The translations under genes were made by a program, and so were the position numbers. A stretch of DNA of 64,000 nucleotides, taken from positions 1,344,001 through 1,408,000 of the forward strand of contig CBDESU010000001.1 in assembly GCA_965242695.1 (NCBI GenBank), read 5' to 3'. Source of the stretch: Cenarchaeum sp. (lineage in GTDB: Archaea > Thermoproteota > Nitrososphaeria > Nitrososphaerales > Nitrosopumilaceae). Under the pieces are notes generated by a model. That model was not told the DNA's origin and did no database searches. It saw nothing but the letters and a program-made list of their open reading frames with translations. How positions within the stretch are numbered: position 1 is the first letter of the stretch; each line of letters begins with the position of its first letter. Below are positions 1 through 64,000 of the stretch, in pieces.

Positions 1-9
1 AATGGGGGG

Positions 10-1941
10 CTAGCGGGCCGCTTTTGCGCGCTTCGCGCGGCCGCGGCCGGGTTTGCGGCGCGTCCGACTCGACGGCGGCGGCTTGCCCGGCGGCTTGCCC
101 GGCGGCTTGCCCGGCGGCGCCGGCGCCGCCAGGTCGCCGACCGAGGGCCCGTCGAGTGTCGACCACGTCAGCCGCCTTGCGCCGCCCCTCGTGGCTCGGC
201 CTTTACGGCTGCCGCCCCCCTTGTTCCCGCTCTTGCCCTTGCTCTTGCTCTTGCCCTTGCCCTTGCCGCCGCCGCTGTCGGGCGGCTTCACCCGCCTGAC
301 TGTCGAGTTGCCGGCCAGATGCCTCGCCACGCTTCCGCAAAAGTCCAACCCCCTTGCGTTGCAGGTCCGCTCTACGCCGTGGATCACGGCGTGGTCCTCG
401 GCCCCCTCCAGGCTGCGGTTGCCTCCCGTGACCTTGCGTATGGAGACGCTGGGCCTAAAGGGCCGCTCGCCGTCGTTGTTGTGCCAGTCTACGCCGTCCA
501 CCTCAAGGAACGTGCAGATCTTGTTGCGCTCCCTCCTGAGGCGCTTTGCGAACCTCTTGCAGTCGGGATCCGTCCACTCCGTGTCGATCAGCTTGTCGAG
601 GCGCGCCTCCAGGTCCTTCTTGCACTCGAGCCGCTTGCGCTTGGACTTGAACTTGTCGGCGCGCTTGGCGTCCTCTATGATTTTGATCAGCTCCGGGGCC
701 ATCTTCTCGGTGAACTCGGCTCCGGGGCCCTTGTACCTGAGCGTCCGGTCGATCTCGCGCGAGTAGTGCTGGAGGCACACCTGCTCGGCCGTTCCGATGC
801 CGTTGGTAGCGCCGTACGAGTCCTTGCACACGGTGCCCTCGAACCCCTCGAGGTACCTGCGCGGGACCTCGGAGCCGCGGCTCGCCTCGATCGCAAGCAC
901 GACGGTCCACTTCGTCACAAAGTCCCACAGCCACACCATCTGCCCGTTGATCCACCACCGCGTCTCGTCGACGTTGACGACGCCGGACGCGCGCACCTGC
1001 CGCACAAACTCCTCGCGCAGTGGCCCCAGGTGCTTTGCCACGCGGTGGAAGGCGCGCGTCAGGTCGTCCTCGTCTATCCTGATGCCCAGGAGGGCGGCGA
1101 GGAGGTACCTGGCCTTTCCATAGGTCAGGCCGCTCACCCGGAAGGCGGCCAGGGTCACGTCCGTGCGCAGGCTGAACCGGCTGTTCGGCAGGGCGATCGG
1201 CGACCATGCCGTGTGCATCTTCTTGTGGAGGGGGCACCACCTGCGAATCTTGAATGTCAGGATCTTGTTGCGCAGCACCTCCATGTCGACGACGGTCTGC
1301 TTGACCGATTCCACGGGATCCGACAGGGGCGTGGAGCCGTCCACGGGGCACACCTTCTGGTCTATCTCGTACGCCTCGTCGATCGGCTGGTCGGGATCCG
1401 CAAGAAACTCGCTCAGGGTCGGGAGCCCCTCCTCGCCCGGCTTTGCCCCGCCCATGTGGGGGTTCGACAGGGGGGTGAATACCTGCCCCTTTTCGTCCTG
1501 CCCCTTGCCGCCCCCCTTGCCCTTGCCGCCCTGCCCCTTTTCGTCCTGCCCCTTGCCCTTGCCGCCCTGCCCCTTTTCGTCCTGCCCCTTGCCCTTGCCG
1601 CCCTTCTTTTTCCCCGATGCGGATCCGTCCCTTTTTGAGCGCCCCCTCCCCCTTGCATGCATTCCCAGCATCTCCGCCGCTAGGGCGGAGTTGGTCCTGC
1701 GCGCCTCATTCAGATCCCCTTCTAGGCCGGCCGCACGGTCCATAAGCTTTGTCACCGTTTCCACCAGATCTTTCTTGTCGCCCTCCGCCTTTTTTACGCG
1801 TTTGTCGAGCCTGGCTACGGTCCCCTCCAAACGCTTGTTCCTGCTCTGGATCTCCCTGTACCCGGCCAGCAGCTCGGCTTTCGTCCACTGCTCGGGCGGC
1901 CCCTGCGGCTCCTTCCACCGCCGGGCCCCGTCTCTCGCCAA
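10..1941 (-). CDS. IS66-family DDE transposase (TnpC-like, single-ORF element)
   Basis: IS66 motifs VNVDETRW, CKDSYG, QVCLQHYSRE and HNNDGERPFR; N-terminal coiled coil and C/H Zn-ribbon. Start placed at TTG 1941, ~25 nt below a TTAATATA box (1967-1974). The ORF-track start at 2067 probably over-extends. Confidence 0.9.
   Translation of the reverse strand: MARDGARRWKEPQGPPEQWTKAELLAGYREIQSRNKRLEGTVARLDKRVKKAEGDKKDLVETVTKLMDRAAGLEGDLNEARRTNSALAAEMLGMHARGRGRSKRDGSASGKKKGGKGKGQDEKGQGGKGKGQDEKGQGGKGKGGGKGQDEKGQVFTPLSNPHMGGAKPGEEGLPTLSEFLADPDQPIDEAYEIDQKVCPVDGSTPLSDPVESVKQTVVDMEVLRNKILTFKIRRWCPLHKKMHTAWSPIALPNSRFSLRTDVTLAAFRVSGLTYGKARYLLAALLGIRIDEDDLTRAFHRVAKHLGPLREEFVRQVRASGVVNVDETRWWINGQMVWLWDFVTKWTVVLAIEASRGSEVPRRYLEGFEGTVCKDSYGATNGIGTAEQVCLQHYSREIDRTLRYKGPGAEFTEKMAPELIKIIEDAKRADKFKSKRKRLECKKDLEARLDKLIDTEWTDPDCKRFAKRLRRERNKICTFLEVDGVDWHNNDGERPFRPSVSIRKVTGGNRSLEGAEDHAVIHGVERTCNARGLDFCGSVARHLAGNSTVRRVKPPDSGGGKGKGKSKSKGKSGNKGGGSRKGRATRGGARRLTWSTLDGPSVGDLAAPAPPGKPPGKPPGKPPPSSRTRRKPGRGRAKRAKAAR
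1483..1603. repeat. Coding tandem repeat (GKGKGQDEKGQ-like, ~3 copies) inside the IS66 transposase
   Basis: Repeated ctgccccttttcgtcctgccccttgcc units. A 12-bp PPGK repeat (x3) also lies at ~75-118. Confidence 0.85.
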
Positions 1942-2141
1942 GATCCGCCGTCCGGGCCCACGGGGATATATTAACATGCCTAAATGCGATCGCGCCTTCG
2001 GATGCGGCGCTATACGCGCTGGCACTGCGCCGAGGCGCCAAGTCGTCCCAAGACACCGCCGTGCCACGCGCCCCCTGCCTGCGCCGGCCCCCTGCCTTGT
2101 TGCGATCGGGCAAAAACCACTTCAAAAACCGGGATAGTTAC

Positions 2142-3077
2142 GCCGTGTCGCTTCTTGACGTGCTCATAGTACTTCTTCAGGTGGTCGTCGTAGCGGACTG
2201 CCACTGATGCCACCTGAATCATTATCCAGTTGAGCTTGCGGTTAACGTCGAGCTTTTTCATGCCGCCATGGCGTAGAGAGTCTCCCGACTGGTGCACGCT
2301 TGGGCACATGCCTACCGTCGAGATAATCTTCTTGGGATCCGAGAATCGATCTATGCCGTCCAGCTCTGCTGAAATCAGCAGCGCAGAGTACGCGTCGACG
2401 CCAGTCATGCTGACGATCCGGCGCACCGTCGGGGCAAACTTTGAGTTTGCCGCCTCGCGGAGAACATCCCTCTCTGCAAGGCCGATCTCGCGGTTGAAGA
2501 ACTCTAGCTGCTTGACGAGGCGCTGGATGTTCGTGTTGTCGACGTGGTTGCCTAGCGTTGTGCCGCGGAGCTGGGTAATGGCTTTGTTCGAGTAGATCTT
2601 GGTCGCTTTTAGGCGTACATCGTACTTTACGAGCAGGGCGCGAAGCCTGTTGCAGACCTTCGTCCTGTCCTGTACGAGTGCGATGATGGCGCGCATCATG
2701 TCCCTCAGCGCGCGCGTCTCCTGGTCGCCCAGGTGGCACGCCGGAAAGGCGTCGCGCCTTAGCAGATCCGCGATCTTTTCGGCATCGTTCTTGTCGTTCT
2801 TGTTGGAGCTCATCCATATGATCCGCATCTTGTACGGACTGCCAAGCTTGAACTCCACATTCTCCTTCGCGCACATGTCGCACAACTTTGCCCACATGTA
2901 CCCCGTGGCCTCGCAGCCGACGACGAACTTGCCGTGCTCCCTGCGCGCTGCCTTGAGGAACCTGCGTGTGCCCTCGGCCGTGTTGCCAAACATGGCGCGG
3001 TCGAGAACCTTGCCCTTGCGGTCCATGATGCATGCATGGTTGGTCTCTTTAGCGATGTCTATTCCAATATATTTCAC
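2142..3077 (-). pseudogene. IS110-family (DEDD) transposase, C-terminus interrupted by IS66
   Basis: Motifs YIGIDIAK, GCEATG, KNDKNDAEKIA and GMCPSVHQSG. GTG start at 3077 with GGTGA upstream. After ...EHVKKRHG the frame reads into the IS66 end. Confidence 0.9.
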
Positions 3078-3285
3078 ATTATCACCCCCTTTATCATACG
3101 TGTGGTCGGTCGTAAGCTGCACTCACCTATCAGGGCTCTACGGCCCAGTAACACAGCAGTTCGGACTGCCCCATTCAAGCATGAGGGCTCTGTTGGCCCA
3201 TGCCGTTTGAGGGGTCGCTCGACCACAGGCCGGCGCGCCCCAGGGGGTTTACATGGGTTCAAGCATGGGGCAGGAGCTGCTAAAG
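3078..3285 (-). ncRNA. Putative IS110 bridge/seek-type non-coding RNA
   Basis: About 200 nt of non-coding sequence between a TTTATA box (3303-3308, minus) and the transposase start. Inverted repeat CTGCCCCAT...ATGGGGCAG and direct repeat CATGCTTGAA. IS110 elements are known to encode guide RNAs in their non-coding ends. Confidence 0.5.
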
Positions 3286-3515
3286 GTGGGCCTCTGCAAC
3301 CATATAAACGACGATGCACTGGCCAAAGGCTGCACGCCGACCCTGGCGGTCGCCGGCGAAGGATGGGCGGGCAGCAAGCGGCGCCGTGGGAGAAAAGGCG
3401 GCAGGTGCGTAGAGGTGCCAGCCAGGACGAGGGGGATCGGGCAGGGTCAAAGCGACACGCAAGCCTGCCTAGGCAAGGGCCGCCTTACCTTGGCCCATAG
3501 TTGTGACACAAGGCG

Positions 3516-3550
3516 CGAGCGCGCCGAGGCGCCGGCACTGCCCGCGTAGC
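3516..3550 (+). repeat. 35-bp direct repeat, copy 1 (second copy 7193-7227; encodes ERAEAPALPA*)
   Basis: cgagcgcgccgaggcgccggcactgcccgcgtagc is identical at both positions. Confidence 0.9.
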
Positions 3551-4572
3551 CGGCCGCGCTCCGAACTAGGACCGGGGCCTCGCGGCCGGCGGATCTCCCC
3601 GCGCGCCGGAAAGCGAAGACGGGCTGGTGCGATAATTGCGGCCGTCTTGCCGCCCCCCTCCCCCCCCTCCGCGGCCGCCCACGCAGGGCACTTTTGGGAT
3701 CCTGTCCCGCGTCGGGCCGCCCGCAAGAGACATATCCGGCATGGCGTGCCGCGCGGCATTGCACGCGGCACATGGAACAGGGGCGGCGCGCCGGGCGGTT
3801 GCCCTGTGCGGCCCGGCCCGAATCCGAAGGGCCCGCGGGTGCGCCGTGCCCGCCGTCCGACACGGCACCCGCCACCATGCGGCGCCGGCAGGGCGCGCGC
3901 GGAGGGGGCAGGGCGGCGCCCTGCCCGCAGGGGCGGCGCCCGGCCCGCCCCACGGAGGCAGGTTCTGTTGACGTTCCTAGCAATGGGCCGCGCAAAGGAA
4001 TGCATCGTGGCGCTCTCGGACCGCATGGAGAGCGTCAGTCATTCCCATCCCAACGAAGTGACAAAGTACGATCTGAGCGACGCGGGTGAATACTACATAG
4101 CCCTTTCGGGCGACGGGAAGACGGCAGGCGGCCTGCTAAGCAGGCTGAGGCTCCGCCAGCCCTCGGGAGCCGGCGTCCTCGGGGAGATCGACAGGATATC
4201 TGCCGAACTGTTCGCAATGGAGCTGAGGGGGCAGGTGGCCGGCCACCTGATCGTGGCAGGCGGCGGCGAGTTCAGGGCGTACACCATTGCCGTCGTATCC
4301 GGCATCGCAGTGTACGTCCAGAACAACGATCCCATCCACATGGAAGGCGACACAAGGGCGGCCGCCGTTTGCAGGAACCTTGCGCTGGACATGCCCCTGG
4401 CGGACATGCCCTGCGAGACCGCCGTCAAGTGCCTGCATTCCATGGCGGGCCGCATTGCAGAGACGGTCGACAGCGTGGGGGACGGCGGCAAGCATGGCGA
4501 GGGCCCCCGTAGAGTGAGAACGATCGGAATGGGAGGGGTTAAGAGCCCCGGGGGCGCCGGGGAGGCGAAAAA

Positions 4573-4890
4573 ATGACGCACAAGCGGTGGACCGCCAAGG
4601 AGCGGGTGGACATAGTGGTCGAGTACCTCTCGACGAACATCGGCGTGGCCGGGATATGCCGCAAGTACGGCCTCTCGCCAACCACGTTCGACAACTGGCG
4701 CAAGAGGTTCATGGACGCGGGCAAGAGGGAGCTTGCCGGCATAGGAGGCAACGGCAGGAGCGATCCTGCAAAGGCGCTGGCCAAGGAGAACGAGTCGCTC
4801 AAGATCGTCGTCGGCGAGCTGACCTTGGTCAATGCCGAGTTAAAAAAAAGCTGGGAGTTGAGGAGAGGGCGAGCGCGGTCAAGAGGATAG
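4573..4890 (+). CDS. IS3-family transposase OrfA (HTH)
   Basis: KRWTAKERVDIVVE...VAGICRKYGLSPTTFDNWRKRF, an HTH_Tnp_1-like motif followed by a leucine zipper. A8G slippery site at 4842-4850. Confidence 0.9.
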   Translation: MTHKRWTAKERVDIVVEYLSTNIGVAGICRKYGLSPTTFDNWRKRFMDAGKRELAGIGGNGRSDPAKALAKENESLKIVVGELTLVNAELKKSWELRRGRARSRG

Positions 4891-5726
4891 CGGAGGGCAA
4901 GGTGAGCCTGACCCGGGCGCTAAAGTACTGCGGCGTCTCGCGCCAGGCGTACTACTACAAGAAGAGGCCCGTCAAGAGGGACATCGACATGGCCGTCGCA
5001 AAGGCCGTGACCCGCATATCCTCGGAGAGGCCCACCTACGGGACGAGGATGATCGCGCACACCGCATCGTACGAGATGCGGCGCCGGGTCAACCGCAAGA
5101 AGGTGGTGCGAATATGCGACATCTTGGAGATAAAAGGGCCAAAAATGACGAAAAAACAGGCGATTCGGGCTGCAAAGGCGCGGAAACCGCAGTTCTTCCC
5201 CACGGCGCCGTACCAGCTGCTCGAGACGGACATTACGTATATAGACTGCGGCGTCGACGGGTGGTGCTACTGCTTCAACGTGTTCGACGTGTTCACGCGC
5301 CGCTGGCTTGGATACGTGTTCTCGACGTCTGCCCAGGCGTCGTCGGCCGTCCAGTCGGTGACCGAGGTCGTGGCGGAGCTGCGGCCCGAGCGGGTCAAGG
5401 GGATCCGCGTGCGCTGCGACAACGGCTCGCAGTACAGGAGCGGCGAGTTCAGGGCGGCGATGAAGGTCCTCGGCCTCGTCGTCGAGTACATCTGGGTCAG
5501 CACCCCCCAGCAGAACGGCCACATCGAGTCGTTCCACAACACGCTCAAGCGCGACTACGTCCGCCCGCACGACTTTGAGAGCTTCCAGGAGGCCGAGAAG
5601 TACCTGGCCTACGCCTTCAAGGACTACAACGCCAACAGGGTCCACTCGTCGATCGGGTGGCTGCCGCCCGACGAGTTCTTCAGGCTCTGGGAAAGAGACA
5701 ATAAGGAGGGGGAGGGGCCGGCATGA
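4842..5726 (+). CDS. IS3-family transposase OrfB (DDE integrase core), expressed by -1 frameshift
   Basis: Motifs LETDITYI, RCDNGSQY and TPQQNGHIESFHNTLKRD; -1 frame relative to OrfA. Confidence 0.9.
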   Translation, partial: KKKLGVEERASAVKRIAEGKVSLTRALKYCGVSRQAYYYKKRPVKRDIDMAVAKAVTRISSERPTYGTRMIAHTASYEMRRRVNRKKVVRICDILEIKGPKMTKKQAIRAAKARKPQFFPTAPYQLLETDITYIDCGVDGWCYCFNVFDVFTRRWLGYVFSTSAQASSAVQSVTEVVAELRPERVKGIRVRCDNGSQYRSGEFRAAMKVLGLVVEYIWVSTPQQNGHIESFHNTLKRDYVRPHDFESFQEAEKYLAYAFKDYNANRVHSSIGWLPPDEFFRLWERDNKEGEGPA

Positions 5727-5945
5727 CGATGGCGGCGATCGGGCGCCAGACCCCCCCAAAAATGACCTCAAAATCGTTCTCAATCTGGGGGGGCCACATC
5801 AAGCACGGGTTCGACGTGGTCGTGTTTTCAAAGTCTGGAGCGGTGACGGAGCTTCGGCGGCGCACTGACAGGATGGGATCGATCCGCGCCCGCTTCAAGG
5901 CGTCCGACACGGGGTCGCTGCTCGGCCCGGACGGGGTGGCATAGC

Positions 5946-7226
5946 ATGGACGACATGGCCTACGAGGCCGCAAGGGCCGCGATATCAGAAAAGGACGACG
6001 CGTACTTTGCGGCGCACGGGCTGGTCGATCTCCTCTCCAACGCCGGATTGGAGGCAGGCCCCGGCGCGATCCTCGCACTGGCGCGGCGCCTGGCAGCGGA
6101 CGACACGTATGTGTTCCTCTCCCCCATCTCGGCCGGCCTGCGCGAGGCCGTCTCGGACGACGACGGATTTGCGCGCGTCGTCAGCGGCGTGGCCGCCACG
6201 GTGCGCCGCGACGTGTTCGTGCGGCCGCTGGTGGACGCGCTGGTTGGAATGGGAAAGGACAGCCCGTCGACGGCCGCCGCCGCGGCGGCGCGCCTGGCCG
6301 GGCTGGGCGACTCCGACTTTGCGGCGCTCATGATCGGCGGGGCCTACGAAGGGGCCGGCACCGAGTGCGATGCCATGATCGAACGGCTATTCTCGCCGGG
6401 AAGGCCCAGGGATGCGGCCGCCGCGGTGCGGGCCCTCAGGATAGCTAGGTCCGAGCACGGCTCGCCGGATGCGGGGCGCATCAGGGCCGCCGTCGGGCGC
6501 GCACTGGCCCACGACGATGCAGAGGTGCAGGAGGAGGCCATGGAGGCCCTCGTGGACGTCTACCGCGGGGGCGATGCCGCCGCTGAGGGCATGATCGAGT
6601 CGCTGGTCGCCGAGCGCCACCATTCTCGCCCCGCCCTGGCCGCCCACATCTTTGCAGACTCGCCGTTTGACGACGACAAGAGCCTGCGCTACCTGAGGGC
6701 CTGCATGGGGCACAAGAGCGGCCGATCCGTGATGCACAGCGCATACTGCGCCCTGGCAAAGATGGCCGGGAGGAGGCCCGGCGACGTCGCCAGGATGCTC
6801 GTGTGGATGTTCGGCAGCGGCTGGCACGACGGCGCGTGGGCGAGTCTGGTACTGGACGAGCTTGGGAAGAGGGGCGCTCCGGCCGCGGTCGCCGCCATCC
6901 TGGAGGTGCTGCAGCGGCCGCACGACGGCAGGCTCGACAAGTACCTAGAGCCGGCCGTGGAGCGCATCGCGCGGAACGCCGGCCGCGGCGAGGTGGCAGA
7001 GATGGTGCTGCGCGCGATCGACGATAGGCCGCCCGAACGGGACCCCTGCCTGCGCATCCTGTCCCTGCTCGCGCGGGAGGACTGGCGGAACGGGGGCAGT
7101 TCCGAGTTTCTCGAGGGGATAATGTCGCGCCTGTGCGCGCGCCCTGCGGTTCCGGAGGGAGAAGGTGCGGAAGCGGGCGGCGAGCGCATCCCCGAGCGCG
7201 CCGAGGCGCCGGCACTGCCCGCGTAG
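5946..7226 (+). CDS. Hypothetical alpha-helical (HEAT/ARM-like) protein, 426 aa
   Basis: Starts 1 nt after the Ntn gene stop. Ala/Leu-rich amphipathic helices such as LAHDDAEVQEEAMEALVDV. Confidence 0.7.
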   Translation: MDDMAYEAARAAISEKDDAYFAAHGLVDLLSNAGLEAGPGAILALARRLAADDTYVFLSPISAGLREAVSDDDGFARVVSGVAATVRRDVFVRPLVDALVGMGKDSPSTAAAAAARLAGLGDSDFAALMIGGAYEGAGTECDAMIERLFSPGRPRDAAAAVRALRIARSEHGSPDAGRIRAAVGRALAHDDAEVQEEAMEALVDVYRGGDAAAEGMIESLVAERHHSRPALAAHIFADSPFDDDKSLRYLRACMGHKSGRSVMHSAYCALAKMAGRRPGDVARMLVWMFGSGWHDGAWASLVLDELGKRGAPAAVAAILEVLQRPHDGRLDKYLEPAVERIARNAGRGEVAEMVLRAIDDRPPERDPCLRILSLLAREDWRNGGSSEFLEGIMSRLCARPAVPEGEGAEAGGERIPERAEAPALPA

Positions 7227-7262
7227 CGCGCCCCGCCGAAGCACTGGCACCCGCGCGCAGAG

Positions 7263-7847
7263 TCACGGCAGGGCGGGCGGAGCAGGCAGGGGATCCCCGC
7301 CCTGTACGGCCCACGCCTCCTCCGACGCCTCGCCGGCATCCGCCACGTGGCCGGCGGGGCGCGGCTCGTGCTTTACGCCGGCGAACCACACCTCCGATGC
7401 CTCGCCGGCCTTTGCCATGCGGCCGACAGGCGAGTCGAGGAGCGCCGCATACGCATCGCGGTCGGCGCGCATGTACGCCTCTTCTGCGGCCCGCAGCCCG
7501 GCGGCCTCGCCGCCGGATACGCCGCCGTCGGCCGCGGCGGCCCGCAGTTCAGCCGCATACTCCTCGGCGGCCAGTGCAGCTTGCCGGCTGGCGGCCATCA
7601 AGGCCCCGTACTCGCCGGGATCGCCGGGCCAGCCCGGCGGCATGCCGGAGTCGAATGCCAGAATGTCGGCACGGGCTGCCGCGGCGGCCTCTTCGTATGC
7701 CGCGGCCTCGTCCAGCGCCAGGCGCGCCTCGTCCGTCATGTGCCCCGTCGGATCCAGCGCCCCGCCCCACACGGCAAGGCCCGCTAGCGCGCCCATTGTG
7801 GCACCGAGGGCGCCGACGGCGGCCAGTCCAGCGTAGGGTTTTCTCAC
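7263..7847 (-). CDS. Hypothetical secreted/membrane-anchored protein
   Basis: GTG start ~25 nt below TTAATA (7871-7876); N-terminal hydrophobic segment; acidic Ala-rich helices. Confidence 0.55.
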   Translation of the reverse strand: MRKPYAGLAAVGALGATMGALAGLAVWGGALDPTGHMTDEARLALDEAAAYEEAAAAARADILAFDSGMPPGWPGDPGEYGALMAASRQAALAAEEYAAELRAAAADGGVSGGEAAGLRAAEEAYMRADRDAYAALLDSPVGRMAKAGEASEVWFAGVKHEPRPAGHVADAGEASEEAWAVQGGDPLPAPPALP

Positions 7848-7936
7848 TGCGGCGGCCCACACACGGCCGGTATTAACGGCGCCGCATGCGGGGCCACGGG
7901 CCCAGCGGTTTTATAGGCGCCGCGCGGGCGGGCGGC

Positions 7937-8293
7937 GTGCAGTACTTTGCGGCCCTGCGGAGGGGGCAGAAGAGGATTGCCGCCTCGCGCGAGTACCTCG
8001 ACGGGGTGGCCGGCGGGGGCGGCGGCAGGGCGATGCCGGCGTTTGCCCTCAAGGACAGGGCGGGGGGATCCTGGGAGCCGGTCGGCGAGGAGGACATGTA
8101 CGCGTTCGTCGACGAGTCGTCGGGGTTTGTCCTGACGGACACGAGTGGGTACATACTGGCCATCGTCGACTCTGACGGGTTCTCAAAGGCGATAGTGCAG
8201 GGGGTGGCGGCCGGGCAGCGCGCGCGCATAGAGGCGGCGCTGCGGGCCGACGGCGTGCCCGAGTTTCGCGGCAAGGTCGTGCTGCCGTCGTAG
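7937..8293 (+). CDS. Conserved thaumarchaeal hypothetical protein (MQYFAALRRGQKRI...)
   Basis: TTTATA box at ~7910-7915, GTG at 7937, globular composition (WEPVGEEDMYAFVDESSGFVLTD). Confidence 0.75.
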   Translation: MQYFAALRRGQKRIAASREYLDGVAGGGGGRAMPAFALKDRAGGSWEPVGEEDMYAFVDESSGFVLTDTSGYILAIVDSDGFSKAIVQGVAAGQRARIEAALRADGVPEFRGKVVLPS

Positions 8294-8444
8294 CCGGGGG
8301 AGGGCGGCGCACAGGCGGCCGGGGCGCCCAGCGGCGCGCCGCATCCGCGGATGTGCATCATATGGGGCGCCCAGGACGCGCCGGCGGGGATCGCGCTCGA
8401 TCGGCGCCGGATCGCTCATATTGAGCACGGATTCCCTGCGCGGC

Positions 8445-9179
8445 ATGCAGGCGGCGGGGCCGGGGCGGCGGGAGGAAGGCAGAGTCAGGGCGAGCGGCGG
8501 CAGGGCGGCCGGGGCGGCGCCAGCCGACGGCGTTGCAGAGTTCAGGGAGATGTTCGTCTCGCTAGTCGATCCGGCAGGCCTGCTCGACATGGAGGCGTGC
8601 CGCAGGACGGCCGCCAGTATGGAAGAGGCGGCGTCAAGGTCGGGGTATGAGGCCGGCGCCAGGATGGCGTCCATCCTGTCCGACATGTTTGCCGCCACGG
8701 ACGACATTGCGGGCAGGCCCGTCGAGGACGGGTCGCTGGGCCACACATGGGTGGCTCACGGATTCATCATGGGCGTGCTGTACGACACTGCAGAGGCGTA
8801 CAGGGACGGCAGGGATGTGGAGCCGATCGGCGAGCTGGAGAATGCAAGGGCCGCGGTTGAGATCCAGAGGTCCAAGGCCAACAGGTACCGCGACCAGCTG
8901 AGGGCCGCAGGCGGGCCGCCCGGCGCGAGCCTCCCCGGTATCGAAAGGATGCACGTGGGCATGCTATGCAGGGGCGTGGTGAGAGAGGGGCAGGAAAAGG
9001 CGCGAGCGCGACAGAGGGAGTGGGGGCACGATCCCGTGTTTCCGCCAAAGGCAAAGGCTCCCGACGAGTTGTGCAAAGAGTGCAGGGACGGCATATCTGC
9101 CACCGCGATACTGGAGATGATGAGGGGCAACATCCCCGACGGGTACGAGCTGGTGCGGGTTGGCAATGGCGGCGGGTAG
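8445..9179 (+). CDS. Uncharacterised paralog family member A (HPt-like helical N-domain, C-terminal CxxC, ...IPDGYELVRV)
   Basis: Highly similar to 9264-9992 and 29388-30125; TCATA box ~25 nt upstream. Confidence 0.8.
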   Translation: MQAAGPGRREEGRVRASGGRAAGAAPADGVAEFREMFVSLVDPAGLLDMEACRRTAASMEEAASRSGYEAGARMASILSDMFAATDDIAGRPVEDGSLGHTWVAHGFIMGVLYDTAEAYRDGRDVEPIGELENARAAVEIQRSKANRYRDQLRAAGGPPGASLPGIERMHVGMLCRGVVREGQEKARARQREWGHDPVFPPKAKAPDELCKECRDGISATAILEMMRGNIPDGYELVRVGNGGG

Positions 9180-9263
9180 CAAGGCGGATGCGACGCGCCG
9201 GCCCGAACCGCATCAGATCGGCATAAAGAAGGGGTCATAAGGGGCACAGATGCCCCCCGCGCC

Positions 9264-9992
9264 GTGCAGGTGGCAAGGCAGGAACAGGAGATGGGCAGAG
9301 TCGCGCAAGGGAGCGGTCGCATGGTGGCAGTGGCAACGACCGCTGCCGGCGGCGTCGCCGAGTTCAAAGAGATGTTCGTCTCGCTCGTAGATCCGGCCGG
9401 CCTGCTTGACATGGAGGCGTGTGGCATGACGGCCGGCAGGATGGAAGAGGCGGCGTCAAGGACGGGGTACGAGGCAGGCGCCAAGATGGCATCCATCCTG
9501 TCCGACATGTTTGCCACCACTGACGACATTGCGGGCAGGCCCGTAGAGGACGGGTCGCTGGGCCACACAGGGATAGCGCACGGGTTCTTGATGGGCGTGC
9601 TGCGCAGCACGGCGGAGGCGTACAGGGACGGCGGAAACGTAGAGCCTTTGGACGAGCTGGAGAATGCAAGGGCCATGATCGAGCTCCAAAGGTCCAGGGC
9701 CAACAGGTACCGCGAGCAGCTGAGGGCCGCCGGAGGGCCGCCCGGCGCGAGCCTGCCGTGGATCGAAAAGATGTATGTGGGCAAGCTATGCAGGGACGTG
9801 GAGAGGGAGGAGCAGGAAAAGATGCGCGCGCGGCGAAAAGAGCGCGGGGACGATCCCATATTCCCGCCAAAGGCAAAGACCCCGCGCGAGATTTGCGGGG
9901 AGTGCGCGGACGGGATATCCGGAACGGCGATACTGGAGATGATGAGGGGCGACATCCCCGACGGGTACGAGCTGGTGCGGGTTGAAAGATGA
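9264..9992 (+). CDS. Uncharacterised paralog family member B, candidate antitoxin upstream of PIN
   Basis: Tandem paralog of 8445-9179, directly upstream of the PIN gene. Confidence 0.8.
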   Translation: MQVARQEQEMGRVAQGSGRMVAVATTAAGGVAEFKEMFVSLVDPAGLLDMEACGMTAGRMEEAASRTGYEAGAKMASILSDMFATTDDIAGRPVEDGSLGHTGIAHGFLMGVLRSTAEAYRDGGNVEPLDELENARAMIELQRSRANRYREQLRAAGGPPGASLPWIEKMYVGKLCRDVEREEQEKMRARRKERGDDPIFPPKAKTPREICGECADGISGTAILEMMRGDIPDGYELVRVER

Positions 9993-10057
9993 CAGGCAGT
10001 AAAGCCAAGGCTTCCGGCGACCTGACCGGAGTTGGCTGCCTTTTCGTCGAGCTGAAA

Positions 10058-10657
10058 ATGAAGATGGGCGGCAGCGTTAATATCGTGTACGTGTACCTCG
10101 ACAGCAGCATGCTCGTGGCGCTGTTCGACCCCGACGACATGCACCATGTCGACGCGGTCAGAGTGTTCCATACGATGGTGAAGATGGGATACAAAATGAT
10201 CACCTCGCTGCTCGCAGTCATGGAGGCCGTCGCCGCTGTCCGCAAAAAGGCCGCAAGGTCGCACAGGTGCAAGTTGGAAAGCGCCGAGGAGCGGGCAGGC
10301 GTGGAAGCGCACATGCACAGCATGGCCGGCGGCATGGCCAAGTTTGTAGACGAGATGGTGGAGGAAAAAACCCTAAGGATCATGGATTTGAAGGGCAGGT
10401 CGCCCGACCTCGAGCTCCTGTACGGCAAGGTGCTCGAGCATGCCGGCAGCGTCGTGCCGGTTGCCAAGGGCGACAGGTTCAGGTACCGCGGGGTCGGATC
10501 GTGCGACTGGCTGCACTTTTGGCTCGCCCTGGTCTTGGGCGCGGCAATAATCTGCACGGCCGACAAGGCGTTCGCCGACATCCCCGGCAGGGACAAGGAG
10601 TTCGGCGGGATCGCGGTGCAGCTGACGTCCGAACCGCTCTCCACCCCGCTGGCCTGA
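10058..10657 (+). CDS. PIN-domain (VapC-like) ribonuclease
   Basis: VYLDSSMLVALFDPDDMHH...TSLLAVMEA...CDWLHFWLA...ICTADKAF, the PIN acidic-residue pattern. The start could be 9989, overlapping the upstream stop. Confidence 0.85.
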   Translation: MKMGGSVNIVYVYLDSSMLVALFDPDDMHHVDAVRVFHTMVKMGYKMITSLLAVMEAVAAVRKKAARSHRCKLESAEERAGVEAHMHSMAGGMAKFVDEMVEEKTLRIMDLKGRSPDLELLYGKVLEHAGSVVPVAKGDRFRYRGVGSCDWLHFWLALVLGAAIICTADKAFADIPGRDKEFGGIAVQLTSEPLSTPLA

Positions 10658-10874
10658 GCGCGGCCGTTCCGGCCGGCTCCGCGCTGTCGGGACAGAATTG
10701 CCCCGCGCAGAGACGGGGCGCGCGCCGGCCGCGCCCACGGCAGGGGCCCTGCCGGAGGGCCGGCATGCCTCGCGAGAGCCAAGAGGCGACCAAGTCCGGC
10801 CCGCGCGCCCGCCAGCCCGCGGAGCAGGGCCCCAAACCCCAAGGGTTTTAGGCGCGCCGGCGCGCGGCGGCCGC

Positions 10875-12143
10875 ATGGCCCGCTTCGAGCAGGACGTCGA
10901 CCTGAGGGGGCACATCGTCGACTCTGGGATACTCGGCAGGGTGTTTGCACTGATAATGGACGCAGGCTGCGAGTTCGAGGTCGTCGACATGCGCATAGGC
11001 CGCCGCAAGTCCGACCAGAGCGCCGCGCGCCTGCGCATACAGGCCGGCTCGCAGGAAGAGCTAGACCGCATAGTCGGGCTGGCGTACAGGGAGGGGGCGA
11101 CGGCCGACGAGCCGGCCGAGGCGAGGCTGGTGCCGGCCCCGCGCGATGCCGTCATGCCCGCCGGGTTCTACTGCACGACGAACAACCGCACGCAGGTGAG
11201 GTTCGGCGGCCGCTGGATCGACGTCGACCGCATGATGATGGACAAGTGCATTGCGGTGCGCGGCGCGCGCGCGACGTGCCTGCCCGTGCGCGACGTCAAA
11301 AAGGGCGACCTTGTCGTCGTCGGCGACGGGGGCGTGCGCGTCGCGCCGCCCGAGAGGCCCCGCAGCGCCGGCAACATATTCGAGTTCATGGGCAGCGGCA
11401 GCTCTAGCGAGAGGCCGACGAGGCGCATGGCCCGGCGCGTCGCCGAGGACATGGACCGCACGAGGAGGGCCGGCGGCCGCATCGTAATGGTCGGCGGGCC
11501 GGCGATCGTGCACACCGGGGCCGCCGGCGCCGTCGCATCCCTCGTGCGCGGCGGCTTTGTGCACGGCCTGCTCGCCGGCAACGCCCTTGCCGTCCACGAC
11601 ATCGAGAATGCGACGCGCGGCACGTCGCTCGGCATGAGCGTCGAGGAGGGCATGCCCGTCCCCGACGGGCACCGCAACCACATGGACGCCATAAACGACG
11701 TGTTCAGGGCCGGCTCGATAAGGAGGATGGTCTCGTCCGGGCGCCTCGAGAGCGGCATCATGTACGAGTGCATCTCCAACAACGTGCCGTTCGTCCTGGC
11801 TGGGTCCATACGCGACGACGGGCCGCTGCCCGACGTCGTAACGGACGTCGTCGAGGCGCAGCGCAGGTACAAGAGGGTGCTCAGGGGCGCCGACATGGTG
11901 ATCATGGTCTCTACGATGCTCCACTCGATCGCCACGGGCAACATGATACCGGCCGACGTCAAGGTGATCGTCGTCGACATCAGCCAGCCGACGGTGACAA
12001 AGCTGATGGACAGGGGCACGTGGCAGGCGCTCGGCATAGTGACTGACGTCGGCGCGTTCCTGCCCATGGTCGCCGGCGAGGCGGCGAGGCTGGCAAGAAA
12101 GGGGGGCGGCCGGAAGAAGGAAAAGGGCGGCGGCCGGAAGTGA
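10875..12143 (+). CDS. TIGR00300-family protein (LOR/SDH-related; ornithine cyclodeaminase-like)
   Basis: GHIVDSG, FYCTTNNRT, FEFMGSGSSSERP, GNALAVHDIE, LAGSIRDDGPLPD, MLHSIATGN. Confidence 0.92.
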   Translation: MARFEQDVDLRGHIVDSGILGRVFALIMDAGCEFEVVDMRIGRRKSDQSAARLRIQAGSQEELDRIVGLAYREGATADEPAEARLVPAPRDAVMPAGFYCTTNNRTQVRFGGRWIDVDRMMMDKCIAVRGARATCLPVRDVKKGDLVVVGDGGVRVAPPERPRSAGNIFEFMGSGSSSERPTRRMARRVAEDMDRTRRAGGRIVMVGGPAIVHTGAAGAVASLVRGGFVHGLLAGNALAVHDIENATRGTSLGMSVEEGMPVPDGHRNHMDAINDVFRAGSIRRMVSSGRLESGIMYECISNNVPFVLAGSIRDDGPLPDVVTDVVEAQRRYKRVLRGADMVIMVSTMLHSIATGNMIPADVKVIVVDISQPTVTKLMDRGTWQALGIVTDVGAFLPMVAGEAARLARKGGGRKKEKGGGRK

Positions 12144-13195
12144 GGGCCGCGTTCGTCGAGGAGCCTGGCAGGGTCGGGGTGAAAGAGGCAGGCGGCGCCG
12201 GCGAAGAGGGCGGCATGGCAGTCGACATGGCGGCCTGCGGCATATGCGGCTCGGACGTCGAAAAGGTGTTCGGATCGTACGGGCAGCCGTCGATGCGCCT
12301 CGGCCATGAGCCGGCCGGCATTGTGGCCGACCCGGGGGCGGCCGGCGCCGAGGCGGGCTTTTCCTCGGGCGATCGCGTGTTCACGCACCACCACGTGCCG
12401 TGCTACGAGTGCCACCTGTGCAGGCGCGGCGCCGAGACGATGTGCCCAAGGTACTACGAGACAAACCTCTCGCCGTGCGGCCTGGCCGAGCGGTATACGG
12501 TCCCCGAGTGGAGCGTCAGGCGCGGCGGCGTCCTTGCGCTGCCCGGCTCCATGTCCTTCGAGGAGGCGGCCCTCATCGAGCCGCTCGCATGCTGCGTGCG
12601 GGCGTGGACGAGGGCCGGCGTGTCGGCGGCCGGAGAGGGCGACACTGTAGCCGTGTGGGGGATGGGCGCGACCGGAATGATGCACGCGATGCTCGCCCGG
12701 CACAGGGGCCTTTCCGGGTCCGTTTGCATCGACACCAACGAGGCCAGGCTCGGGTTTGCCGGGCGCGAGCTCGGCAGGTTCTGCGCGGCCGCGTGCGGGC
12801 CGGCAGATGCGGCCGACGCCGTCCGCTCTGCTACCGGTGGGAGGGGCGCTGACGTGTGCATTGTGGCGGCAGGCAGCATGGCCGCCCTGGAGGGGGCGAT
12901 CGGGGCGGCGAGGAGGGGCGGGACGGTCGTAATGTTCGGCGTGCCGTCAAGGGGAGACGGGCTGCGGCTGGACATGGCCGGCATGTACTCGAGAGAGGTG
13001 GCGCTGAGGTCGACGTACGCGGCCTCGGACAGGGACACGGCGGACGCGCTCGGCCTCATATCGTCGGGGGCGGTTCCGGCTGGGCGCCTTGTGACGCACC
13101 GGTTCGGGCTCGACGATGCGCAAAGGGCGTTCGAGCTGGCAAGGTCGGGCGGGGACGGGGCCGTAAAGATTGTCGTGACGGGGCCCCGTGCGTGA
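12140..13195 (+). CDS. Zn-dependent alcohol/polyol dehydrogenase (MDR family)
   Basis: CGSD, GHEPAG, CYECHLCRRG...C, EPLAC and GMGATG motifs; overlaps the upstream stop. Confidence 0.92.
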   Translation: MRAAFVEEPGRVGVKEAGGAGEEGGMAVDMAACGICGSDVEKVFGSYGQPSMRLGHEPAGIVADPGAAGAEAGFSSGDRVFTHHHVPCYECHLCRRGAETMCPRYYETNLSPCGLAERYTVPEWSVRRGGVLALPGSMSFEEAALIEPLACCVRAWTRAGVSAAGEGDTVAVWGMGATGMMHAMLARHRGLSGSVCIDTNEARLGFAGRELGRFCAAACGPADAADAVRSATGGRGADVCIVAAGSMAALEGAIGAARRGGTVVMFGVPSRGDGLRLDMAGMYSREVALRSTYAASDRDTADALGLISSGAVPAGRLVTHRFGLDDAQRAFELARSGGDGAVKIVVTGPRA

Positions 13196-13222
13196 GAATG
13201 GAGGGCGTAAGGGCGGGCGCGG

Positions 13223-16200
13223 CTACCGCGGCGCCGGCGCGCCGGCGCACTCGGCCGTGTACTCTACGTGCTGGACTAGCCTGGTGGCGTTGACCTGGTC
13301 GTGCCCCGTCAGGTTGATCCTTAGCCACAGCGGCTCGCCCAGGCCGCCGCCAAGCCCCTGCGCCACGGCGGCGGGCAGCTGCGAGTACGCCCCGTCCTCC
13401 CCCGCCTCGCTAGCCACCGTAAGCGAGGCCGGCAGGGACGGGGCGCTCGGTCCGGGCCGCGGCGACGAGGGGTCGATGTACCACGGGGTCGCATCGAGCG
13501 CGACGCGGGCAAACGGCTGCGAGCCAGAGTTGGCCACGTCCTGCCTGGCCGCCTTGGAATGGGCGCCCGGCATCGCATCCACGGCCAGGGTTCCCGCGCC
13601 GAGGCGCAGCGAGCACGTATGGTATACGGGCGGCGGCGTGCCGCGCTCGGAGGCGACCGTGCCGAACCGCGTCAGGTGGTACGTGTAGACGACCAGGTCG
13701 CCGCCTTCAGAGTCGATCCGGCACTCGCCCATGCCGCCGAGCTGGAGGTGCACCCTGCCCGTGTCGTCGGCCGCGCACGCCATGTCGATCGGCTCGATTG
13801 TGCCGTTTGCCCCGCCGTCGATGTAGAACGCGCGGCCGGCGGCCTGGCCCTCGAGTGATATGCGGATGGGCATGTCGAACGAGATGCGGGCGTCCTCGTC
13901 GCCGATCTCGACGACCCTCTGCAGCACGACCGCGCCCGAGCCGCCGTATGCGAGCGCATCCCGTATGCTAGAGTTTGACGGCAGGTCGGTATCGACGGAC
14001 GCGTTGACTACGTGCAGGACGAGCCGCCGGTCGGCCGGCACGGACGTCGCCTCCACTCCGGGCGGGAACGAGACGGATGCGAACGACGTAGTCACTACGG
14101 TGGCGCTGCCGGACGGGAACCGCACCGCTCCGCCGGCAGTCCCGGCGCCAGGCAGCCCCGACACGTCGATCGTAATGCGCGCCTCGTCTCCCCTGCCGGT
14201 AAAGTTTCCCTGGCCGTCGACCCGGTCGGATCCGACGACGAATACGGGCGAGGTCGCGTTGCCGTTGGCGCCGGGGTCCGTCGCGTTGCCGTTGGCGCCG
14301 GGGTCCGTCGCGTTGCCGCCCGGCGTCTCGCCTCCGCCGTTGCCGCCGTTGCCGCCGTTGCCGCCCGGCGTCTCGCCTCCGCCGTTGCCGCCGTTGCCGC
14401 CCGGCGTCTCGCCTCCGCCGTTGCCGCCCGGCGTCTCGCCTCCGCCGTTGCCGCCGTTGCCGCCCGGCGTCTCGCCTCCGCCGTTGCCGCCGTTGCCGCC
14501 CGGCGTCTCGCCTCCGCCGTTGCCGCCGTTGCCGCCCGGCGTCTCGCCTCCGCCGTTGCCGCCCGGCGTCTCGCCTCCGCCGTTGCCGCCCGGCGTCTCG
14601 CCTCCGCCGTTGCCGCCGTTGCCGCCCGGCGTCTCGCCTCCGCCGTTGCCGCCGTTGCCGCCCGGCGTCTCGCCTCCGCCGTTGCCGCCGTTGCCGCCCG
14701 GCGTCTCGCCTCCGCCGTTGCCGCCGTTGCCGCCCGGCGTCTCGCCTCCGCCGTTGCCGCCGTTGCCGCCCGGCGTCTCGCCTCCGCCGTTGCCGCCGTT
14801 GCCGCCCGGCGTCTCGCCTCCGCCGTTGCCGCCGTTGCCGCCCGGCGTCTCGCCTCCGCCGTTGCCGCCGTTGCCGCCCGGCGTCTCGCCTCCGCCGTTG
14901 CCGCCGTTGCCGCCCGGCGTCTCGCCTCCGCCGTTGCCGCCGTTGCCGGTGGCATCTATTGTGATGCCCGATGCGCGCAGTGCATAGGGCGAGTCGGCCG
15001 GCGGCAGCCCGAGTTCCGCGTTGTTGCCGGCCGCGTCTTGCGCCGTCCCTGCAACCAGGGACAGGGCATCCTCGCCTTGGCCGTAGGCCAGCGGATCCGC
15101 GCTGTCGCCGGCATCCACCGCATGGCTGAACACGAGCGTCCGGCCGCGGTCCGACTGCCGCTCGTACCGGGCGGTCGCATCCTCCCCGCCGCCAAGCGCC
15201 AGCCTCAGCGACAGGTCGGCCCCGCTGGACAGGACGACCCGCTCGTCGAAGGCGACTGCGATCCGGATCGTGTCGCCCTCGCGGTACGGGGCTTCCCGGG
15301 GATCCGCATCCGTGACGCTCGCCACGCGCGGCGCGGCCGTGTCGATCCTGATGCCGGCCGTGGCGCCGAGCAGCCCCTGTCCGTCCGGCCGGGGCAGTCC
15401 CAGGTCGGCGCGTCCGGCGGTTCCGTCCGAGTCCCTAATGTCTCCGCCGTTGAGGACCAGGGCGCTGCTGTTGGCATGGCCGAGGCGGTCGGCGGCGTCG
15501 CCGTCGCCTACCGTATAGCGGAACTCGATCTCGGCATCGCCGTCGCTGTCTTCGACGTACGCCGCGCTCCGGGGCGGGTCGGTCGAGAGCCAGAGAAGGG
15601 GCGTGCCCGTCACGTCCACGGCCTCGGTAAAGGCCACGGTGACGTTGATTTTCGAGCCGGCCGCGTACGCGCCGCCCTCATCCGGCGAAAAGACGGACTC
15701 GACGGCCGGCGGCGTGTCTATTGTTATGCCCCGCCCGTGCCCGAGCGATCCCCCCTCGCCGGGGGCGGGCAGCTCCAGGTCGGCCGACACAGAGCCGCCG
15801 CTGCCCCGCGCGCCGGCATCCTCGACGAGGCCGCGCGTCACCAGGGCGCCCGCCCCCGCGTATTCCAGGCCGCCGCCCGCGTTGTCGCCCGGCCGCACCG
15901 TGTAGTTGAACACGAGCCTCGACGTGCCGCTGCCGTCCAGGTATCCGGCGGCCCCTTCGCGGCCGCCAAGGTCGAGCAGCAGGGAGGGGGGCGGATCAGC
16001 GACGGACACCGGCGCGTCGAACCCCACGGTAATGTTGATCGACTGGCCCGCTCCGTACTCGCCGTCCCGCAGCGACGCCGAGGCGTTTTCCACGGATGCG
16101 GGCGAGAGCCGGATCAGCTGGATGTCGTCGCCGCTGGTGCCGTCGGACGAGGTCACCATGGCGTACGTGCGGTTTGCCATGGCGAACACGGCGGTGCCGT

Positions 16201-19200
16201 AGGCGTCCCCGAATGCCGGAAAGTCCGCGGCGGCGGCAGAGCCTGCGGGGAGCGGCGCGCCGTCGTCGCGGAACCGCACCAGCTGGACGCCGTCGTCGTC
16301 GGTGGCCGCCACGGCGGCGAACGTCTGGCCGCCCATCTCAAAGGCGGCGATGCCCTGCGGGTTTGCCAGCCTCAGCCCGCCGGTGTCGACGAGCCGGTGG
16401 TCGGGGCTCGCCTCGGGCGTGCCGTCGTCGCGGATGCGCACCGCCTGGACGCCGTTGTCGCCTCCGCGCGCGGCGACGATGGCGTACGGGCTGCCGCCGA
16501 TCTCGACTGCCTCGATCGCCAGGGGGGCTGCGAGCGCCAGCGAGCCCGTGTCGGCGATCTGGTGGTCGGGGCTCGCCTCGAGCGTGCCGTTGCCGTGTAT
16601 CCGCACCACCTGGACGCCGTTGCCGTCGCGCGCGGCCACGGCGGCGTACGTGCGGTTGCCGATCTCAAAGGCGGCCACGTCGGAGGCGCCGGTGAGCCTC
16701 AGGCCGCTGCCGTCGGTAATCTGGTCGGCCGGCCTGAGCGTGTCGTTGCCCGGGTGCACCTCGAGCAGCTGGACGCCGCTGTCCCAGAGCGCGGCGGCGA
16801 TGACGAACGTGCGGTTGCCGATCCCGAAGGCGTCGACGCCGAGGGCGCCGAAGAGTTCGAGCGTGTTCGAATTGCTGCCGTCGCCGGCGACATTGTCGAC
16901 GAGCGTGAGCGACTCGTTGCCGGGGTGCACCTCGAGCAGCTGGACGCCGTTGTCGTTGAGCGCGGCGACGACTGCGAACGTGCGGTTGCCGATCCCGAAG
17001 GCGTCGACGCCGACGGCGCCTGCCAGCCGGTGGGTGGCGGCGTTGGTGTCTTCTATCTTGTGGGCCGCCTCGAGCGTGCCGTTCTCGTGCACCCGCACCA
17101 GCAGGGCGGCGCTCGGGCTGTACGAGGTGGCGACCGCGTACGTTCGGCCTTCCGCCTCGACGACCGCCGAGTGGCGCGCGCCGGCGAAATCCAGCAGGGT
17201 GTCGGCCGCTGCAGGGGCCGCGGCCGCAATCACCGGCAATGCGGCGCCGATCACCGCGATGTCGCTCCGGCCGGCCAGTGGGCCGTCCGGCCCCGGGGCG
17301 GGCAGCGTCCGGTTGGCCGCGTTGCCCGCCGCATCCCGTATCGCCGCGCCGCCGGCGGCTCCCAGGGACAGGGCGTTCCGGCCCGCATAGTCCAGGTCCG
17401 CCGCCCGATCGCCCGGCTGCACCGCGTACGCGAACGTCAGCTCGGTCGTGCCACTGCCCGAGGCGTACGTGGCGTTCCGGGGCGGATCGGTCGCAAGGCG
17501 CAGCGCGGGAGCCCCCTCGGCGTAGACGGTCTCGTCAAAGGATACGGCGATGTCGACGATGCGACCCGTGGCGTACGCCCCGTCCGCGCTCGGCGATGCG
17601 ATTCCCTCGACCGACGGCGCCCTGGTGTCGATTGTGATGTTCTTCGAGTGCCCGAGCGAGCCCTCGGCGCCCGGGACGGGCAGTACTACGATGGCGTCCG
17701 TGCCGTCGGACTGGTCGCGGACGGACGCGCCGCCGCCCAGGGACAGCCGAGTGCCCGCGTAGTCCAGATCGGACGCGCCGTCGCCGGGCTGCACCGTATA
17801 CCGGAACGTCAGCACGTTCGTGCCGGTGCCCTCAAGGTACGTTGCGTCCTGCGGAGGGTCGGTTGCCAGCGCCAGGCGCGGCACACCCGCGACGTCGACG
17901 GGGACGGTGAACCGGACGTCGATGTCGACGTGGCGGCCGGGCCCGTACGCGCCGTCTGCGTTGGGCGAGGTGACGTTGCGCGGGTACGCCGCCGTCGACG
18001 CGTCGATCCCGATGCCTCGCATGTGGCCGAGCGATCCCACCTCGCCCGGCTCGGGCAAGGACAGGCCCGCGTCCGCGCCCGGCGCCCAGGCCGCATCGAC
18101 TATTCGGCCGCCCGGGGATCCGGCGGCAAGGGCCGTCGTCCTCGCATACTCCAGGGCGGCGGCGCTGTCGCCCGGCTGCACGGTATACGCGAACTCGAGC
18201 AGCCGCGTGCCGTTCCCCGACACATAGTCGGCCGTGCGGTTCCCCCCGTCGAACGCGAGCAACAGGGAGGGGGGAGGCCCCAGGACGTCGACGGGCTTGT
18301 CGAATGCGACTGTAATCGGAATGCGGTAGTACGCAGGGTACGTCCCGTTCTGCAGGGGCGACGATACGGACAGCGCCTCGGCCGGCCGCGTGTCGACTAC
18401 AAGCGGATCCTTGGCCGCAAGCGAGCCTGGCTTGCCGTGTGCCGGCAGGGCCAGGTAGGCATCGGCCCCCTCTATGCCCGTTATGGATCCGCGCGTCGTC
18501 AGGGGCGTGGCCCCCGCGTACCCGATGCCGCCGACTGCAAGGTCACCCGGCCGCACCGTGTAGTTGAAAACGAGCGCATCCGTGTTGTTGCCCACGAGGT
18601 ACGGCGCCGACACGGCGCGCCCGTCAAGCAGGAGCGACAGGGACGGGGCGGAGCCGAGCACCCTGACGGTGCCGTCGAATTCGACCGTGACGTTGACATG
18701 GCATCCGACCCCGCACGTGTCGTCGGCCGACGATGCCGATACGTTGGTGGCGAGCGTGGGCGAGAGCCGGATCATCTGGAGGCCATCCGAATACGCGACC
18801 GCGGCGGCGTACGCTACGCCGCCTAGCTCGAACGCGGCGATGCCGCGGGCGCCGTTGAGCTCGGGAAAGCGCGGGCCGTCGGTGGCCGAGCCTATCCCCT
18901 CGAGCGTGCCGTCGGGGTGGATGCGGATCAGCTGGACGCCGTCGTCGTCGTACGCGGTCACGACGGCGTACGCGGCGCCGCCGAGCTTGAACGTGTCTAC
19001 GTGTGATGCGCCGCCGAGCTCGGGAAAGGCGGCGCCGTCGGTGGCCCAGGAGACCCCCTCGAGCGTGCCGTTCGTATGGATGCGTATGAGCTGGACGCCG
19101 TCGTCGCCTGACGCGGCCACGATCGCGTACGTCTTGTTGTCCATCTCGAAGACGTCGATGCCGCGGGCCCCGTTGAGCTCGGGAAAGGCGGCGCCGTCGC

Positions 19201-21613
19201 CGGCCCGGTAGATCCCCTGGAGCCGGCCGTCCGGGTGGATGCGGATCAGGTGGACGCCGTTGCCGCTAGACAGGGCCACCACAGCGTGCGCCGTGCCGTT
19301 CAGCTCGAACGCGTCGATGCCCCGCGGGCCGTAGAGCTCGCCGAATCCAGGGCCCGCGCCAACCGTGGAGTTTTTCACAAGGGTACCGTTCGGAAGAATG
19401 TTGATCAGGTTCACGTTGTTGAAGGGATGGACGGTCAGGATGCCGAACGTCTTGTTGTCCATCTCGAACGTGTCGGCATCGTACACGCTCCTGGCATCGG
19501 GTCTCGACGTTGACCAGTAGGTCACGCCGCCGCCCGGCGACATGGTACCGGCGCCGCTCCCGTTTATGCGAACCAGCTGGATGCCATAATCATTCCACGA
19601 TGCCGCGAGGGCATGCATGGTGCCGTTCATCTCGAACGCGTGGACGTTTTTGACCGCGTCGAGCAGCGGAATGCCGAACCGCCAGACGTTTTCCATTGAC
19701 CCCGACCTTTCCAGGGTGTTGCCGTCGCGTATGCGGACCAGCTGCAGCCCGTCGCCGTCTTCCTCACCGACTAGTGCAAACGTCTTGTTGCCTGCCTCGA
19801 ATACGTCGACGCCGTACGGGCCAATGAGACCGTAGGCGCCGGCCGGCGCCGGCGCGGCCGGCGAGAGGACGGCCCCCGGGGCGCCGGCAATCGAGATGCT
19901 CCTTGACGCGGACAGTGAGCCCGGGGCGCCTGGCCGCCACAGATCCATGTCCACGGCCGCGCCTCCTTGCACGGCCGAGATCGACCCGCCGTCCGGCACG
20001 ACAAGGGACGCCGTGTCGTTGTAGTCGAGGACGGCCGCCGTGTCGCCCGGCTGCACCGTATACCAGAACTCTAGCGCATCGGTGCCGCTCCCGCCCCTGT
20101 ACAGCGCGTATCGAATCGGATCCGTCCCAAGCTTGAGGCGCGGCTCGCCGGCTACTGCGACGGGATCCGTAAAGTTCAGCGTGACGGCGACGATCTGCCC
20201 CGTGCGGTACGTCTCGTTCGTGTCGGGGGATGCCGCGAACCGCACGAACGGCCCGGCCGTCTTGACCAGGATGTCTGCCGAATGGCCGAGCGAGCCCTCT
20301 TCGCCCGGCTCGGGCAGGACAAGGTCGGCGTCGTTGCCCGCCTCGTCCCTTATCGTCCCGCCGTCAAGGCGTAGCGCCGCCGCGCTTGTATAGTCGAGGT
20401 CGGCGGCCCGGTCGCCCTGCGCCACCGTGTAGTCGAACGCGAGCGTGGTAGTGCCGTTACCAGAGGCGTATGTTATGTTGCGGCTTGCGCCCACGCCGGT
20501 CGCAAGCTCGAGCAGGGGCGTCCCCGTGACTTGGACGACCTCGTTGAATAGGACCGTGACGTTGACGTACGAACCGGCGCCGTGCGTGCCGTTCGCGCTC
20601 GTCGAGGAGACCGACAGGACGGACGGGCCCACGATATCCCCAAGCCGGACGGGCACAGTGCGCCCAATCGATCCGGATGCAGACAGCGTCAGGTTGGCGG
20701 TGTTTCCGGCAAGGTCGGTCAGGCTGCCGGCCGTCGTGAGTGCCATCGTTCCGTCGTAGTCCGCGTCCGCCGAGTCGTCGCCGCTCTGCACTAGGTAGGA
20801 GAACGTGAGCCTGTTCGTATTGTTTCCCGATGCGTAGCCGGCGCTGCGTGTCTCCCCTCCTCCCAGGCTGAGCCGTAGCACCGGCGCGGCGCCCGAGTAG
20901 ACGACCGTCTCGCCAAAGTTAACGTCGAATTCGACGGTCTCGCCGTAGCCGTACCCGTCGGAGGGATCGACGGTGACGTTGGACACGCGCGGCGCGATGC
21001 CGTCAACGCGTATGTCGCTCTGGTTGGACAGCGAGCCGGCCGTCCCGGGGCCGGGGCTCGGAAGGCGGCAGTTTATGTATAGGCTGTCGGGGTTGGTCAA
21101 GCTGTCGTAGGTGAATGGTGCACTGTTTGCTGCAAGATGATCGACAGTCGTGTACCACGCATCCCTCGAATGGTAGTCCAGATCGCCCGACTCGTCGCCG
21201 GCCTGCACGGTGTATTGGTAGTGAATTACACGACGGTTACTCGAGTGGGAAGTGGATTCGGCAAACCGATCCTCTGTCCCGGTCTCGAGCTTGATGCGGG
21301 TGTGCGTCCCTGCGATATGTTTGTTGGTGTCGTCGTTCTCGATGGGCCTGCTGACCGTAATGTCAATGCCTATGGTGTCGTCGATCTTGTACAGGCCGTC
21401 GGGCGAGGTGAACCGGATCGACGCGGTAGTGCCGCCCGAGTGTATGGCGCATTGCCTTACTTCGCCCATCGCGGCAACGGAGTGGGCGTGGGCCGCGGGC
21501 ACCGGCTCGGCGGCCGCTACGGCGAGCGCGGCCGCTGCTACGGCGAGCGCGGCAACGGCGGCCAGGCGCAGGGCACGGCGGCGTCCGGATCGCGCGCTGG
21601 ACGGGACCTTCAC
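13223..21613 (-). CDS. Giant secreted/surface protein (2,796 aa): Ig-like repeats, two beta-propeller repeat blocks, Gly/Asn linker, C-terminal domain with HLTRF
   Basis: Signal peptide (RRRALRLAAVAALAVAAA...AHA); repeated 'Y.SG.GT..L.F.YTVQPGD...LDY' Ig-like units; repeated 'YAVVAA..DDGVQLIRI' blades; TTTATA at ~21723-21729 (minus). Confidence 0.9.
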   Translation of the reverse strand: MKVPSSARSGRRRALRLAAVAALAVAAAALAVAAAEPVPAAHAHSVAAMGEVRQCAIHSGGTTASIRFTSPDGLYKIDDTIGIDITVSRPIENDDTNKHIAGTHTRIKLETGTEDRFAESTSHSSNRRVIHYQYTVQAGDESGDLDYHSRDAWYTTVDHLAANSAPFTYDSLTNPDSLYINCRLPSPGPGTAGSLSNQSDIRVDGIAPRVSNVTVDPSDGYGYGETVEFDVNFGETVVYSGAAPVLRLSLGGGETRSAGYASGNNTNRLTFSYLVQSGDDSADADYDGTMALTTAGSLTDLAGNTANLTLSASGSIGRTVPVRLGDIVGPSVLSVSSTSANGTHGAGSYVNVTVLFNEVVQVTGTPLLELATGVGASRNITYASGNGTTTLAFDYTVAQGDRAADLDYTSAAALRLDGGTIRDEAGNDADLVLPEPGEEGSLGHSADILVKTAGPFVRFAASPDTNETYRTGQIVAVTLNFTDPVAVAGEPRLKLGTDPIRYALYRGGSGTDALEFWYTVQPGDTAAVLDYNDTASLVVPDGGSISAVQGGAAVDMDLWRPGAPGSLSASRSISIAGAPGAVLSPAAPAPAGAYGLIGPYGVDVFEAGNKTFALVGEEDGDGLQLVRIRDGNTLERSGSMENVWRFGIPLLDAVKNVHAFEMNGTMHALAASWNDYGIQLVRINGSGAGTMSPGGGVTYWSTSRPDARSVYDADTFEMDNKTFGILTVHPFNNVNLINILPNGTLVKNSTVGAGPGFGELYGPRGIDAFELNGTAHAVVALSSGNGVHLIRIHPDGRLQGIYRAGDGAAFPELNGARGIDVFEMDNKTYAIVAASGDDGVQLIRIHTNGTLEGVSWATDGAAFPELGGASHVDTFKLGGAAYAVVTAYDDDGVQLIRIHPDGTLEGIGSATDGPRFPELNGARGIAAFELGGVAYAAAVAYSDGLQMIRLSPTLATNVSASSADDTCGVGCHVNVTVEFDGTVRVLGSAPSLSLLLDGRAVSAPYLVGNNTDALVFNYTVRPGDLAVGGIGYAGATPLTTRGSITGIEGADAYLALPAHGKPGSLAAKDPLVVDTRPAEALSVSSPLQNGTYPAYYRIPITVAFDKPVDVLGPPPSLLLAFDGGNRTADYVSGNGTRLLEFAYTVQPGDSAAALEYARTTALAAGSPGGRIVDAAWAPGADAGLSLPEPGEVGSLGHMRGIGIDASTAAYPRNVTSPNADGAYGPGRHVDIDVRFTVPVDVAGVPRLALATDPPQDATYLEGTGTNVLTFRYTVQPGDGASDLDYAGTRLSLGGGASVRDQSDGTDAIVVLPVPGAEGSLGHSKNITIDTRAPSVEGIASPSADGAYATGRIVDIAVSFDETVYAEGAPALRLATDPPRNATYASGSGTTELTFAYAVQPGDRAADLDYAGRNALSLGAAGGAAIRDAAGNAANRTLPAPGPDGPLAGRSDIAVIGAALPVIAAAAPAAADTLLDFAGARHSAVVEAEGRTYAVATSYSPSAALLVRVHENGTLEAAHKIEDTNAATHRLAGAVGVDAFGIGNRTFAVVAALNDNGVQLLEVHPGNESLTLVDNVAGDGSNSNTLELFGALGVDAFGIGNRTFVIAAALWDSGVQLLEVHPGNDTLRPADQITDGSGLRLTGASDVAAFEIGNRTYAAVAARDGNGVQVVRIHGNGTLEASPDHQIADTGSLALAAPLAIEAVEIGGSPYAIVAARGGDNGVQAVRIRDDGTPEASPDHRLVDTGGLRLANPQGIAAFEMGGQTFAAVAATDDDGVQLVRFRDDGAPLPAGSAAAADFPAFGDAYGTAVFAMANRTYAMVTSSDGTSGDDIQLIRLSPASVENASASLRDGEYGAGQSINITVGFDAPVSVADPPPSLLLDLGGREGAAGYLDGSGTSRLVFNYTVRPGDNAGGGLEYAGAGALVTRGLVEDAGARGSGGSVSADLELPAPGEGGSLGHGRGITIDTPPAVESVFSPDEGGAYAAGSKINVTVAFTEAVDVTGTPLLWLSTDPPRSAAYVEDSDGDAEIEFRYTVGDGDAADRLGHANSSALVLNGGDIRDSDGTAGRADLGLPRPDGQGLLGATAGIRIDTAAPRVASVTDADPREAPYREGDTIRIAVAFDERVVLSSGADLSLRLALGGGEDATARYERQSDRGRTLVFSHAVDAGDSADPLAYGQGEDALSLVAGTAQDAAGNNAELGLPPADSPYALRASGITIDATGNGGNGGGETPGGNGGNGGGETPGGNGGNGGGETPGGNGGNGGGETPGGNGGNGGGETPGGNGGNGGGETPGGNGGNGGGETPGGNGGNGGGETPGGNGGNGGGETPGGNGGNGGGETPGGNGGGETPGGNGGGETPGGNGGNGGGETPGGNGGNGGGETPGGNGGNGGGETPGGNGGGETPGGNGGNGGGETPGGNGGNGGNGGGETPGGNATDPGANGNATDPGANGNATSPVFVVGSDRVDGQGNFTGRGDEARITIDVSGLPGAGTAGGAVRFPSGSATVVTTSFASVSFPPGVEATSVPADRRLVLHVVNASVDTDLPSNSSIRDALAYGGSGAVVLQRVVEIGDEDARISFDMPIRISLEGQAAGRAFYIDGGANGTIEPIDMACAADDTGRVHLQLGGMGECRIDSEGGDLVVYTYHLTRFGTVASERGTPPPVYHTCSLRLGAGTLAVDAMPGAHSKAARQDVANSGSQPFARVALDATPWYIDPSSPRPGPSAPSLPASLTVASEAGEDGAYSQLPAAVAQGLGGGLGEPLWLRINLTGHDQVNATRLVQHVEYTAECAGAPAPR
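14313..14948. repeat. 36-bp (and 27-bp variant) coding tandem repeat, ~18 copies, GGNGGNGGGETP
   Basis: Near-perfect ccgccgttgccgccgttgccgcccggcgtctcgcct array. Confidence 0.95.
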
Positions 21614-21838
21614 ACCCCCCCCCCCCTAAGGCCCCGCCGCGGCCGGCGCCCCCTCGGCGCCGCCCCGTGTCGTACGTTTTGCATTTGTCTCCGCTCGCTC
21701 GCCCCCCCCCCCCCTACGTGCCTATAAAAGAATGGCGGGCGCGGCAACTTCGCCGCGGGATCCCACCAAGAGGCCCGCGCCCGGCTAGGGCCGGCCGGCG
21801 CGCAGGGTATTTAGCGGGGCCATAGGCGCCGCGCGCGC

Positions 21839-23197
21839 ATGGACTGGGGCCTCAAGAGGCGCATGGCAGACATCGTCCGGCCGCCCGGCGGGCGGGCCGT
21901 CATGCTAGCCGTCGACCACGGCTACTTTCTGGGCCCCACCGAGCGGCTAGAGAACCCGGCCAGGGCCGTCCGGCCGCTCGTGCAGCACTGCGACTCGCTC
22001 ATGCTCACGCGCGGCGTGCTGCGGGCGTGCGTCAACCCCAACTCGCGCGTGCCCGTCGTGCTGCGCGTGTCCGGCGGGCCGTCGATCATCGGCGAGGACC
22101 TGTCCGACGAGCAGATCACGGTCGGCATACGCGACGCGCTCAGGCTCGGGGCGAGCGCCCTTGCAATGTCCGTGTTCGTCGGGGCAAGGCACGAGCGGCA
22201 GACGGTAGTAAACCTCGGCAGGCTCGTCGACGAGGCAGAAGAGTACGGCGTCCCCGTCCTGGCCGTCACGGCGGTCGGCAAGGACATGGCCCGCGACGCG
22301 AGGTACCTCTCGCTCGCATGCAGGATGGCAGCCGAGCAGGGCGCCCGGATAGTAAAGACCTACTACTGCGAGGGGTTCGAGAAGGTCGTAGAGTCGTGCC
22401 CCGTCCCCGTCATCATTGCCGGCGGGAAGAAGATCGGCGAGCGCGGCGCGCTCGAGCTTACGGCGAACGCCGTGGCGGCGGGGGCCGTCGGCGTCGACAT
22501 GGGCCGCAACATTTGGCAGTCGGACCATCCGGTGGCCATGATAAGGGCCGTAAGGTCGATCGTCCACGAAAAGCGCACGGCAGCCGAGGCGCACTCGCTG
22601 TACGGGCAGCTTGCAAGGCAGGAGGGGGGCCGCGGCGGAGGCGGCGCAGGGGCGCAGGCTGGGCGCCCGCAAAAGGGCGGAACAGGAAGCCGCCCACAGG
22701 GGCAGCGGCAGGGCAGGCCGCAGCAGAGGGGCGGAAGCCAGGCGCAGGGCAGGCCGCAGGGCCAGGGCCAGCAGCAGGGCAGGCCGCAGGGCCAGGGCCA
22801 GCAGCAGGGCAGGCCGCAGGGCCAGGGCCAGCAGCAGGGCAGGCCGCAGGGCCAGGGCCAGCAGTCCGGCGCCCAGAAGGATCGTATGCAGAGCAGCCAG
22901 GGCGGCGGGCAAAAGGATCAGGCCAGTGAAAATGGGCAAAAGGATCAGCCGGGCCAGGGCGGCGGGCAAAAGGATCAGGCCAGTGAAAATGGGCAAAAGG
23001 ATCAGCCGGGCCAGGGCGGCGGGCAAAAGGATCAGGCCAGTGAAAATGGGCAAAAGGGCGGCAGCGAGGCGGCGCCGGCGGATGCTGGCAGGGCCGCAGG
23101 GCAGGAGCAGGGCGCCGGTGAGAGTCAGGGCAGGAACGACGGCGCAGGCGGCGCAGGCAACGCCGGCGGCAATGGCGAAGGCAGCCCGCAGCCCTAG
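21839..23197 (+). CDS. lsrF: 3-hydroxy-5-phosphonooxypentane-2,4-dione thiolase / class I aldolase (LsrF-like) with a long Q/G-rich tail
   Basis: MDWGLKRRM, VMLAVDHGYFLGPT, VKTYYC, IAGGKK, GVDMGRNIWQS; TATTTA ~25 nt upstream. Confidence 0.9.
   Translation: MDWGLKRRMADIVRPPGGRAVMLAVDHGYFLGPTERLENPARAVRPLVQHCDSLMLTRGVLRACVNPNSRVPVVLRVSGGPSIIGEDLSDEQITVGIRDALRLGASALAMSVFVGARHERQTVVNLGRLVDEAEEYGVPVLAVTAVGKDMARDARYLSLACRMAAEQGARIVKTYYCEGFEKVVESCPVPVIIAGGKKIGERGALELTANAVAAGAVGVDMGRNIWQSDHPVAMIRAVRSIVHEKRTAAEAHSLYGQLARQEGGRGGGGAGAQAGRPQKGGTGSRPQGQRQGRPQQRGGSQAQGRPQGQGQQQGRPQGQGQQQGRPQGQGQQQGRPQGQGQQSGAQKDRMQSSQGGGQKDQASENGQKDQPGQGGGQKDQASENGQKDQPGQGGGQKDQASENGQKGGSEAAPADAGRAAGQEQGAGESQGRNDGAGGAGNAGGNGEGSPQP
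22741..23056. repeat. Coding tandem repeats in the LsrF tail: 30-bp x4 (GRPQGQGQQQ) and 60-bp x~3 (GGGQKDQASENGQKDQPGQG)
   Basis: Visible directly in the DNA and the translation. Confidence 0.9.
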
Positions 23198-23607
23198 TCG
23201 GACGGAACCTGCGACATGTGCATGTGCAGTATGCGCCACCGCCCGCCGCCCCTGACAAGGACGAACGTGGCCCTGCCCGTAAACGTGACGTGCTTTCCGG
23301 TGAACGCCTTGTTGTCGACGAGCATGCCCGTCTGGACGAGCCCGAACGCGGCCACGGCGGCGTCCCCGACCACGCTCACCTTTGGCGCCTCGATGCGGTA
23401 GTCGTAGTCGGATATGCTCACGAACCGCAGCTCCTCTAGGGCCACCGTGGTCGCATAGTCCTTTAGGTCGTACGGCGGCACGTCGCCAAAGCTGGAAAAC
23501 TCGGGGCCCTCGACCTGGAGGCCGCGCAGCGCGGCAAGGTCCTTTGTCCTGCCCACCTCGAAGAACCTGCGCACCGTGCCGAGCACGGCATCCTCGTCGG
23601 CGCCCAT
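23194..23607 (-). CDS. SnoaL/NTF2-like domain protein
   Basis: YDYRIEAPKVSVVGDAAVAAF...GRATFVLVRGGGRWRILHMHMS; TTTTTAA box upstream. Confidence 0.85.
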   Translation of the reverse strand: MGADEDAVLGTVRRFFEVGRTKDLAALRGLQVEGPEFSSFGDVPPYDLKDYATTVALEELRFVSISDYDYRIEAPKVSVVGDAAVAAFGLVQTGMLVDNKAFTGKHVTFTGRATFVLVRGGGRWRILHMHMSQVPSD

Positions 23608-23677
23608 GGCGATCGCCCCGCGCGGCGCGTTAAAAACGTGCGGCGGTTCGCGCCGGCGGCCGGGCGCGGCCCGTCGC

Positions 23678-24142
23678 CTACCCCCTGTACCGGCGCATCG
23701 TGAACGGCAGCATGCCGAGCCACGGCATCTCCTCGAAGAAGAGCCGGAGCATGTTGGAGACCGACCTTGTGTCGGCCCTGGCGCCCCAGTAGTAGCCGTC
23801 CCATTCCGTCCCGGCGTTTATCGGCACGTCGGCGTACCACAGGTCGTCCCCGAGCCGTATGAACTGGACGTTGTCGCCGTTGGCCCCGTTCTCAAAGCCG
23901 ATGAACCTGTACCATCCCGTGGCGACCGGGAGGCCCTCCATCTCGCGCATTGCGCCGAGATAGTCTATCGGCACGCCGCGCACGTGCCTGTCGTCGACGC
24001 ACTTGTAGTACGTGATGGACTGGTGCCTTTCCCCCTGTTCCGCCGCGGCGTCGCCGGCGCGGGCATCCTCCCGGTCCAGCGCCAGGGCGGCCCGCTGGCG
24101 CGGCGCGGGCGGCGGGGCAGGTCTGGGGTGATAAGGCATCAT
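23678..24142 (-). CDS. Hypothetical protein
   Basis: TTTTAT box ~25 nt above ATG 24142; aromatic-rich globular C-terminal half (FIGFENGANGDNVQFIRLGDDLWYADVP). Confidence 0.7.
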   Translation of the reverse strand: MMPYHPRPAPPPAPRQRAALALDREDARAGDAAAEQGERHQSITYYKCVDDRHVRGVPIDYLGAMREMEGLPVATGWYRFIGFENGANGDNVQFIRLGDDLWYADVPINAGTEWDGYYWGARADTRSVSNMLRLFFEEMPWLGMLPFTMRRYRG

Positions 24143-24274
24143 GGCGGGCGGCCCATGCGCCTGCATAAAAGGCGTTCGGTCGGGCCGCGGTCGAGATGTG
24201 TGCGGGCACAGGGCGGTGCGGGCCGGATCGGCGCGCAGGATGCACAGCCGCGACCGAGCCGGCCTCGGGCCAAG

Positions 24275-24709
24275 CTATGAGAGTGTCGGTGCGCAGGGCG
24301 CAGGCGTGCTTTCCCTCGCCTCGATCTCGGCGCGCGCCACGCCCACTATTCGCTCGGCCCACCCTAGCGCCTGGGCGGCCTGGCGGGCCGTCATCATTGT
24401 GATCTCGTACTCGGCGGGGACCTTCATGGCCAGGAGCGAGCGGTACTGCCTCTCCAGGCCCGCGCGATCCCGGCCGGCAAGGACGGATCGGGCCAGCTCG
24501 GGGTCGTCGATGGGATGCCTAGCAGACCGCTTGCCGGCGCGCAGGACGGTCATTGCGTCAACGGCGCGGATTGCGCTGTCCGTGCAGTTGGACACGGCGA
24601 TGCTGTAGGCCTTCCTGCCGGCGGCGATCCTGGCCATGTCCAGGTATTCCCGGGCCAGCCTGAAAAAGCCGCCGTGCTCGTGGCTCGGGACGTCCCAGAT
24701 CTTCGTCAT
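24275..24709 (-). CDS. HEPN-domain protein
   Basis: AREYLDMA...AIRAVDAM...LLAMKVPAEY, a HEPN helical pattern; translationally coupled to the MNT gene. Confidence 0.75.
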   Translation of the reverse strand: MTKIWDVPSHEHGGFFRLAREYLDMARIAAGRKAYSIAVSNCTDSAIRAVDAMTVLRAGKRSARHPIDDPELARSVLAGRDRAGLERQYRSLLAMKVPAEYEITMMTARQAAQALGWAERIVGVARAEIEARESTPAPCAPTLS

Positions 24710-25311
24710 AGGCTCCTCAAGTCCTTTCCATAGACCATGACGTATCGCTCCAGCACGGATGCCAAAAAATACTCGTCTTTTTGCTCTGCAAACTGCTCGG
24801 TGGTGTAGACCATCGGCTCGAGAGAAAGATTGAAGATGCTGTAAATGTCACGGGCCGGCCGCATTGTAGCCTCAATCGCATCCTCGTATTTGTCCGACAC
24901 CACGAGCAGGCCGACGTCGCTGCGGTCGTGGTCCTCGCCCCGCACGGTGCTGCCGAACACGGCGGCCGACGTGATCGAGCGCGGGTTCCTGGCAAGATCC
25001 CGCCTGAGGACGCCGAGCATCGCGTCGTACGCCGACTCCTCGGCCCTGATGGCGGGGGCGAGCACCCTCTTGAGGGCATAGCTCTTCATGTTGGGCCGGA
25101 CCATGTGGGAGCGTCCGTCGTACGCGACGGTGACGATCCCGCGGTCCTCCAGGCGGTGCACGGCGCGGGCCGTCGTGGCCACCGCCCTTCCAGAAATCTT
25201 GGCAAGTCCTCTCACTGTGTGCCCCGCGTACGGGTTCCTGACGAGATGCCTGACGAGATCCGTCGATGCGCCGTCGGCAAGCAGCTCGCCCAGGTAGCCG
25301 TGCAGCCTCAC
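24706..25311 (-). CDS. wHTH + minimal nucleotidyltransferase (MNT) protein
   Basis: N-terminal HTH (TVRGLAKISGRAVATTARAVHRLEDRGIV); VFGSTVRGEDHDRSDVGLLVV. Confidence 0.85.
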   Translation of the reverse strand: MRLHGYLGELLADGASTDLVRHLVRNPYAGHTVRGLAKISGRAVATTARAVHRLEDRGIVTVAYDGRSHMVRPNMKSYALKRVLAPAIRAEESAYDAMLGVLRRDLARNPRSITSAAVFGSTVRGEDHDRSDVGLLVVSDKYEDAIEATMRPARDIYSIFNLSLEPMVYTTEQFAEQKDEYFLASVLERYVMVYGKDLRSL

Positions 25312-25335
25312 GGCGCGTCCCGCTGTTGAGACATG

Positions 25336-26433
25336 TTAAGTCTTCCCTGTCCCGGTCGGCCGCCGGACGGCGCCTTGGCAGGTCCCGCGCGGCGGCGCCG
25401 GCAGCCCGTTCCGCCGCATCAGGCCGCCTTGTCGCAGGATGCGCGCCCCGCAGGCCCCGCTTGCCGCCTCCCGCGCGCGGCGCGCCGCCGGACGCCGCCG
25501 CCGCGCCGCTCCCCCTCGCCGCTCCGCGCCGAATCCGCCGGCCTCCAAGAAGCCGAGCATGCGCCTCACGGACAGGACGTCGTCGCGGTTGCACTCTGGG
25601 ACGGACGGATCGATCGGGGTCCCGTCGGCGACGTGCCTCTCGAACGCGAGCGCCGCGTCCAGCCCGTCCATGCCCGAGTGTGCAAACCCGTACCCGAGGA
25701 CGGACCCGAGCGTCCTGAGCGCGTACGTCGGGCAGGGCACGTCAAGGGCCCGCCGGACAAGCGAGCATGCGTCGATGTGCCGCATCGATGCGAACGCGCC
25801 CTGGCCGATGCCGTGCCGGTCGAACGCCGCCCCCGTCACCCTCCTGTCAAAGCCCGTGCCCGAGTAGCCGACGAGCGCCGAGCACCCGCCCGACTTGATC
25901 GAGTCGAGGCATTCCGCAAACTCGGAGAGCAAGAGCCGCTCGCCGCGCTCGCCGCGGCGGCGGGCCGCCGACCACCCGGCGCCCCGGTCCCCGGCATCCG
26001 CCATGAACTGCTCGATGCCGCCGCGGCGCAGCACGCCGATCATCCAGGCCGTCCGGGACATCGTGTCCGTCTCGATGTCGAATACGGCCATCTCCTCGTC
26101 CGGCGGCAGGATCGTGCGGGACCGCCGTATGACGCGGTTCTCGACGGGCGAGCGAGCCTTTGTCCTGCTGCGCTCGATGAACGGCACGGGCAGCCCCGAC
26201 AGGGAGGCTGCGGCCCGCACGTCGGGCACGCGGGCCATGTCGTCGACCGTGCGGATGTCGGCCCTGTGCAGGCCGTACTCGCGCGAATAGCCGACCCCGT
26301 GCAGCCGCGCGACGGGCCACGAGCCGGGCGATTCGCAGGTCCCGAGCGGCCGCGCCGGGAACGGGCGGCTGCCGTCCGGCGGCGCCCTTGCCGTAAGCCG
26401 GACGATGCGCGCAGGGGGGCCGTCGTCCTCACT
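25336..26433 (-). pseudogene. HhH + DEDD/RNase H-like (YprB/TM0106 C-terminal-like) exonuclease, 5'-truncated
   Basis: VFDIETD, YSGTGFD, HIDAC...YALRTLGSVLGY, CNRDDV. The same frame upstream of ATG 26238 encodes an HhH (WPVARLHGVGYSREYGLHRADIRTVDDM) up to a stop lying in an IS-end remnant. Confidence 0.65.
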
Positions 26434-26450
26434 CTACGGGGCCCTCGCCA
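26421..26450 (-). mobile_element. Solo remnant of the IS3 left inverted repeat
   Basis: TGGCGAGGGCCCCGTAGAGTGAGGACGACG versus TGGCGAGGGCCCCCGTAGAGTGAGAACGAT at 4495. Confidence 0.65.
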
Positions 26451-26833
26451 CATGCGCCTTGCGCCCCGCTCGGCCCCGACGCCCGGGCTGGGCGCGCATC
26501 GGCGGGCCCGCCTCTGCCCCCATGGGCGGCGACCAGTCCCTGCGCGCCCCGCCCTTGTCATGCGCGGCGTCTGCCCGTACTGCCGCCGGCCGCGGGACGC
26601 CCTTGTGTTGGGACTGCCTGCGGGTCGCCGACCGGACCGGGCGCCTTCGTGCTGCGCCGCGGCGCCCCGGGCGGGCCCCGCTCGGGCTGGCTCCCCCGCC
26701 GCGGCGACGCGGCGGCTGGCATTTGCAGCACGGCATCCGCCACAAAGGAGGCCCCTTCGCCCGGCCCCGCATGCGTGCCGGATGCTGCATTGGGACTCCC
26801 CGTCGTGCGCGCCTTGACGGCATCGGCGAATGC

Positions 26834-27055
26834 CTATGTACGGGACGCAGGCCCGAGCGCCTCGATCGCCGCCCCGGACTCGTCGTACCCCTTTTCCGTA
26901 AAGAGGCCGTACCCGCACATGCCGCAGACAATGCCGTCAAATGCTCCCAGCCTGCGGCCCTTGTAGTGGAACGGCAGCAGGCCCGGCTCGAGGGGGCGCC
27001 TGCAGTCCGGGCAGCCGAGCTTTCCCGACTCCATCTCTATTGGAACCTTGTCCAC
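26834..27055 (-). CDS. YgiT/MqsA-type Zn-finger protein (short copy, 73 aa)
   Basis: CPDC...FDGIVCGMCG; GTG start with TTATA ~25 nt upstream; paralog at 35293-35685. Confidence 0.75.
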   Translation of the reverse strand: MDKVPIEMESGKLGCPDCRRPLEPGLLPFHYKGRRLGAFDGIVCGMCGYGLFTEKGYDESGAAIEALGPASRT

Positions 27056-27498
27056 GGGCGGGGATCCACTCCGCACAGTATAACGCTTTCCTCCAGCCAT
27101 CCAGCCGGCGGGGCGCAGCGGCCCCGCGCACTGCGCGGGCGGCCGCGCGCCGGGCCGCCCCGCGGGCCTAGCCGGCAATGGCTGGGGCGCCGCGCAACTG
27201 CCGCCGCCGCTGCCGGCATCCAAGAGCGTCAAGCAGGCGCCTCGGCCATCCACGGTGCGGCTCGACGGCGGCAGTGCCGGGCGCACCGCCGGCGGCGCAT
27301 GCGCTTGCCGACATGTCGGCGCTCGCGCCAGGCAGCACGCGGATTTCGCCGGTGTCGCTGCCATGGGCAGCCAGGGTTGCGCAGCGGCCGGTTTTGACAG
27401 CGTCAAGTCCGGCGCCGGTGCGGCCGCGCCGGGATCGGGCAGGCCGCATGCGCCGGCCGGCGGCGCGCTCATATGCCCGCCCATGGACCCGCGCCCCG

Positions 27499-27972
27499 AT
27501 GGACGCGAAAGGCACGCCCATGGACCCGCCCGCGGAAGGGCGGCAGGGTCACATCTTCCTCGGACCCGGCCCGTTTCCGAGCGCGGCGCGGGGCCGCCTC
27601 GCCTTTGACCCGGCCGGGAACCCCTGCGCCACGGGCGGCACCCATGCGATGCGGATCGCAGACGGCAAGGTCGACCGCGTCATTGCCACGGGGCCGGAGG
27701 GAGCCGCGCTGTCCGGGTCTCGGCCCGCAGGCCGCACGGTGATGCGAGCCTGCAACCAGGACGGCGGCGCAGGGATTGCGGTGCGGGCCCGCAGGCCGGT
27801 TCGCACCCGCACGGTGGGCGGGCAGGAGCAGATAGTGTACAGGACGTCCGAGATGGACGGGGGCAGGCTCTGCGCCGCAGAGCTGGACGGCGAGCACTAC
27901 GCCCTGCGAAAGTCCGGCCCGAACGTAGAGGTGTTCAAGTTCATGCCAGACGGCGATGTTGGCGGCGACTAG
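27499..27972 (+). CDS. Hypothetical protein
   Basis: CTCATAT box ~25 nt upstream; beta-rich C-terminus (ELDGEHYALRKSGPNVEVFKF). Confidence 0.6.
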   Translation: MDAKGTPMDPPAEGRQGHIFLGPGPFPSAARGRLAFDPAGNPCATGGTHAMRIADGKVDRVIATGPEGAALSGSRPAGRTVMRACNQDGGAGIAVRARRPVRTRTVGGQEQIVYRTSEMDGGRLCAAELDGEHYALRKSGPNVEVFKFMPDGDVGGD

Positions 27973-28226
27973 GGCGCGGGCGCGGCGGGCCCCGCAGGGG
28001 GCGCGCGTGAAAAGATCGAGGGCGTGATCGCCCTTGGGACAGGCGCGGCTGCTGCGACGATGTCCTGGAGCCGCTGCGCCGTAGCGCACTGGCGCGCCCG
28101 ACCATCCCCCGGCCGCACCTTGCTCCCGCGGGAATCGCATCGGGCCACCAAGCCGGCGGGAATCCGTCCCGCCCGCTCGGCCCTCCCGCCCAGCCGGGAC
28201 GCCGCCCTTGAAGCCGTGTCAGCATG

Positions 28227-28235
28227 AAAAAAAAA
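28227..28235 (-). terminator. Oligo-T archaeal terminator
   Basis: Run of 9 A on + (T on -) ~12 nt past the small ORF stop. Confidence 0.55.
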
Positions 28236-28246
28236 GGGGCATTGCA

Positions 28247-28369
28247 CTACTCGCCCTCGTGCAGCGCCTTTATGGCCGACTCCACGTTGGGGTACGTGGC
28301 GGCGATCTCGATCCGCTCGCCGTCGATGTAGACGACGTCCTCGACATCCTCGCTAGCGGTGTTTCCCAT
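28247..28369 (-). CDS. 40-aa small acidic protein MGNTASEDVEDVVYIDGERIEIAATYPNVESAIKALHEGE
   Basis: ATG start, GC3-biased codons, CTAATAT box ~25 nt upstream and a T9 terminator just downstream. Below the ORF-track cutoff. Confidence 0.65.
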   Translation of the reverse strand: MGNTASEDVEDVVYIDGERIEIAATYPNVESAIKALHEGE

Positions 28370-28605
28370 GCGAGTGGTGGATCCGCCCCTCGCATATTAG
28401 TCCTGCCGTCGCCCGCCGGCGGGGCTGTCCCCGCGGCCTGCGGCGCGCGGCGGCGCGGCGTTCCCCGTTCGGGGCCGGCCGCGGCCGTGCGCCCGCGCTT
28501 TGGGCAGGGCGCCGCCCCGCCCCGGCCGACGCGGGAGTAGGGCTGGGCCCCGACTCCCGCCCCGCGCGGGCAACGCTCATATCCCACCGCAGCCGCGCAC
28601 GGCCC

Positions 28606-29037
28606 GTGGAAGCGGGCGGGCACGAGGCCGATCCAGCGCGGCAGGGGGCGTTCTGCACCAACGCCTATGCCGACTGCACGTTCATCGGGGCGGCGGCCTA
28701 TCCGGCGAGCACGGACGACGGACCCGCAGTCAGGCTGCCCCCCGCGGGCGAGCGCAACGGCGGCGAGGCCACGACGGCGCACGTTGCACCATTCGTCCGG
28801 CCCATTCCCACGAGGGTCATCACCATCAGGGACAAGAACCTAAAAACCTCGTACATCGACAACCTGATGCGCAGCAAGGGCCTGGACGAGCGGGCGATCG
28901 CAAAGGTCAGGTCGTCGGTCCGGCTGTACATCGACTCGTTCGTAAAGGAGAAGGGCGTGGAACTTGACGAGGGGGCCTACGCCGTGCTGACCAACCTGAT
29001 AATATACCTCGTGGAGGAATCCTCAAAGGACGAGTGA
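28606..29037 (+). CDS. Hypothetical protein
   Basis: GCTCATAT box ~25 nt above GTG; helical C-terminus (SYIDNLMRSKGLDERAIAKVRSSVRLYIDSF). Confidence 0.65.
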   Translation: MEAGGHEADPARQGAFCTNAYADCTFIGAAAYPASTDDGPAVRLPPAGERNGGEATTAHVAPFVRPIPTRVITIRDKNLKTSYIDNLMRSKGLDERAIAKVRSSVRLYIDSFVKEKGVELDEGAYAVLTNLIIYLVEESSKDE

Positions 29038-29049
29038 TGCTGCCGCGGG

Positions 29050-29310
29050 GCCGCCCGGCGCCGGCCCTGCAGGGATCGAAAGGGTGTACGCGGGCAGGGT
29101 GTGCGGGGGCGCGGCAGGGAAAGGGCGGAAGGGGCGGGGGCGCGGCAGAGGGATGCGGGGGCGATCCCGCGATCCCGCCAAAGGCAGACCCGCGCGAGAC
29201 GTGCAAGAGTGCTCGGACGGAATATCCGCGGCTGCAATGCCGGAGATGGCGGGGAGGGGTGGCATCGGAGGCGGGCGCGGGCCGGTTCGGGTCGGCGAGG
29301 GCGGCGGGCG
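29050..29310 (+). pseudogene. Degraded fourth copy (C-terminal half) of the 8445/9264 paralog family
   Basis: Frameshifted GIERVYAGRVC..., DPAIPPKADPRETCK, ECSDGISAAAMPEM and RVGEGGG match the paralog C-termini. Confidence 0.7.
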
Positions 29311-29387
29311 GCCGAGGCGCGTCGGTCCAGATATCGCCCGATCGGCGCGCAGAACCGCTCATATGGGACACAAATGCCTCCCGCGCC

Positions 29388-30125
29388 GTGCAGGTTACAA
29401 GGCAGGAGCGGCAGACGGGTCATGCAGCGCGGGGGAGCGGCGGCAGGCTGGCTGGCGCGGCAGGCGCTGCCGACGGCGTCGCCGAGTTCAGGGAGATGTT
29501 CGTCTCGCTGGTCGATCCGGCCGGCCTGCTCTACATGGAGGCATGCCGCAGAATGGCCGGCAGGATGGAAGAGGCGGCGTCAAGATCTGGATACGCGGCC
29601 GGCGCCGGGATGGCGTCCATACTGTCCGACATGTTTGCCGCCACGGACGACATTGCGGGCAGGCCCGTCGAGGATGGATCGCTGGGCCACACCCACCTCG
29701 CGCGCAGGTCAATGATGGGCGTCCTGTACGAAACTGCAGAGGCGTACAGGGACGGCAGGGACGCCGAGCCGGTAGGCAAGCTGGAGGATGCAAGGGGCGC
29801 GATCGAGAGCCAGAGGGCCAGGGCCAACAGGCGCCGCGAGCAGCTGAGGGCAGCAGGCGGACCGCCCGGCGCCGGCCTTCCCGGGATCGAAAGGGTGTAC
29901 GTGGGCAGGGTGTGCAGGGACGTGGTAAGGAAGGAGCAGGAAGAGGTGCGCGCGAGGGAACGGGACAGGGGTCACGATCCCGTCTTCCCGCCGAAGCCAA
30001 AGACGCCGCGCGAGATGTGCGGAGAGTGCGCGGATGGAATATCCACGACCTCGATACTAGAGATGACGAGGGGCGACATCCCCGACGGGTACGAGCTGGT
30101 GCGGGTCGGCGAGGGCGGCGGGTAG
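29388..30125 (+). CDS. Uncharacterised paralog family member C
   Basis: EFREMFVSLVDPAGLL...CGECADGIS...IPDGYELVRV; same upstream box as copy B. Confidence 0.8.
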   Translation: MQVTRQERQTGHAARGSGGRLAGAAGAADGVAEFREMFVSLVDPAGLLYMEACRRMAGRMEEAASRSGYAAGAGMASILSDMFAATDDIAGRPVEDGSLGHTHLARRSMMGVLYETAEAYRDGRDAEPVGKLEDARGAIESQRARANRRREQLRAAGGPPGAGLPGIERVYVGRVCRDVVRKEQEEVRARERDRGHDPVFPPKPKTPREMCGECADGISTTSILEMTRGDIPDGYELVRVGEGGG

Positions 30126-30184
30126 CATGGCCAGGGCCGTCAACGCCGCGGCCGGAAAATGCGGGGCAGATCGTCGGGCTGGAA

Positions 30185-30410
30185 ATGGAGACGGACAGCG
30201 GCGTCGAGGTTGCGTACATGCACCTGGACAGCGGCATGCCCGCGGCGCTGGCCGACCCGGACGACATACACCACGACGGCGCGGTTGGGGGGCGCTCCAC
30301 GCGATCGTGAAGGGCGGGATCATGGCGATCACCTCGCGGCTGGCAGCCATGGAGGCGTCGCCGCCGCCCGCAAGAAGGCCGCAAGGTCGCACAAGTCAGA
30401 AGTTAAAAAT
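30185..30410 (+). pseudogene. PIN-domain pseudogene (paralog of 10058-10657)
   Basis: VAYMHLDSGMPAALADPDDIHH, then frameshifted ITSRLAAMEA and RKKAARSH; truncated. Confidence 0.75.
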
Positions 30411-30483
30411 GTACTCTGCCGGGCGCCCAATACGGCCGGCAGATGGCGATCGCGGCATCGGCGCGGCCGTGCCGACAAAAGCG

Positions 30484-31833
30484 TTACCCGGTGCTTCCAG
30501 AGAACCCAAAGATGTCGTCAAACGTCATCAAGGCGATTTCCACGTTGTCGTCCGCCCCTATTCTGGCGACCTCGTTGAAGGCCCCCGCGGTGAAACTTCG
30601 AGCCACGATGATTCCCTTGCTCTTCTTGCTCCTTCTCACGGCCGCCAGGAACTTGTCTATCTCTTGGCGCCCCACACTCGCCCGCCATCGCTTCACCTGG
30701 ATCGGCACGGTCATCAGGTCTTTCCACCCGTCTATCCCCATGTCTCCCGTCTTTCTGGGATTGACCGTCCCGCCCAGCTTTTCGACTATAACCAGCCTGG
30801 CAAACTCGTGTGGATCCATCGCCTCGAGCTCCTCTCTGCTTTCGCATCCAACGACCCTTGCCGCGCCGAGGCGACCCGCCATAACATCGCATGCCGCCCT
30901 AGATATGTCAATCCCGATCCACTTGCGTCCGAGCCGCTGCGATGACCTGAGGGTTGTGCCGCAGCCGCAGAACGGATCCAGCACGACGTCGCCCTGACGA
31001 GTGGTCGACTTTATGATCTTGTCCAGTATGGCCTCCGGCTTTTGGGTCGGGTGGCCTGTCTTTTCGTCGCTTGGCGGGTTGTACTTCATTATGTCTGTCC
31101 ACACATCCGGAGGAGACTTGCCAAGTGGATTAATGGCGCTCTTGCGCTTCCTGTTGAGCTTTTCCCCGTCCCTGCCCATCCCGCGCGAGTAGACAAGCCT
31201 CCCATCGTCGTCGCGTACAGCCTGCTCGAGGAGCTTTTCGCTGTACGGCTGCCTTACCTGATCCTTGTCAAAATAGTACTTCTCCGACTTGGTGTACCAA
31301 AGGATCGTCTCATGGCTCTTTTCGTACTTTTTGGCGTTCCCTCCAATCGTGTTGAAGTGCCATATGATCTCGTTCTTGAAGTTGTCATACCCGAACACCT
31401 CGTCAAGCATGGCCTTGAGGTAGTGCGACGCATGCCAGTCGCAGTGCAGGTACAACGAGCCTGTGTCCCGCAGGACGCGCCAGCACTGGTTGAGTCTTTC
31501 CCTCATGTATGCAATATAGACATGTATGCCGTTCTTGCCTCCCCTCCACCGCTCCTCAATTGCCCTGTACTCGGCGATCACGTTCGGGTCTATGCTGTCC
31601 TGCATCTTTTCCCAGTCACTATCGGTAAAGCGAATTCGCGTCGTCTTGTCTTTGATCCATATGTCTTCATAATCCTTCTTGGAGAAGAACGGCGGATCCA
31701 TGTAGATTACGTCCACCGACCCATCTGGGAACCTGCGAGCATCGCGTAGCATGTCTAGGCAGTCGCCACAGTAGATGACACCGGTGTCGATAGGGGGGGG
31801 GCGGAGGGCCAGCGGGTTGGTCCGTACCGGCAT
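30484..31833 (-). CDS. N6/N4 DNA methyltransferase (beta class) fused to a C-terminal Mrr-like PD-(D/E)xK/QxK nuclease domain
   Basis: IYMDPPF, HPTQKPE and VLDPFCGCGTT; C-terminal GDMGIDG...IQVKRW...IIVARSFT. Start is 31833 or 31911. Confidence 0.9.
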   Translation of the reverse strand: MPVRTNPLALRPPPIDTGVIYCGDCLDMLRDARRFPDGSVDVIYMDPPFFSKKDYEDIWIKDKTTRIRFTDSDWEKMQDSIDPNVIAEYRAIEERWRGGKNGIHVYIAYMRERLNQCWRVLRDTGSLYLHCDWHASHYLKAMLDEVFGYDNFKNEIIWHFNTIGGNAKKYEKSHETILWYTKSEKYYFDKDQVRQPYSEKLLEQAVRDDDGRLVYSRGMGRDGEKLNRKRKSAINPLGKSPPDVWTDIMKYNPPSDEKTGHPTQKPEAILDKIIKSTTRQGDVVLDPFCGCGTTLRSSQRLGRKWIGIDISRAACDVMAGRLGAARVVGCESREELEAMDPHEFARLVIVEKLGGTVNPRKTGDMGIDGWKDLMTVPIQVKRWRASVGRQEIDKFLAAVRRSKKSKGIIVARSFTAGAFNEVARIGADDNVEIALMTFDDIFGFSGSTG

Positions 31834-32234
31834 CCTTGGCACCCGCAGGGTCTGCCTTTGCACGCCGCCTCGCCATCGCCCGACATGCGATTGCGACCCT
31901 TTTTGAACCATGCCGGCCCTAGCAAGTCACGAGACGGGGCTGTCCCATTCGCCCTCTGGTAACCGCCGCCCACCACGCGATCCTGCGGGGCATGCCTTGC
32001 CTGCGGGCAGATGCCCCGCACTGGGCCGATCGCGCCTTGCGCCCCGTCTCAGGCGTCAGCGTAGGCCAAGCCCACGCGGCATGCGGTACACATTCAGGTC
32101 TCTGGCACACGACGCGCGCGTCGGGGGCAGCTAGGGCGCGGTTGACGCTAGAGACCTGAATGTGCACGGCATGCGCCCTTTTGCGTCCGGCATGGTTAAT
32201 AGCGCCTAGCGCCGCGTCCCTGTGGCGATACTGC

Positions 32235-33365
32235 GTGGTCACGGGCGACGGCGGACGATACTGGCTGTACGAGCACGAGCACGAGCGCCTTGACGACTTT
32301 ATGAAGCACCTTGACGGGGTGCTAGCCGGCGACTCCAAGCGCACCGCCAGCGTCGCAGTCCTGGTGTCAAAGGAGGGGGTCAAGGAGGGCATTGAACATG
32401 CCAGCTCCCCCCGGTTCGACGTCGGCGTGCGCGCCGGGAGGCCCGGCAGCGGCATGTTCACCGTCCGCCTTGCGCGAAAGGACGAGGAGGCGGGGCGTAT
32501 CCTCGTCGCCAAGGCGCCGGGGTCGTTCGTGCACCTCGCCATTACGGACGAGCCGCGCCAGTTTGTGGAAGGCACCCTCGCCCCGTTCATCAGGTCGCTC
32601 TACCCGCGCGTCTCCAGGGCGTTTCTGAGCGCAGCCGACCTGTACAGCATCCTAGAGCGCCTCGAGCGGTCGGCCGGCGGCCAGATATCGGTGGCCCGCC
32701 TGACTGCGTACGGGAGGCTCAGGGCGGCGGGGAGAGGTGATCACGGCAGTGCAGGGACATCCAGGCGCGCGCGCCCAAGGAGGCGCAGGACGACCGAGGC
32801 GGCCGTGACATACACCGACAAGCCGTTCAGGGAGGCGTTCAGCGCGGCAGCGGCAAACGATCAGTGGATAAGCAGGATAAACTTTGACCTGCAGTGGAGC
32901 TCAACCCGCGCCCCCATGAGCGGCCACCTTGCCAGGGACGGCCTCTTCAAGTTCAGGCACGGCATATCCCCCTTTTACGGCAAGGTGCTCCCGCTGGCGG
33001 CCCGCCTTGTGGACAAGAAGACAAAGCTGTACTCGAACCGATCCAGGGAGGACAACAGAGGCGGCATCAGGCCTCTCGCCATAACGCTCGACAACACCAT
33101 GGCAAGGGATCACAGCGAAAACTCGGCGTTCATCAAGAGCATGGAAAGCATGCCCCACATAACCCTGAGCGTCTACCACTCCAACCCGTACGTGCACGTC
33201 TCGCTCGTCGACTACATGGACGGCTCGTCCTTTGACATCTGGATCCTGTCGACCCGCCAGATCCTCATCGTGCCGCAGATGCGGGCCACCCATACGTCGA
33301 TAGCGCGCCTGGCAAACCACATATTCGAGCGGTTCGGGGAGGGGAGCGTGGCCGATCATGAGTGA
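32235..33365 (+). CDS. Hypothetical alpha/beta protein (~376 aa), divergent from the MTase
   Basis: Long ORF with protein-like composition (HSNPYVHVSLVDYMDGSSFDIW...HIFERFGEG); TTAATA box at ~32196. Start uncertain. Confidence 0.8.
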   Translation: MVTGDGGRYWLYEHEHERLDDFMKHLDGVLAGDSKRTASVAVLVSKEGVKEGIEHASSPRFDVGVRAGRPGSGMFTVRLARKDEEAGRILVAKAPGSFVHLAITDEPRQFVEGTLAPFIRSLYPRVSRAFLSAADLYSILERLERSAGGQISVARLTAYGRLRAAGRGDHGSAGTSRRARPRRRRTTEAAVTYTDKPFREAFSAAAANDQWISRINFDLQWSSTRAPMSGHLARDGLFKFRHGISPFYGKVLPLAARLVDKKTKLYSNRSREDNRGGIRPLAITLDNTMARDHSENSAFIKSMESMPHITLSVYHSNPYVHVSLVDYMDGSSFDIWILSTRQILIVPQMRATHTSIARLANHIFERFGEGSVADHE

Positions 33366-33542
33366 GGACTGCGACTCCGCGAGGGTCGATCGCATGCTCC
33401 GCGAATGCGACCCATGCAAGCAGGCGACGGGCGCGCTAGCCGTACTTGCCCACGCTCTCGAAGGGCGGCACGCCGCGACGGCCTGCATTGGCAGGAGGGT
33501 CCGCCCGCATGCGGGCGGCGGAGGCGCGGGCAACCGTGCGCG

Positions 33543-34190
33543 CTAGCCAGATACTCGCTCTTCTGCCCGCATGCGCGCGGCCCTGTTCGGCCGCCGATCC
33601 GTCGACACGGCCCGCGCTGCAGCCCGCGCCCCCGCCGCAGGGGCCGCGGCGTACATCCCGGCAGCCAGCAGCGCAGCGGCAGCGCCGTGCGCTGCAACGA
33701 ACCCCCCCCCCCCAGAGTCGGGGTAGGCCATCGCGGCCACCTGCGCGCGTGCAGCGGCGGCGCGAGCACGGCCGCGGCCGCATCCCGCGCGGCCGGATGC
33801 TAGCGCTCCAGGTCCGCCGCATGCGGCGAGAACGCACAGTGCGCGGCCGAGAATGTAGACATGGGCGCCTGGCCGTGCCCCGTCGCCATGAGCGTCGCAT
33901 CCCTGTACTCGCGCAGTGCCTGCACCTGCGGGGCAAGCTCGGTCCCGTACGCGGCCGTCGCGGCTAGGCATCCGCCTCCGCCCTCGGGATCGGCCACACT
34001 GACCTGCCGAACCGAGACCAGTACCGGTTGCGACCAGGCATCCGCTTCCGCCCTCGGGATCGTCCGGCTCCGGCACGGCAACCTCATCGCGCTGCCCCGC
34101 CTCTGGGGCCATGTCTCTGTCCGGCACGCACCCGCCGCCGCTCGGCGCCATGCCGTCCCTGCACGCGATCTTGACGGCCGCCGTGGCCAA
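33543..34190 (-). pseudogene. Frameshifted duplicate of the CFI-box-CTERM tail of the 7,140-aa protein
   Basis: CRDGM..SGG.CVPD, PEPDDPEGGSGCLVAT and GGGCLAATAAYGTELAPQVQALREYRDATL, co-linear with 35956-36500 but with frameshifts and a doubled GGGCL motif. Confidence 0.85.
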
Positions 34191-34515
34191 TCCCCTAGAT
34201 CAGCCACATCTAACAACGTTCGGAGCGGCGTGGTCACGCAGACCACAGCACGAGTCACTGTGACAAGGTTCAGGTTCAAGATGTCTATGGCCAGCAACAA
34301 CTTTGACATATGTGATAGGGGGCACACCTGGTGCCCAACGGCCGTGCCCGTTGCGCATAATGGGGGGGATGACAGTCAAGCCCGCAAGACACATGGATGG
34401 GCATATTAGGCTCGCGCGGTGGATGATTCGCGGCATGGGCGTCTAACACTACAGGTCTAAATGCCTGCCGGCTTGGTCGCATATGGTTATTATGCACCTA
34501 TGGCGCGGCGCCCGT

Positions 34516-34731
34516 GTGGATCCGTTCAAGGACTGTGAAAGGTTCTATACCCCCCACTTCAGGGAGCGGTTGAACCAAAGGCATGTGCCATCAGGATTTG
34601 TCGAAGAGGTACTCCAGCATGGCACCCGAGCTAGGAAGGGTGATGACTATAAAATCACCTACCGTGGATACCACATAGTTCTCGTAAAGCAGACATGTAG
34701 GCTAGTCCTAGTCACCATATTTAGAGACTAG
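34516..34731 (+). CDS. DUF4258/RelE-like small toxin candidate (71 aa)
   Basis: YTPHFRERLNQRHVPSGFVEEVLQHG...RLVLVTIF; TTATTA box ~25 nt upstream. Confidence 0.7.
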   Translation: MDPFKDCERFYTPHFRERLNQRHVPSGFVEEVLQHGTRARKGDDYKITYRGYHIVLVKQTCRLVLVTIFRD

Positions 34732-34770
34732 TCCGAGGCGCCAAGAACCTACACGCAAACGCACCGCACC

Positions 34771-35289
34771 TCACGTCATGCCAGACTCGGGGACAATGTT
34801 GTCGGTGACTGCAATGCTGACGGAATGGTTGGCCGATATGCATGGATCCCCTATGGATGTTATAATATCTGGATAGTAGTAAACGTCTGTAAGTATAGCC
34901 CTTATTCGGAGCAGTTCTTTGGGCCTGTCTTGGACAACATACTCGCACCAAGGCTCGTCCGCATGTTCTTTTACACTGTATGGCAAAATGCTGACCTTTC
35001 TATGCGATGACAGCTCACCGGCAATTGTCGTGGGTGTTTTTTTCTTGCCACGATTCACAAACATGACAGTGGTATTAGTACTAACAATGTATTTGTTGTT
35101 ATCCTCAATCACAAAGCCCTGCGGCACTTTGCTTTTGTCCATGCGCAGAACATCAACCGGTATTGTTGCCAACCGCAGAACGCCCTTCACATCGGGGTGA
35201 TCGATGTGGTACCGGTTGTACTCAAAGGTCTTCGTGCGGTACAACAGCGCCTCGAGTTCCCAGAGGTTAACTGGTGCAGAAGAAGACAT
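34771..35289 (-). CDS. Hypothetical protein with two internally repeated beta-rich domains
   Basis: FEYNRYHI..GVLRLATIPVDV..YIVSTNTTV versus EPWCEYVV..LLRIRAILTDV..GDPCISANHSV; 3 nt downstream of the Zn-finger gene; low GC. Confidence 0.8.
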   Translation of the reverse strand: MSSSAPVNLWELEALLYRTKTFEYNRYHIDHPDVKGVLRLATIPVDVLRMDKSKVPQGFVIEDNNKYIVSTNTTVMFVNRGKKKTPTTIAGELSSHRKVSILPYSVKEHADEPWCEYVVQDRPKELLRIRAILTDVYYYPDIITSIGDPCISANHSVSIAVTDNIVPESGMT

Positions 35290-35292
35290 GGC

Positions 35293-35685
35293 CTAAGCAA
35301 ACCTCATCGGGGCAGTCTTCCTCTGCCGGGATGTTGTGACGACGGGTATTTGCAAGATGGCATCCCTTGTAGAGGGGGCGGCTTCAGACTCCAGCCGGAC
35401 ACGTGTGTTGGTTGTGGTACTGGGAATGCTCGTCACACGCGTCTCAACGACATCAACGAATCCCTCCGCATGAAACACCGTGCCAAACGCCTCGATCGCC
35501 GCTCCCGACTCGTCATACCCCTTCTCCGTCAAGAGGCCATACCCGCACATCCTGCAGACAATGCCGTCAAATGCGCCCAGCTTGTGGCCCTTGTGGTAGA
35601 ACGGCAACAGGCCCGGCTCGAGTGGGCACCTACATTCAGGACAGCCCGGTTTGCCTCCCTCCAGCTCTATGGGAACCTTGTCCAC
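35293..35685 (-). CDS. YgiT/MqsA-type Zn-finger protein with C-terminal extension (130 aa)
   Basis: CPEC...FDGIVCRMCG; TTATATTA box ~25 nt above GTG; paralog of 26834-27055. Confidence 0.75.
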   Translation of the reverse strand: MDKVPIELEGGKPGCPECRCPLEPGLLPFYHKGHKLGAFDGIVCRMCGYGLLTEKGYDESGAAIEAFGTVFHAEGFVDVVETRVTSIPSTTTNTRVRLESEAAPSTRDAILQIPVVTTSRQRKTAPMRFA

Positions 35686-35744
35686 GGGCGGCGTGCCAAA
35701 CCGTGTAATATAACACTTTGTCCTTCCCATTCAACCCGTCGGCG

Positions 35745-35842
35745 AGGCTCCTGCGCCCGCGAGGGCGCAGGCCGGGGGCGGACGGTGCGAAGGCTGCATA
35801 GACCAGCCGTAGGCAAGGCTCCTGCGCCCGCGAGGGCGCAGG
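35745..35842. repeat. Two identical 27-bp palindromic repeats (35745-35771, 35816-35842)
   Basis: aggctcctgcgcccgcgagggcgcagg: a 9-bp stem with a GCGA loop, separated by 44 bp. Confidence 0.85.
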
Positions 35843-35955
35843 GCTATCGCACTGGCGGACCAGGTTCTTACCGCCCAGAATGTGGCAGGGATGCGCCCAG
35901 CGGTGGCCCACAGTGCAACATTCGGCCGCATGCCCAGCGGCGGGCATACAAGGGA

Positions 35956-38900
35956 TCACGCGGGCCGGCCTACCCACCGGCCCGCACGCGCCGCCTGCCC
36001 GCTGCGGCCCCTCGACACCGCCCGCACTGCAACCCACGCCCCCGCTGCCGGCGCCCCGATGTACATCCCGGCCGCCAGCAGCACGGCCGCAGCGCCGTGC
36101 GCCGCAACGGACGCCTCAGAGTCGGGGTCGGCCATCGCCGCCACCTGCAGTGCATGCAGCAGCGGCGCAAGCAGGGCCGCGGTCGCCTCCCTTACCGCGG
36201 GATGCTCGCGCTCTAGGTCGGCCACGTGCGGCGAGAACGCATAGTATACGGCCGAGAACGCCGACATTGCGGCCTTGCCGTGCCCCGTCGCCATGAGCGT
36301 CGCATCCCTGTACTCGCGCAGCGCCTGCACCTGCGGGGCAAGCTCGGTCCCGTACGCGGCAGTCGCGACCAGGCAGCCTCCGCCCTCTGGGTCGTCCGGC
36401 TCTGGCGCGGCATCCGCATCGCGCGGCTCCGCGCCGGGCGCCGCGTCTGCATCCGGCACGCACCTGCCGCCGCTCAGCACCATGCCGTCCCTGCATACGA
36501 TCTCGGCTGGCTCCCCCGCGGATCCCGCTGCCGCCGCCTCTAGGTGCGCCTCTACGCAGCCGGCGGCCGCCCCCACGGCCTCGCACACGTCCGCGTACTG
36601 GGGGTACGCCGCCCCGAACCACTCGCGGTACTCGGCCTGCTCTGCGTACCGCTTGACATAGTACGCCGCGCCCCTGCCCTCTTCCATCTCGAACGCCGGG
36701 CGGCCGCCAACGTCGCCCGCCCCGGGCTCGGCCTCGGCTGCCGGCTGCCGCGGCTCTGCGGCGGCGCCGCCGTCTCCGGCGTCCGCCCCGGGCTCCGCAT
36801 CCGGCTCTGGCTCGGCCACGGCCGCCCCCGGCGCGGCGGACGGTGCGGCGCCCGTCCCGGCGCCAGCATCGCCGATGCCCGCGGCCGCATCAGGCGCGGC
36901 CGCGCCCGCGCCCATGCCGCCGCCATCCTCCTGCCCAAAGGCGGCCTCGCCCGCGCAGGCGCCGCCCGTGCGCACGACCTCGGACGCCGTAGAGACGGCC
37001 CTGCCGTCGGCCGAGACGGCCCTGATCGACAGTATCAGGTCCTCGGGCAATGCGGCCTCGTATACGGCCATGCCGGATGCGCCGCGCTCCAGGACCAGCT
37101 CGGCCTCTTCCGACCCGCCCGACGAGAGGACCGTAACCGTCGGGTCCGGCGCCGCGCCGCCGACGACTATCCGCACCGTCCCCTCGGTGCAGTCCCAGGT
37201 GGCCGAGTGCAGCACTACGGCCGACGGGCCGGCCGGCAGGGGCGATCCGCCGCCTCCGCCGCCTCCGCCTCCGCCGCCCCTGCCGCCGCCTCCGCCCCCG
37301 CCGCCAAAGAACGGCACGCCGCCCGGCGGCTGCTGCCCGCCCGGCGGCTGCTGCCCGCCCGGCGGGACGACCACCACGACGGGCGGCTGCGGCGGGGGCG
37401 GCGGCGCGCTCGCGTCCCGCACCGTCCCGAACAGAGTCAGGTGGTACGTGTGGATGACCTTGTCCCTGTTGTCGGCAGAGTCGATCTGGCACTCGCCCGA
37501 CCCGCCAAGCTGCGCGTGCACCGCACCCGTGTCGTCCGCATCGCATCGTGCGCCGATCGGCGTCACCGTCGCGTTCCCGCCCGTCGTATTCACGTAGAAC
37601 GCGTGGCCGCCGGCCTGGCCCGACAGCAGTATGCGGACTGGCAGGTCGAATACGATGTGGGTGCCCGGGTCGCCGACCTCGACGACCCTGCCGACCGATA
37701 TGCGTGTAGTGTCGTTGTGGCCGAACGCGCCGGCGAACGCGTTTGCCACCCCCGTCGCGTTGACCGGCTCGGGCGCGACGTACAGCTCTAGCACGCCGTC
37801 GGCAGGCAGCGCCGTTGCCGTCACGTTCGGCGGGAACGAGACCTCGGCGAACGAGGCGACGACGGCGACGGGCGCGCCGGCCGGGAACATTGCCGTTCCT
37901 CCTTCTCCCGGCGGGGCGCCCGCCGGCGGCGCCAGGCCCGTCACGTTGATCGCCGGGCGCGCCGACTCGCCCGAAGAGGTCGCGTCCACTATCCTCTCGA
38001 ACCTGTCGGGGTCGATCTCTACGACCCTTACGGGCTCGGACGGCGGGACGACGACCCTGTCTAGGCCCTCGGCGGCCGCATCCACGGGTATCGTGTCGTT
38101 GTCGAACACGGCAAGCGTGTTGTTTGCGCCGATGACGGACGCCTCTAGCGCGGCGAGCAGGTTGATCGACCCGCCCTGGCCGGGGCCGACCGGGGCGCCG
38201 GCGAACCGCACCGTGTGCTCGGCAGTCCCGATGCCCGACTCCGAGATCGCATCCCGGACAGACTGCACCGACCCGTTCGGATACTCTACGACTATTCCTC
38301 CGTACACCGGCCCCGAGTGCCCGCGCGGCGCGCCGAGGGCGGCCGAGTATTCCACGGTCACCTCGTTTGGCGAGGTAAACGAGGCGCTCGCCGACGCCTG
38401 TACGCGCGTCGGCGGCGCCTGCCCGTCGTCAAGCTGCTGCGCTATCCGCCCGCCCGGCATGGCGTTGCCGGCCCTGTCGAGGACCAGGGCGCCGTCGATC
38501 GCGACCGTGCCGGTCGTGCCCGGCAGGGCCGGCGCGCCGGCGAACTCGATGGCGTGATCCTCCGCGGCGCCAGCGGTAAAGTCGGTTATGGCGCGGGCTC
38601 CGCCCGGCTCCAGCACGAGATCGGCGTACGCGGGCGGGTCGGCCCCCGCACTCACGGGCTCTGTATACCGCACGGTGGCGCTGTTCGGCCCCGTGACCGC
38701 CGCCGAGATAATTCCGGGGGCGATGCCGTCGGCGACGGCGACCTGCGTGTCGGGCCGCGGCTCGTTGCCGCCCGCGTCCAGGACGAGCAGGCCGCCGTCG
38801 TACGACAGCACGACGCCGTCGGGTCTCGTGTCGGGTAGGCTCCCGTCCAGCGCGAGGACGAGGACGGCCGATCCCCCCGATATGTCAGACCGCGACTCCA

Positions 38901-41900
38901 CGGACAGGCCCGCCGCATCCCCGCCCGACACGGACCAGCCGCCGGCGCCGTCCGTGCCGGCCGCGCTGACCGGCTCGTCAAACTCTACGCGTATCGTATC
39001 CAGCGATACGGCCGCGGCGGCCGATATGGACGGGTTCTGGCCGTCCGCCAGGGTCTCCGTCCGCTGCCCGGTGCCAAGGTGCCCGCCGAGGTCGTTCAGG
39101 ACGGCAGTCTCGTCGATCCGCACCGAGCCTGTCGCGTTCGGCGGCGCGCCTGCCGGGTCAAAGTTGAGGAGGTGCCTGGCCATGCCGCTCCCCTCGAGCG
39201 TCCCGATGGTCCTGTTCGCGCCGTCGACGACGAGCATCGAGTATGCAGACTGCGGCGCCGTGACGGGCCGGTCGTACTTTATGGTCGCCGTGCCCGGGCC
39301 GGTGACTCTGGCCCACTCGATCGACGGATTCCTTTCGTCCACAAGTTCCTCCATACGGTTGGCGTTGGTGCCGAGGCTGTTGGCCGGCGGCGCGGCCAAG
39401 TCCAGCACGGCCGTCGCATCTATCGTGATCGTGCCGTTGGCGTCGGGCGGGGCGGGATCTCCGCCGAACGTCACAACGTGGGTCGGCGTCGAGCTGCCGT
39501 CTAGCGAGGTGAATGTACGGGTGCCGCCCGGCGAGAAGGCCAGCCCCTTGTATGCGCCCACCTCGGCGGCGACCGGCTCGTCGTACATGACGGTCACGCT
39601 GTTGCCGCCCGCTATGATGGCCCTCACGATATCCGGTCGCTGGCCGTCGTCCAACCGCTGCGTGTACGAGGCCTCGGTACCGAGCGCATTGCCGGAGCCA
39701 TCGACCAGTACGGTCTGGTCGATGTCTATGGTTCCGGTGGCGTTTGTCGCCGACACGGCGCTGAATGTCATCTCGTGCGTTGCAGATGGGGCGCCCGTGG
39801 GGCCTGTTGGCGTGCGGGCCCCGCCCGGCGAGAGGACCAGGTTCGAGTACGCGGATGCGACGCGGACTACCGGCTCGCTGTACGTGATGGTGATGGTGCC
39901 GCTTCCCGTGATGCGCGCAGACGCCACATTCGGCCGCTGGTTGTCTTCCAGATCCTGCGGGTAGGAGGGGTTGTTTCCGAGGGGGTTGCCGAACGCGTCG
40001 AGCAGCGCTGTCTGGTCGACGGTTAGGGTGCCCGTCGCGCTGGTGGCTGCGGGCTCGCCGTCGAACGTGATCACGTGCGCCGCGTCGGCCGCGCCCGTGG
40101 GGCCCGTGACTGTGCGGGCCCCGCCCGGTGTAAGGACTAGGTTCGTGTACGCGGATGCGACGCGGACTACCGGCTCGCTGTATATTATGGTGATGGTGTT
40201 TCCGGCCGTGATGTTTGCAGAGAGGACGGTTGGCGCCCTGGCGTTGGACAGCGGCTGCGGGAAGGCGGTGGAGGTGCCGAGGGCGTTACCGGCCGCGTCG
40301 GCCAATATTGTCTGGTCGACTTGTATGGTGCCCGTCGCGCTGGTGGCTGCGGGCTCGCCGTCGAACGTGATCACGTGCGTCGTATCGGCCGCGCCCGTGG
40401 GGCCCGTGGCCGCGCGGGGCCCGCCCGGCGTGAGCACGAGGTTCGAGTACGCGCCCGCCACCCTAGTGACCGGTTCGCTGTACGTGATCGTCAGCTCCCT
40501 GCCCGCCGTGATGCGCGCCGAGTCGACATCCGGCCTCTGGCCGTCGTCCAGGGCCTGCGAAAAGGTCGCAGAGGTGCCGAGGGTGTTGCCGGCCGCGTCG
40601 GCCATGGCGGTCTGATCGACGGTTATGGTGCCCGTCGCGCTGGTGGCCGCGTCTGCTGTGGTGAATGTGATCACGTGCGTCGTATCGGCCGCGCCCGAGG
40701 GGCCCGTGGCCGCGCGGGGCCCGCCCGGCGTTAGGGCCAAGTTTGTGTACGCGGAGGCGACTCGGGTGACCGGCTCGGTGTACTCTATGGTGACGTTGCC
40801 GCTTCCCGTGACCTTGGCGGAATTGACGGCCGGCCTCTGGCCGTCGTCCAGGGCCTGCGAAAAGGTCGCAGAGGTGCCGAGGGTGTTGCCGGCCGCGTCG
40901 GCCATGGCGGTCTGATCGACGGTTATGGTGCCCGTCGCGCTAGTGGCCGCGTCTGCTGTGGTGAATGTGATCACGTGCGTCGTATCGGCCGCGCCCGTGG
41001 GGCCCGTGGCCGCGCGGGGCCCGCCTGGCGTTAGGGCCAAGTTTGTGTACGCGGAGGCGACTTGGGTGACCGGCTCGGTGTACTCTATGGTGACGTTGCC
41101 GCTTCCCGTGACCTTGGCGGAATTGACGGCCGGCCTCTGGCCGTCGTCCAGGGCCTGCGAAAAGGTCGCAGAGGTGCCGAGGGTGTTGCCGGCCGCGTCG
41201 GCCATGGCGGTCTGATCGACGGTTATGGTGCCCGTCGCGCTGGTGGCCGCGTCTGCTGTGGTGAATGTGATCACGTGCGTCGTATCGGCCGCGCCCGTGG
41301 GGCCCGTGGCCGCGCGGGGCCCGCCTGGCGTTAGGGCCAAGTTTGTGTACGCGGAGGCGACTTGGGTGACCGGCTCGGTGTACTCTATGGTGACGTTGCC
41401 GCTTCCCGTGACCTTGGCCGACTTTACCGCCGGCTTGATCTCGTCGGCGACCCCTACCATTCCGCTAGTGTCCAGCCTGTTGCCGGCCTCGTCCACGAAC
41501 CGGATCGTTGTGGGGGTGCCCCAGGTGTAGGACACCGAGACCCCGGTCGGATCGGTGTCGCTCAGGTTCCCGCTCAGCGTAAGGTCCAGGACGGTTGATC
41601 TCGACGATATGTCCGCCCTAAACGACACAGACAGGCCGCCCGCGTCGTCGCCCTGTACGAACCAGCCGCCGTCGCCGGAGGTGCCCGACGCGTTGACCGG
41701 CTCGTCGAACGTGATGCGTATTGTGTTTAGCGATATGGCCGTGGCGGCGGAGACTGAGGGGGCCTGGCCGTCGGTCAGCGGCCGGCCCAGCGGGGCAGTT
41801 CCCAGCGGGCTGTTGTTCTCGTCCAAGATGTTTTGCGCCGCGATCCTGATCGAGCCCGTCGCGCCAGAGGTCGCATTGGCATCCGTAAAGTGGATCACGT

Positions 41901-44900
41901 GCGCCTCTGCGCCGGCTCCGCCGTCCAATCCCGTCACTGCGCGCGCCGCGCCGTCGATCACGAGCGACGAGTAGTCGCTTTGCTGCGCCGTGACCGTCCT
42001 GCTGTACGTGATCGTCACGTTGCCGCTTCCCGTGACCTCTGCGGAGATGATCGACGGCGCCCTGTAGTCGGTTAGGGTGAACATCTCCGTGCCGGCCCCC
42101 ATGCTGTTGGGATACGGCGAGGCGCGATCCAGCACGGCCGCCCCGTCTATTGTGAGGGAGCCGGTCACGCGGAGGGGGGCAGGATCCCCGTCGAATGTCA
42201 CTACGTGCGTGTCCGTCGTGTTGCCCGTGAATCCCGTGACCCTGGGGTTTGTGGTGCCGATCACAAGGCCCGAGTACGCCCCCTCCGACGCATTAACCGC
42301 CTCGCTGTACCGGACGGTGAGGTTGTTGCCTCCTGTGACGGCAGTGCGCTCTACCGTGGGCCTCTGGGAGTCGAGCAGGGTCTGCGGCAGCGTGCCCGTT
42401 CCCAGTGCGATGCCGGCCGCGTCGGCCAGGGCGCCCCCGTCCACGTCCATGGTGCCCGTGGCGTTTGTCGGCACAGAGTTGCCGTGGAACGTGATCGAGT
42501 GGGACTCGTGGATGGGTCCCGGGAGGCCGGTAAGCATGCGAGGTCCGCCAGGCGAGAGGACTAGGTTTGTGTACGCGGACTGTACCTTCTTTACCGGCTC
42601 GCTGTACGTTATGGTCAGGGTATTGCCGCCCGTGACGTTGGCAGACAGGATTTCCGGCGCCTGGCCGTCGGCCAGGGTCCGGGAATAGGACGAGTCGGTG
42701 CCAAGGGCGTTGCCGACCGCGTCGGCCAGGGCGGTCTGGTCAATGTCTATGGTCCCCTCCGCGCTGGTGGCCGCCTCGGCGCCCGTGAACGTGATCACGT
42801 GCGCCGCGTCGGCCGCGCCCGTGGGGCCCGTGGCCGCGCGGGATCCGCCGGGCGAGAGGACTAGGTTAGAGTACGCGCCAGAGGGTCGGGTGACCGGCTC
42901 GCTGTACGTGATGGTCAGGTTGTTGCCGCCCGTGACGTTGGCAGACAGGATTTCCGGCGCCTGGCCGTCGGCCAGGGTCCGGGAATAGGACGAGTCGGTG
43001 CCAAGGGCGTTGCCGACCGCGTCGGCCAGGGCGGTCTGGTCAATGTCTATGGTCCCCTCCGCGCTGGTGGCCGCCTCGGCGCCCGTGAACGTGATCACGT
43101 GCGTCGTATCGGCCGCGCCCGTGGGGCCCGTGGCCGCGCGGGATCCGCCGGGCGAGAGGACTAGGTTAGAGTACGCGCCAGAGGGTCGGGTGACCGGCTC
43201 GCTGTACGTGATGGTCAGGTTGTTGCCGCCCGTGACGTTGGCAGACAGGATTTCCGGCGCCTGGCCGTCGGCCAGGGTCCGGGAATAGGACGAGTCGGTG
43301 CCAAGGGCGTTGCCGACCGCGTCGGCCAGGGCGGTCTGGTCAATGTCTATGGTCCCCTCCGCGCTGGTGGCCGCCTCGGCGCCCGTGAACGTGATCACGT
43401 GCGTCGTATCGGCCGCGCCCGTGGGGCCCGTGGCCGCGCGGGATCCGCCGGGCGAGAGGACTAGGTTAGAGTACGCGCCAGAGGGTCGGGTGACCGGCTC
43501 GCTGTACGTGATGGTCAGGTTGTTGCCGCCCGTGACGTTGGCAGACAGGATTTCCGGCGCCTGGCCGTCGGCCAGGGTCCGGGAATAGGACGAGTCGGTG
43601 CCAAGGGCGTTGCCGACCGCGTCGGCCAGGGCGGTCTGGTCAATGTCTATGGTCCCCTCCGCGCTGGTGGCCGCCTCGGCGCCCGTGAACGTGATCACGT
43701 GCGTCGTATCGGCCGCGCCCGTGGGGCCCGTGGCCGCGCGGGATCCGCCGGGCGAGAGGACTAGGTTAGAGTACGCGCCAGAGGGTCGGGTGACCGGCTC
43801 GCTGTACGTGATGGTCAGGTTGTTGCCGCCCGTGACGTTGGCAGACAGGATTTCCGGCGCCTGGCCGTCGGCCAGGGTCCGGGAATAGGACGAGTCGGTG
43901 CCAAGGGCGTTGCCGACCGCGTCGGCCAGGGCGGTCTGGTCAATGTCTATGGTCCCCTCCGCGCTGGTGGCCGCCTCGGCGCCCGTGAACGTGATCACGT
44001 GCGTTGTATCGGCGGCGCCCGTGGGGCCCGTGGCCGCGCGGGATCCGCCGGGCGAGAGGACTAGGTTAGAGTACGCGCCAGAGGGTCGGGTGACCGGCTC
44101 GCTGTACGTGATGGTCAGGTTGTTGCCGCCCGTGACGTTGGCAGACAGGATTTCCGGCGCCTGGCCGTCGGCCAGGGTCCGGGAATAGGACGAGTCGGTG
44201 CCAAGGGCGTTGCCGACCGCGTCGGCCAGGGCGGTCTGGTCAATGTCTATGGTCCCCTCCGCGCTGGTGGCCGCCTCGGCGCCCGTGAACGTGATCACGT
44301 GCGTTGTATCGGCGGCGCCCGTGGGGCCCGTGGCCGCGCGGGATCCGCCGGGCGAGAGGACTAGGTTAGAGTACGCGCCAGAGGGTCGGGTGACCGGCTC
44401 GCTGTACGTGATGGTCAGGTTGTTGCCGCCCGTGACGTTGGCAGACAGGATTTCCGGCGCCTGGCCGTCGGCCAGGGTCCGGGAATAGGACGAGTCGGTG
44501 CCAAGGGCGTTGCCGACCGCGTCGGCCAGGGCGGTCTGGTCAATGTCTATGGTCCCCTCCGCGCTGGTGGCCGCCTCGGCGCCCGTGAACGTGATCACGT
44601 GCGTCGTATCGGCCGCGCCCGTGGGGCCCGTGGCCGCGCGGGATCCGCCGGGCGAGAGGACTAGGTTAGAGTACGCGCCAGAGGGTCGGGTGACCGGCTC
44701 GCTGTACGTGATGGTCAGGTTGTTGCCTCCCGTGATGCGCGCCGAGACGACCTCGGGCGCCATCCCGTCGGCCACGCCCACCGCAGTCGAGTTCAGCTCG
44801 TTGCCGGCCGTGTCTAGGGCAGAGCCAGAGTCTTGGTCGTACGACACCTCTACCGCATCGGGCACGGTGTCCCTCAGGTTCCCGCTGAGTGCGAGCACGA

Positions 44901-47900
44901 CCGTGCGCGGATCGCCCGGCAGGGCCGCCCTTGACAATACCATCAGGCCGGCGGTCCCCGTGTCGGCTCCCGACACCGACCAGCCGCCGGCGCCGCCGCC
45001 CGAGTCGGACACATCCTCGTCGAAGAGCACGCGTATCTCACCGCGCGAGACGGCCGTCGCGCTCTCGATGCCCGGCGCCTGGCCGTCGGTGAGCGTCAGG
45101 TTTTCCCTGCCGACAAGAGTGCCGAGCGGGTCGATTACGAACCAGCCTGCCGCGTTCGGCGGCGCATCGTCTCCGTCGAACAGGATCACGTGGCGATCCG
45201 TCCCGCCCCCTGTGTAGTCCGTAACGTTCCTGATCGTGCCGTCGATGCTGAGCTCGCCGTGCTCGAGCTGCACCGCAGCGGCGCTGAACCGCACGGTCAG
45301 GTTGCCCGGCCCCGTGACCATGGACGCGAGGACAGAGATGGAGCGGCTGTCCGAGACGGCCTCTACGCTGTAGCCGACTCCCATCCGGTTGGGCGGGTCG
45401 GCGTAGTCTGCCACGGCCGATGCGTTTATCGTCACGTTTCCCTGCGAGCCGCGCGGGACGGCCGCATCCCCGTCGAGTGTAAGCACGTGCTCTGCCGTGG
45501 TGTTGGCGGCAATCGAGGCGATCTCAAGGGTCGTGCCGCCGGCCAGCGAGACGTTGGCGTACGCCTCGCGCGGGGCCCCGACCGGCTCGTTGTACGTTAT
45601 AGTCACCTCCCTGTCCCCAGTGAGGTTGGCCGACTTTACGAACGGGACGATCCCGTCGGCCACGCCCCGCGACGCCACGCTTGCCAGCTCGTTCTCCGAC
45701 AGGTCGGTGACGGGGTGCATGCCGGCCTTTGCGTACGACAACTGCACTCCCGTCGGGTTGTCGCCTGGCAGCGCCCCGGTGAGCGTGAGGGTGAGCTGCG
45801 GCGCCGGGTAGTCGCCGATGTTCGTCCTGCTTTCCACGTCAACTCCGGCCGTGGCGGCATCGCCGCCGCTCACGGACCACCCATCTGCCCCCGTTCCGCC
45901 GCCGCTGTCGCGATCCCTGACCGGCTCGTCGAATTCAACAAGTATTCTCGCCTTGTCATCCTCCGCACTGCGCGACACGACCGAGGCGCGCACGATCGTA
46001 GGCGGCTGCCCGTCGGCGAGGTTCCACCCTGCAAGCCCCGGGCCGGGCCCGACGGCCCCGCCGCCCATGCTCTGTATGGCCGCCTCGTCGACGTCCATGG
46101 TGCCCGTCGCGTTCGCAGCCGCGCCGCCCGGCCTGAATGTTATCGTGTGCGTGGCCGAGCCGTCGCCGTCGCCGCCGGCCAGTCCATAGACGGTGCGCCC
46201 CACGCCGCCGACCACGACGTTCGTATAGTGCGAGTCGAGCGCCGTGACGGCCCTAGTGTACCTTATGGTGATCTCGTCGCCCCCCGTGACCCTGGCCGAG
46301 ACCATGGCCGGCATGCGGGTGTCGTTCTCAAGATTGATTCTCTTCGCTTCAACGTCTCCCAGTCCGATTGGCGGCATGGCCAGGTCGAATACGGCGGTCT
46401 CGTCTATCACCATCGAGCCCATCGAGTCGGCGGGGGCATCTGCCCCCGCAAACACGACCACGTGGCTGGATGTCCTGTTGTCCTCTAGGTCTGTAAACGT
46501 GCGGGTGGTGCCGTCGTTGAATCTCAGATCCGAGTACGCAGATGCATCGGCCGTAACGGGCTCGCTGTAGTTGACCAGCACGCTCGTCGCGTTCCGCACG
46601 GCGGCCCAGTTAAACACGGGCGGCTGGCCGTCGGCAAGAGGATATTCCAGGCGGCCCGCGCCCAGCGCGTTGCCGGCGGCGTCGACGATCAAGGCCCTAT
46701 TGGTAATGGGAAGCCGTCCGGTCTCTCCGGTGTACGAGGCGGCGCCGGGAGTAGCGAACGGGATCGTGTGCACATCGCTCCGGCCGGTGGCGGGGGGGTT
46801 TACTGTCTGGAGCCCACCCCGATCCAGTGTGACGGTGCTGTATGCGCCACCGGTGTCCTCAACCGGCTCGCTGTACTCGACCGTGATGTAGTCGGGGTCA
46901 GTGATGACGGCGCGCACGAGCACTGGCGCAATGCCGTCGAGCACATCCTCCGCCGATGCGAGGACGAGCGCGTTGCCGGCGGCGTCGGTCAGACCGGCCG
47001 TATCGTCGTACGACAGCTCTGCGTCGCCGGGGGCCGTGGTGGAAAAGTTGCCGTCGAGCGCGATCTCCAGCTCGTCCGTCCCGTCGGCCAGGTCCGAGGA
47101 CACGGACAGTACGGAGAGGCCCGCCGGGTCGGTTCTGTCGACCGACCAGCCGCCGGCGCCCGTGACACCCGTGGCGTTGACCGGCTCGTTGAACCTGACG
47201 AGTATCCTGTCGAGGCCTACGGCAGTGGCATCCACGACGAGCGGATCCTGCCCGTCGGCCAGGTCCCGGGTCTTGGTCGAGTTGCCAAGCGCCTCTCCCG
47301 TCCTGTCAAGGACGGCGGCCTCGGCGATCCGGATCGTTCCCGTCGAGTTCGGCTGCGCATCGGCCGGCGTGAACGATATGATGTGCTCCCTCGACCCGTT
47401 CACGCTGAGCGGCTTTTGTATCGTCCTGCCAGAGCCGTCGATGCTGAGCATGTCGTACGCCGTGTCGGGAACCGTGACGGACTTGGTGTACCTGATCTCC
47501 ACCGTCCCGTTCCCCGTGATGCGGGCCGATATGATCTCGGGCACGTGGCCGAACGGTATGTCCAGCTCCTGCACATCGTCGTCGAGTGGGTTGGGCGCGG
47601 CGGCCAGGTCGAAGACGCGCGACCCGTTTATCGCTACGCTGCCGGTGGCGTTGGCGGGGACTACTGCGCTCCCGTTGAACGTGATGCGGTGCGTGTCCGT
47701 CCTATCGCCGTCAAGCCCGTCGTTGCTGCGGGCGGTGCCGTTTACCACAATGTCAAAGTACGCCGACTGCGGGGCCTCGACGGGCTCGCTGTACCCGACC
47801 GTAAGGGTGTTGCCGGCCGTGACGTTGGCCGAGACCACCTCGGGCGGGCGCCCGTCCTCGAGGTCGACGGTCGGGCCGCCGGCTAGCTCGTTCCGGGAGT

Positions 47901-50900
47901 CGTCAAGGAGCAGCGCCGCGTCGAGCGTAAGCATCCCTGTCGCGTCGGTATCCTCGATGCGATCGCCGGCAAACGAGATCACGTGCCTTTCCGTTCCGTC
48001 ACCATCCCGCACCGAGGCGGAGGGGCGGCTGGCGGCCTCGCCGTCCACATCCACCGTATACGCGCCAGGCTGCGCCGAGACGTCCTCGCTGTACCATACG
48101 GTCGCCTCGCTGCCGCCCGTGATGCGCGCATCCTCTATTCTGGGCGCAATCCCGTCGGCTACCGCGATTTCGTCGCTGGCGGGCCTGTCTTCCAGCGCGT
48201 TGGTGGCCTGGTCGACGATCGGATCGCCTGCCTCGTACCTCAGCGCAGCCATTGGGCTGTCGCTTGCCAGGCCGCCCCCGCCCAGGGTCAGGACAAGCTC
48301 GGTCGGGGCCGCCGAGTCGATCGTGCGATAGGTTACCGCACTGCCTCCCGAGTCCGCGCCGGATACCGTCCAGCCGCCATCGCCGCCTGCGTTCAGCGGT
48401 AAAAGGGGCTCGTCGAATGCGACCCGTATCGCATTGCGGGACTCGGCAGTGGCGCCTAAGGCCGACGGAGACTGGCCGTCGATCACGGTGTGGTTTTGGC
48501 CGTCGATCACGATCCAGCCGGTAGAGTTGGGGCTCACGGCGGAAGGTCTGAACCCCAGCACCACCGTCCCCGGCACAGTGGTATCGTACGACTCGATGGT
48601 CTGCTCTCCTCCGTCGATCGAAAAGCCGGTGTATTGATTCGGGAAGTTGCCGTGGTACTCGTACAGCACGGTCACGACACCTGGCCCCGTGACCCTTGCC
48701 GAGGTGACGACGACGGGCCGGTCGTCGGATGTGGTATAGTTTTGCGGGCCGTCGCCGAGCGGGTTGGGCGGCTCGGCGGCCAGGTCGGACACGCGCGCCC
48801 CGTCTATCGTGACGTTGCCGGCTCCGCTGCCCGGCGGAACCGCAGTCCCGTCGAACGTGACCGTGTGCAGGGGCGTCCCGTCGCCTACAATGTTCCTTCC
48901 GGTTCGGTCTGTGCTGCCGATCCAGATCGTGTACACATTAGCCTCCTGGGCCGAGACGGGCTCGGTGTAGTTGACGGCCAGGACGTTGCCGTCCGTGATG
49001 CGGGCCCAGTGGACGCCCGGCGGGCGCCCGTCCTCCAGCACGCGCGTTCCGGGGCCGACGAGATCGTTGCCGCCGGCGTCCTCGATATCGGCAGTCTCGA
49101 GCACGACGGTTCCGGTCGCGTTGGGCGCCTGGGCCGCTGCGTGGTAGTCGCCGCCGATCGTGATCGTGTGCCTGGCGGTTCCGTTCCCCGAATCCACCGC
49201 GGACGGCCGGGCCGGAGCCTCCGCGCCGATGCCCATGGGGCCGTACGCCGCATGCGGTGCCGTGACGGGCTCGCTGTACCGTATCGTTGCATACGGCCCC
49301 TCCGTTATGCGCGCCGACACGATGTACGGAGCCTGGCCGTCGGTCAGGCTTCTGGGCAGCGAGCTTGGGCCCAGCGAGTTGCCGGCCGCGTCGGTTAGTG
49401 CGGATGCGATGCCGGAGAGCGTGCCCGTCGCGTTCGGTGCGGCGCTACCGGACTCGATATCGAAGTAGAGCGTGTGCGTGTCTGTCGACGAGCCCGATAC
49501 GGTGTCCACGTTTCGCGCCGACCCGGCTTGTAGCATGACGTCGACGTACGCGCCCAGCCCAGCCGTGACCGGCTCGTCGTACCGGATCGTGGCGTTGTTG
49601 GGGCCCGTGATCATTGCCGAGACGATCTTGGGCCTCTGCCCGTCGGACAGCGTAATGTTCGAGGAGCCGCCGCCGAGGTTCTGTATCCAGTCGAACTCGA
49701 TCCAGCCGGTCGCGTTGGGCGGCGCGGGCGGATCGAACGAGAACGTCCAAGTGTCCGCCGCGGGGCCACGGTGGGGGTCAGAGGTGTCCCGCGCGCTGCC
49801 GCCGATGTTCAGGGTGGGGGAGGAGCCTTCGACGTAGGCATCCTTCCCGGGAAGCTCGACCGGCGCGACGAACCGTATCGTCACATTGCTCGGCCCCGTG
49901 ATCTCTGCCGACTGCGGCGCGACGAGGTAGGGCAGGGCGTTGGCGAGGCCCTCTCGCTTCTCCGTGGCGCGCCCGCGGGGGTTCGAGACGTCGTCTAGCA
50001 CCAGCGTGTCGTTTATGTGTATCCAGGCGCTGGCGGTCGGGGCCGGGGCAGGCCCGCGGAAGTTGATCGTGTGCGTCTCCGTCCCGCTGCCGTCCACCGT
50101 CAGGATCTCCCTGATGCCGCCCGGGTCCAGCTCGACGCGCAGGTACGCCGAGTCGGGGGCAAAGGTCGGATCCTCGTAGATCAGGGTGACGTTGTTGCCA
50201 AGCACTAGGGCCTTTGACGAGAGGTACGGCCCCTGCCCGTCGCCGGCCTCTATCACGACGGACTCGCCGGTGCCGAGCTTGTTGCCGTCCAGGTCCTCGA
50301 TCTCTCTCGGATCGGCCAAGAGGCTGGCGGTGCTCGCCACATCGGGCGAGTAGGCGCAGGTGAGATCGACCACGTGCCGCTCCGACCCGTCGCCCGACAG
50401 TCCGTTGAAGGTCCCGATGTGGGTGTTTCCGCCAAACGCGATCGGGTAGACTATCGTTGCGTTCTTGTAGGCGCCCTGGCCGGTCCGCACGCCCTCGCTG
50501 TACGTGACGACCACGGCGCAGTCGCTGGGCGAGTCGTCGTTGACGACGGCCCGCACGACGACGGGGGCGATCCCGTCGGAGACGGGCACTGCAGTGCCGT
50601 CGACCTCGACGCCGTTGCCGTCCACAATGTCGCCGACCTCGGGGTTGTACGTCAGCGTGATGTCCGGCCTCGTGCTAGACAGGTTTCCCGAGAGTCCGAG
50701 CACGACGGATGCGGCGTTGTTTACGGCGCCGAACGAGGATACGGTCAGCCCCTCCGCGTCGGGCCCGCCGAGCGTCCATGTGGTGCCCGGATTGGTACCT
50801 GCAGAGGTGACGCGGGCGCCGAACAAGACCCGAATGGCGTCCGGCGCGACCGCATGCGCCGAGAATCCAGGCACGCCCCCCGCCAGCGATACCGCGATCT

Positions 50901-53900
50901 CCACGCTTCCGATCCCGCGGCCCGAGAGGTCCTGCACAGCGCTGAGCGTATCATGGCTGAAGCTCATGCTGAGCACCGGATTGGAGTACAGGGCCGCGGT
51001 GCCGGCCTGCGTGGAGTTGAGCCGCACAACCACGTGCGTGCCGTTGACGGTCGTCGACACGCTGGCGCCGGCCAGAGAGAACCCGGCCCCTCCGGCGCGG
51101 TCGCGCAGGCGCATCTGATCCAGCTTGAACGCAGAGGCATCCACGTTGACATGCTCGCTGAACGCGAGCGTCAGGGCGTCGCCTGCCAGCACGGCGGAGA
51201 GCAGTACCGGGTCGACCCTGTCCGGCACCAGTGCATAGAGAGGGCTGGCGCGGTACTCTTCGGACGGGCGGCCCGTCACCGAGCTGTTCACGGCCCCGTC
51301 AAGGACATCGACTAGCGGCGAGGCGGCAAACGCGATCGCAGCTTGGCGCGCCCCCTCGCCAAGCACCACGACAACCTCCGAGTCGGACTCCTGCCGCAGG
51401 AGTGCAGAGGATGGGCCGTACTGCACTCGCGGCGCGTCAGGCGAGTAGACTGCAATCTTGGAGAGGTTCGCGGTCGCAGGGTCGACGGGCTCGGTGAACG
51501 CAAGCTCGAGCTCGCCCGTGCCCAGGTCCAGCCTCGCCTCTAGCAGCGCCGGGCGGCTCGTGACGATCTCGGGGGCCACGCTGCCGGCCAGTCTGTTGGA
51601 ATTGCCCGAGACGTCGTCAAATGCCCCGTCGCCAAAGGTGAGCCTCAGCGTCTGCTGGTTGAGGACGGCGGCCAGCTGGTCGCCGGTCAGCGCAATCTCG
51701 ACCGTCCGCGGCCTAGTCGTTCCGTCCACCTGCGCTCCGGTCAGCGGAACGGGGGTGTCGCCGGCGCTCCCGTTGTGCACCGTGATCAGGGAGAGGTCTG
51801 CAGAGCTCTTGTCCACCCGCTCGCTGAACGTGACGTACAGTATGCCGCGCTCTGTGTTGACCTGCACCCCCACTACGCTCGGCTTTGCAGCGTCCGTAAA
51901 GGTCGTAAGCCGCATGAACTCGGTGGCATTCTCCTCGTACCCGGTGACGGCCATGTGTACCGAGCCGTCGACGGTGAATGTGGCGATGCCGCGCGCGCCT
52001 GCGATGTTTGAGGCTCCGTGCAGTCCGTCCCAGATGTGCGTCGGGGTCGTTATCCGGCCAGGATCGTCCATGTTGATGATCTGCACGCCGTTGCAGGGAG
52101 GGACAGAGGAGTGGCATGTCGATGCCGCGTATGGCACGCCCTCTAGCGTGAACGTGTCGACGTCGTACGCGCCGCGCAGCTCGGTGAACTCCCGGCCAGC
52201 GCCGTGATTAACATCATCCGTCACCTTTTCAAGCGGCACTGGGGCCACCGTCGGGTCTGTAATGTTGAGCATCTGCAGGGAGTGTCCTATCTTGGCAGTC
52301 ACTATGGCGTACGTCCCGTCCCCGTGCTTGAACGCCTTGATCCTGTGGGCCCCCGTCAGCTCGACCTTTGGGTCGCCGCTTTCGACTATGGAAAAGGTCG
52401 CGCTAGGCGAGTACGGGTTCGTAATGTTGATCACCTGCACGCCGTTGTCCCGTATAGCGGCCACGAGCGCGTACCACCCCGTCCCAATCTGCACGATGTC
52501 GACGCCGAGGGCGCGCTCCAGCGTGGTGTAGCCTCCCGTGCCCCCGTGCTCGTCGTCGACGATCGAGGCGGCCACAAGGGGCGATGCGGGGTTGGTCACG
52601 TCGACGATCTGCACTCCGTGCTTGTTGTTCTCGTACGGCCCGCGCGCGGCAATGACGGCGTACGTGCGGCCGTCGATCACGGCCGTCTCGACGCCGGCCG
52701 GCGCGTTGAGCATGTCGAACCTGTTTCCCCTTGCGTCCGGCTCGCCGTCTCGCATGCCGGACACGTACCGCGGCCTCTCGGGGTTCGAGATGTCGGCAAT
52801 CAGAAACGCCCCCCGGTCGTCGGACAGCGTGTGGCCGTGCACGTCATCGGCCGTGATTATTGCGTACGTGCGGCCCCCGATGGCAAAGGTGTCGATGTAC
52901 CTCACGCCGACGAGCAGGGACGTCAGCTTTGACCTGTCCGAGTGTTGCAGGGCGGCGGTCGGAAGCGGCTGCGACGGGTCGGTGACCTCGATTATCTGCA
53001 CGCCTCCCTCGTAGCCCTTCGTCTGCGTCCCGCTGCCGTCCCACGGCCCCTCGTACTCGTAGTACGATGCGACCAGGACGTACGTGCGGCCGCGGATCTC
53101 GACGGCCTCGGCCGATATCGGCTTGTGCAGCTCGGAAAAGCCGCCCCGCTCGTCCGAGGCAGTGCCGAGCGCGACCAGCCTGTCGGGGTCTGTAATGTCG
53201 ACTACCTGTATGCCGTCGTCGTCCACGGCGGCCGCGACCGCGTACAGCCGGCCGCCGAACGCGAGCGTGTCCGTCGCGATCGTTCCGCCGAGCGAGCGGT
53301 ACTTGGCGGCCGTCGAGCACTGGCTGCCGTCGTGCCCGCGGTCGGCAGGGCCAGGGCTCGAGGGGTCCGTAATGTCGATTATCTGGAAGCCGTCGTCGCC
53401 CGTGGCCGAGACTACCGCGTACGTCTTTTGGCCCTGGACAAAGGTGTCGACCGCCCTCGCGCCGCCGAGCATTGAAAACTCGGTCCGCTTGCGGCCGTCG
53501 GCATCGGCGATCGATGCGGTGCGGGCAGGGCGGGCCGGATCGGTCACGTCTATAATCTGCACGCCGTCGTCGCCGAGGGCGCTCTTGTAGGGCGCCGCGT
53601 CGGACGAGACGACCGCGTACGTGCGGCCGCCTACGGACGCGGTCTTGACCGCGGTCGCCCCCTCTAGCCGGTCGAACACGGGGCCGTCCACTGCAGTGGA
53701 TGCGACGGTCGGCGAGTAGGGGTCGGTCACGTTGATTATTGTCACGGCGTTGGACAACGGGGCCGCCACGACGGCGTACGTGTTGCCACTGCCGTCCGTA
53801 AAAGTGTCGACCGAGCGGGCACCCTCGAGCGACTCGAACAGGTTGCCGTCGGCGTCGACGCCCCGCATTGCGAGCGGTGCCTCGCCGACCCCGACGGCGA

Positions 53901-56900
53901 GCAGCTTGCCGCCGATCATCTTTGCGATCGGGTACGAGTAGGCGCCGTGGAAGGCATCCCTGTACACCGTGTCGATATAGTCGTCCGACGTGTCAGCGAG
54001 CGTGTCGTTGTTGTTCACCACCACGAGCAGGTACTGCCCGCCGCACACGATCGGAATCGGCGCCGACGGGTCGGGTTCGGGCGGGCAGTCGTCGGGGCTG
54101 TGGATTGTGACGGGCCCCGCGCCGCTGCTGTTGGTCAGGCTGACCGTCCGGTTCGTGCTGTTGGCAACCTGTACGATTGTAAAGGGCGGGATGCGCCACG
54201 GGTTCAAGTCCTCCCCGGCTCCCCAGAGGCCTTCCGTGGGGAGTGCGAACTTGCGTCCCTCGTACCCGGGCAGCGTGACGTTGACCGCGACCGCGACGGG
54301 GTCGCCGGCGCTGTCAAAGCGCGCCACAACGTCGGACCGCACCGTGTTCAGGTCGTAGCGCGAGCCCGGCGTCATCCACGGTATGGACTCGGCGGGCCTG
54401 GTGGCGACATGCGCCCCATTCTCATCCCTGACTATCCCGTGGTTGGACGATATGGAGGCAGGTGCGGCCGGCGTCGTCACGTCGATTATCTGGAAGCCTC
54501 CAGGGTGCTCGCGCACCGGGCCGTAGTCCGAGACGACGATCAGGTAGGTGCGCTCCTGCCCGTTGACGGTTCTGGTGAATACTGATGCGTCGCGCGCGCC
54601 CAAGAGCTCGGGGTACTTTAGCGATGTGTTTTCCGTGTATGTTTGGCCGTACTTTGGATGCTCTGCGTTATTGACGAATGACGGGCTGGCTGGATTGCTG
54701 AGGTCGACTAGTTCCACACCTCCGGGGGATCCCGGTGCGCCCGACGTGACGGCGGCCAGCCTCGCTCCCCCGGCCGTGAATATCTCAATGTCGACCGACT
54801 GGCCGTACCCTCGGGTCGACTCGAGTAGTGCGACCGGCACGGGCTTGTACGGGTCGGTAAAGTCCACAACTTGTATGCCGGGGCCGAGGCCCGAGGCCAC
54901 CACGGCGTAGGCCTTTCCGTTATGCTCAAACGTCTTTACGTCCCGGGGCTGCAGGAGAGAAGCCTTGCCGTCATCGTCGTTGACATCAGATATCACCTTG
55001 GGCGGCACCTCCAGCGTTTTGGTGGGGGGCGGCCCGGTCGGCCCCGACACCGACAGCGTCGCGTACCCCGACGGGTTGCCGAGGGCGTCGACCGTCCTGG
55101 CGGTGATTGTGTTTGCGCCCGGCGCTAGCAGCACCTGTATGAACCAGTGGCCCGACGAGTAGTGGGCCGGCGCGGCCCGGGCCAGCTCGCCTCCGACGTA
55201 GACCTCTACGAGCACGCCCGGCTCGGCCGTCCCCCGTATGACATGCATGCGCGACGGCGCCGTCTCGCCGTTTGGGTTCAGTATTGTCGGGACGGGGGGG
55301 GGCGTCGTGTCGAGCGTGATCGTCACGGGCGACGAGTGGGACTCGGCCCCGCCGGGCGCCGAGACCGACGCGGTGAACGTGTTGGTGCCGTTGCTCAGGA
55401 CCTCGGACGAGTTCCACCAGCCGCTCACGGGGTCGGCCCGCACGGTCGCAGCCCCGCGAATGCCGTTGTTGTAGAGCGTGACGTCGCTGCCCGGGGCGGC
55501 CACCCCCTCTATGACGTGCGGCGTGGCGGCGACCGTCGCCGGCGGCGTGAGGATTACGGGCGCGGCAAGCCTTCCCGCGCCGGGCCCCACCGGATCGGAC
55601 GCGTCGATTGCAATGTTGGACGAGTGCGAGAGCGACCCCTCCGAGCCCGGCACGGGCAGTGTACGCGAGACGGGGTTGCCGAGGGAGTCCAGGATCGAGT
55701 CCGCGTTGTCGTCGGGCAGCGACAGGGCCCCCGTCCCGTTGTAGGCCAGACGGGCGGCCGTCTCGCCGTGATCCCCCACCGTATACGTGAAGTTGAGGAC
55801 GGCGGTCGGGGATCCTGTAGGCCCCGTGTACACAGCATAGGCCTTGGGATCCGTCGCAAGGACCAGCTCGGGCGCGCCCGATACGGTGACGGGATCTTCG
55901 TACGCGATGCGTATGATAATCTCCGAGTTTTCGCCGTACGTGCCGTTGGCGCTAGTCGTGGTCACTCCGGTGACGCGCACGGCATCCCTGAGCCGGATGT
56001 CCGACGTCTGGCCTAGCGAGCCGGCCGTGCCCGGGTGCGGCAGGACGGGGCTGGCCGCGCCGGCCGCATCGCCCGCGGGCCAGATGTCTGCAAGGCCGCC
56101 GTCGAGCAGTAGCGATGCCATGCCCGCGTACTCTAGGCCGGCCGCCGAGTCGCCCGGTTCGACGGCGTACGTAAAGTGGAGCATATTTGTCCCGTTGCCG
56201 CCCGCATACGTCGCGTTGCGCGGCGGCGACGTCGACAGGGCAAGGGCCGGCGTCCCGGCGACCGCCACGGACGCGTTGAACGAGACCGTTATGTTGATGT
56301 TTGAGCCGGGGGTGTAGGCCGCGTCGGCGTCGGGCGAGGATACGCCCGTGACGATTGCGGTCGCGAGGTGGGCGTCGGCGGGGGCGAATGCGACGCCCTG
56401 GGGGAGGGTGAACGCCCCTGGGAGGCCCGAGGCGTGCTGGATCTTGTACACAAGGTTGTTGCCCGAGTCGAACACCTGGATGCGGTTATTCTCCTTGTCG
56501 GCCACTGCAAGGAGGCCGCCCGGCCCGGCAGCGACGCCCTCGGGGTTGCGGAACTGCCCGTCATTGCTGCCGGGCGCCCTGAAACTATGCCCGATGCTGT
56601 TCACGTGTGTGCGTCCAGAATCAAAGATATGGACCTGGTGGGCACCCCTGTCTACCACGGCAAAGCCTCCGTTGGGCAAGAAGGCCACGTCGAAGGGTGC
56701 CGAGAATTCTCCGATGCGAGGTCCAGCTGTCCCGAACCTGAATGCGAACGTGCCGTCGGAATGAAAGACTTGGACGCGGTCGCTGCGGCTTTGGGCTACG
56801 GCTAGCATCCCGTTGGGGCCAAAGTCGACGCCGTGGACCCTGTCGAACCTCCCGTTGGCGGGGGAGGCGGCAGGAGTGCCGAGGGTGAACGCATGCGTGC

Positions 56901-57381
56901 CGTTGGGATGGAAGACCTGGACCGTGTTGCAGGTACTGTCGCCGCTGCCGACTGCGATCATCCCGTCCGACGCGATGGCGACGCCCTCGGGGCGGTTGAA
57001 CTGCCCGGTGCCGCAGCCCGCCGTATCCCCACCGATCTTGAAGGCGAACGTCCCGTTGGGGTAGAACACCTGGACGCGGTGGAGCTCGTCGTCGGCGGCG
57101 ACGATTATCCCGTACGGGTGTATGTCGACGGCCCGCGCGTCGTTGAACTGCCCGTCTCCGGTGCCGGTTCCCCCGACCGTGAAGTTGTACGTGTCGCGCG
57201 GGTGGAAGACTAGGATGTCATCTGTGTTGACCGAGGTCACCGCAATGGCCTCGCCGGCGGCATGCGCGGCCGGGACGGCGGCAACGGCAACGGCGCAGGC
57301 CAGCACGGCCAGCGCGGCAGCGGCGGCAAGCGAGGGCCGGCGGGCCGGCGGGGCCCGCAGGGGCCGCGAGGACGCCGTCAT
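35956..57381 (-). CDS. Giant surface protein (~7,140 aa): NHL repeats, LVIVD-like propeller, dozens of Ig-like repeats, HLTLF domain, CFI-box-CTERM anchor
   Basis: Signal peptide; GQFNRPEGVAI/NNRIQVF NHL repeats; YAVV...GVQIIDVTDP blades; ~100-aa 'LADGQ.P.I.SA.VTG.N.LTI.YSEPV' repeats; GGGCLVATAAYGTELAPQVQALREYRD plus a TM segment. Confidence 0.92.
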   Translation of the reverse strand: MTASSRPLRAPPARRPSLAAAAALAVLACAVAVAAVPAAHAAGEAIAVTSVNTDDILVFHPRDTYNFTVGGTGTGDGQFNDARAVDIHPYGIIVAADDELHRVQVFYPNGTFAFKIGGDTAGCGTGQFNRPEGVAIASDGMIAVGSGDSTCNTVQVFHPNGTHAFTLGTPAASPANGRFDRVHGVDFGPNGMLAVAQSRSDRVQVFHSDGTFAFRFGTAGPRIGEFSAPFDVAFLPNGGFAVVDRGAHQVHIFDSGRTHVNSIGHSFRAPGSNDGQFRNPEGVAAGPGGLLAVADKENNRIQVFDSGNNLVYKIQHASGLPGAFTLPQGVAFAPADAHLATAIVTGVSSPDADAAYTPGSNINITVSFNASVAVAGTPALALSTSPPRNATYAGGNGTNMLHFTYAVEPGDSAAGLEYAGMASLLLDGGLADIWPAGDAAGAASPVLPHPGTAGSLGQTSDIRLRDAVRVTGVTTTSANGTYGENSEIIIRIAYEDPVTVSGAPELVLATDPKAYAVYTGPTGSPTAVLNFTYTVGDHGETAARLAYNGTGALSLPDDNADSILDSLGNPVSRTLPVPGSEGSLSHSSNIAIDASDPVGPGAGRLAAPVILTPPATVAATPHVIEGVAAPGSDVTLYNNGIRGAATVRADPVSGWWNSSEVLSNGTNTFTASVSAPGGAESHSSPVTITLDTTPPPVPTILNPNGETAPSRMHVIRGTAEPGVLVEVYVGGELARAAPAHYSSGHWFIQVLLAPGANTITARTVDALGNPSGYATLSVSGPTGPPPTKTLEVPPKVISDVNDDDGKASLLQPRDVKTFEHNGKAYAVVASGLGPGIQVVDFTDPYKPVPVALLESTRGYGQSVDIEIFTAGGARLAAVTSGAPGSPGGVELVDLSNPASPSFVNNAEHPKYGQTYTENTSLKYPELLGARDASVFTRTVNGQERTYLIVVSDYGPVREHPGGFQIIDVTTPAAPASISSNHGIVRDENGAHVATRPAESIPWMTPGSRYDLNTVRSDVVARFDSAGDPVAVAVNVTLPGYEGRKFALPTEGLWGAGEDLNPWRIPPFTIVQVANSTNRTVSLTNSSGAGPVTIHSPDDCPPEPDPSAPIPIVCGGQYLLVVVNNNDTLADTSDDYIDTVYRDAFHGAYSYPIAKMIGGKLLAVGVGEAPLAMRGVDADGNLFESLEGARSVDTFTDGSGNTYAVVAAPLSNAVTIINVTDPYSPTVASTAVDGPVFDRLEGATAVKTASVGGRTYAVVSSDAAPYKSALGDDGVQIIDVTDPARPARTASIADADGRKRTEFSMLGGARAVDTFVQGQKTYAVVSATGDDGFQIIDITDPSSPGPADRGHDGSQCSTAAKYRSLGGTIATDTLAFGGRLYAVAAAVDDDGIQVVDITDPDRLVALGTASDERGGFSELHKPISAEAVEIRGRTYVLVASYYEYEGPWDGSGTQTKGYEGGVQIIEVTDPSQPLPTAALQHSDRSKLTSLLVGVRYIDTFAIGGRTYAIITADDVHGHTLSDDRGAFLIADISNPERPRYVSGMRDGEPDARGNRFDMLNAPAGVETAVIDGRTYAVIAARGPYENNKHGVQIVDVTNPASPLVAASIVDDEHGGTGGYTTLERALGVDIVQIGTGWYALVAAIRDNGVQVINITNPYSPSATFSIVESGDPKVELTGAHRIKAFKHGDGTYAIVTAKIGHSLQMLNITDPTVAPVPLEKVTDDVNHGAGREFTELRGAYDVDTFTLEGVPYAASTCHSSVPPCNGVQIINMDDPGRITTPTHIWDGLHGASNIAGARGIATFTVDGSVHMAVTGYEENATEFMRLTTFTDAAKPSVVGVQVNTERGILYVTFSERVDKSSADLSLITVHNGSAGDTPVPLTGAQVDGTTRPRTVEIALTGDQLAAVLNQQTLRLTFGDGAFDDVSGNSNRLAGSVAPEIVTSRPALLEARLDLGTGELELAFTEPVDPATANLSKIAVYSPDAPRVQYGPSSALLRQESDSEVVVVLGEGARQAAIAFAASPLVDVLDGAVNSSVTGRPSEEYRASPLYALVPDRVDPVLLSAVLAGDALTLAFSEHVNVDASAFKLDQMRLRDRAGGAGFSLAGASVSTTVNGTHVVVRLNSTQAGTAALYSNPVLSMSFSHDTLSAVQDLSGRGIGSVEIAVSLAGGVPGFSAHAVAPDAIRVLFGARVTSAGTNPGTTWTLGGPDAEGLTVSSFGAVNNAASVVLGLSGNLSSTRPDITLTYNPEVGDIVDGNGVEVDGTAVPVSDGIAPVVVRAVVNDDSPSDCAVVVTYSEGVRTGQGAYKNATIVYPIAFGGNTHIGTFNGLSGDGSERHVVDLTCAYSPDVASTASLLADPREIEDLDGNKLGTGESVVIEAGDGQGPYLSSKALVLGNNVTLIYEDPTFAPDSAYLRVELDPGGIREILTVDGSGTETHTINFRGPAPAPTASAWIHINDTLVLDDVSNPRGRATEKREGLANALPYLVAPQSAEITGPSNVTIRFVAPVELPGKDAYVEGSSPTLNIGGSARDTSDPHRGPAADTWTFSFDPPAPPNATGWIEFDWIQNLGGGSSNITLSDGQRPKIVSAMITGPNNATIRYDEPVTAGLGAYVDVMLQAGSARNVDTVSGSSTDTHTLYFDIESGSAAPNATGTLSGIASALTDAAGNSLGPSSLPRSLTDGQAPYIVSARITEGPYATIRYSEPVTAPHAAYGPMGIGAEAPARPSAVDSGNGTARHTITIGGDYHAAAQAPNATGTVVLETADIEDAGGNDLVGPGTRVLEDGRPPGVHWARITDGNVLAVNYTEPVSAQEANVYTIWIGSTDRTGRNIVGDGTPLHTVTFDGTAVPPGSGAGNVTIDGARVSDLAAEPPNPLGDGPQNYTTSDDRPVVVTSARVTGPGVVTVLYEYHGNFPNQYTGFSIDGGEQTIESYDTTVPGTVVLGFRPSAVSPNSTGWIVIDGQNHTVIDGQSPSALGATAESRNAIRVAFDEPLLPLNAGGDGGWTVSGADSGGSAVTYRTIDSAAPTELVLTLGGGGLASDSPMAALRYEAGDPIVDQATNALEDRPASDEIAVADGIAPRIEDARITGGSEATVWYSEDVSAQPGAYTVDVDGEAASRPSASVRDGDGTERHVISFAGDRIEDTDATGMLTLDAALLLDDSRNELAGGPTVDLEDGRPPEVVSANVTAGNTLTVGYSEPVEAPQSAYFDIVVNGTARSNDGLDGDRTDTHRITFNGSAVVPANATGSVAINGSRVFDLAAAPNPLDDDVQELDIPFGHVPEIISARITGNGTVEIRYTKSVTVPDTAYDMLSIDGSGRTIQKPLSVNGSREHIISFTPADAQPNSTGTIRIAEAAVLDRTGEALGNSTKTRDLADGQDPLVVDATAVGLDRILVRFNEPVNATGVTGAGGWSVDRTDPAGLSVLSVSSDLADGTDELEIALDGNFSTTAPGDAELSYDDTAGLTDAAGNALVLASAEDVLDGIAPVLVRAVITDPDYITVEYSEPVEDTGGAYSTVTLDRGGLQTVNPPATGRSDVHTIPFATPGAASYTGETGRLPITNRALIVDAAGNALGAGRLEYPLADGQPPVFNWAAVRNATSVLVNYSEPVTADASAYSDLRFNDGTTRTFTDLEDNRTSSHVVVFAGADAPADSMGSMVIDETAVFDLAMPPIGLGDVEAKRINLENDTRMPAMVSARVTGGDEITIRYTRAVTALDSHYTNVVVGGVGRTVYGLAGGDGDGSATHTITFRPGGAAANATGTMDVDEAAIQSMGGGAVGPGPGLAGWNLADGQPPTIVRASVVSRSAEDDKARILVEFDEPVRDRDSGGGTGADGWSVSGGDAATAGVDVESRTNIGDYPAPQLTLTLTGALPGDNPTGVQLSYAKAGMHPVTDLSENELASVASRGVADGIVPFVKSANLTGDREVTITYNEPVGAPREAYANVSLAGGTTLEIASIAANTTAEHVLTLDGDAAVPRGSQGNVTINASAVADYADPPNRMGVGYSVEAVSDSRSISVLASMVTGPGNLTVRFSAAAVQLEHGELSIDGTIRNVTDYTGGGTDRHVILFDGDDAPPNAAGWFVIDPLGTLVGRENLTLTDGQAPGIESATAVSRGEIRVLFDEDVSDSGGGAGGWSVSGADTGTAGLMVLSRAALPGDPRTVVLALSGNLRDTVPDAVEVSYDQDSGSALDTAGNELNSTAVGVADGMAPEVVSARITGGNNLTITYSEPVTRPSGAYSNLVLSPGGSRAATGPTGAADTTHVITFTGAEAATSAEGTIDIDQTALADAVGNALGTDSSYSRTLADGQAPEILSANVTGGNNLTITYSEPVTRPSGAYSNLVLSPGGSRAATGPTGAADTTHVITFTGAEAATSAEGTIDIDQTALADAVGNALGTDSSYSRTLADGQAPEILSANVTGGNNLTITYSEPVTRPSGAYSNLVLSPGGSRAATGPTGAADTTHVITFTGAEAATSAEGTIDIDQTALADAVGNALGTDSSYSRTLADGQAPEILSANVTGGNNLTITYSEPVTRPSGAYSNLVLSPGGSRAATGPTGAADTTHVITFTGAEAATSAEGTIDIDQTALADAVGNALGTDSSYSRTLADGQAPEILSANVTGGNNLTITYSEPVTRPSGAYSNLVLSPGGSRAATGPTGAADTTHVITFTGAEAATSAEGTIDIDQTALADAVGNALGTDSSYSRTLADGQAPEILSANVTGGNNLTITYSEPVTRPSGAYSNLVLSPGGSRAATGPTGAADTTHVITFTGAEAATSAEGTIDIDQTALADAVGNALGTDSSYSRTLADGQAPEILSANVTGGNNLTITYSEPVTRPSGAYSNLVLSPGGSRAATGPTGAADAAHVITFTGAEAATSAEGTIDIDQTALADAVGNALGTDSSYSRTLADGQAPEILSANVTGGNTLTITYSEPVKKVQSAYTNLVLSPGGPRMLTGLPGPIHESHSITFHGNSVPTNATGTMDVDGGALADAAGIALGTGTLPQTLLDSQRPTVERTAVTGGNNLTVRYSEAVNASEGAYSGLVIGTTNPRVTGFTGNTTDTHVVTFDGDPAPLRVTGSLTIDGAAVLDRASPYPNSMGAGTEMFTLTDYRAPSIISAEVTGSGNVTITYSRTVTAQQSDYSSLVIDGAARAVTGLDGGAGAEAHVIHFTDANATSGATGSIRIAAQNILDENNSPLGTAPLGRPLTDGQAPSVSAATAISLNTIRITFDEPVNASGTSGDGGWFVQGDDAGGLSVSFRADISSRSTVLDLTLSGNLSDTDPTGVSVSYTWGTPTTIRFVDEAGNRLDTSGMVGVADEIKPAVKSAKVTGSGNVTIEYTEPVTQVASAYTNLALTPGGPRAATGPTGAADTTHVITFTTADAATSATGTITVDQTAMADAAGNTLGTSATFSQALDDGQRPAVNSAKVTGSGNVTIEYTEPVTQVASAYTNLALTPGGPRAATGPTGAADTTHVITFTTADAATSATGTITVDQTAMADAAGNTLGTSATFSQALDDGQRPAVNSAKVTGSGNVTIEYTEPVTRVASAYTNLALTPGGPRAATGPSGAADTTHVITFTTADAATSATGTITVDQTAMADAAGNTLGTSATFSQALDDGQRPDVDSARITAGRELTITYSEPVTRVAGAYSNLVLTPGGPRAATGPTGAADTTHVITFDGEPAATSATGTIQVDQTILADAAGNALGTSTAFPQPLSNARAPTVLSANITAGNTITIIYSEPVVRVASAYTNLVLTPGGARTVTGPTGAADAAHVITFDGEPAATSATGTLTVDQTALLDAFGNPLGNNPSYPQDLEDNQRPNVASARITGSGTITITYSEPVVRVASAYSNLVLSPGGARTPTGPTGAPSATHEMTFSAVSATNATGTIDIDQTVLVDGSGNALGTEASYTQRLDDGQRPDIVRAIIAGGNSVTVMYDEPVAAEVGAYKGLAFSPGGTRTFTSLDGSSTPTHVVTFGGDPAPPDANGTITIDATAVLDLAAPPANSLGTNANRMEELVDERNPSIEWARVTGPGTATIKYDRPVTAPQSAYSMLVVDGANRTIGTLEGSGMARHLLNFDPAGAPPNATGSVRIDETAVLNDLGGHLGTGQRTETLADGQNPSISAAAAVSLDTIRVEFDEPVSAAGTDGAGGWSVSGGDAAGLSVESRSDISGGSAVLVLALDGSLPDTRPDGVVLSYDGGLLVLDAGGNEPRPDTQVAVADGIAPGIISAAVTGPNSATVRYTEPVSAGADPPAYADLVLEPGGARAITDFTAGAAEDHAIEFAGAPALPGTTGTVAIDGALVLDRAGNAMPGGRIAQQLDDGQAPPTRVQASASASFTSPNEVTVEYSAALGAPRGHSGPVYGGIVVEYPNGSVQSVRDAISESGIGTAEHTVRFAGAPVGPGQGGSINLLAALEASVIGANNTLAVFDNDTIPVDAAAEGLDRVVVPPSEPVRVVEIDPDRFERIVDATSSGESARPAINVTGLAPPAGAPPGEGGTAMFPAGAPVAVVASFAEVSFPPNVTATALPADGVLELYVAPEPVNATGVANAFAGAFGHNDTTRISVGRVVEVGDPGTHIVFDLPVRILLSGQAGGHAFYVNTTGGNATVTPIGARCDADDTGAVHAQLGGSGECQIDSADNRDKVIHTYHLTLFGTVRDASAPPPPPQPPVVVVVPPGGQQPPGGQQPPGGVPFFGGGGGGGGRGGGGGGGGGGGSPLPAGPSAVVLHSATWDCTEGTVRIVVGGAAPDPTVTVLSSGGSEEAELVLERGASGMAVYEAALPEDLILSIRAVSADGRAVSTASEVVRTGGACAGEAAFGQEDGGGMGAGAAAPDAAAGIGDAGAGTGAAPSAAPGAAVAEPEPDAEPGADAGDGGAAAEPRQPAAEAEPGAGDVGGRPAFEMEEGRGAAYYVKRYAEQAEYREWFGAAYPQYADVCEAVGAAAGCVEAHLEAAAAGSAGEPAEIVCRDGMVLSGGRCVPDADAAPGAEPRDADAAPEPDDPEGGGCLVATAAYGTELAPQVQALREYRDATLMATGHGKAAMSAFSAVYYAFSPHVADLEREHPAVREATAALLAPLLHALQVAAMADPDSEASVAAHGAAAVLLAAGMYIGAPAAGAWVAVRAVSRGRSGQAARAGRWVGRPA
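40530..41418. repeat. 300-bp coding tandem repeat, ~3 near-identical copies
   Basis: Shadow ORFs recur at 40625, 40925 and 41225. Confidence 0.9.
42594..44734. repeat. 300-bp coding tandem repeat, ~7 near-identical copies
   Basis: Exact 300-bp period (shadow ORFs at 42698, 42998...44498). Confidence 0.95.
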
Positions 57382-58297
57382 ACCCCCTCCTCCCCCGCCG
57401 CCGCGCGCGGCCCGGCCGCCTCCCGGGGAGCGCCGCACGGGCGCATCACCGCGCCTCGCACGGCCGGCGGCATGCCGCCCCCCCCCCCCTAGACAGAGAG
57501 TTCACGGCGCGGCGTGGCCGCCCCCTGTTATATAAGAAAATGGCAGGGTCTCACGCCTGCGGGCCGCACCAGGGCGGGTCCGGAACGGCTGTACGGGGGC
57601 CACCCGGGGAGGGAGGAGGGCAGGGCAGGAAGGAGGGGCACACACCCCCGCGCGCCGCCCGCGGCGGGCGGGCGGACGTGGAGGAGGGACGCCGGCGGAC
57701 GGGCGGGCAGGCATGCGGGCCCTCTTCCCGCCGCCGCCGGCGCCCCCGGGATCGCCCGGTGCGGCAGGGTGCCCGAAGGGGGGCCGGTGCGCGAGGGGCT
57801 GCGGGCGGAGCAGAGGCCGCATCGATCAGCGCTGCATCCACAGGGCAGGGCATGCGGAGCGCGGGGACAAGCGTGCCAGGGGGATGCGCGGCGCGCAGGG
57901 GCGCGGGCGGAGCAGAGGCCGCGCCGCGGGATGCCCCGGCCGGGGCCCGGCCGCGCGGGGCACGAATGCCCGGCGCGCGGCCCGGAGCGCCGGGGAGGGC
58001 GCAGGGCCGCGGCGCTTGGCCACGGCGGCTTGCCAGTACCGGCCCCGACATCGCGCTGCCATGCAGGAAGGCGCAGAGCGGCAGCGCGCGGGCGCGGCGG
58101 CCCTTTCCAGCCCCCCACTTGCAGGCCGGCGGGCGGCCGTGCGGGCAATCTTGCGCGGGGCGCGCGGAACGGGGCGCGGCCAAGAGACGCGAGGGCAGAA
58201 CCGGCGCGGCTGCCCGCGGCCCCGCCCTGCGCGGCGGCCCGCCCCTCCGGTTTCGCGCCCCGCTAGATTTACATGGCAGGGGCATCCGGCGCCGGCC

Positions 58298-59266
58298 ATG
58301 AGCCATGTGCGCATCGCCGCCTGCATCGCGGCGGTGGCGGCGGTTGTCGCGGCCGCAATTCCGCTCCTGGCCGAAGAGGCGCATGCGCAGCAGGAGGGCG
58401 AGCGGGTGCCGGCGTGGGTAAAGCAGGTCTTTGGGTTCTACGTCGACGGGCAGATATCCGAGGGCGAGCTCCTCGGCGCCCTAAAGTACCTCATAGAGAA
58501 CGGCATCATGGAGGTCGCAGAGCCCGGGGACCGCGGCATTGCCGACAGGGGCGACTTTTACGTAGAGTACGGCCCCAACCCGAACTCGCCGTACGTGGAG
58601 AGCGACACGGCCGCGGCGTGGCTAAAGGACACGCGCCTGTTCGACGACAATGCGGAGTGGCTCAACTCCGTATACAGGCTCCCGTACGACGTCAGGGTCA
58701 GAGGGGAGGAGTGCGGCACGGAGAACGCGTTCTACATCCCGGGCAAAAAGGCGATTAGAATGTGCTACGAGCTCGTCGATGCCGCCTTTAGGGCCGGCGA
58801 TGCCGTGTACGGCGGCGATCCAGAGGCGGCCGACGAGTTCGCCTACAACGTCGTAGACGGCATCATGATGCACGAGGTCGGGCATGCACTCGTCGACGTG
58901 TACGACCTTCCGACGACCGGCATGGAGGAGGATGCGGTCGACCAGTTCAGCGCCCTCATACAGTCGCGGACGTACGGCGACTACGATCCCTACTACGAGA
59001 CGGGGCGGAACATGATGCTCGACATGGCCGGATGGTGGGACTACATGTCGCAGTATACGGAGGCCCCATACTGGGCAGTCCACTCGCTCAACGAGCAGAG
59101 GTTCTACAACCTTGCATGCTACGTGTACGGGGCCGACCCAGAGTACAACCGGGACCTGCTCGGCTTCGACTACCTCCCGCACAGCAGGGCAAAGACCTGC
59201 CCCGGCGAGTACGAGCGGATGTCGTCGAGCTGGGATCGGCTCCTGGACGGGTACCTGGTCGAGTAG
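58298..59266 (+). CDS. Secreted DUF4344-like zinc metallopeptidase with a thaumarchaeal N-terminal 'PAWVK' domain
   Basis: Signal peptide; VPAWVKQVFGFYVDGQISEGELLGALKYLIENGIM; CGTENAFY, HEVGH, EEDAVDQF and HSLNEQRFYN. Confidence 0.9.
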   Translation: MSHVRIAACIAAVAAVVAAAIPLLAEEAHAQQEGERVPAWVKQVFGFYVDGQISEGELLGALKYLIENGIMEVAEPGDRGIADRGDFYVEYGPNPNSPYVESDTAAAWLKDTRLFDDNAEWLNSVYRLPYDVRVRGEECGTENAFYIPGKKAIRMCYELVDAAFRAGDAVYGGDPEAADEFAYNVVDGIMMHEVGHALVDVYDLPTTGMEEDAVDQFSALIQSRTYGDYDPYYETGRNMMLDMAGWWDYMSQYTEAPYWAVHSLNEQRFYNLACYVYGADPEYNRDLLGFDYLPHSRAKTCPGEYERMSSSWDRLLDGYLVE

Positions 59267-59738
59267 GGGCAGTGTGCGGACGGCCCTACTCCATGGCCCC
59301 GACGAGTGCAAGCGCACAAGGGAGCCTGCCGCGGCTCCCACCCGCACGGCCGCTGCAACAGCTGAGAGGGGCGCTGCGGGGGCCGGCAGCGGATCACAGG
59401 CCGCGGATCCGCCGCCCCGGCAGGCTCCGCCCGCGCCTCAAGCGCAGAGCGGCGGCGGCCGCCCGCGGCCCGCACAGGGGGCGGATGCCGCTGCGCGGGC
59501 GCGCTGCCCTGCGGCGCACGGCATGGAGGGAGGGGCCCGCGCCGCGCGCCGCATGCCCGCTCCATCCCCGGCGGCCTACCGCGCGCATGCGCAGCCCGCC
59601 CCGGCCATGACGGCGGGATCCGCGGCCAAGGCAGTCGGCAACCCATGCGGCGGCGCAAGAGCCCGCCCGGCGATGCCGGAATGTAGGTAAAAAAGAGAGG
59701 CGGCGGCGCGGGCGCGAGGCCCGGCCGCCGCGGTGCGG

Positions 59739-59861
59739 CTAGTCCTTGCCCTTGGATCCGCCCCCGGAACGGGAGCTCTTGTAGGCGCTGCTCGTCGGGT
59801 TGAGCTGGTTGGAGTGGTTGACCAAGTCGGCTCGGTCGCCCTTGCCCTGGTATTTCGCCAT
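59739..59861 (-). CDS. 40-aa basic micropeptide MAKYQGKGDRADLVNHSNQLNPTSSAYKSSRSGGGSKGKD
   Basis: Paralog of 60127-60246; CGGGCACGGTTTAAA promoter ~25 nt upstream; T-run downstream. Confidence 0.8.
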   Translation of the reverse strand: MAKYQGKGDRADLVNHSNQLNPTSSAYKSSRSGGGSKGKD

Positions 59862-60126
59862 TGGCTCTAGTGCCCCCCTGCCCCCTTTAAACCGTGCCCG
59901 CCGCGCTGTCGACGCCTGCGGCGCGGGCGCGCGCGGGCGCCGGAATGGACCCTGCGCAGCGCGGCACGCCTCGAAGCCCCGGGATCGCCCCGGGCCGATC
60001 CGGGCTGCAGTGCAGGTGCGGCGGCGAGTTGGGCAGTAGCCTGCGAGGAGTATCCCGGTGCGGTGCGCGCGAGTCGAACAAGAGAAAAAAGGGCGCGGCG
60101 CCGCAGCGCCGCGCAGGGGACGGGGC

Positions 60127-60246
60127 CTAGTCCTCGTCCCCGTCGTCGCCCGAGCGCGAGCTCTCATAGGCGTCGCTGTTCGGGTTGAGCTGGTCTGCAT
60201 GGTTGTCAAGGTCGGCCTTGTCGCCCGTGCCGCTGTATTTCCCCAT
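60127..60246 (-). CDS. 39-aa acidic micropeptide MGKYSGTGDKADLDNHADQLNPNSDAYESSRSGDDGDED
   Basis: Not in the ORF track; CGGGCACGGTTTATA promoter; TTTTTTCTCTT downstream. Confidence 0.8.
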   Translation of the reverse strand: MGKYSGTGDKADLDNHADQLNPNSDAYESSRSGDDGDED

Positions 60247-60269
60247 GCGAGCGCCACGCCCATACCCCG

Positions 60270-60284
60270 TATAAACCGTGCCCG
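60270..60284 (-). promoter_or_regulatory. Shared BRE/TATA promoter motif CGGGCACGGTTTA(T/A)A (second copy ~59886-59900)
   Basis: Near-identical 15-mer at the same distance from both micropeptide ATGs. Confidence 0.7.
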
Positions 60285-60408
60285 ATCGCCTGCGCCGGCC
60301 GCGGCCATGTCACCCGGCGGTCGCTAGGGCGCGCGCAGGTGCAAGGCGGCACGAAGGTTTCAAGGAGGCGCATGCGCACGGCTACCGCAGATCCACTTGC
60401 CGCCGCCG

Positions 60409-62838
60409 TCAAAAGCCGCTATGCACGCGCTTCGGCGGCTTCCACGACGCCCTATCCTTCGCGGCAGGGGGCGCCCGAGCCGCGACAAGCAGGCGCTTCC
60501 AGAACGCGGCAAAGTCCTTGCCCTTGCCCGACTCGATCCGCTCCGCTATCAGCTTGACTGCGTTCGCGAGGGCCTCGGCTGTCTCGATGTCGGGAGGCGA
60601 CGGCACGGCCAGCACGTATGTCCCGTGCCTTTTGGCCGCCTCGAGGGCGTCGGGGCCGGCAATCCCGCCCGGCGCGGCGCGTCCCGGGCGGACGGCAATG
60701 GCGGCACGCTGGTCGTCCGGCACATCCACGCCGTCCAGCAGCGCGACCACGATCTCATGGGCGGGGCGCCTGAGCTTTTTTGCCTCGCCGTGAATTTTGG
60801 ATATCAGTGCCGGATCCTGCGCGTGCACTATGGCGACTGCGGGGTGAGCCTCGCCGCCGTCATCGTCGCCGTCGGGGTGGCGCCACACCGCGTTGCGGAT
60901 ATCGTCATCCTCCGCAAAGCGAAGTGAGCGCAGGTCGTCGCCGATCGTATCGGATACGTCCATGTCAAACCCGTCCTTCTCGAGGACCGCCGAGAGCAGA
61001 TCGACCGCGTGGCGGCGCAGCTCGCCGAGCGTGCTCCTTGCGTTAGACGTGTACTCCCTCAGCTTGTCGGGTTCGATGATTGGCGGGCCCTGCCGCCGCA
61101 GCGACGCACGGCACTGCCGCTCCTCCTCCGATACGCCGATCCTCACGACGGACCCGACGGCGTCGACCATGTCGTCTAGGCGCGAGTCGGCCGTGCCTAC
61201 CATGTACGGCGCCGCGCCGCCATCGACAAGATGGGTTTGCACGTTGGCAAAGTTGACCAGGGCCGCAATCATGCCGTCGTACGCGCGCTTGAACTCACTC
61301 TCTTCCTCCACGAACATCCCCTCTCCGGTGAACGACGGAAGCCTTCCGATCACCCGGTACGACTCGTCGTCCTCTGCCTTCAAGTAGCCCTCCCTTGCGA
61401 GCAGACGGAAGAGATCCTGCGCGGCGGATATCCCGTGTGCGCCAAGGGATTCCTTGTTCTCGCCAAGGGCGGCCACAATGTCCTTGACGACTATCGTCTC
61501 GCCGCGCAACGTCTGGGCCACTTCGGCTACGGCGTACATAGCATCGAGCATCTCGTCGTTGGCCATCTGCATGGACTGCGCGCCGTACGCCTTGCGCTTG
61601 TACACGGCCTCTATTGCCCGCTGCAGGTTGGCCTCTGTCCTCTCAGAGTCGTCTAGCGCGATCCGGACGAGCGGCCTGTCATCCCCGTCGGCGCCGACCC
61701 GGCGGTCTCGCAGGGCACCGTAGAGGCTGAAAAAATCCGTCTTCGACTTGTACCGCAGGCAGAGCTTGAAGTCGCTGTACGCCGCGCCGGCCGGCGCCCC
61801 GCCGTCGACTATGTCGTCTAGGAACCTGTCCATCTCGGAGAACAGGGGGCGCTTTATGAACAGTATTTCCGAGAACAGCGTGTGTTCGCGGCTACTCCTC
61901 TCCATCGCGCTACCTGCGTTGTCCGGCGCCGTGATGATCACGTACAGTGCGCTGCCCTGGTTGAGCAGCATCTTGAGGGGCTTTAGCACGTCGTAAAAGT
62001 CGCCGGCCTTGTCGAACTCGTCGAGTATGAAGACGATCTTGTGCCGCTTGCCCATCCTGCGCAGTAGATTCTCAAAGTCGTGCTGTACGTCGGCAGGGCC
62101 GTACACGCGCTTCCGGGTGCGGGTCGACGATGCGACTGTCCTCCTGTCCCACCCAAACTTGAAGGCGAACGGGAGCATGGAGGCCGGGGCGGCCGCCCAC
62201 GCGGGGTGGAGCGCATCCTGAAGGGCCCAGGCGGCCAGGGCCAGGGCCGACGCGGCTAGGGCCGACGCCGCGATTGGCACCGCATTGACGGAGAGCCAAC
62301 CCGTCCGGGTCTCGCTTCGCGAGGTCTCGGTGCTCTGCTCGGCAGCCGTCGCATTCTGGTGTAGATCGTCAGCCATGCGGCGCAGATCCCCGCCCATGCC
62401 GCCATTGGACTTTATCCGGGCGCGAAGCGCCCAGATCAGGTCCTGTATCAGGGCCCTGCCGGGCCGCTGCTCCTCCGTGTCCAGCGACGTGGCCCTGACC
62501 ATGATCGGCACGATCGCCCTGCCGTCCGCCGCCCGCCTCCGCGCCGCCCCGTTGGCCGCGTCGATTACGGAGCTTGTCTTGCCCGAGCCCCGGCGGCCGA
62601 CGACGAGCAGGGCGCCCGCATCGCGCCTGCCGATAAAGTCGGCAAGGGCCCTGCCGGCGTCCTCCCTGGCCACATGATGGCCGGCGCCGCCCTCTGTGCC
62701 GCCTCCGCCGTCGCCGTCGACTAGGCTCGGCTGGCGATCCCAGTCGATCTTGAGCGGGACGGCATCGGGTGCCCCTCCCGCCTCGGCGCCGGGCGCAGAA
62801 TCAGCGGGCAATGCAGGTCCGCCCCCCGAGCCGCGCAT
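60409..62838 (-). CDS. KAP-like P-loop NTPase with two internal TM helices (809 aa)
   Basis: Walker A GRRGSGKTS, hydrophobic insert (AVPIAASALAASALALAAWAL...MLPFAF), Walker B IVFILDEFD. Confidence 0.8.
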   Translation of the reverse strand: MRGSGGGPALPADSAPGAEAGGAPDAVPLKIDWDRQPSLVDGDGGGGTEGGAGHHVAREDAGRALADFIGRRDAGALLVVGRRGSGKTSSVIDAANGAARRRAADGRAIVPIMVRATSLDTEEQRPGRALIQDLIWALRARIKSNGGMGGDLRRMADDLHQNATAAEQSTETSRSETRTGWLSVNAVPIAASALAASALALAAWALQDALHPAWAAAPASMLPFAFKFGWDRRTVASSTRTRKRVYGPADVQHDFENLLRRMGKRHKIVFILDEFDKAGDFYDVLKPLKMLLNQGSALYVIITAPDNAGSAMERSSREHTLFSEILFIKRPLFSEMDRFLDDIVDGGAPAGAAYSDFKLCLRYKSKTDFFSLYGALRDRRVGADGDDRPLVRIALDDSERTEANLQRAIEAVYKRKAYGAQSMQMANDEMLDAMYAVAEVAQTLRGETIVVKDIVAALGENKESLGAHGISAAQDLFRLLAREGYLKAEDDESYRVIGRLPSFTGEGMFVEEESEFKRAYDGMIAALVNFANVQTHLVDGGAAPYMVGTADSRLDDMVDAVGSVVRIGVSEEERQCRASLRRQGPPIIEPDKLREYTSNARSTLGELRRHAVDLLSAVLEKDGFDMDVSDTIGDDLRSLRFAEDDDIRNAVWRHPDGDDDGGEAHPAVAIVHAQDPALISKIHGEAKKLRRPAHEIVVALLDGVDVPDDQRAAIAVRPGRAAPGGIAGPDALEAAKRHGTYVLAVPSPPDIETAEALANAVKLIAERIESGKGKDFAAFWKRLLVAARAPPAAKDRASWKPPKRVHSGF

Positions 62839-63439
62839 CTACGCACGCGATCATTATGCCTGCGGGGCGCTGCGGCGCTTTTTTGAGTGTTGGGAGCTCG
62901 ACGTAACCGGCAGGCGGCGTCAGGGGCTCGACGCGAATTGGGAGGCAGGGCGGGCAGAGTGCTCAAGACGTACCCGGACGCTCCCCATACGGCATGTGTG
63001 GCCGGCGCCCGCCACGGGCCGCCTGCGCGCCGCCGCCTGCATTGCGGGTGCGGCGGCGGGCCCGAGTGGACCAGGGCCTGCGACGAGCGGCTCGGGAAGG
63101 GTCGGCGCATCGCTCCCTGCAGGAGGTCGCATCGGGGCGCCCCGCCGCGGCACGGGCAGTCCGAACGCCGCCCTGCGCGGGCGGCAGATGCAGGCGGGTC
63201 GTGGACGTGTGGTGGGGGGGACGGCGGCGGGCTGTCCCCCTCCTCCGCTACCGGACGGGCGGGGCGAAGACGCCTCCCCCAATCCCGCCTAGGCTGGCAA
63301 GGGGGGATCGGAAAAGGCAGCAGGTGCAAGGTCCGGGCCCGAACCCTGCCGCGGGCGGGGGCATCGCGACAGGCTGCAGCCTGGTGGGCAGATCTGCACG
63401 GATCAAAAAATCGGGGGCGGCGGGGCGCGGGCAGCGCTG

Positions 63440-63697
63440 TCAGCACTGGAGCGTCCCGGCTTGCCTCTTTGCGTTGTTTTCCCACTGGAGCGGGCGCAGG
63501 TTGGGCAGATCGTCGCCGCCTCCCCTAGATACTGGCGTGATGTGGTCAATGTTCCACCCATACTCTGTTTGCTTGCCATATGCGGCCCTGTTGATGAACG
63601 ACCCGCAGGCGTCCCTGCGCCAGACGGCAGGGTCGTTCTGACTGTCCTTGCTTCCCTTTTCCCAGACTTGCTGGATGACGGTCTCTGAAAATACCAT
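63440..63697 (-). CDS. Small HNH endonuclease (85 aa)
   Basis: VWEKG...RDACG...YGWNIDHITPVSRGGGDDLPNLRPLQWENN; TTATA ~25 nt upstream. Confidence 0.9.
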   Translation of the reverse strand: MVFSETVIQQVWEKGSKDSQNDPAVWRRDACGSFINRAAYGKQTEYGWNIDHITPVSRGGGDDLPNLRPLQWENNAKRQAGTLQC

Positions 63698-64000
63698 GTC
63701 GGTGGCGGGCCGGGCGGGCGGCTATAACTGTTCCGCGGCGCCGCTCGGCACGCGCACACCCGAGAATGCCATGCAGATGCAGGGGCCACGCGCGATCTCG
63801 GGTAGCATTGCCAACCTGCGTGCCGCTCCTTGCGCCGGGGCTTGCTTGGGGGCCTCCACGCCCGCATTCAAGGCCGGGACGACAGCCGCATGCGCGGCTT
63901 GCCGGAGAGGGCCGGCATGCGCGGCTGACAGGCCGCATGCGCGGCGGCATCTTACAAAATCCGCACGCGGTGTCCCGCAGCAGCAGGCGGCCCTACGGAG

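Follow-up and report, generated by a model that had tools for sequence, protein, structure and literature searches.

Proteasome homologues form a diverse group, and to our knowledge a partner or function has been identified for almost none of their orphan subfamilies. Fuchs, Alva and Lupas described in 2021 a set of 22 orphan proteasome-homologue subfamilies (PMC8665760); in the text and part of the supplement of that paper, WPH, PHI and ACC are marked for 'Other Archaea', Thaumarchaeota or Nitroso- names are absent, and no conserved HEAT partner is described for the orphan subfamilies. A C-terminal coiled-coil helix, H5, is predicted there in WPH, ACC and some PHI, and a long helical insertion follows H2 in PHI, while HslV pairs with HslU, and connectase lacks H1 and H2 and carries a two-helix insertion between S3 and S4 (PMC8665760). 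Two other systems also bear on the locus considered here. Part of the preprint on Olokun (bioRxiv 10.1101/2025.07.10.664194) describes an adaptin-like protein, OloA, bound 2:2 to the effector OloB, and part of a report on DSR2 (PMC11263360) mentions HEAT repeats and a phage tail tube protein that triggers the enzyme.

The window, that is, the whole stretch of 64,000 nucleotides that was analysed, holds a gene for a putative proteasome-type enzyme that is split by an IS3-family insertion sequence and followed by a partner gene (Table 1). The enzyme gene opens with TTG, with a GGAGG 10-14 nt upstream, its next codon encodes Thr, and the frame is open up to the IS junction at 4494. When the two parts are joined, they yield an in-frame sequence of 666 nt that encodes 221 aa and a terminal stop codon, uninterrupted by any other stop, and the rejoined product is identical to the intact database protein P0001 at 210 of 221 positions. 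This length is shared exactly by 16 of the 29 close homologues. Taken separately, the 5' part matched residues 1-177 of P0001 at 96.6% identity and the 3' part residues 175-219 at 86.7% (tblastn); a 73-aa fragment ORF (5723-5944) stands among the predicted proteins as P0104. A promoter and terminator scan of the locus, by a method built for bacterial signals, found no signal. A preliminary description of this DNA had proposed that IS3 excision restores an ORF of ~221 aa beginning Met-Thr, with Asp17, Lys32 and Ser46-Gly47 (Thr as residue 1), an E-G-D segment and a late D-S-V-G-D-G ... F-D-V-V-V segment, and all of these features were found in the sequence where it had placed them, the last of them straddling the IS3 break. 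With IS3 in codon 176, the enzyme gene is dead in this genome, and the partner gene is intact.

Table 1. Features of the enzyme-partner locus and its mobile elements, in window coordinates
Feature	Coordinates	Strand	Description
IS66-family transposase ORF	10..2067	-	DDE_Tnp_IS66, E 5.8e-30
IS110-family transposase gene	2010..3122	-	DEDD_Tnp_IS110, E 1.5e-30; Transposase_20, E 5.9e-16
Partner-tail copy	3516..3559	+	44 nt, 93% match to 7193-7236 (blastn)
Enzyme gene, 5' part	3968..4494	+	Codons 1-175 and two bases of codon 176
Left direct repeat CAAGCA	4489..4494	.	Target-site duplication, 4-6 bp
IS3-family insertion sequence	4495..5800	+	About 1306 bp; sole full copy in the window (blastn)
Right direct repeat CAAGCA	5800..5805	.	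Second copy flanking IS3
Enzyme gene, 3' part	5806..5944	+	Remainder of codon 176 to TAG (5942-5944)
Partner gene	5946..7226	+	426 aa, predicted all-helical HEAT/adaptin-like solenoid, OloA-like

The inserted element was assigned to the IS3 family by two overlapping ORFs, HTH first and DDE/rve second, an A-rich site, inverted repeats and a short target duplication. Its orfA (4573-4890) matched HTH_Tnp_1 (E 4.8e-11), the orfB frame, ending at 5726, matched rve (E 3e-14) and rve_3 (E 3e-17), and a run of eight A followed by G near 4853 fits programmed -1 frameshifting. The terminal inverted repeats measure 23 nt (4502-4524 and 5773-5795) and are 87% complementary. The target duplication had been given as AGCA, which does flank the element; however, the full repeat is CAAGCA, of which AGCA is only the core, and a duplication of 4, 5 or 6 bp is therefore possible. 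The insertion itself amounts to ordinary gene decay. The IS110 gene lies just upstream of the pair and forms part of a mobile-element cluster around it. The partner-tail copy corresponds to the 3'-terminal 34 nt of the partner gene and 10 nt past its stop, and it appears to be what is left of a paralogue of the partner type that lay upstream.

The AlphaFold (AF2) model of the enzyme followed the proteasome-beta order of elements, beta4-H1H2-beta4-H3H4-beta2, with strands at residues 3-8, 12-18, 30-36 and 42-49 and helices at 50-63 (H1) and 69-83 (H2) in the first half, and four strands, helices at 129-139 and 149-168 and two further strands in the second. One of the five models was confident (pLDDT 73.1, against 51.9-58.6 for the others), and a conserved C-terminal tail of 27 residues (195-221) had a pLDDT below 50. 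A ubiquitin-like meaning of the Gly-Gly at the end of this tail was considered and dropped because the proteins of the three related loci described below end differently. The Ntn-hydrolase fold anticipated by the preliminary description was recovered in the structural comparison, in which Foldseek returned at least 500 PDB matches at E<=1e-3, those listed being 20S subunits and Anbu throughout (best E 2.9e-8, listed range about 3e-8 to 3e-7, TM 0.42-0.60, probability 1.00). Against a viral library, the matches were phage proteasome/HslV-like proteins (best E 5.4e-6).

At the sequence level, a profile of 40 diverse members retrieved 54 PDB sequences at E<=10, 48 of which were proteasome-family chains, and its ten best matches comprised proteasome alpha and beta subunits, HslV and connectase (E 7e-4 to 9e-3). 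In this comparison, Thr2, Asp18 and Gly48 of the profile aligned with Thr1, Asp17 and the Gly of HslV, whereas the profile Lys lay two positions off the HslV Lys, in a loop, and not in the same column. The AlphaFold topology, the Foldseek matches and this profile together place the predicted enzyme in the proteasome family. It had been called very divergent from PsmB, in agreement with which no Pfam match was obtained at the curated cut-off. No Pfam model, PF00227 included, matched the window's enzyme parts or P0001 even at E<=1 or 10; sub-cut-off Pfam Proteasome matches were seen in five of the 40 members (best E 0.019) and for P0118 (E 0.0059), and the PsmB equivalog model TIGR03634 matched one of the 40 (E 0.074). 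A closer 27-member profile had no match in the PDB, and the NCBIfam search with the family gave chance-level matches only. PHROGs returned one weak HslV match (P0117, E 0.0094); the enzyme search of phage records and the PADLOC models returned no match to the enzyme. In the ESM Atlas, the clusters nearest to P0001 were unnamed bacterial hypotheticals, one of which has PF00227 in 12% of its members and is taken as a lead only.

The family comprises 29 close homologues and 80 cluster representatives at E<=1e-3, and for this reason the observation is more than chance. No name for it was found in Pfam, NCBIfam, PADLOC or the source annotation, and no description was found in the literature searched. 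No propeptide precedes the candidate nucleophile: the residue right after the initiator is Thr in 81 of 83 N-termini, drawn from 109 sequences after setting aside 24 without a recognisable N-terminus and two false regex matches, and Ala takes its place in the other two (P0019 and P0025, both close homologues). Counting Met as residue 1, D18, R19, K33, G48, G171 and D179 are conserved to at least 90% across the 40 diverse members, in which G127 and G177 are invariant, and T2, D18, K32, G127 and G177 are invariant in 27 other members. A scan of one genome per species over 185,579 species with a single narrow peptide pattern (alignment A5) yielded three loci, from Nitrosopumilus (L001), a Thaumarchaeota MAG (L002) and Nitrosotalea (L003); the close alignment A1 gave 41 pattern matches, none of which was confirmed. 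In a quick tree, all three loci fell within one half of the family, and among the members of the other half are fusions with Ig-like and cupredoxin domains that are devoid of the HEAT part.

The ATG of the partner gene lies 1 nt after the enzyme stop, just as the preliminary description had it, and the alpha-solenoid that it suggested for the 426-aa product is borne out by a confident model (pLDDT 88.7, 24 helices). HEAT_2 was found in 19 of 28 partner-family members, and the partner resembled importin, PP2A-A and Integrator among its matches. A partner homologue is the next gene downstream of the enzyme in all three related loci, which represent three Nitrososphaerota lineages (profile A2, E 4.8e-63 and 1.4e-47; BLASTP 2e-45 and 2e-36). 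In L001, L002 and L003, the enzyme stop and the partner start overlap by 8, 8 and 4 nt, and these overlaps at three of four junctions, with the 1-nt gap in the window at the fourth, argue for probable co-translation in fixed proportion. Moreover, seven of the 22 distinct longest-contig sizes of the partner family recur in the enzyme family, equal size being the sole basis of this match. The long L003 partner has an extra C-terminal half (residues 395-749), for which the ESM Atlas gave nothing named (scores <=0.87) and phmmer against the PDB gave no match.

The sole PADLOC match of the partner is OloA, with E-values of 4.7e-14 in L003, 2.3e-13 in L001 and a weak 2.1e-3 in the window; it covers model positions of about 56-387 of 596 and recurs in nine of 28 close partners (best 2.1e-6). 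Such HEAT-repeat similarity can be generic. No OloB match was obtained among the 14 proteins scanned with PADLOC, and none lies near the pair. The Nitrosotalea pair has an integrase, an HNH protein, AbiV and PDC-S01 (E 5.8e-34) as neighbours, and transposases surround both L001 and the window pair. The suggestion that the pair might be defence-related is supported by the OloA match and by the neighbours of L003, and such a role is plausible; the Ig-like and cupredoxin fusions without HEAT fit it poorly. Taken alone, we would put a defence role of the module at rather less than even odds.

The reading that we favour, with a probability of about 0.55, is that of a two-gene module in which a Thr1 peptidase, dead in this genome, is paired with an OloA-related HEAT solenoid in a conflict or anti-virus role, and the best reading of its spread is that it is specific to Nitrososphaerota (ammonia-oxidising archaea). 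In this module, the first gene would encode a 221-aa, propeptide-free T1 enzyme of the Ntn-hydrolase fold (proteasome/HslV/Anbu), and loss of the initiator Met would leave Thr1 free to act as nucleophile, with Asp17, Lys32 and Gly47 acting as catalytic helpers and oxyanion hole in what is presumed to be peptidase chemistry. Since the enzyme has no propeptide, its control would come from something other than autoprocessing. The second gene would be translationally coupled to the first through the stop/start overlap or 1-nt gap, and its solenoid may bind the enzyme, gating it or delivering a target to it. The likeliest role of such a pair would be a conflict or anti-virus module in which a threonine protease, not the nuclease of Olokun, is connected to an OloA-type sensor. 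The earlier interpretation, an accessory proteasome-like protease or ligase coupled to an adaptor or sensor, is supported, with the fold, Thr1 in homologues and the co-conservation of the two genes all in its favour. A bolder version remains tentative and on balance unlikely, namely that the pair is the first known case, in ammonia-oxidising archaea, of an anti-virus system with a proteasome-family threonine protease as effector; an Olokun-type adaptin/HEAT sensor would here have exchanged its nuclease for a propeptide-free Thr1 peptidase, which it would restrain until the binding of a viral protein sets the peptidase free. If the protease were the effector, the cupredoxin-fused relatives could be the same enzyme re-used with a different targeting part.

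The pair might instead serve housekeeping, as a self-compartmentalising protease of HslV/Anbu-like rings with the HEAT protein as cap, activator or assembly factor, much as Blm10/PA200, itself built of HEAT repeats, caps the 20S core; virus defence would then play no part. Helices H1-H4, which make ring contacts in proteasome-family proteins (PMC8665760), are all present in the enzyme model, ring-forming beta subunits and Anbu head the structural matches, and conservation of the family extends over Nitrosopumilaceae, Nitrosotaleaceae and lineages associated with sponges. However, the spread looks patchy by the single narrow pattern used, two enzyme and five partner paralogues lie on one 2.2-Mb contig, mobile elements and defence genes surround the loci, and two of the four copies known as DNA are inactivated, by IS3 in the window and by an in-frame TGA in L002. 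Furthermore, the L003 partner is far closer to OloA than to generic HEAT_2 (1.8e-4). Altogether, these observations make a housekeeping role improbable.

Less likely again is that the two genes share an operon without any interaction of their products, or that the enzyme is not a peptidase at all, being a small-molecule amidohydrolase or an inactive, alpha-subunit-like scaffold. The binding of the two proteins is presumed, non-protein amides are substrates of Ntn hydrolases outside the proteasome family (PMC8665760), and the profile also touches proteasome alpha subunits. Nevertheless, the fixed-ratio co-translation suggested by the four junctions speaks against independent products, the full catalytic-type residue set is conserved, unlike in alpha subunits, and the structural neighbours are beta subunits and Anbu, not acylases. 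A connectase-like, sequence-specific transpeptidase or ligase with the HEAT protein as scaffold or substrate is the least probable of these alternatives, since, even though parts of PMC7980362 and PMC8665760 describe connectase as a propeptide-free archaeal proteasome homologue and the 40-member profile reached connectase chains at E 0.0087, that match was limited to profile positions 98-175, no DUF2121 Pfam match was found, and the enzyme model has both H1 and H2 and no S3/S4 insertion.

The defences of ammonia-oxidising archaea, organisms of global importance, have been little explored. In every locus examined, the enzyme family has a strictly adjacent and apparently translationally coupled partner, and such a partner offers a direct handle on a possible complex and its substrate. 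The OloA link of the partner suggests a defence sensor coupled to a proteasome-type protease which, if true, would represent a new effector class in prokaryotic immunity; if the pair were housekeeping instead, it would offer a small model system for a proteasome relative under the control of a HEAT protein.

Compared with HslV, 20S beta subunits and Anbu, the enzyme shares the predicted fold, the order of secondary-structure elements, the N-terminal Thr and the equivalents of Asp17, Lys32/33 and Gly47. It differs from them in a similarity that falls under the Pfam and NCBIfam cut-offs, in E-G-D at the place of the G-S-G segment, in its conserved C-terminal tail, and in a HEAT solenoid as neighbour, with no AAA+ unfoldase, alpha subunit or Anbu-type operon. 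The poor equivalog match, the lack of a propeptide and a HEAT protein in place of an alpha neighbour set it apart from PsmB, and a HEAT solenoid, not the AAA+ HslU, lies directly downstream in the window and in the three related loci. Thr directly after the initiator is shared with other propeptide-free proteasome homologues (PMC8665760), connectase (DUF2121) among the archaeal ones. Like the 22 orphan subfamilies, as far as the text and part of the supplement of PMC8665760 describe them, the enzyme is divergent, narrowly spread and propeptide-free and keeps its active-site residues; any separation from them is judged from the published descriptions (PMC8665760). Its model shows no helix past residue 192 and no insertion after H2, the features described for WPH, ACC and PHI, but residues 195-221 are of low confidence in that model (pLDDT below 50).

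Defence proteins with a HEAT part as virus sensor, DSR2 among them, follow the same logic as that proposed here, although the Sir2 NADase of DSR2 is part of a single chain and the present pair has a separate protease; the likeness considered is one of logic. Olokun differs in gene order and domain of life, and the pair described here is known from genes alone; both are nonetheless two-gene modules that join an adaptin/HEAT-like protein to an enzyme, which is a PD-(D/E)XK nuclease in the case of OloB and a predicted proteasome-type hydrolase in the archaeal pair.

In the Cenarchaeum window, the proteasome-like enzyme gene was found to be split by an IS3-family element, which comprises a small ORF with an HTH_Tnp_1 domain (E 4.8e-11) and a second, overlapping frame matching rve and rve_3 (E 3e-14 and 3e-17), with a run of A near 4853. 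It is the only full copy of this element in the window, which is GC-rich (58-75% per 2-kb block). The AGCA target duplication reported in the preliminary description is present as the core of the flanking repeat, but the repeat is longer, corresponding to a hexamer. Excision of the element restores the ORF of about 221 aa that had been anticipated, since the two joined parts make up 666 nt (221 codons and a stop) without any internal stop. A 73-aa fragment ORF derived from this gene is present in the protein collection as P0104. Elsewhere in the window, a 29-nt segment matches the IS3 left end at 93% and may be a remnant of another IS3 copy.

Positions of the features discussed, in the window and in the three external loci
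Sequence	Feature	Position	Remarks
Window	Copy of 7193-7236	3516-3559	44 nt, 93%
Window	Enzyme gene, 5' part	3968-4494	TTG, then Thr codon; frame open up to 4494
Window	Direct repeat CAAGCA	4489-4494 and 5800-5805	either side of IS3
Window	IS3-family element	4495 to about 5800	splits enzyme gene
Window	IS3 terminal inverted repeats	4502-4524 and 5773-5795	23 nt
Window	Enzyme gene, 3' part	5806-5944	
Window	Partner gene	5946-7226	starts one base past TAG of enzyme gene; 426 aa
Window	Hypothetical gene, three copies	8421-9179, 9264-9992, 29469-29768	87-88% similar
Window	PIN-domain gene	9989-10657	
Window	Giant ORF	13223-21613 (-)	2796 aa; 36-nt repeat units, 14.2-15.0 kb
Window	IS3 left-end fragment	26423-26450	opposite strand
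Window	Methylase-Mrr ORF	30484-31911 (-)	
Window	Giant ORF	35956-57438 (-)	7160 aa; 300-nt repeat units, 39.4-44.8 kb
L001 (Nitrosopumilus MAG chromosome)	Enzyme start	8001	TTG
L001	Partner gene	8677-10905	about 745 aa
L002 (Thaumarchaeota MAG contig)	Enzyme gene	1685-2368	ATG start
L003 (Candidatus Nitrosotalea devanaterra)	Enzyme start	8001	TTG
L003	Partner gene	8690-10939	about 745 aa
L003	Stretches flanking the pair	4464-7580 and 11570-15828	

For the 175-aa piece from the N-terminus, a word-indexed search retrieved 29 proteins (E ≤ 0.01), and exactly 221 aa is the length of 16 among them. The best match, the intact relative P0001, showed 98% identity over that piece, and the complete window read-through was identical to it at 210 of 221 positions. 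By sequence comparison, the split enzyme gene is a real gene that was intact until recently. Three of the 11 differences from P0001 fall at conserved sites, namely His176 (Tyr or Phe in the family), Ser213 (Pro) and Val220 (Gly). Codon 176 is the one split by the element (4493-4494 + 5806), and Tyr or Phe occupies this position in 27 of 27 aligned close homologues. These departures could reflect relaxed constraint or exchange between paralogues.

Regarding the nature of the enzyme, neither the window pieces, P0001 nor any of 27 close members reached a relevant Pfam family, and the 27-member close profile matched no PDB sequence. An AlphaFold2 model built from the 27-sequence alignment reached a pLDDT of 73.1 and a pTM of 0.72 (the other four models only 51.9-58.6), with residues 195-221 unmodelled. 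The modelled order of four strands, two helices, four strands, two helices and two strands matches the one known from proteasome beta subunits, in agreement with the Ntn fold previously proposed. Foldseek returned at least 500 PDB matches to this model at E ≤ 1e-3 (best E 2.9e-8), and all of the matches listed were 20S subunits or Anbu, with TM scores of 0.42-0.60; in a viral structure library, phage proteasome/HslV-like proteins also matched it (best E 5.4e-6). When 1.84 billion cluster representatives were searched exhaustively with the 27-member profile in HMMER, 80 of them passed E ≤ 1e-3. With a further profile, made from 40 diverse members, 54 PDB sequences were matched at E ≤ 10, and 48 of these belong to the proteasome family; the top ten, with E from 7e-4 to 9e-3, comprise HslV, connectase and both alpha and beta subunits of the proteasome. 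These matches provide evidence for proteasome kinship at the sequence level, independent of the fold model. In the HslV and beta-subunit alignments obtained with this profile, the family Thr2 is in register with the mature Thr1; in that with HslV, Asp18-Arg19 corresponds to Asp17-Arg18 and the Gly of A-L-A-G-D to the oxyanion Gly, and the family Lys is off by two positions, in a loop. Pfam Proteasome matches were weak and sub-threshold, and were found for five of the 40 members and for the family protein P0118.

The N-termini of 109 family sequences were also surveyed, leaving out 24 without a recognisable N-terminus (fragments or late gene calls) and two regex false hits. Thr1 proved to be kept, as Thr follows the initiator in 81 of 83 N-termini and Ala in the other two (P0019 and P0025). 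Ten of the 81 have a longer gene call, in which Leu or Met precedes the Thr inside the ORF, a pattern that fits initiation there from TTG, CTG or ATG. Among the four copies read in DNA, TTG is the start in three and ATG in one, and a database family protein beginning with Val points to a GTG start. The enzyme family is without a propeptide, as the preliminary description held. Conservation across the 40 diverse members is complete at G127 and G177 and reaches at least 90% at D18, R19, K33, G48, G171 and D179. In L001 and L003, the enzyme start is preceded at about 25-30 nt by an AT-rich, TATA-like stretch, which may indicate leaderless transcripts.

No locus was confirmed by a genome scan with the close enzyme alignment; L001, L002 and L003 came from a further scan, based on ten members that are more distant. 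The two genes turned out to be co-conserved, the partner homologue being the next gene after the enzyme gene in all three loci. The partner-family profile matched it at E 4.8e-63 (L001) and 1.4e-47 (L003), and BLASTP to the window partner gave 2e-45 and 2e-36, respectively, over about 370 residues; the L002 partner ORF, cut short by the contig end, shares the conserved stretches and gave a HEAT match. The coupled genes overlap by 8 nt in L001 and L002 and by 4 nt in L003, and are separated by 1 nt in the window. Moreover, seven of the 22 distinct longest-contig sizes of the partner family are common to the enzyme family, which suggests that both occur on the same contigs, and a 2,212,536-bp contig holds two enzyme and five partner paralogues, with co-location read from equal contig size. 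In the window, a copy of the partner's last 34 nt and the 10 nt past its stop lies upstream of the enzyme gene, adjoining IS110 and IS66 transposase genes; this short copy suggests a lost upstream partner paralogue and hence a former tandem array.

A quick tree was computed for 78 rows, namely the window read-through, L001, L003 and 75 of 108 database proteins, after removal of those shorter than 185 residues or lacking a recognisable N-terminus. All three HEAT-linked rows fell in one half (49 rows, SH-aLRT 87), so the pairing is seen only in that half of the family. Ten representatives of 685-954 aa (P0088, P0091, P0093, P0098, P0099, P0101, P0102, P0112, P0115 and P0120) begin directly with the enzyme domain; behind it come regions with weak Ig-like matches and, in seven of the ten at E ≤ 0.01, a C-terminal cupredoxin/plastocyanin domain. 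None has a HEAT part. Those kept in the tree form a single 10-row clade (SH-aLRT 93) in the half without HEAT-linked rows.

The partner has 28 homologues, of which 19 match HEAT_2 at E ≤ 0.01, and the PDB match of the family profile was to designed armadillo-repeat proteins. Its AlphaFold2 model is confident (pLDDT 88.7, 24 helices), and Foldseek related it to importins, PP2A-A, Integrator and similar solenoids. As none of these matches is better than E 1.8e-3, the fold is considered generic. In the PADLOC library of defence-system models, the only family matched by the partner was OloA of the anti-phage system Olokun, with scores of 2.1e-3 for the window protein, 2.3e-13 for the L001 homologue and 4.7e-14 for that of L003; nine of the 28 close members also matched it (best 2.1e-6). 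These matches are far stronger than the generic HEAT matches of the same proteins (e.g., HEAT_2 1.8e-4). Olokun is described as a 2:2 assembly of OloA, which is adaptin-like, and OloB, a nuclease of the PD-(D/E)XK type (bioRxiv 10.1101/2025.07.10.664194), and other papers attribute its discovery to Millman et al. 2022. The window protein corresponds to the N-terminal half only of the L001 and L003 partners, whose extra C-terminal half matched no named family or solved structure.

Besides the pair, the window contains insertion elements (IS66, IS110 and IS3), giant repeat proteins, hypothetical genes present in several copies, a gene with a PIN domain and a fusion of a methylase with Mrr. One hypothetical-gene copy directly precedes the PIN-domain gene, and the two may form a toxin-antitoxin-like pair. 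The single ORF joining an N6/N4 DNA methylase (E 1.2e-52) to an Mrr-type restriction endonuclease (E 8.3e-12) is another defence-type gene, and the giant ORFs, with NHL, EPTP, LVIVD and Ig-like matches, probably encode surface or adhesin-type proteins. In L001, the pair is preceded by an rve transposase and followed by two of the DDE_Tnp_4 type. The L003 pair has genes for a phage-type integrase and an HNH protein on its upstream side and, downstream, an AbiV(-HEPN) gene (Pfam 4.8e-14, PADLOC 2.7e-6) and an AAA_14/DUF4143 ATPase matching PDC-S01 (5.8e-34); this setting looks like an integrated element or defence island. In L002, the reading frame of the enzyme gene is interrupted by a TGA where the ten-member alignment has an invariant Gly (column G93), which means either a sequencing error or another inactivated copy. 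With the IS3 in the window and this TGA, two of the four copies read as DNA are broken.

The fold, the conserved set of residues, the pairing and coupling of the two genes and the insertion are thus established by the data, whereas the mode of action is proposed. In the genome studied here, the partner is intact and the enzyme switched off. In an intact pair, removal of Met would expose Thr1, and Asp17, Lys32 and Gly47 would complete a proteasome-type active site. Since there is no propeptide, control would come from assembly or from the partner. By analogy with OloA and OloB, the solenoid may bind the enzyme and either gate it or deliver its targets. A conflict or defence role of the pair is the leading guess, at a probability of about 0.35, because of the mobile, paralogue-rich and decay-prone setting and the OloA link. 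Rival readings are a ring-forming protease with a housekeeping task, capped by the HEAT protein, a ligase resembling connectase, or two gene products that do not interact.

Among known systems, HslV, 20S beta and Anbu are the closest kinds by fold, and the orphan proteasome-homologue subfamilies of Fuchs, Alva and Lupas 2021 (PMC8665760) the closest by type. There, WPH, PHI and ACC are marked for 'Other Archaea', with a helical insertion and a coiled coil at the C-terminus as stated hallmarks. Neither is seen in the enzyme model, in which the tail is poorly modelled. Thaumarchaeota do not appear in the accessible text and supplement text of the same paper, our literature search found no paper describing the enzyme family, and none of the 38 proteins looked up carries a name in any source. 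The enzyme is accordingly classed as a member of the proteasome family whose conserved OloA-like partner is new.

Follow-up and report, generated by a model that had tools for sequence, protein, structure and literature searches.

The locus analysed here, a stretch of 64,000 nucleotides from Cenarchaeum sp. (hereafter the window), encodes two giant proteins, ORF1 and ORF2, that share a domain ending in an H-L-T-x-F motif, and it raises the question of whether such proteins could cut their own chains. By analogy with known self-cleaving domains, we suggest that each of the two probably carries near its C-terminus an autopeptidase domain of the ZU5/GPS(GAIN_B)/Nup98 type that would cut its own chain, with cleavage predicted between the Leu and the Thr of the motif.

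Encoded on the minus strand, copy 1 (13640-14200) and copy 2 align over 188 columns with 48% identity (E 1e-52), and the shared domain has a length of about 180 aa. A tblastn search of the window recovered these two copies only, the next best match having an E-value of 0.028. The presence of homologous domains in both giant proteins, claimed in a sequence-only reading of this DNA, is thus borne out, as are the positions of HLTRF and HLTLF, confirmed from the translation, and the Pro-rich linkers directly after the motifs, which are seen in both translations (Table 1). Judged by the alignment of the two copies, the HLT motif is common to ORF1 and ORF2 through homology and not by chance. The consensus quoted in that reading matches the invariant columns of the pairwise alignment except at one position, where Ser and Thr vary, and its description of the domain as C-terminal has to be taken loosely, with 149 aa in ORF1 and 493 aa in ORF2 from the motif Thr to the protein end.

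Table 1. Features of the two giant proteins and their surroundings (positions in the window).
Feature	Positions	Strand	Remarks
Giant ORF1	13223..21613	minus	uninterrupted, 2796 aa; translation of minus strand
ORF1 predicted C-terminal cleavage fragment	13226..13672	minus	149 aa
Domain copy 1	13649..14179	minus	structured part, first to last predicted strand
HLTRF motif	13664..13678	minus	ORF1 residues 2646-2650
ORF1 predicted scissile bond	Leu2647 (13673-13675) / Thr2648 (13670-13672)	minus
36-nt tandem repeat	14343..14948	minus	17.6 copies; directly upstream of domain copy 1
Giant ORF2	35956..57438	minus	uninterrupted, 7160 aa; translation of minus strand
CFI-box-CTERM domain (NF041770)	36160..36375	minus	E 7.5e-20, 70.5 bits against a cut-off of 40
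Cys-bounded module (SATWDC...GGAC)	36949..37221 (approximate limits)	minus	after ORF2 linker
Pro/Gly-rich linker after copy 2	37234..37410 (approximate limits)	minus	read from translation
Domain copy 2	37396..37980	minus	ORF2 residues 6487-6681
HLTLF motif	37429..37443	minus	ORF2 residues 6666-6670
ORF2 predicted scissile bond	Leu6667 (37438-37440) / Thr6668 (37435-37437)	minus
DUF4344 putative metallopeptidase gene	57713-59266		divergent, adjoins ORF2

ORF1 begins with a signal-peptide-like hydrophobic segment (residues 14-38). Repeats of Ig-like and beta-propeller-like type come next, a linker of Gly/Asn-rich repeats leads to the ZU5/GAIN-like domain, and the predicted C-terminal fragment closes the protein; EPTP and Big_7 matches (Pfam) and 53 N-x-S/T sequons lie within ORF1. 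The tandem repeat directly upstream of copy 1 encodes a low-complexity linker, GNGGNGGGETPG. The structured part of copy 1 corresponds to residues 8-184 of P0003 and to ORF1 residues of about 2479-2655. Directly after the domain stands the Pro-rich stretch ...GTPPPVYH. The predicted C-terminal fragment would start with TRFGTV, the last beta-strand, and continue through a short linker rich in Pro to a tail domain of ~130 aa that is bounded by Cys. The tail gave no sequence matches in Pfam, NCBIfam or the PDB, and no membrane anchor was recognised in ORF1 downstream of the domain by Pfam, NCBIfam, PDB sequence or hydrophobicity. This arrangement of domain, short Pro linker and Cys-bounded tail is the commonest architecture in the close family: the 'TCS' tail type, as in ORF1, follows the domain in 158 of 296 instances, and no anchor was recognised in these.

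ORF2 also has a signal-peptide-like segment (residues 35-61) and carries 108 sequons. Its NHL-like and beta-propeller repeats and dozens of Ig-like repeats are followed by the ZU5/GAIN-like domain, then by a linker and a beta-sandwich, and finally by a CFI-box-CTERM domain. The Pro-rich stretch directly after the domain reads ...SAPPPPPQPPVVVVVPPGGQQPPGG..., and an equivalent linker is found in a Nitrosopumilus MAG protein. The colinear order of the Cys-bounded module is kept in Nitrosopumilaceae relatives, and BLASTP of ORF2 against the ORF of locus L001 is colinear over half-domain, linker and Cys-bounded module (E 4e-16). The CFI-box-CTERM domain, which is followed by a hydrophobic stretch and a basic tail, may act in ORF2 as the C-terminal signal for anchoring or sorting; it lies downstream of the ZU5/GAIN-like domain in all seven further homologs tested, and a literature search found no papers on it.

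The predicted fold agrees with what the sequence-only reading had expected of a comparison with GAIN and ZU5 structures. An AlphaFold2 run on the two window copies alone was unusable (pLDDT 34.4) and was replaced by one on a 53-sequence alignment, which gave a confident model of P0003 (pLDDT 91.6, pTM 0.88). In this model Thr177 forms the break between the last two strands, residues 169-176 and 178-184. Foldseek searches of the PDB placed ankyrin ZU5 domains at ranks 1-8 (E 7e-4 to 1.7e-3, prob 1.00; TM on target up to 0.58), including spectrin-bound ones (3f59, 3kbu), with TM-scores that are moderate overall (0.40-0.58). Next came the GAIN domains of BAI3, CD97, BAI2 and CELSR1 together with the ZU5 domain of UNC5b (3g5b); the GAIN matches (4dlo, with E 2.6e-3 and prob 0.97, and 9mqr, 8ikj, 8oek and 8vy2) had TM-scores on the query of only 0.33-0.41. 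On the strength of the model, the domain would have the ZU5-like beta-sandwich fold of the ZU5/GPS/Nup98 superfamily. The helical GAIN_A subdomain is absent from the model, in which the only helices are two short ones at 76-83 and 147-154, and upstream of copy 1, where GAIN_A would stand, lies the Gly/Asn-rich repeat. The GPS consensus has a Cys/Trp pattern before HL/T; this pattern is absent from the close family, which has only two conserved Cys (C142 and C160) and no conserved Trp.

The domain belongs to a large family. Matches were found in 607 cluster representatives at E<=1e-3 and in 103 at E<=1e-30; neither the window copies nor the family members examined are matched by a Pfam or NCBIfam model. 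Relatives occur in Nitrosotalea devanaterra (L065) and in Paenibacillus species (L010, L021, L027), and five paralogs lie on one 2.2-Mb contig. The GTDB species genomes held no close relative (best match 30% identity). Ectodomain, domain and anchor recur in this order, the anchor being CFI-box-CTERM, SLH, PG_binding_1 or dockerin, and the motif is kept across proteins of Bacillota, Patescibacteria, DPANN and Nitrosopumilaceae with differing anchors. Among the best 150 representatives, 144 domain instances cover the site. The His is kept in 139 of these and Thr/Ser in 137 (Thr 134, Ser 3), which upholds the conservation of the motif in homologs; the hydrophobic residue (L/F/M/Y) is present in all 144, Phe in 140, and the full T-x-H-hydrophobic-[T/S] motif in 132. 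In the 53-sequence alignment only four columns are invariant, I138, C142, C160 and H175 (P0003 numbering). The five instances that have lost the His all lack the Thr two residues before it as well, and this Thr is missing in only two of the 139 His-bearing instances. Such joint loss looks like the decay of a functional site, with the proviso that the five instances may be interrelated.

Remote homology points in the same direction as the fold. Two alignments were compared, A3, containing the domain family with both window copies, and A4, containing the second domain of Bacillota SLH proteins. With hhalign, A3 matched A4 at 91.8% (E 7.5e-7, 104 columns, WTKHFTxF aligned on vHFTKFAV), although part of this score, like the invariance of the motif in A3, is an ascertainment effect because the search pattern that supplied the A3 loci itself included T-[YKF]-H-[LF]-T; a broader hhalign comparison reached only 42.9% (local mode) and 63.8% (global mode). 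Pfam ZU5 is matched above its gathering score of 21 by the A4-type domain of P0285 (26.1 bits), and below threshold by four of eight A4 members. With this ascertainment part in the score, the profile comparison suggests remote homology of the window's family to a ZU5-positive HFT domain and hence a place in the ZU5/GPS/Nup98 superfamily. Direct searches gave less: Pfam ZU5 (PF00791, gathering score 21 bits) matched none of 20 A3 members, and neither P0003 nor P0004 at E<=1; phmmer with the domain returned only noise from the PDB (E about 1), and a profile of the family (A2) had no PDB matches. The top PDB match of the A4 profile, adhesion GPCR F1 with HLTSF aligned on HFTKF, was not significant (E 0.23). 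Three rounds of jackhmmer from the ZU5-positive second domain did not recruit the window's family. In the ESM Atlas the nearest named cluster is 'ZU5 domain-containing protein' (0.85 for P0003, 0.84 for the Paenibacillus domain), which serves as a lead only. The best 120 matches of the A4 profile are SLH proteins, none of them named YfkN. In two of these 120, Pfam recognises 5'-nucleotidase or metallophosphatase domains, an enzyme context like that of YfkN and likewise a lead only. In Bacillota the window-type domain and a second, more canonical ZU5-like HFT domain occur in the same protein, and because of this co-occurrence we regard the window's family as a distinct subfamily. In total, we conclude that the window's domain is a divergent, unannotated and probably thaumarchaeal member of the ZU5/GPS/Nup98 superfamily, and the label 'archaeal' given to the module in the sequence-only reading is likely to be appropriate.

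We propose that, once the protein has been exported and has folded, the invariant His (H2646 in ORF1, H6666 in ORF2) would activate the Thr two residues downstream, and that this Thr would attack the Leu-Thr peptide bond in an N-O acyl shift followed by hydrolysis. Because the cut would fall in the tight turn that joins the final pair of beta-strands, the C-terminal fragment would begin with TRFGTV or TLFGTV, and because the last strand would stay hydrogen-bonded within the sandwich, the two fragments would be held together non-covalently until force or denaturation separates them. In ORF2, the CFI-box-CTERM region would then hold back a stalk of 493 aa, and an adhesin ectodomain of about 6,670 aa could be shed; in ORF1, the 149-aa fragment would carry only one small domain. 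The suggestion that the domain is a release module for giant adhesins therefore fits the CFI-box-anchored ORF2 but not ORF1: the release rationale does not obviously apply to ORF1 and the TCS-tail majority because no anchor is recognised in them. Ankyrin ZU5 domains, the top structural matches, are not known to cleave themselves, and among eukaryotic GAIN domains an intact motif is not always accompanied by cleavage.

Alternatively, the domain could be a non-catalytic ZU5-like beta-sandwich, a structural spacer or binding module like the ZU5 domains of ankyrin and UNC5, in which H-L-T-x-F is kept as the buried last hairpin. That Foldseek ranks spectrin-bound ankyrin ZU5 domains highest, that ORF1-type proteins have no anchor to be released from, and that 12 of the 144 instances miss a motif residue, so that the fold tolerates loss of the site, speak for this reading, which we nevertheless consider unlikely. 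At 25-35% overall identity the His and the Thr/Ser are conserved above almost any other column, the His and the preceding Thr are lost jointly, and a subgroup of the neighbouring domain family, present in the same proteins, lacks the motif and yet keeps the fold; the fold therefore does not require the motif. Moreover, a hydrophobic residue between His and Ser/Thr at the last-strand turn is the catalytic arrangement of GAIN and MAIN domains, as described in a recent preprint (10.64898/2026.05.12.724683).

It is also conceivable that the motif is recognised by another protein, a protease or sorting enzyme such as one coupled to the CFI-box-CTERM signal or the DUF4344 metallopeptidase next to ORF2, and that processing occurs in trans. 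A putative DUF4344 metallopeptidase gene adjoins ORF2 divergently, and '-CTERM'-type sorting signals at protein C-termini generally have enzymes of their own that process them. In the model, however, the motif lies inside a folded beta-hairpin, about 350 aa upstream of the CFI-box in ORF2, and it is kept across phyla in proteins with SLH, PG_binding_1, dockerin and CFI-box anchors. Because it is shared among proteins with entirely different anchors, a lineage-specific partner enzyme is unlikely, and we rate processing in trans as highly improbable. Finally, DNA with a G+C content of 0.683 yields many spurious long ORFs, and the reading frames or the motif could in principle reflect chance or composition. 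This explanation has a negligible chance of being correct and is refuted by the homology of the two copies, the size of the family and the AlphaFold2 model: 2796 and 7160 codons run without a stop, there are hundreds of homologs, the predicted structure has high confidence, and there are recognised domains on either side of the region.

A different role is conceivable for the ORF1-type architecture, which might represent the ZU5-UPA (FIIND-like) unit in an archaeal, extracellular form and may be no shedding device at all, an idea to which we give little credence. Self-cleavage could then arm the small C-terminal fragment, consisting of the exposed strand and the tail domain, and the armed fragment could be a new type of docking module for the S-layer or envelope, or a signal freed when the adhesin is pulled. 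If this were true, together with the CFI-box form it would amount to a force-gated, multi-paralog adhesion system in ammonia-oxidising, possibly symbiotic archaea.

Returning to self-cleavage by an autopeptidase domain, the reading that we favor, the kind of system is already known: it was predicted in 2012 (PMC3482391) and shown in bacteria in 2026 (10.64898/2026.05.12.724683), and the window's domain is for this reason an extension and not the discovery of a kind. In the available parts of these papers, no archaeal example had been tested for GAIN/MAIN cleavage. Literature searches found no papers on ZU5 in an archaeal S-layer context and nothing relevant on autoproteolysis in giant thaumarchaeotal surface proteins. 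If the Leu/Thr bond is cut, adhesins of 2,800-7,200 residues would sit on the cell as two non-covalently held pieces, which would change the view of how they are anchored, turned over and shed, and the experimentally supported GAIN/MAIN mechanism would reach an archaeal lineage whose envelope has an S-layer and whose anchor is CFI-box-CTERM. In practical terms, an HMM of the family would annotate many 'hypothetical' giant surface proteins, given that it has 607 clusters at E<=1e-3 and that the members examined are hit by no Pfam or NCBIfam model.

Among known systems, ZU5 domains (PF00791) provide the best structural matches (prob 1.00, E 7e-4), with a profile link via the ZU5-positive bacterial domain. 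The ZU5 domains of PIDD and UNC5CL and the FIIND of NLRP1 and CARD8 cleave at HF/S or SF/S, whereas those of ankyrin and UNC5 are not known to do so. As in the ZU5-UPA order, of which the window proteins are reminiscent, the motif forms the extreme end of its domain, with another small domain behind it; here, however, a Pro-rich linker separates the two, the domain is unmatched by the Pfam ZU5 HMM, and it is extracellular and not cytosolic. What the window's domain has in common with the GAIN/GPS domains of adhesion GPCRs and polycystin-1 is the HL/T-x-F form of its motif (HLT[RL]F), a membrane-proximal position under a giant adhesive ectodomain, and a cut, predicted here, in the last hairpin of a beta-sandwich whose last strand would stay bound. 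In contrast to these domains, the window's domain lacks GAIN_A and the GPS Cys/Trp pattern, the structural similarity is low (TM 0.33-0.41), and tethered-agonist signalling is not evident because no 7TM receptor lies downstream.

The SEA/SEAL domains of mucins and clostridial RsgI follow the same logic, with self-cleavage in a loop between strands, non-covalent products and separation by force (10.64898/2026.05.12.724683, available part), but differ in fold and motif, and no search with the window's domain showed similarity to them. According to the available part of the work of Zhang, de Souza, Anantharaman, Iyer and Aravind (2012, PMC3482391), ZU5, GPS and Nup98 form one autopeptidase superfamily, related domains occur in bacterial polymorphic toxins and in large surface proteins with adhesion modules, and autoproteolytic processing was proposed as a general feature. 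Archaeal giant adhesins are not discussed in that part, and the proteins described are bacterial, with a C-terminal 'CxH' thiol active site in contrast to H-L-T here.

A further close parallel is offered by the Microbial Autoproteolysis INducing (MAIN) domains, a GAIN-like microbial branch of the superfamily with B. subtilis YfkN as prototype (Brogan & Rudner, May 2026 preprint, 10.64898/2026.05.12.724683; the following refers to its available part). In these, cleavage between F and S of HFS was reported from Edman degradation, S1346A abolishes cleavage and a Thr substitution rescues it, and the fragments co-purify until SDS or heat releases them; the cut thus lets the ectodomain go free. The set was defined by PSI-BLAST from YfkN (15,000 proteins), with bacterial domains only being tested; MAIN domains are stated to occur in archaea, and a search of the text found neither 'Thaumarchaeota' nor 'Nitroso'. 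The window's family differs in having Leu-Thr (close members) or Phe-Thr (distant members) instead of Phe-Ser, an inserted helix region with two conserved Cys, and a CFI-box-CTERM anchor as opposed to sortase, SLH or other wall anchors. The two have in common (i) a beta-sandwich of GAIN_B/ZU5-like type, a predicted one in the window's family, with H-hydrophobic-[S/T] in the turn between the last two strands, (ii) for ORF2 and many relatives, though not for ORF1 and the TCS-tail instances, in which no anchor is recognised, a place in signal-peptide-bearing proteins that separates the large ectodomain, adhesive or enzymatic, from the surface anchor, and (iii) the proposed role, non-covalent tethering with force-dependent release.

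The two giant minus-strand proteins of the window (68.3% G+C), ORF1 and ORF2, share a domain that aligns over 188 columns with 48% identity (E 1e-52, pairwise alignment), and tblastn of both copies against the window returned these two copies only. The sequence-only reading had proposed this homology together with His-Leu-Thr motifs followed by Pro-rich linkers, and these observations held: the motifs lie exactly where they had been placed, with Pro-rich segments downstream of them in both proteins. Its description of the domain as C-terminal needs qualification, as the domain lies near the C-terminus but is not terminal, with 149 aa (ORF1) and 493 aa (ORF2) from the motif Thr to the protein end.

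Positions of the two giant ORFs, their shared domain, repeats and neighbouring genes in the window
Feature	Position	Strand	Remark
IS66-family transposase	10-2067	-	mobile-element cluster 10-5726
IS110-family transposase	2010-3122	-	mobile-element cluster 10-5726
rve integrase	4587-5726	+	mobile-element cluster 10-5726
ORF1	13223-21613	-	2796 aa, translation
Domain copy 1	13640-14200	-	ORF1; stretch flagged in the sequence-only reading
HLTRF motif	13664-13678	-	ORF1 residues 2646-2650
36-nt repeat	14343-14948		ORF1; 17.6 copies
30-nt repeat	22737-22864		4.3 copies, 97%
57-nt repeat	22896-23057		2.8 copies, 100%
N6/N4 DNA methylase + Mrr-type restriction endonuclease domain fusion	30484-31911	-
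ORF2	35956-57438	-	7160 aa, translation
Domain copy 2	37396-37980	-	ORF2
HLTLF motif	37429-37443	-	ORF2 residues 6666-6670
300-nt repeat	39791-41434		ORF2; 5.5 copies, 86%
300-nt repeat	42593-44735		ORF2; 7.1 copies, 99% identity
DUF4344 putative metallopeptidase	57713-59266	+	E 2.4e-57; divergent from ORF2 start

The 300-nt tandem repeats of ORF2 encode near-identical 100-aa Ig-like modules (ILSANVTGGNNLTITYSEPV...); their level of identity points to very recent expansion, or to homogenisation still under way, and is an assembly risk too. In ORF1, the 36-nt repeat of GNGGNGGGETPG units forms a low-complexity spacer immediately upstream of the ZU5/GAIN-like domain. The near-perfect 30-nt and 57-nt tandem repeats fall within the 3' part of an ORF with a DeoC/LacD aldolase domain. 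No rRNA or tRNA genes were found in the window. The DUF4344 protein was considered as a trans-processing enzyme, and nothing was found in support.

The shared domain has no match among Pfam or NCBIfam models and no sequence match in the PDB. AlphaFold2 with a 53-sequence alignment gave a domain built mostly of beta-strands, plus two short helices (pLDDT 91.6, pTM 0.88; pLDDT 34 with two-sequence input), in which the final two strands comprise residues 169-176 and 178-184 (numbered on the window copy P0003), so that Thr177 forms the break between them. GAIN and ZU5 had been named as the folds to compare, and Foldseek against the PDB recovered both: ankyrin ZU5 took the first eight places (E from 7e-4 to 1.7e-3 at probability 1.00; TM on target at most 0.58), then came the GAIN domains of BAI3 (4dlo), CD97, BAI2 and CELSR1 and, further down, the ZU5 domain of UNC5b (3g5b). 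Since the TM-scores are moderate, the match holds only at the superfamily level. The leading place of ankyrin speaks for the main alternative, a ZU5-like module with a structural or binding role that, as in ankyrin, does not cleave. We regard this as rather unlikely and suggest, with reasonable though not high confidence, that the domain belongs to the ZU5/GAIN_B/MAIN superfamily as a divergent member and cleaves itself at the Leu-Thr bond, a reading for which the conservation of the motif and the remote homology argue together with the fold.

An exhaustive HMMER search with a two-copy profile yielded 607 cluster representatives at E<=1e-3, 103 of them at E<=1e-30. Re-aligning the best 150 of the 607 to the profile produced 153 instances of the domain, and the motif is covered in 144 of them. 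The motif His is present in 139/144, followed by L, F, M or Y in 144/144 and then by Thr (134) or Ser (3) in 137/144, with Phe two residues further on in 140/144; the complete T-x-H-hydrophobic-[T/S] signature occurs in 132/144. Close relatives read YTYHLTxFGT and distant ones (25-35% identity) WTxHFTxF, and His175 is among only four invariant columns of the 53-sequence alignment. The sequence-only reading had staked self-cleavage on conservation of the motif, and His, the hydrophobic residue and Thr/Ser are indeed kept across the homologs. The five instances that have lost the His have all lost the Thr two residues upstream, which is absent in only 2 of the 139 instances with His; the two residues seem to have decayed jointly, as parts of one functional site, with the reservation that the five may share ancestry. 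In these homologs (P0098, P0102, P0106, P0111, P0117) the His is replaced by R, G or P and the upstream Thr by Ala. Five other homologs keep the His and lack the Thr/Ser nucleophile. Both groups are likely natural non-cleaving variants and possible controls.

A link to ZU5 is also found at the level of sequence profiles. The Bacillota relatives are SLH-anchored proteins (in Paenibacillus, for example, LRR, Big_2, window-family domain, SLH) with a second beta-sandwich domain downstream, mostly ending in xHFTKFAV; that of P0285 scores 26.1 bits against Pfam ZU5 (gathering score 21), and 4/8 aligned members have a sub-threshold ZU5 match. The Pfam ZU5 HMM itself matched 0/20 members of A3, an alignment of 20 window-family sequences including both window copies. 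Profile-profile comparison of A3 with A4, the alignment of the second domain, gave 91.8% probability (E 7.5e-7, 104 columns) with the H-F-T motifs aligned; the A3 loci were fetched with a pattern including T-[YKF]-H-[LF]-T, and the invariance of the motif in A3 and part of this score are therefore ascertainment effects. With a broader alignment hhalign was weaker (42.9% local; 63.8% global, E 8.9e-6), the two families being colinear end to end all the same and the motifs aligned.

In many Bacillota SLH proteins two distinct domains, both putatively self-cleaving, follow one another: WTKHFT (window family) and then the ZU5-positive xHFTKFAV (P0285 residues 296-484 and 626-767; loci L066, L080, L021, L056, L061, L041). 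In a Paenibacillus/Cohnella group of LRR proteins the motif is lost in the second domain (…AEPMIVGIF…) and kept in the first. PF26918, which appears in the precomputed annotation of homologs P0265, P0271, P0299, P0336, P0341 and P0403, might be a recent Pfam model for either domain.

Relatives occur in 399 stretches of one-genome-per-species bacterial and archaeal genomes; a hand count of record titles over the 80 loci retained gave 11 from archaea, 9 from Bacillota and many from Patescibacteria. Archaeal carriers include Nitrosopumilus, Nitrosopumilaceae, Nitrosotalea devanaterra, Micrarchaeia, Woesearchaeota, Nanoarchaeia and Methanosarcinales. This collection holds no close relative (best match 30% identity); those in other assemblies share 55-73% identity, with up to five paralogs on a single 2.2-Mb contig. 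The ORF2 tail aligns colinearly with a protein from a Nitrosopumilus MAG, running from a half-domain through a Pro/Gly linker to a Cys-bounded module (E 4e-16). Together with the CFI-box-CTERM domain of ORF2, these findings make a Nitrosopumilales-like archaeon the likely source of the window.

What follows the domain varies. At the end of ORF2 lies a CFI-box-CTERM domain (NF041770, E 7.5e-20), which was also found downstream in 7/7 homologs tested; Bacillota relatives have SLH, and distant representatives PG_binding_1 or dockerin. A Cys-bounded tail of ~150 aa follows in 158/296 instances, that of ORF1 included, in which we recognised neither a family nor an anchor. In at least 11 instances the domain is internal and followed by ~1,050 aa (P0020, P0033, P0039, P0058, P0062, P0071, P0074, P0076 and others), the start of which resembles a right-handed beta-helix (…LEAMVAGAAAGGTVRVPAGTY…); here the predicted cut would give two large halves and not an ectodomain and an anchor.

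By analogy with MAIN domains, we suggest that the chain would be cut at L2647|T2648 in ORF1 and L6667|T6668 in ORF2 and that the sandwich would retain its final strand (TRFGTV or TLFGTV). In ORF2 an ectodomain of ~6,670 aa would then sit non-covalently on a 493-aa CFI-box-anchored stalk, from which it could be shed, possibly under force. The earlier proposal of a self-cleaving release module largely held up in the computational tests, which show the fold, the place and conservation of the motif and the remote homology; cleavage, continued association of the fragments and force-dependent release draw on analogy, and for ORF1 no anchor was recognised that would fit a release role.

Our literature searches turned up no work on CFI-box-CTERM and none on a ZU5-like surface domain in archaea. 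According to the parts available to us of the two sources on related domains, ZU5, GPS and Nup98 were merged into one autopeptidase superfamily, with relatives pointed out in large surface proteins of bacteria and autoproteolytic processing proposed as a general feature (Zhang et al. 2012, PMC3482391), and GAIN-like "MAIN" domains, compiled by PSI-BLAST, are widespread in bacteria and archaea, usually in the order signal peptide, ectodomain, MAIN, anchor (Brogan and Rudner, May 2026, bioRxiv 10.64898/2026.05.12.724683). In the latter work Edman degradation placed the cut at the F/S bond of HFS in YfkN of B. subtilis and in several further domains from bacteria, S1346A abolished cleavage and Thr substitution restored it, and the fragments remained associated, with SDS or heat able to free the ectodomain. 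The experiments in its available text concern bacterial domains, none archaeal, and "Thaumarchaeota" and "Nitroso" are absent from that text. We take the window domain to be a new, unannotated member of the ZU5/GAIN_B/MAIN superfamily, probably archaeal and of a kind already known from these sources, predicted in 2012 (PMC3482391) and demonstrated in bacteria in 2026 (bioRxiv 10.64898/2026.05.12.724683).
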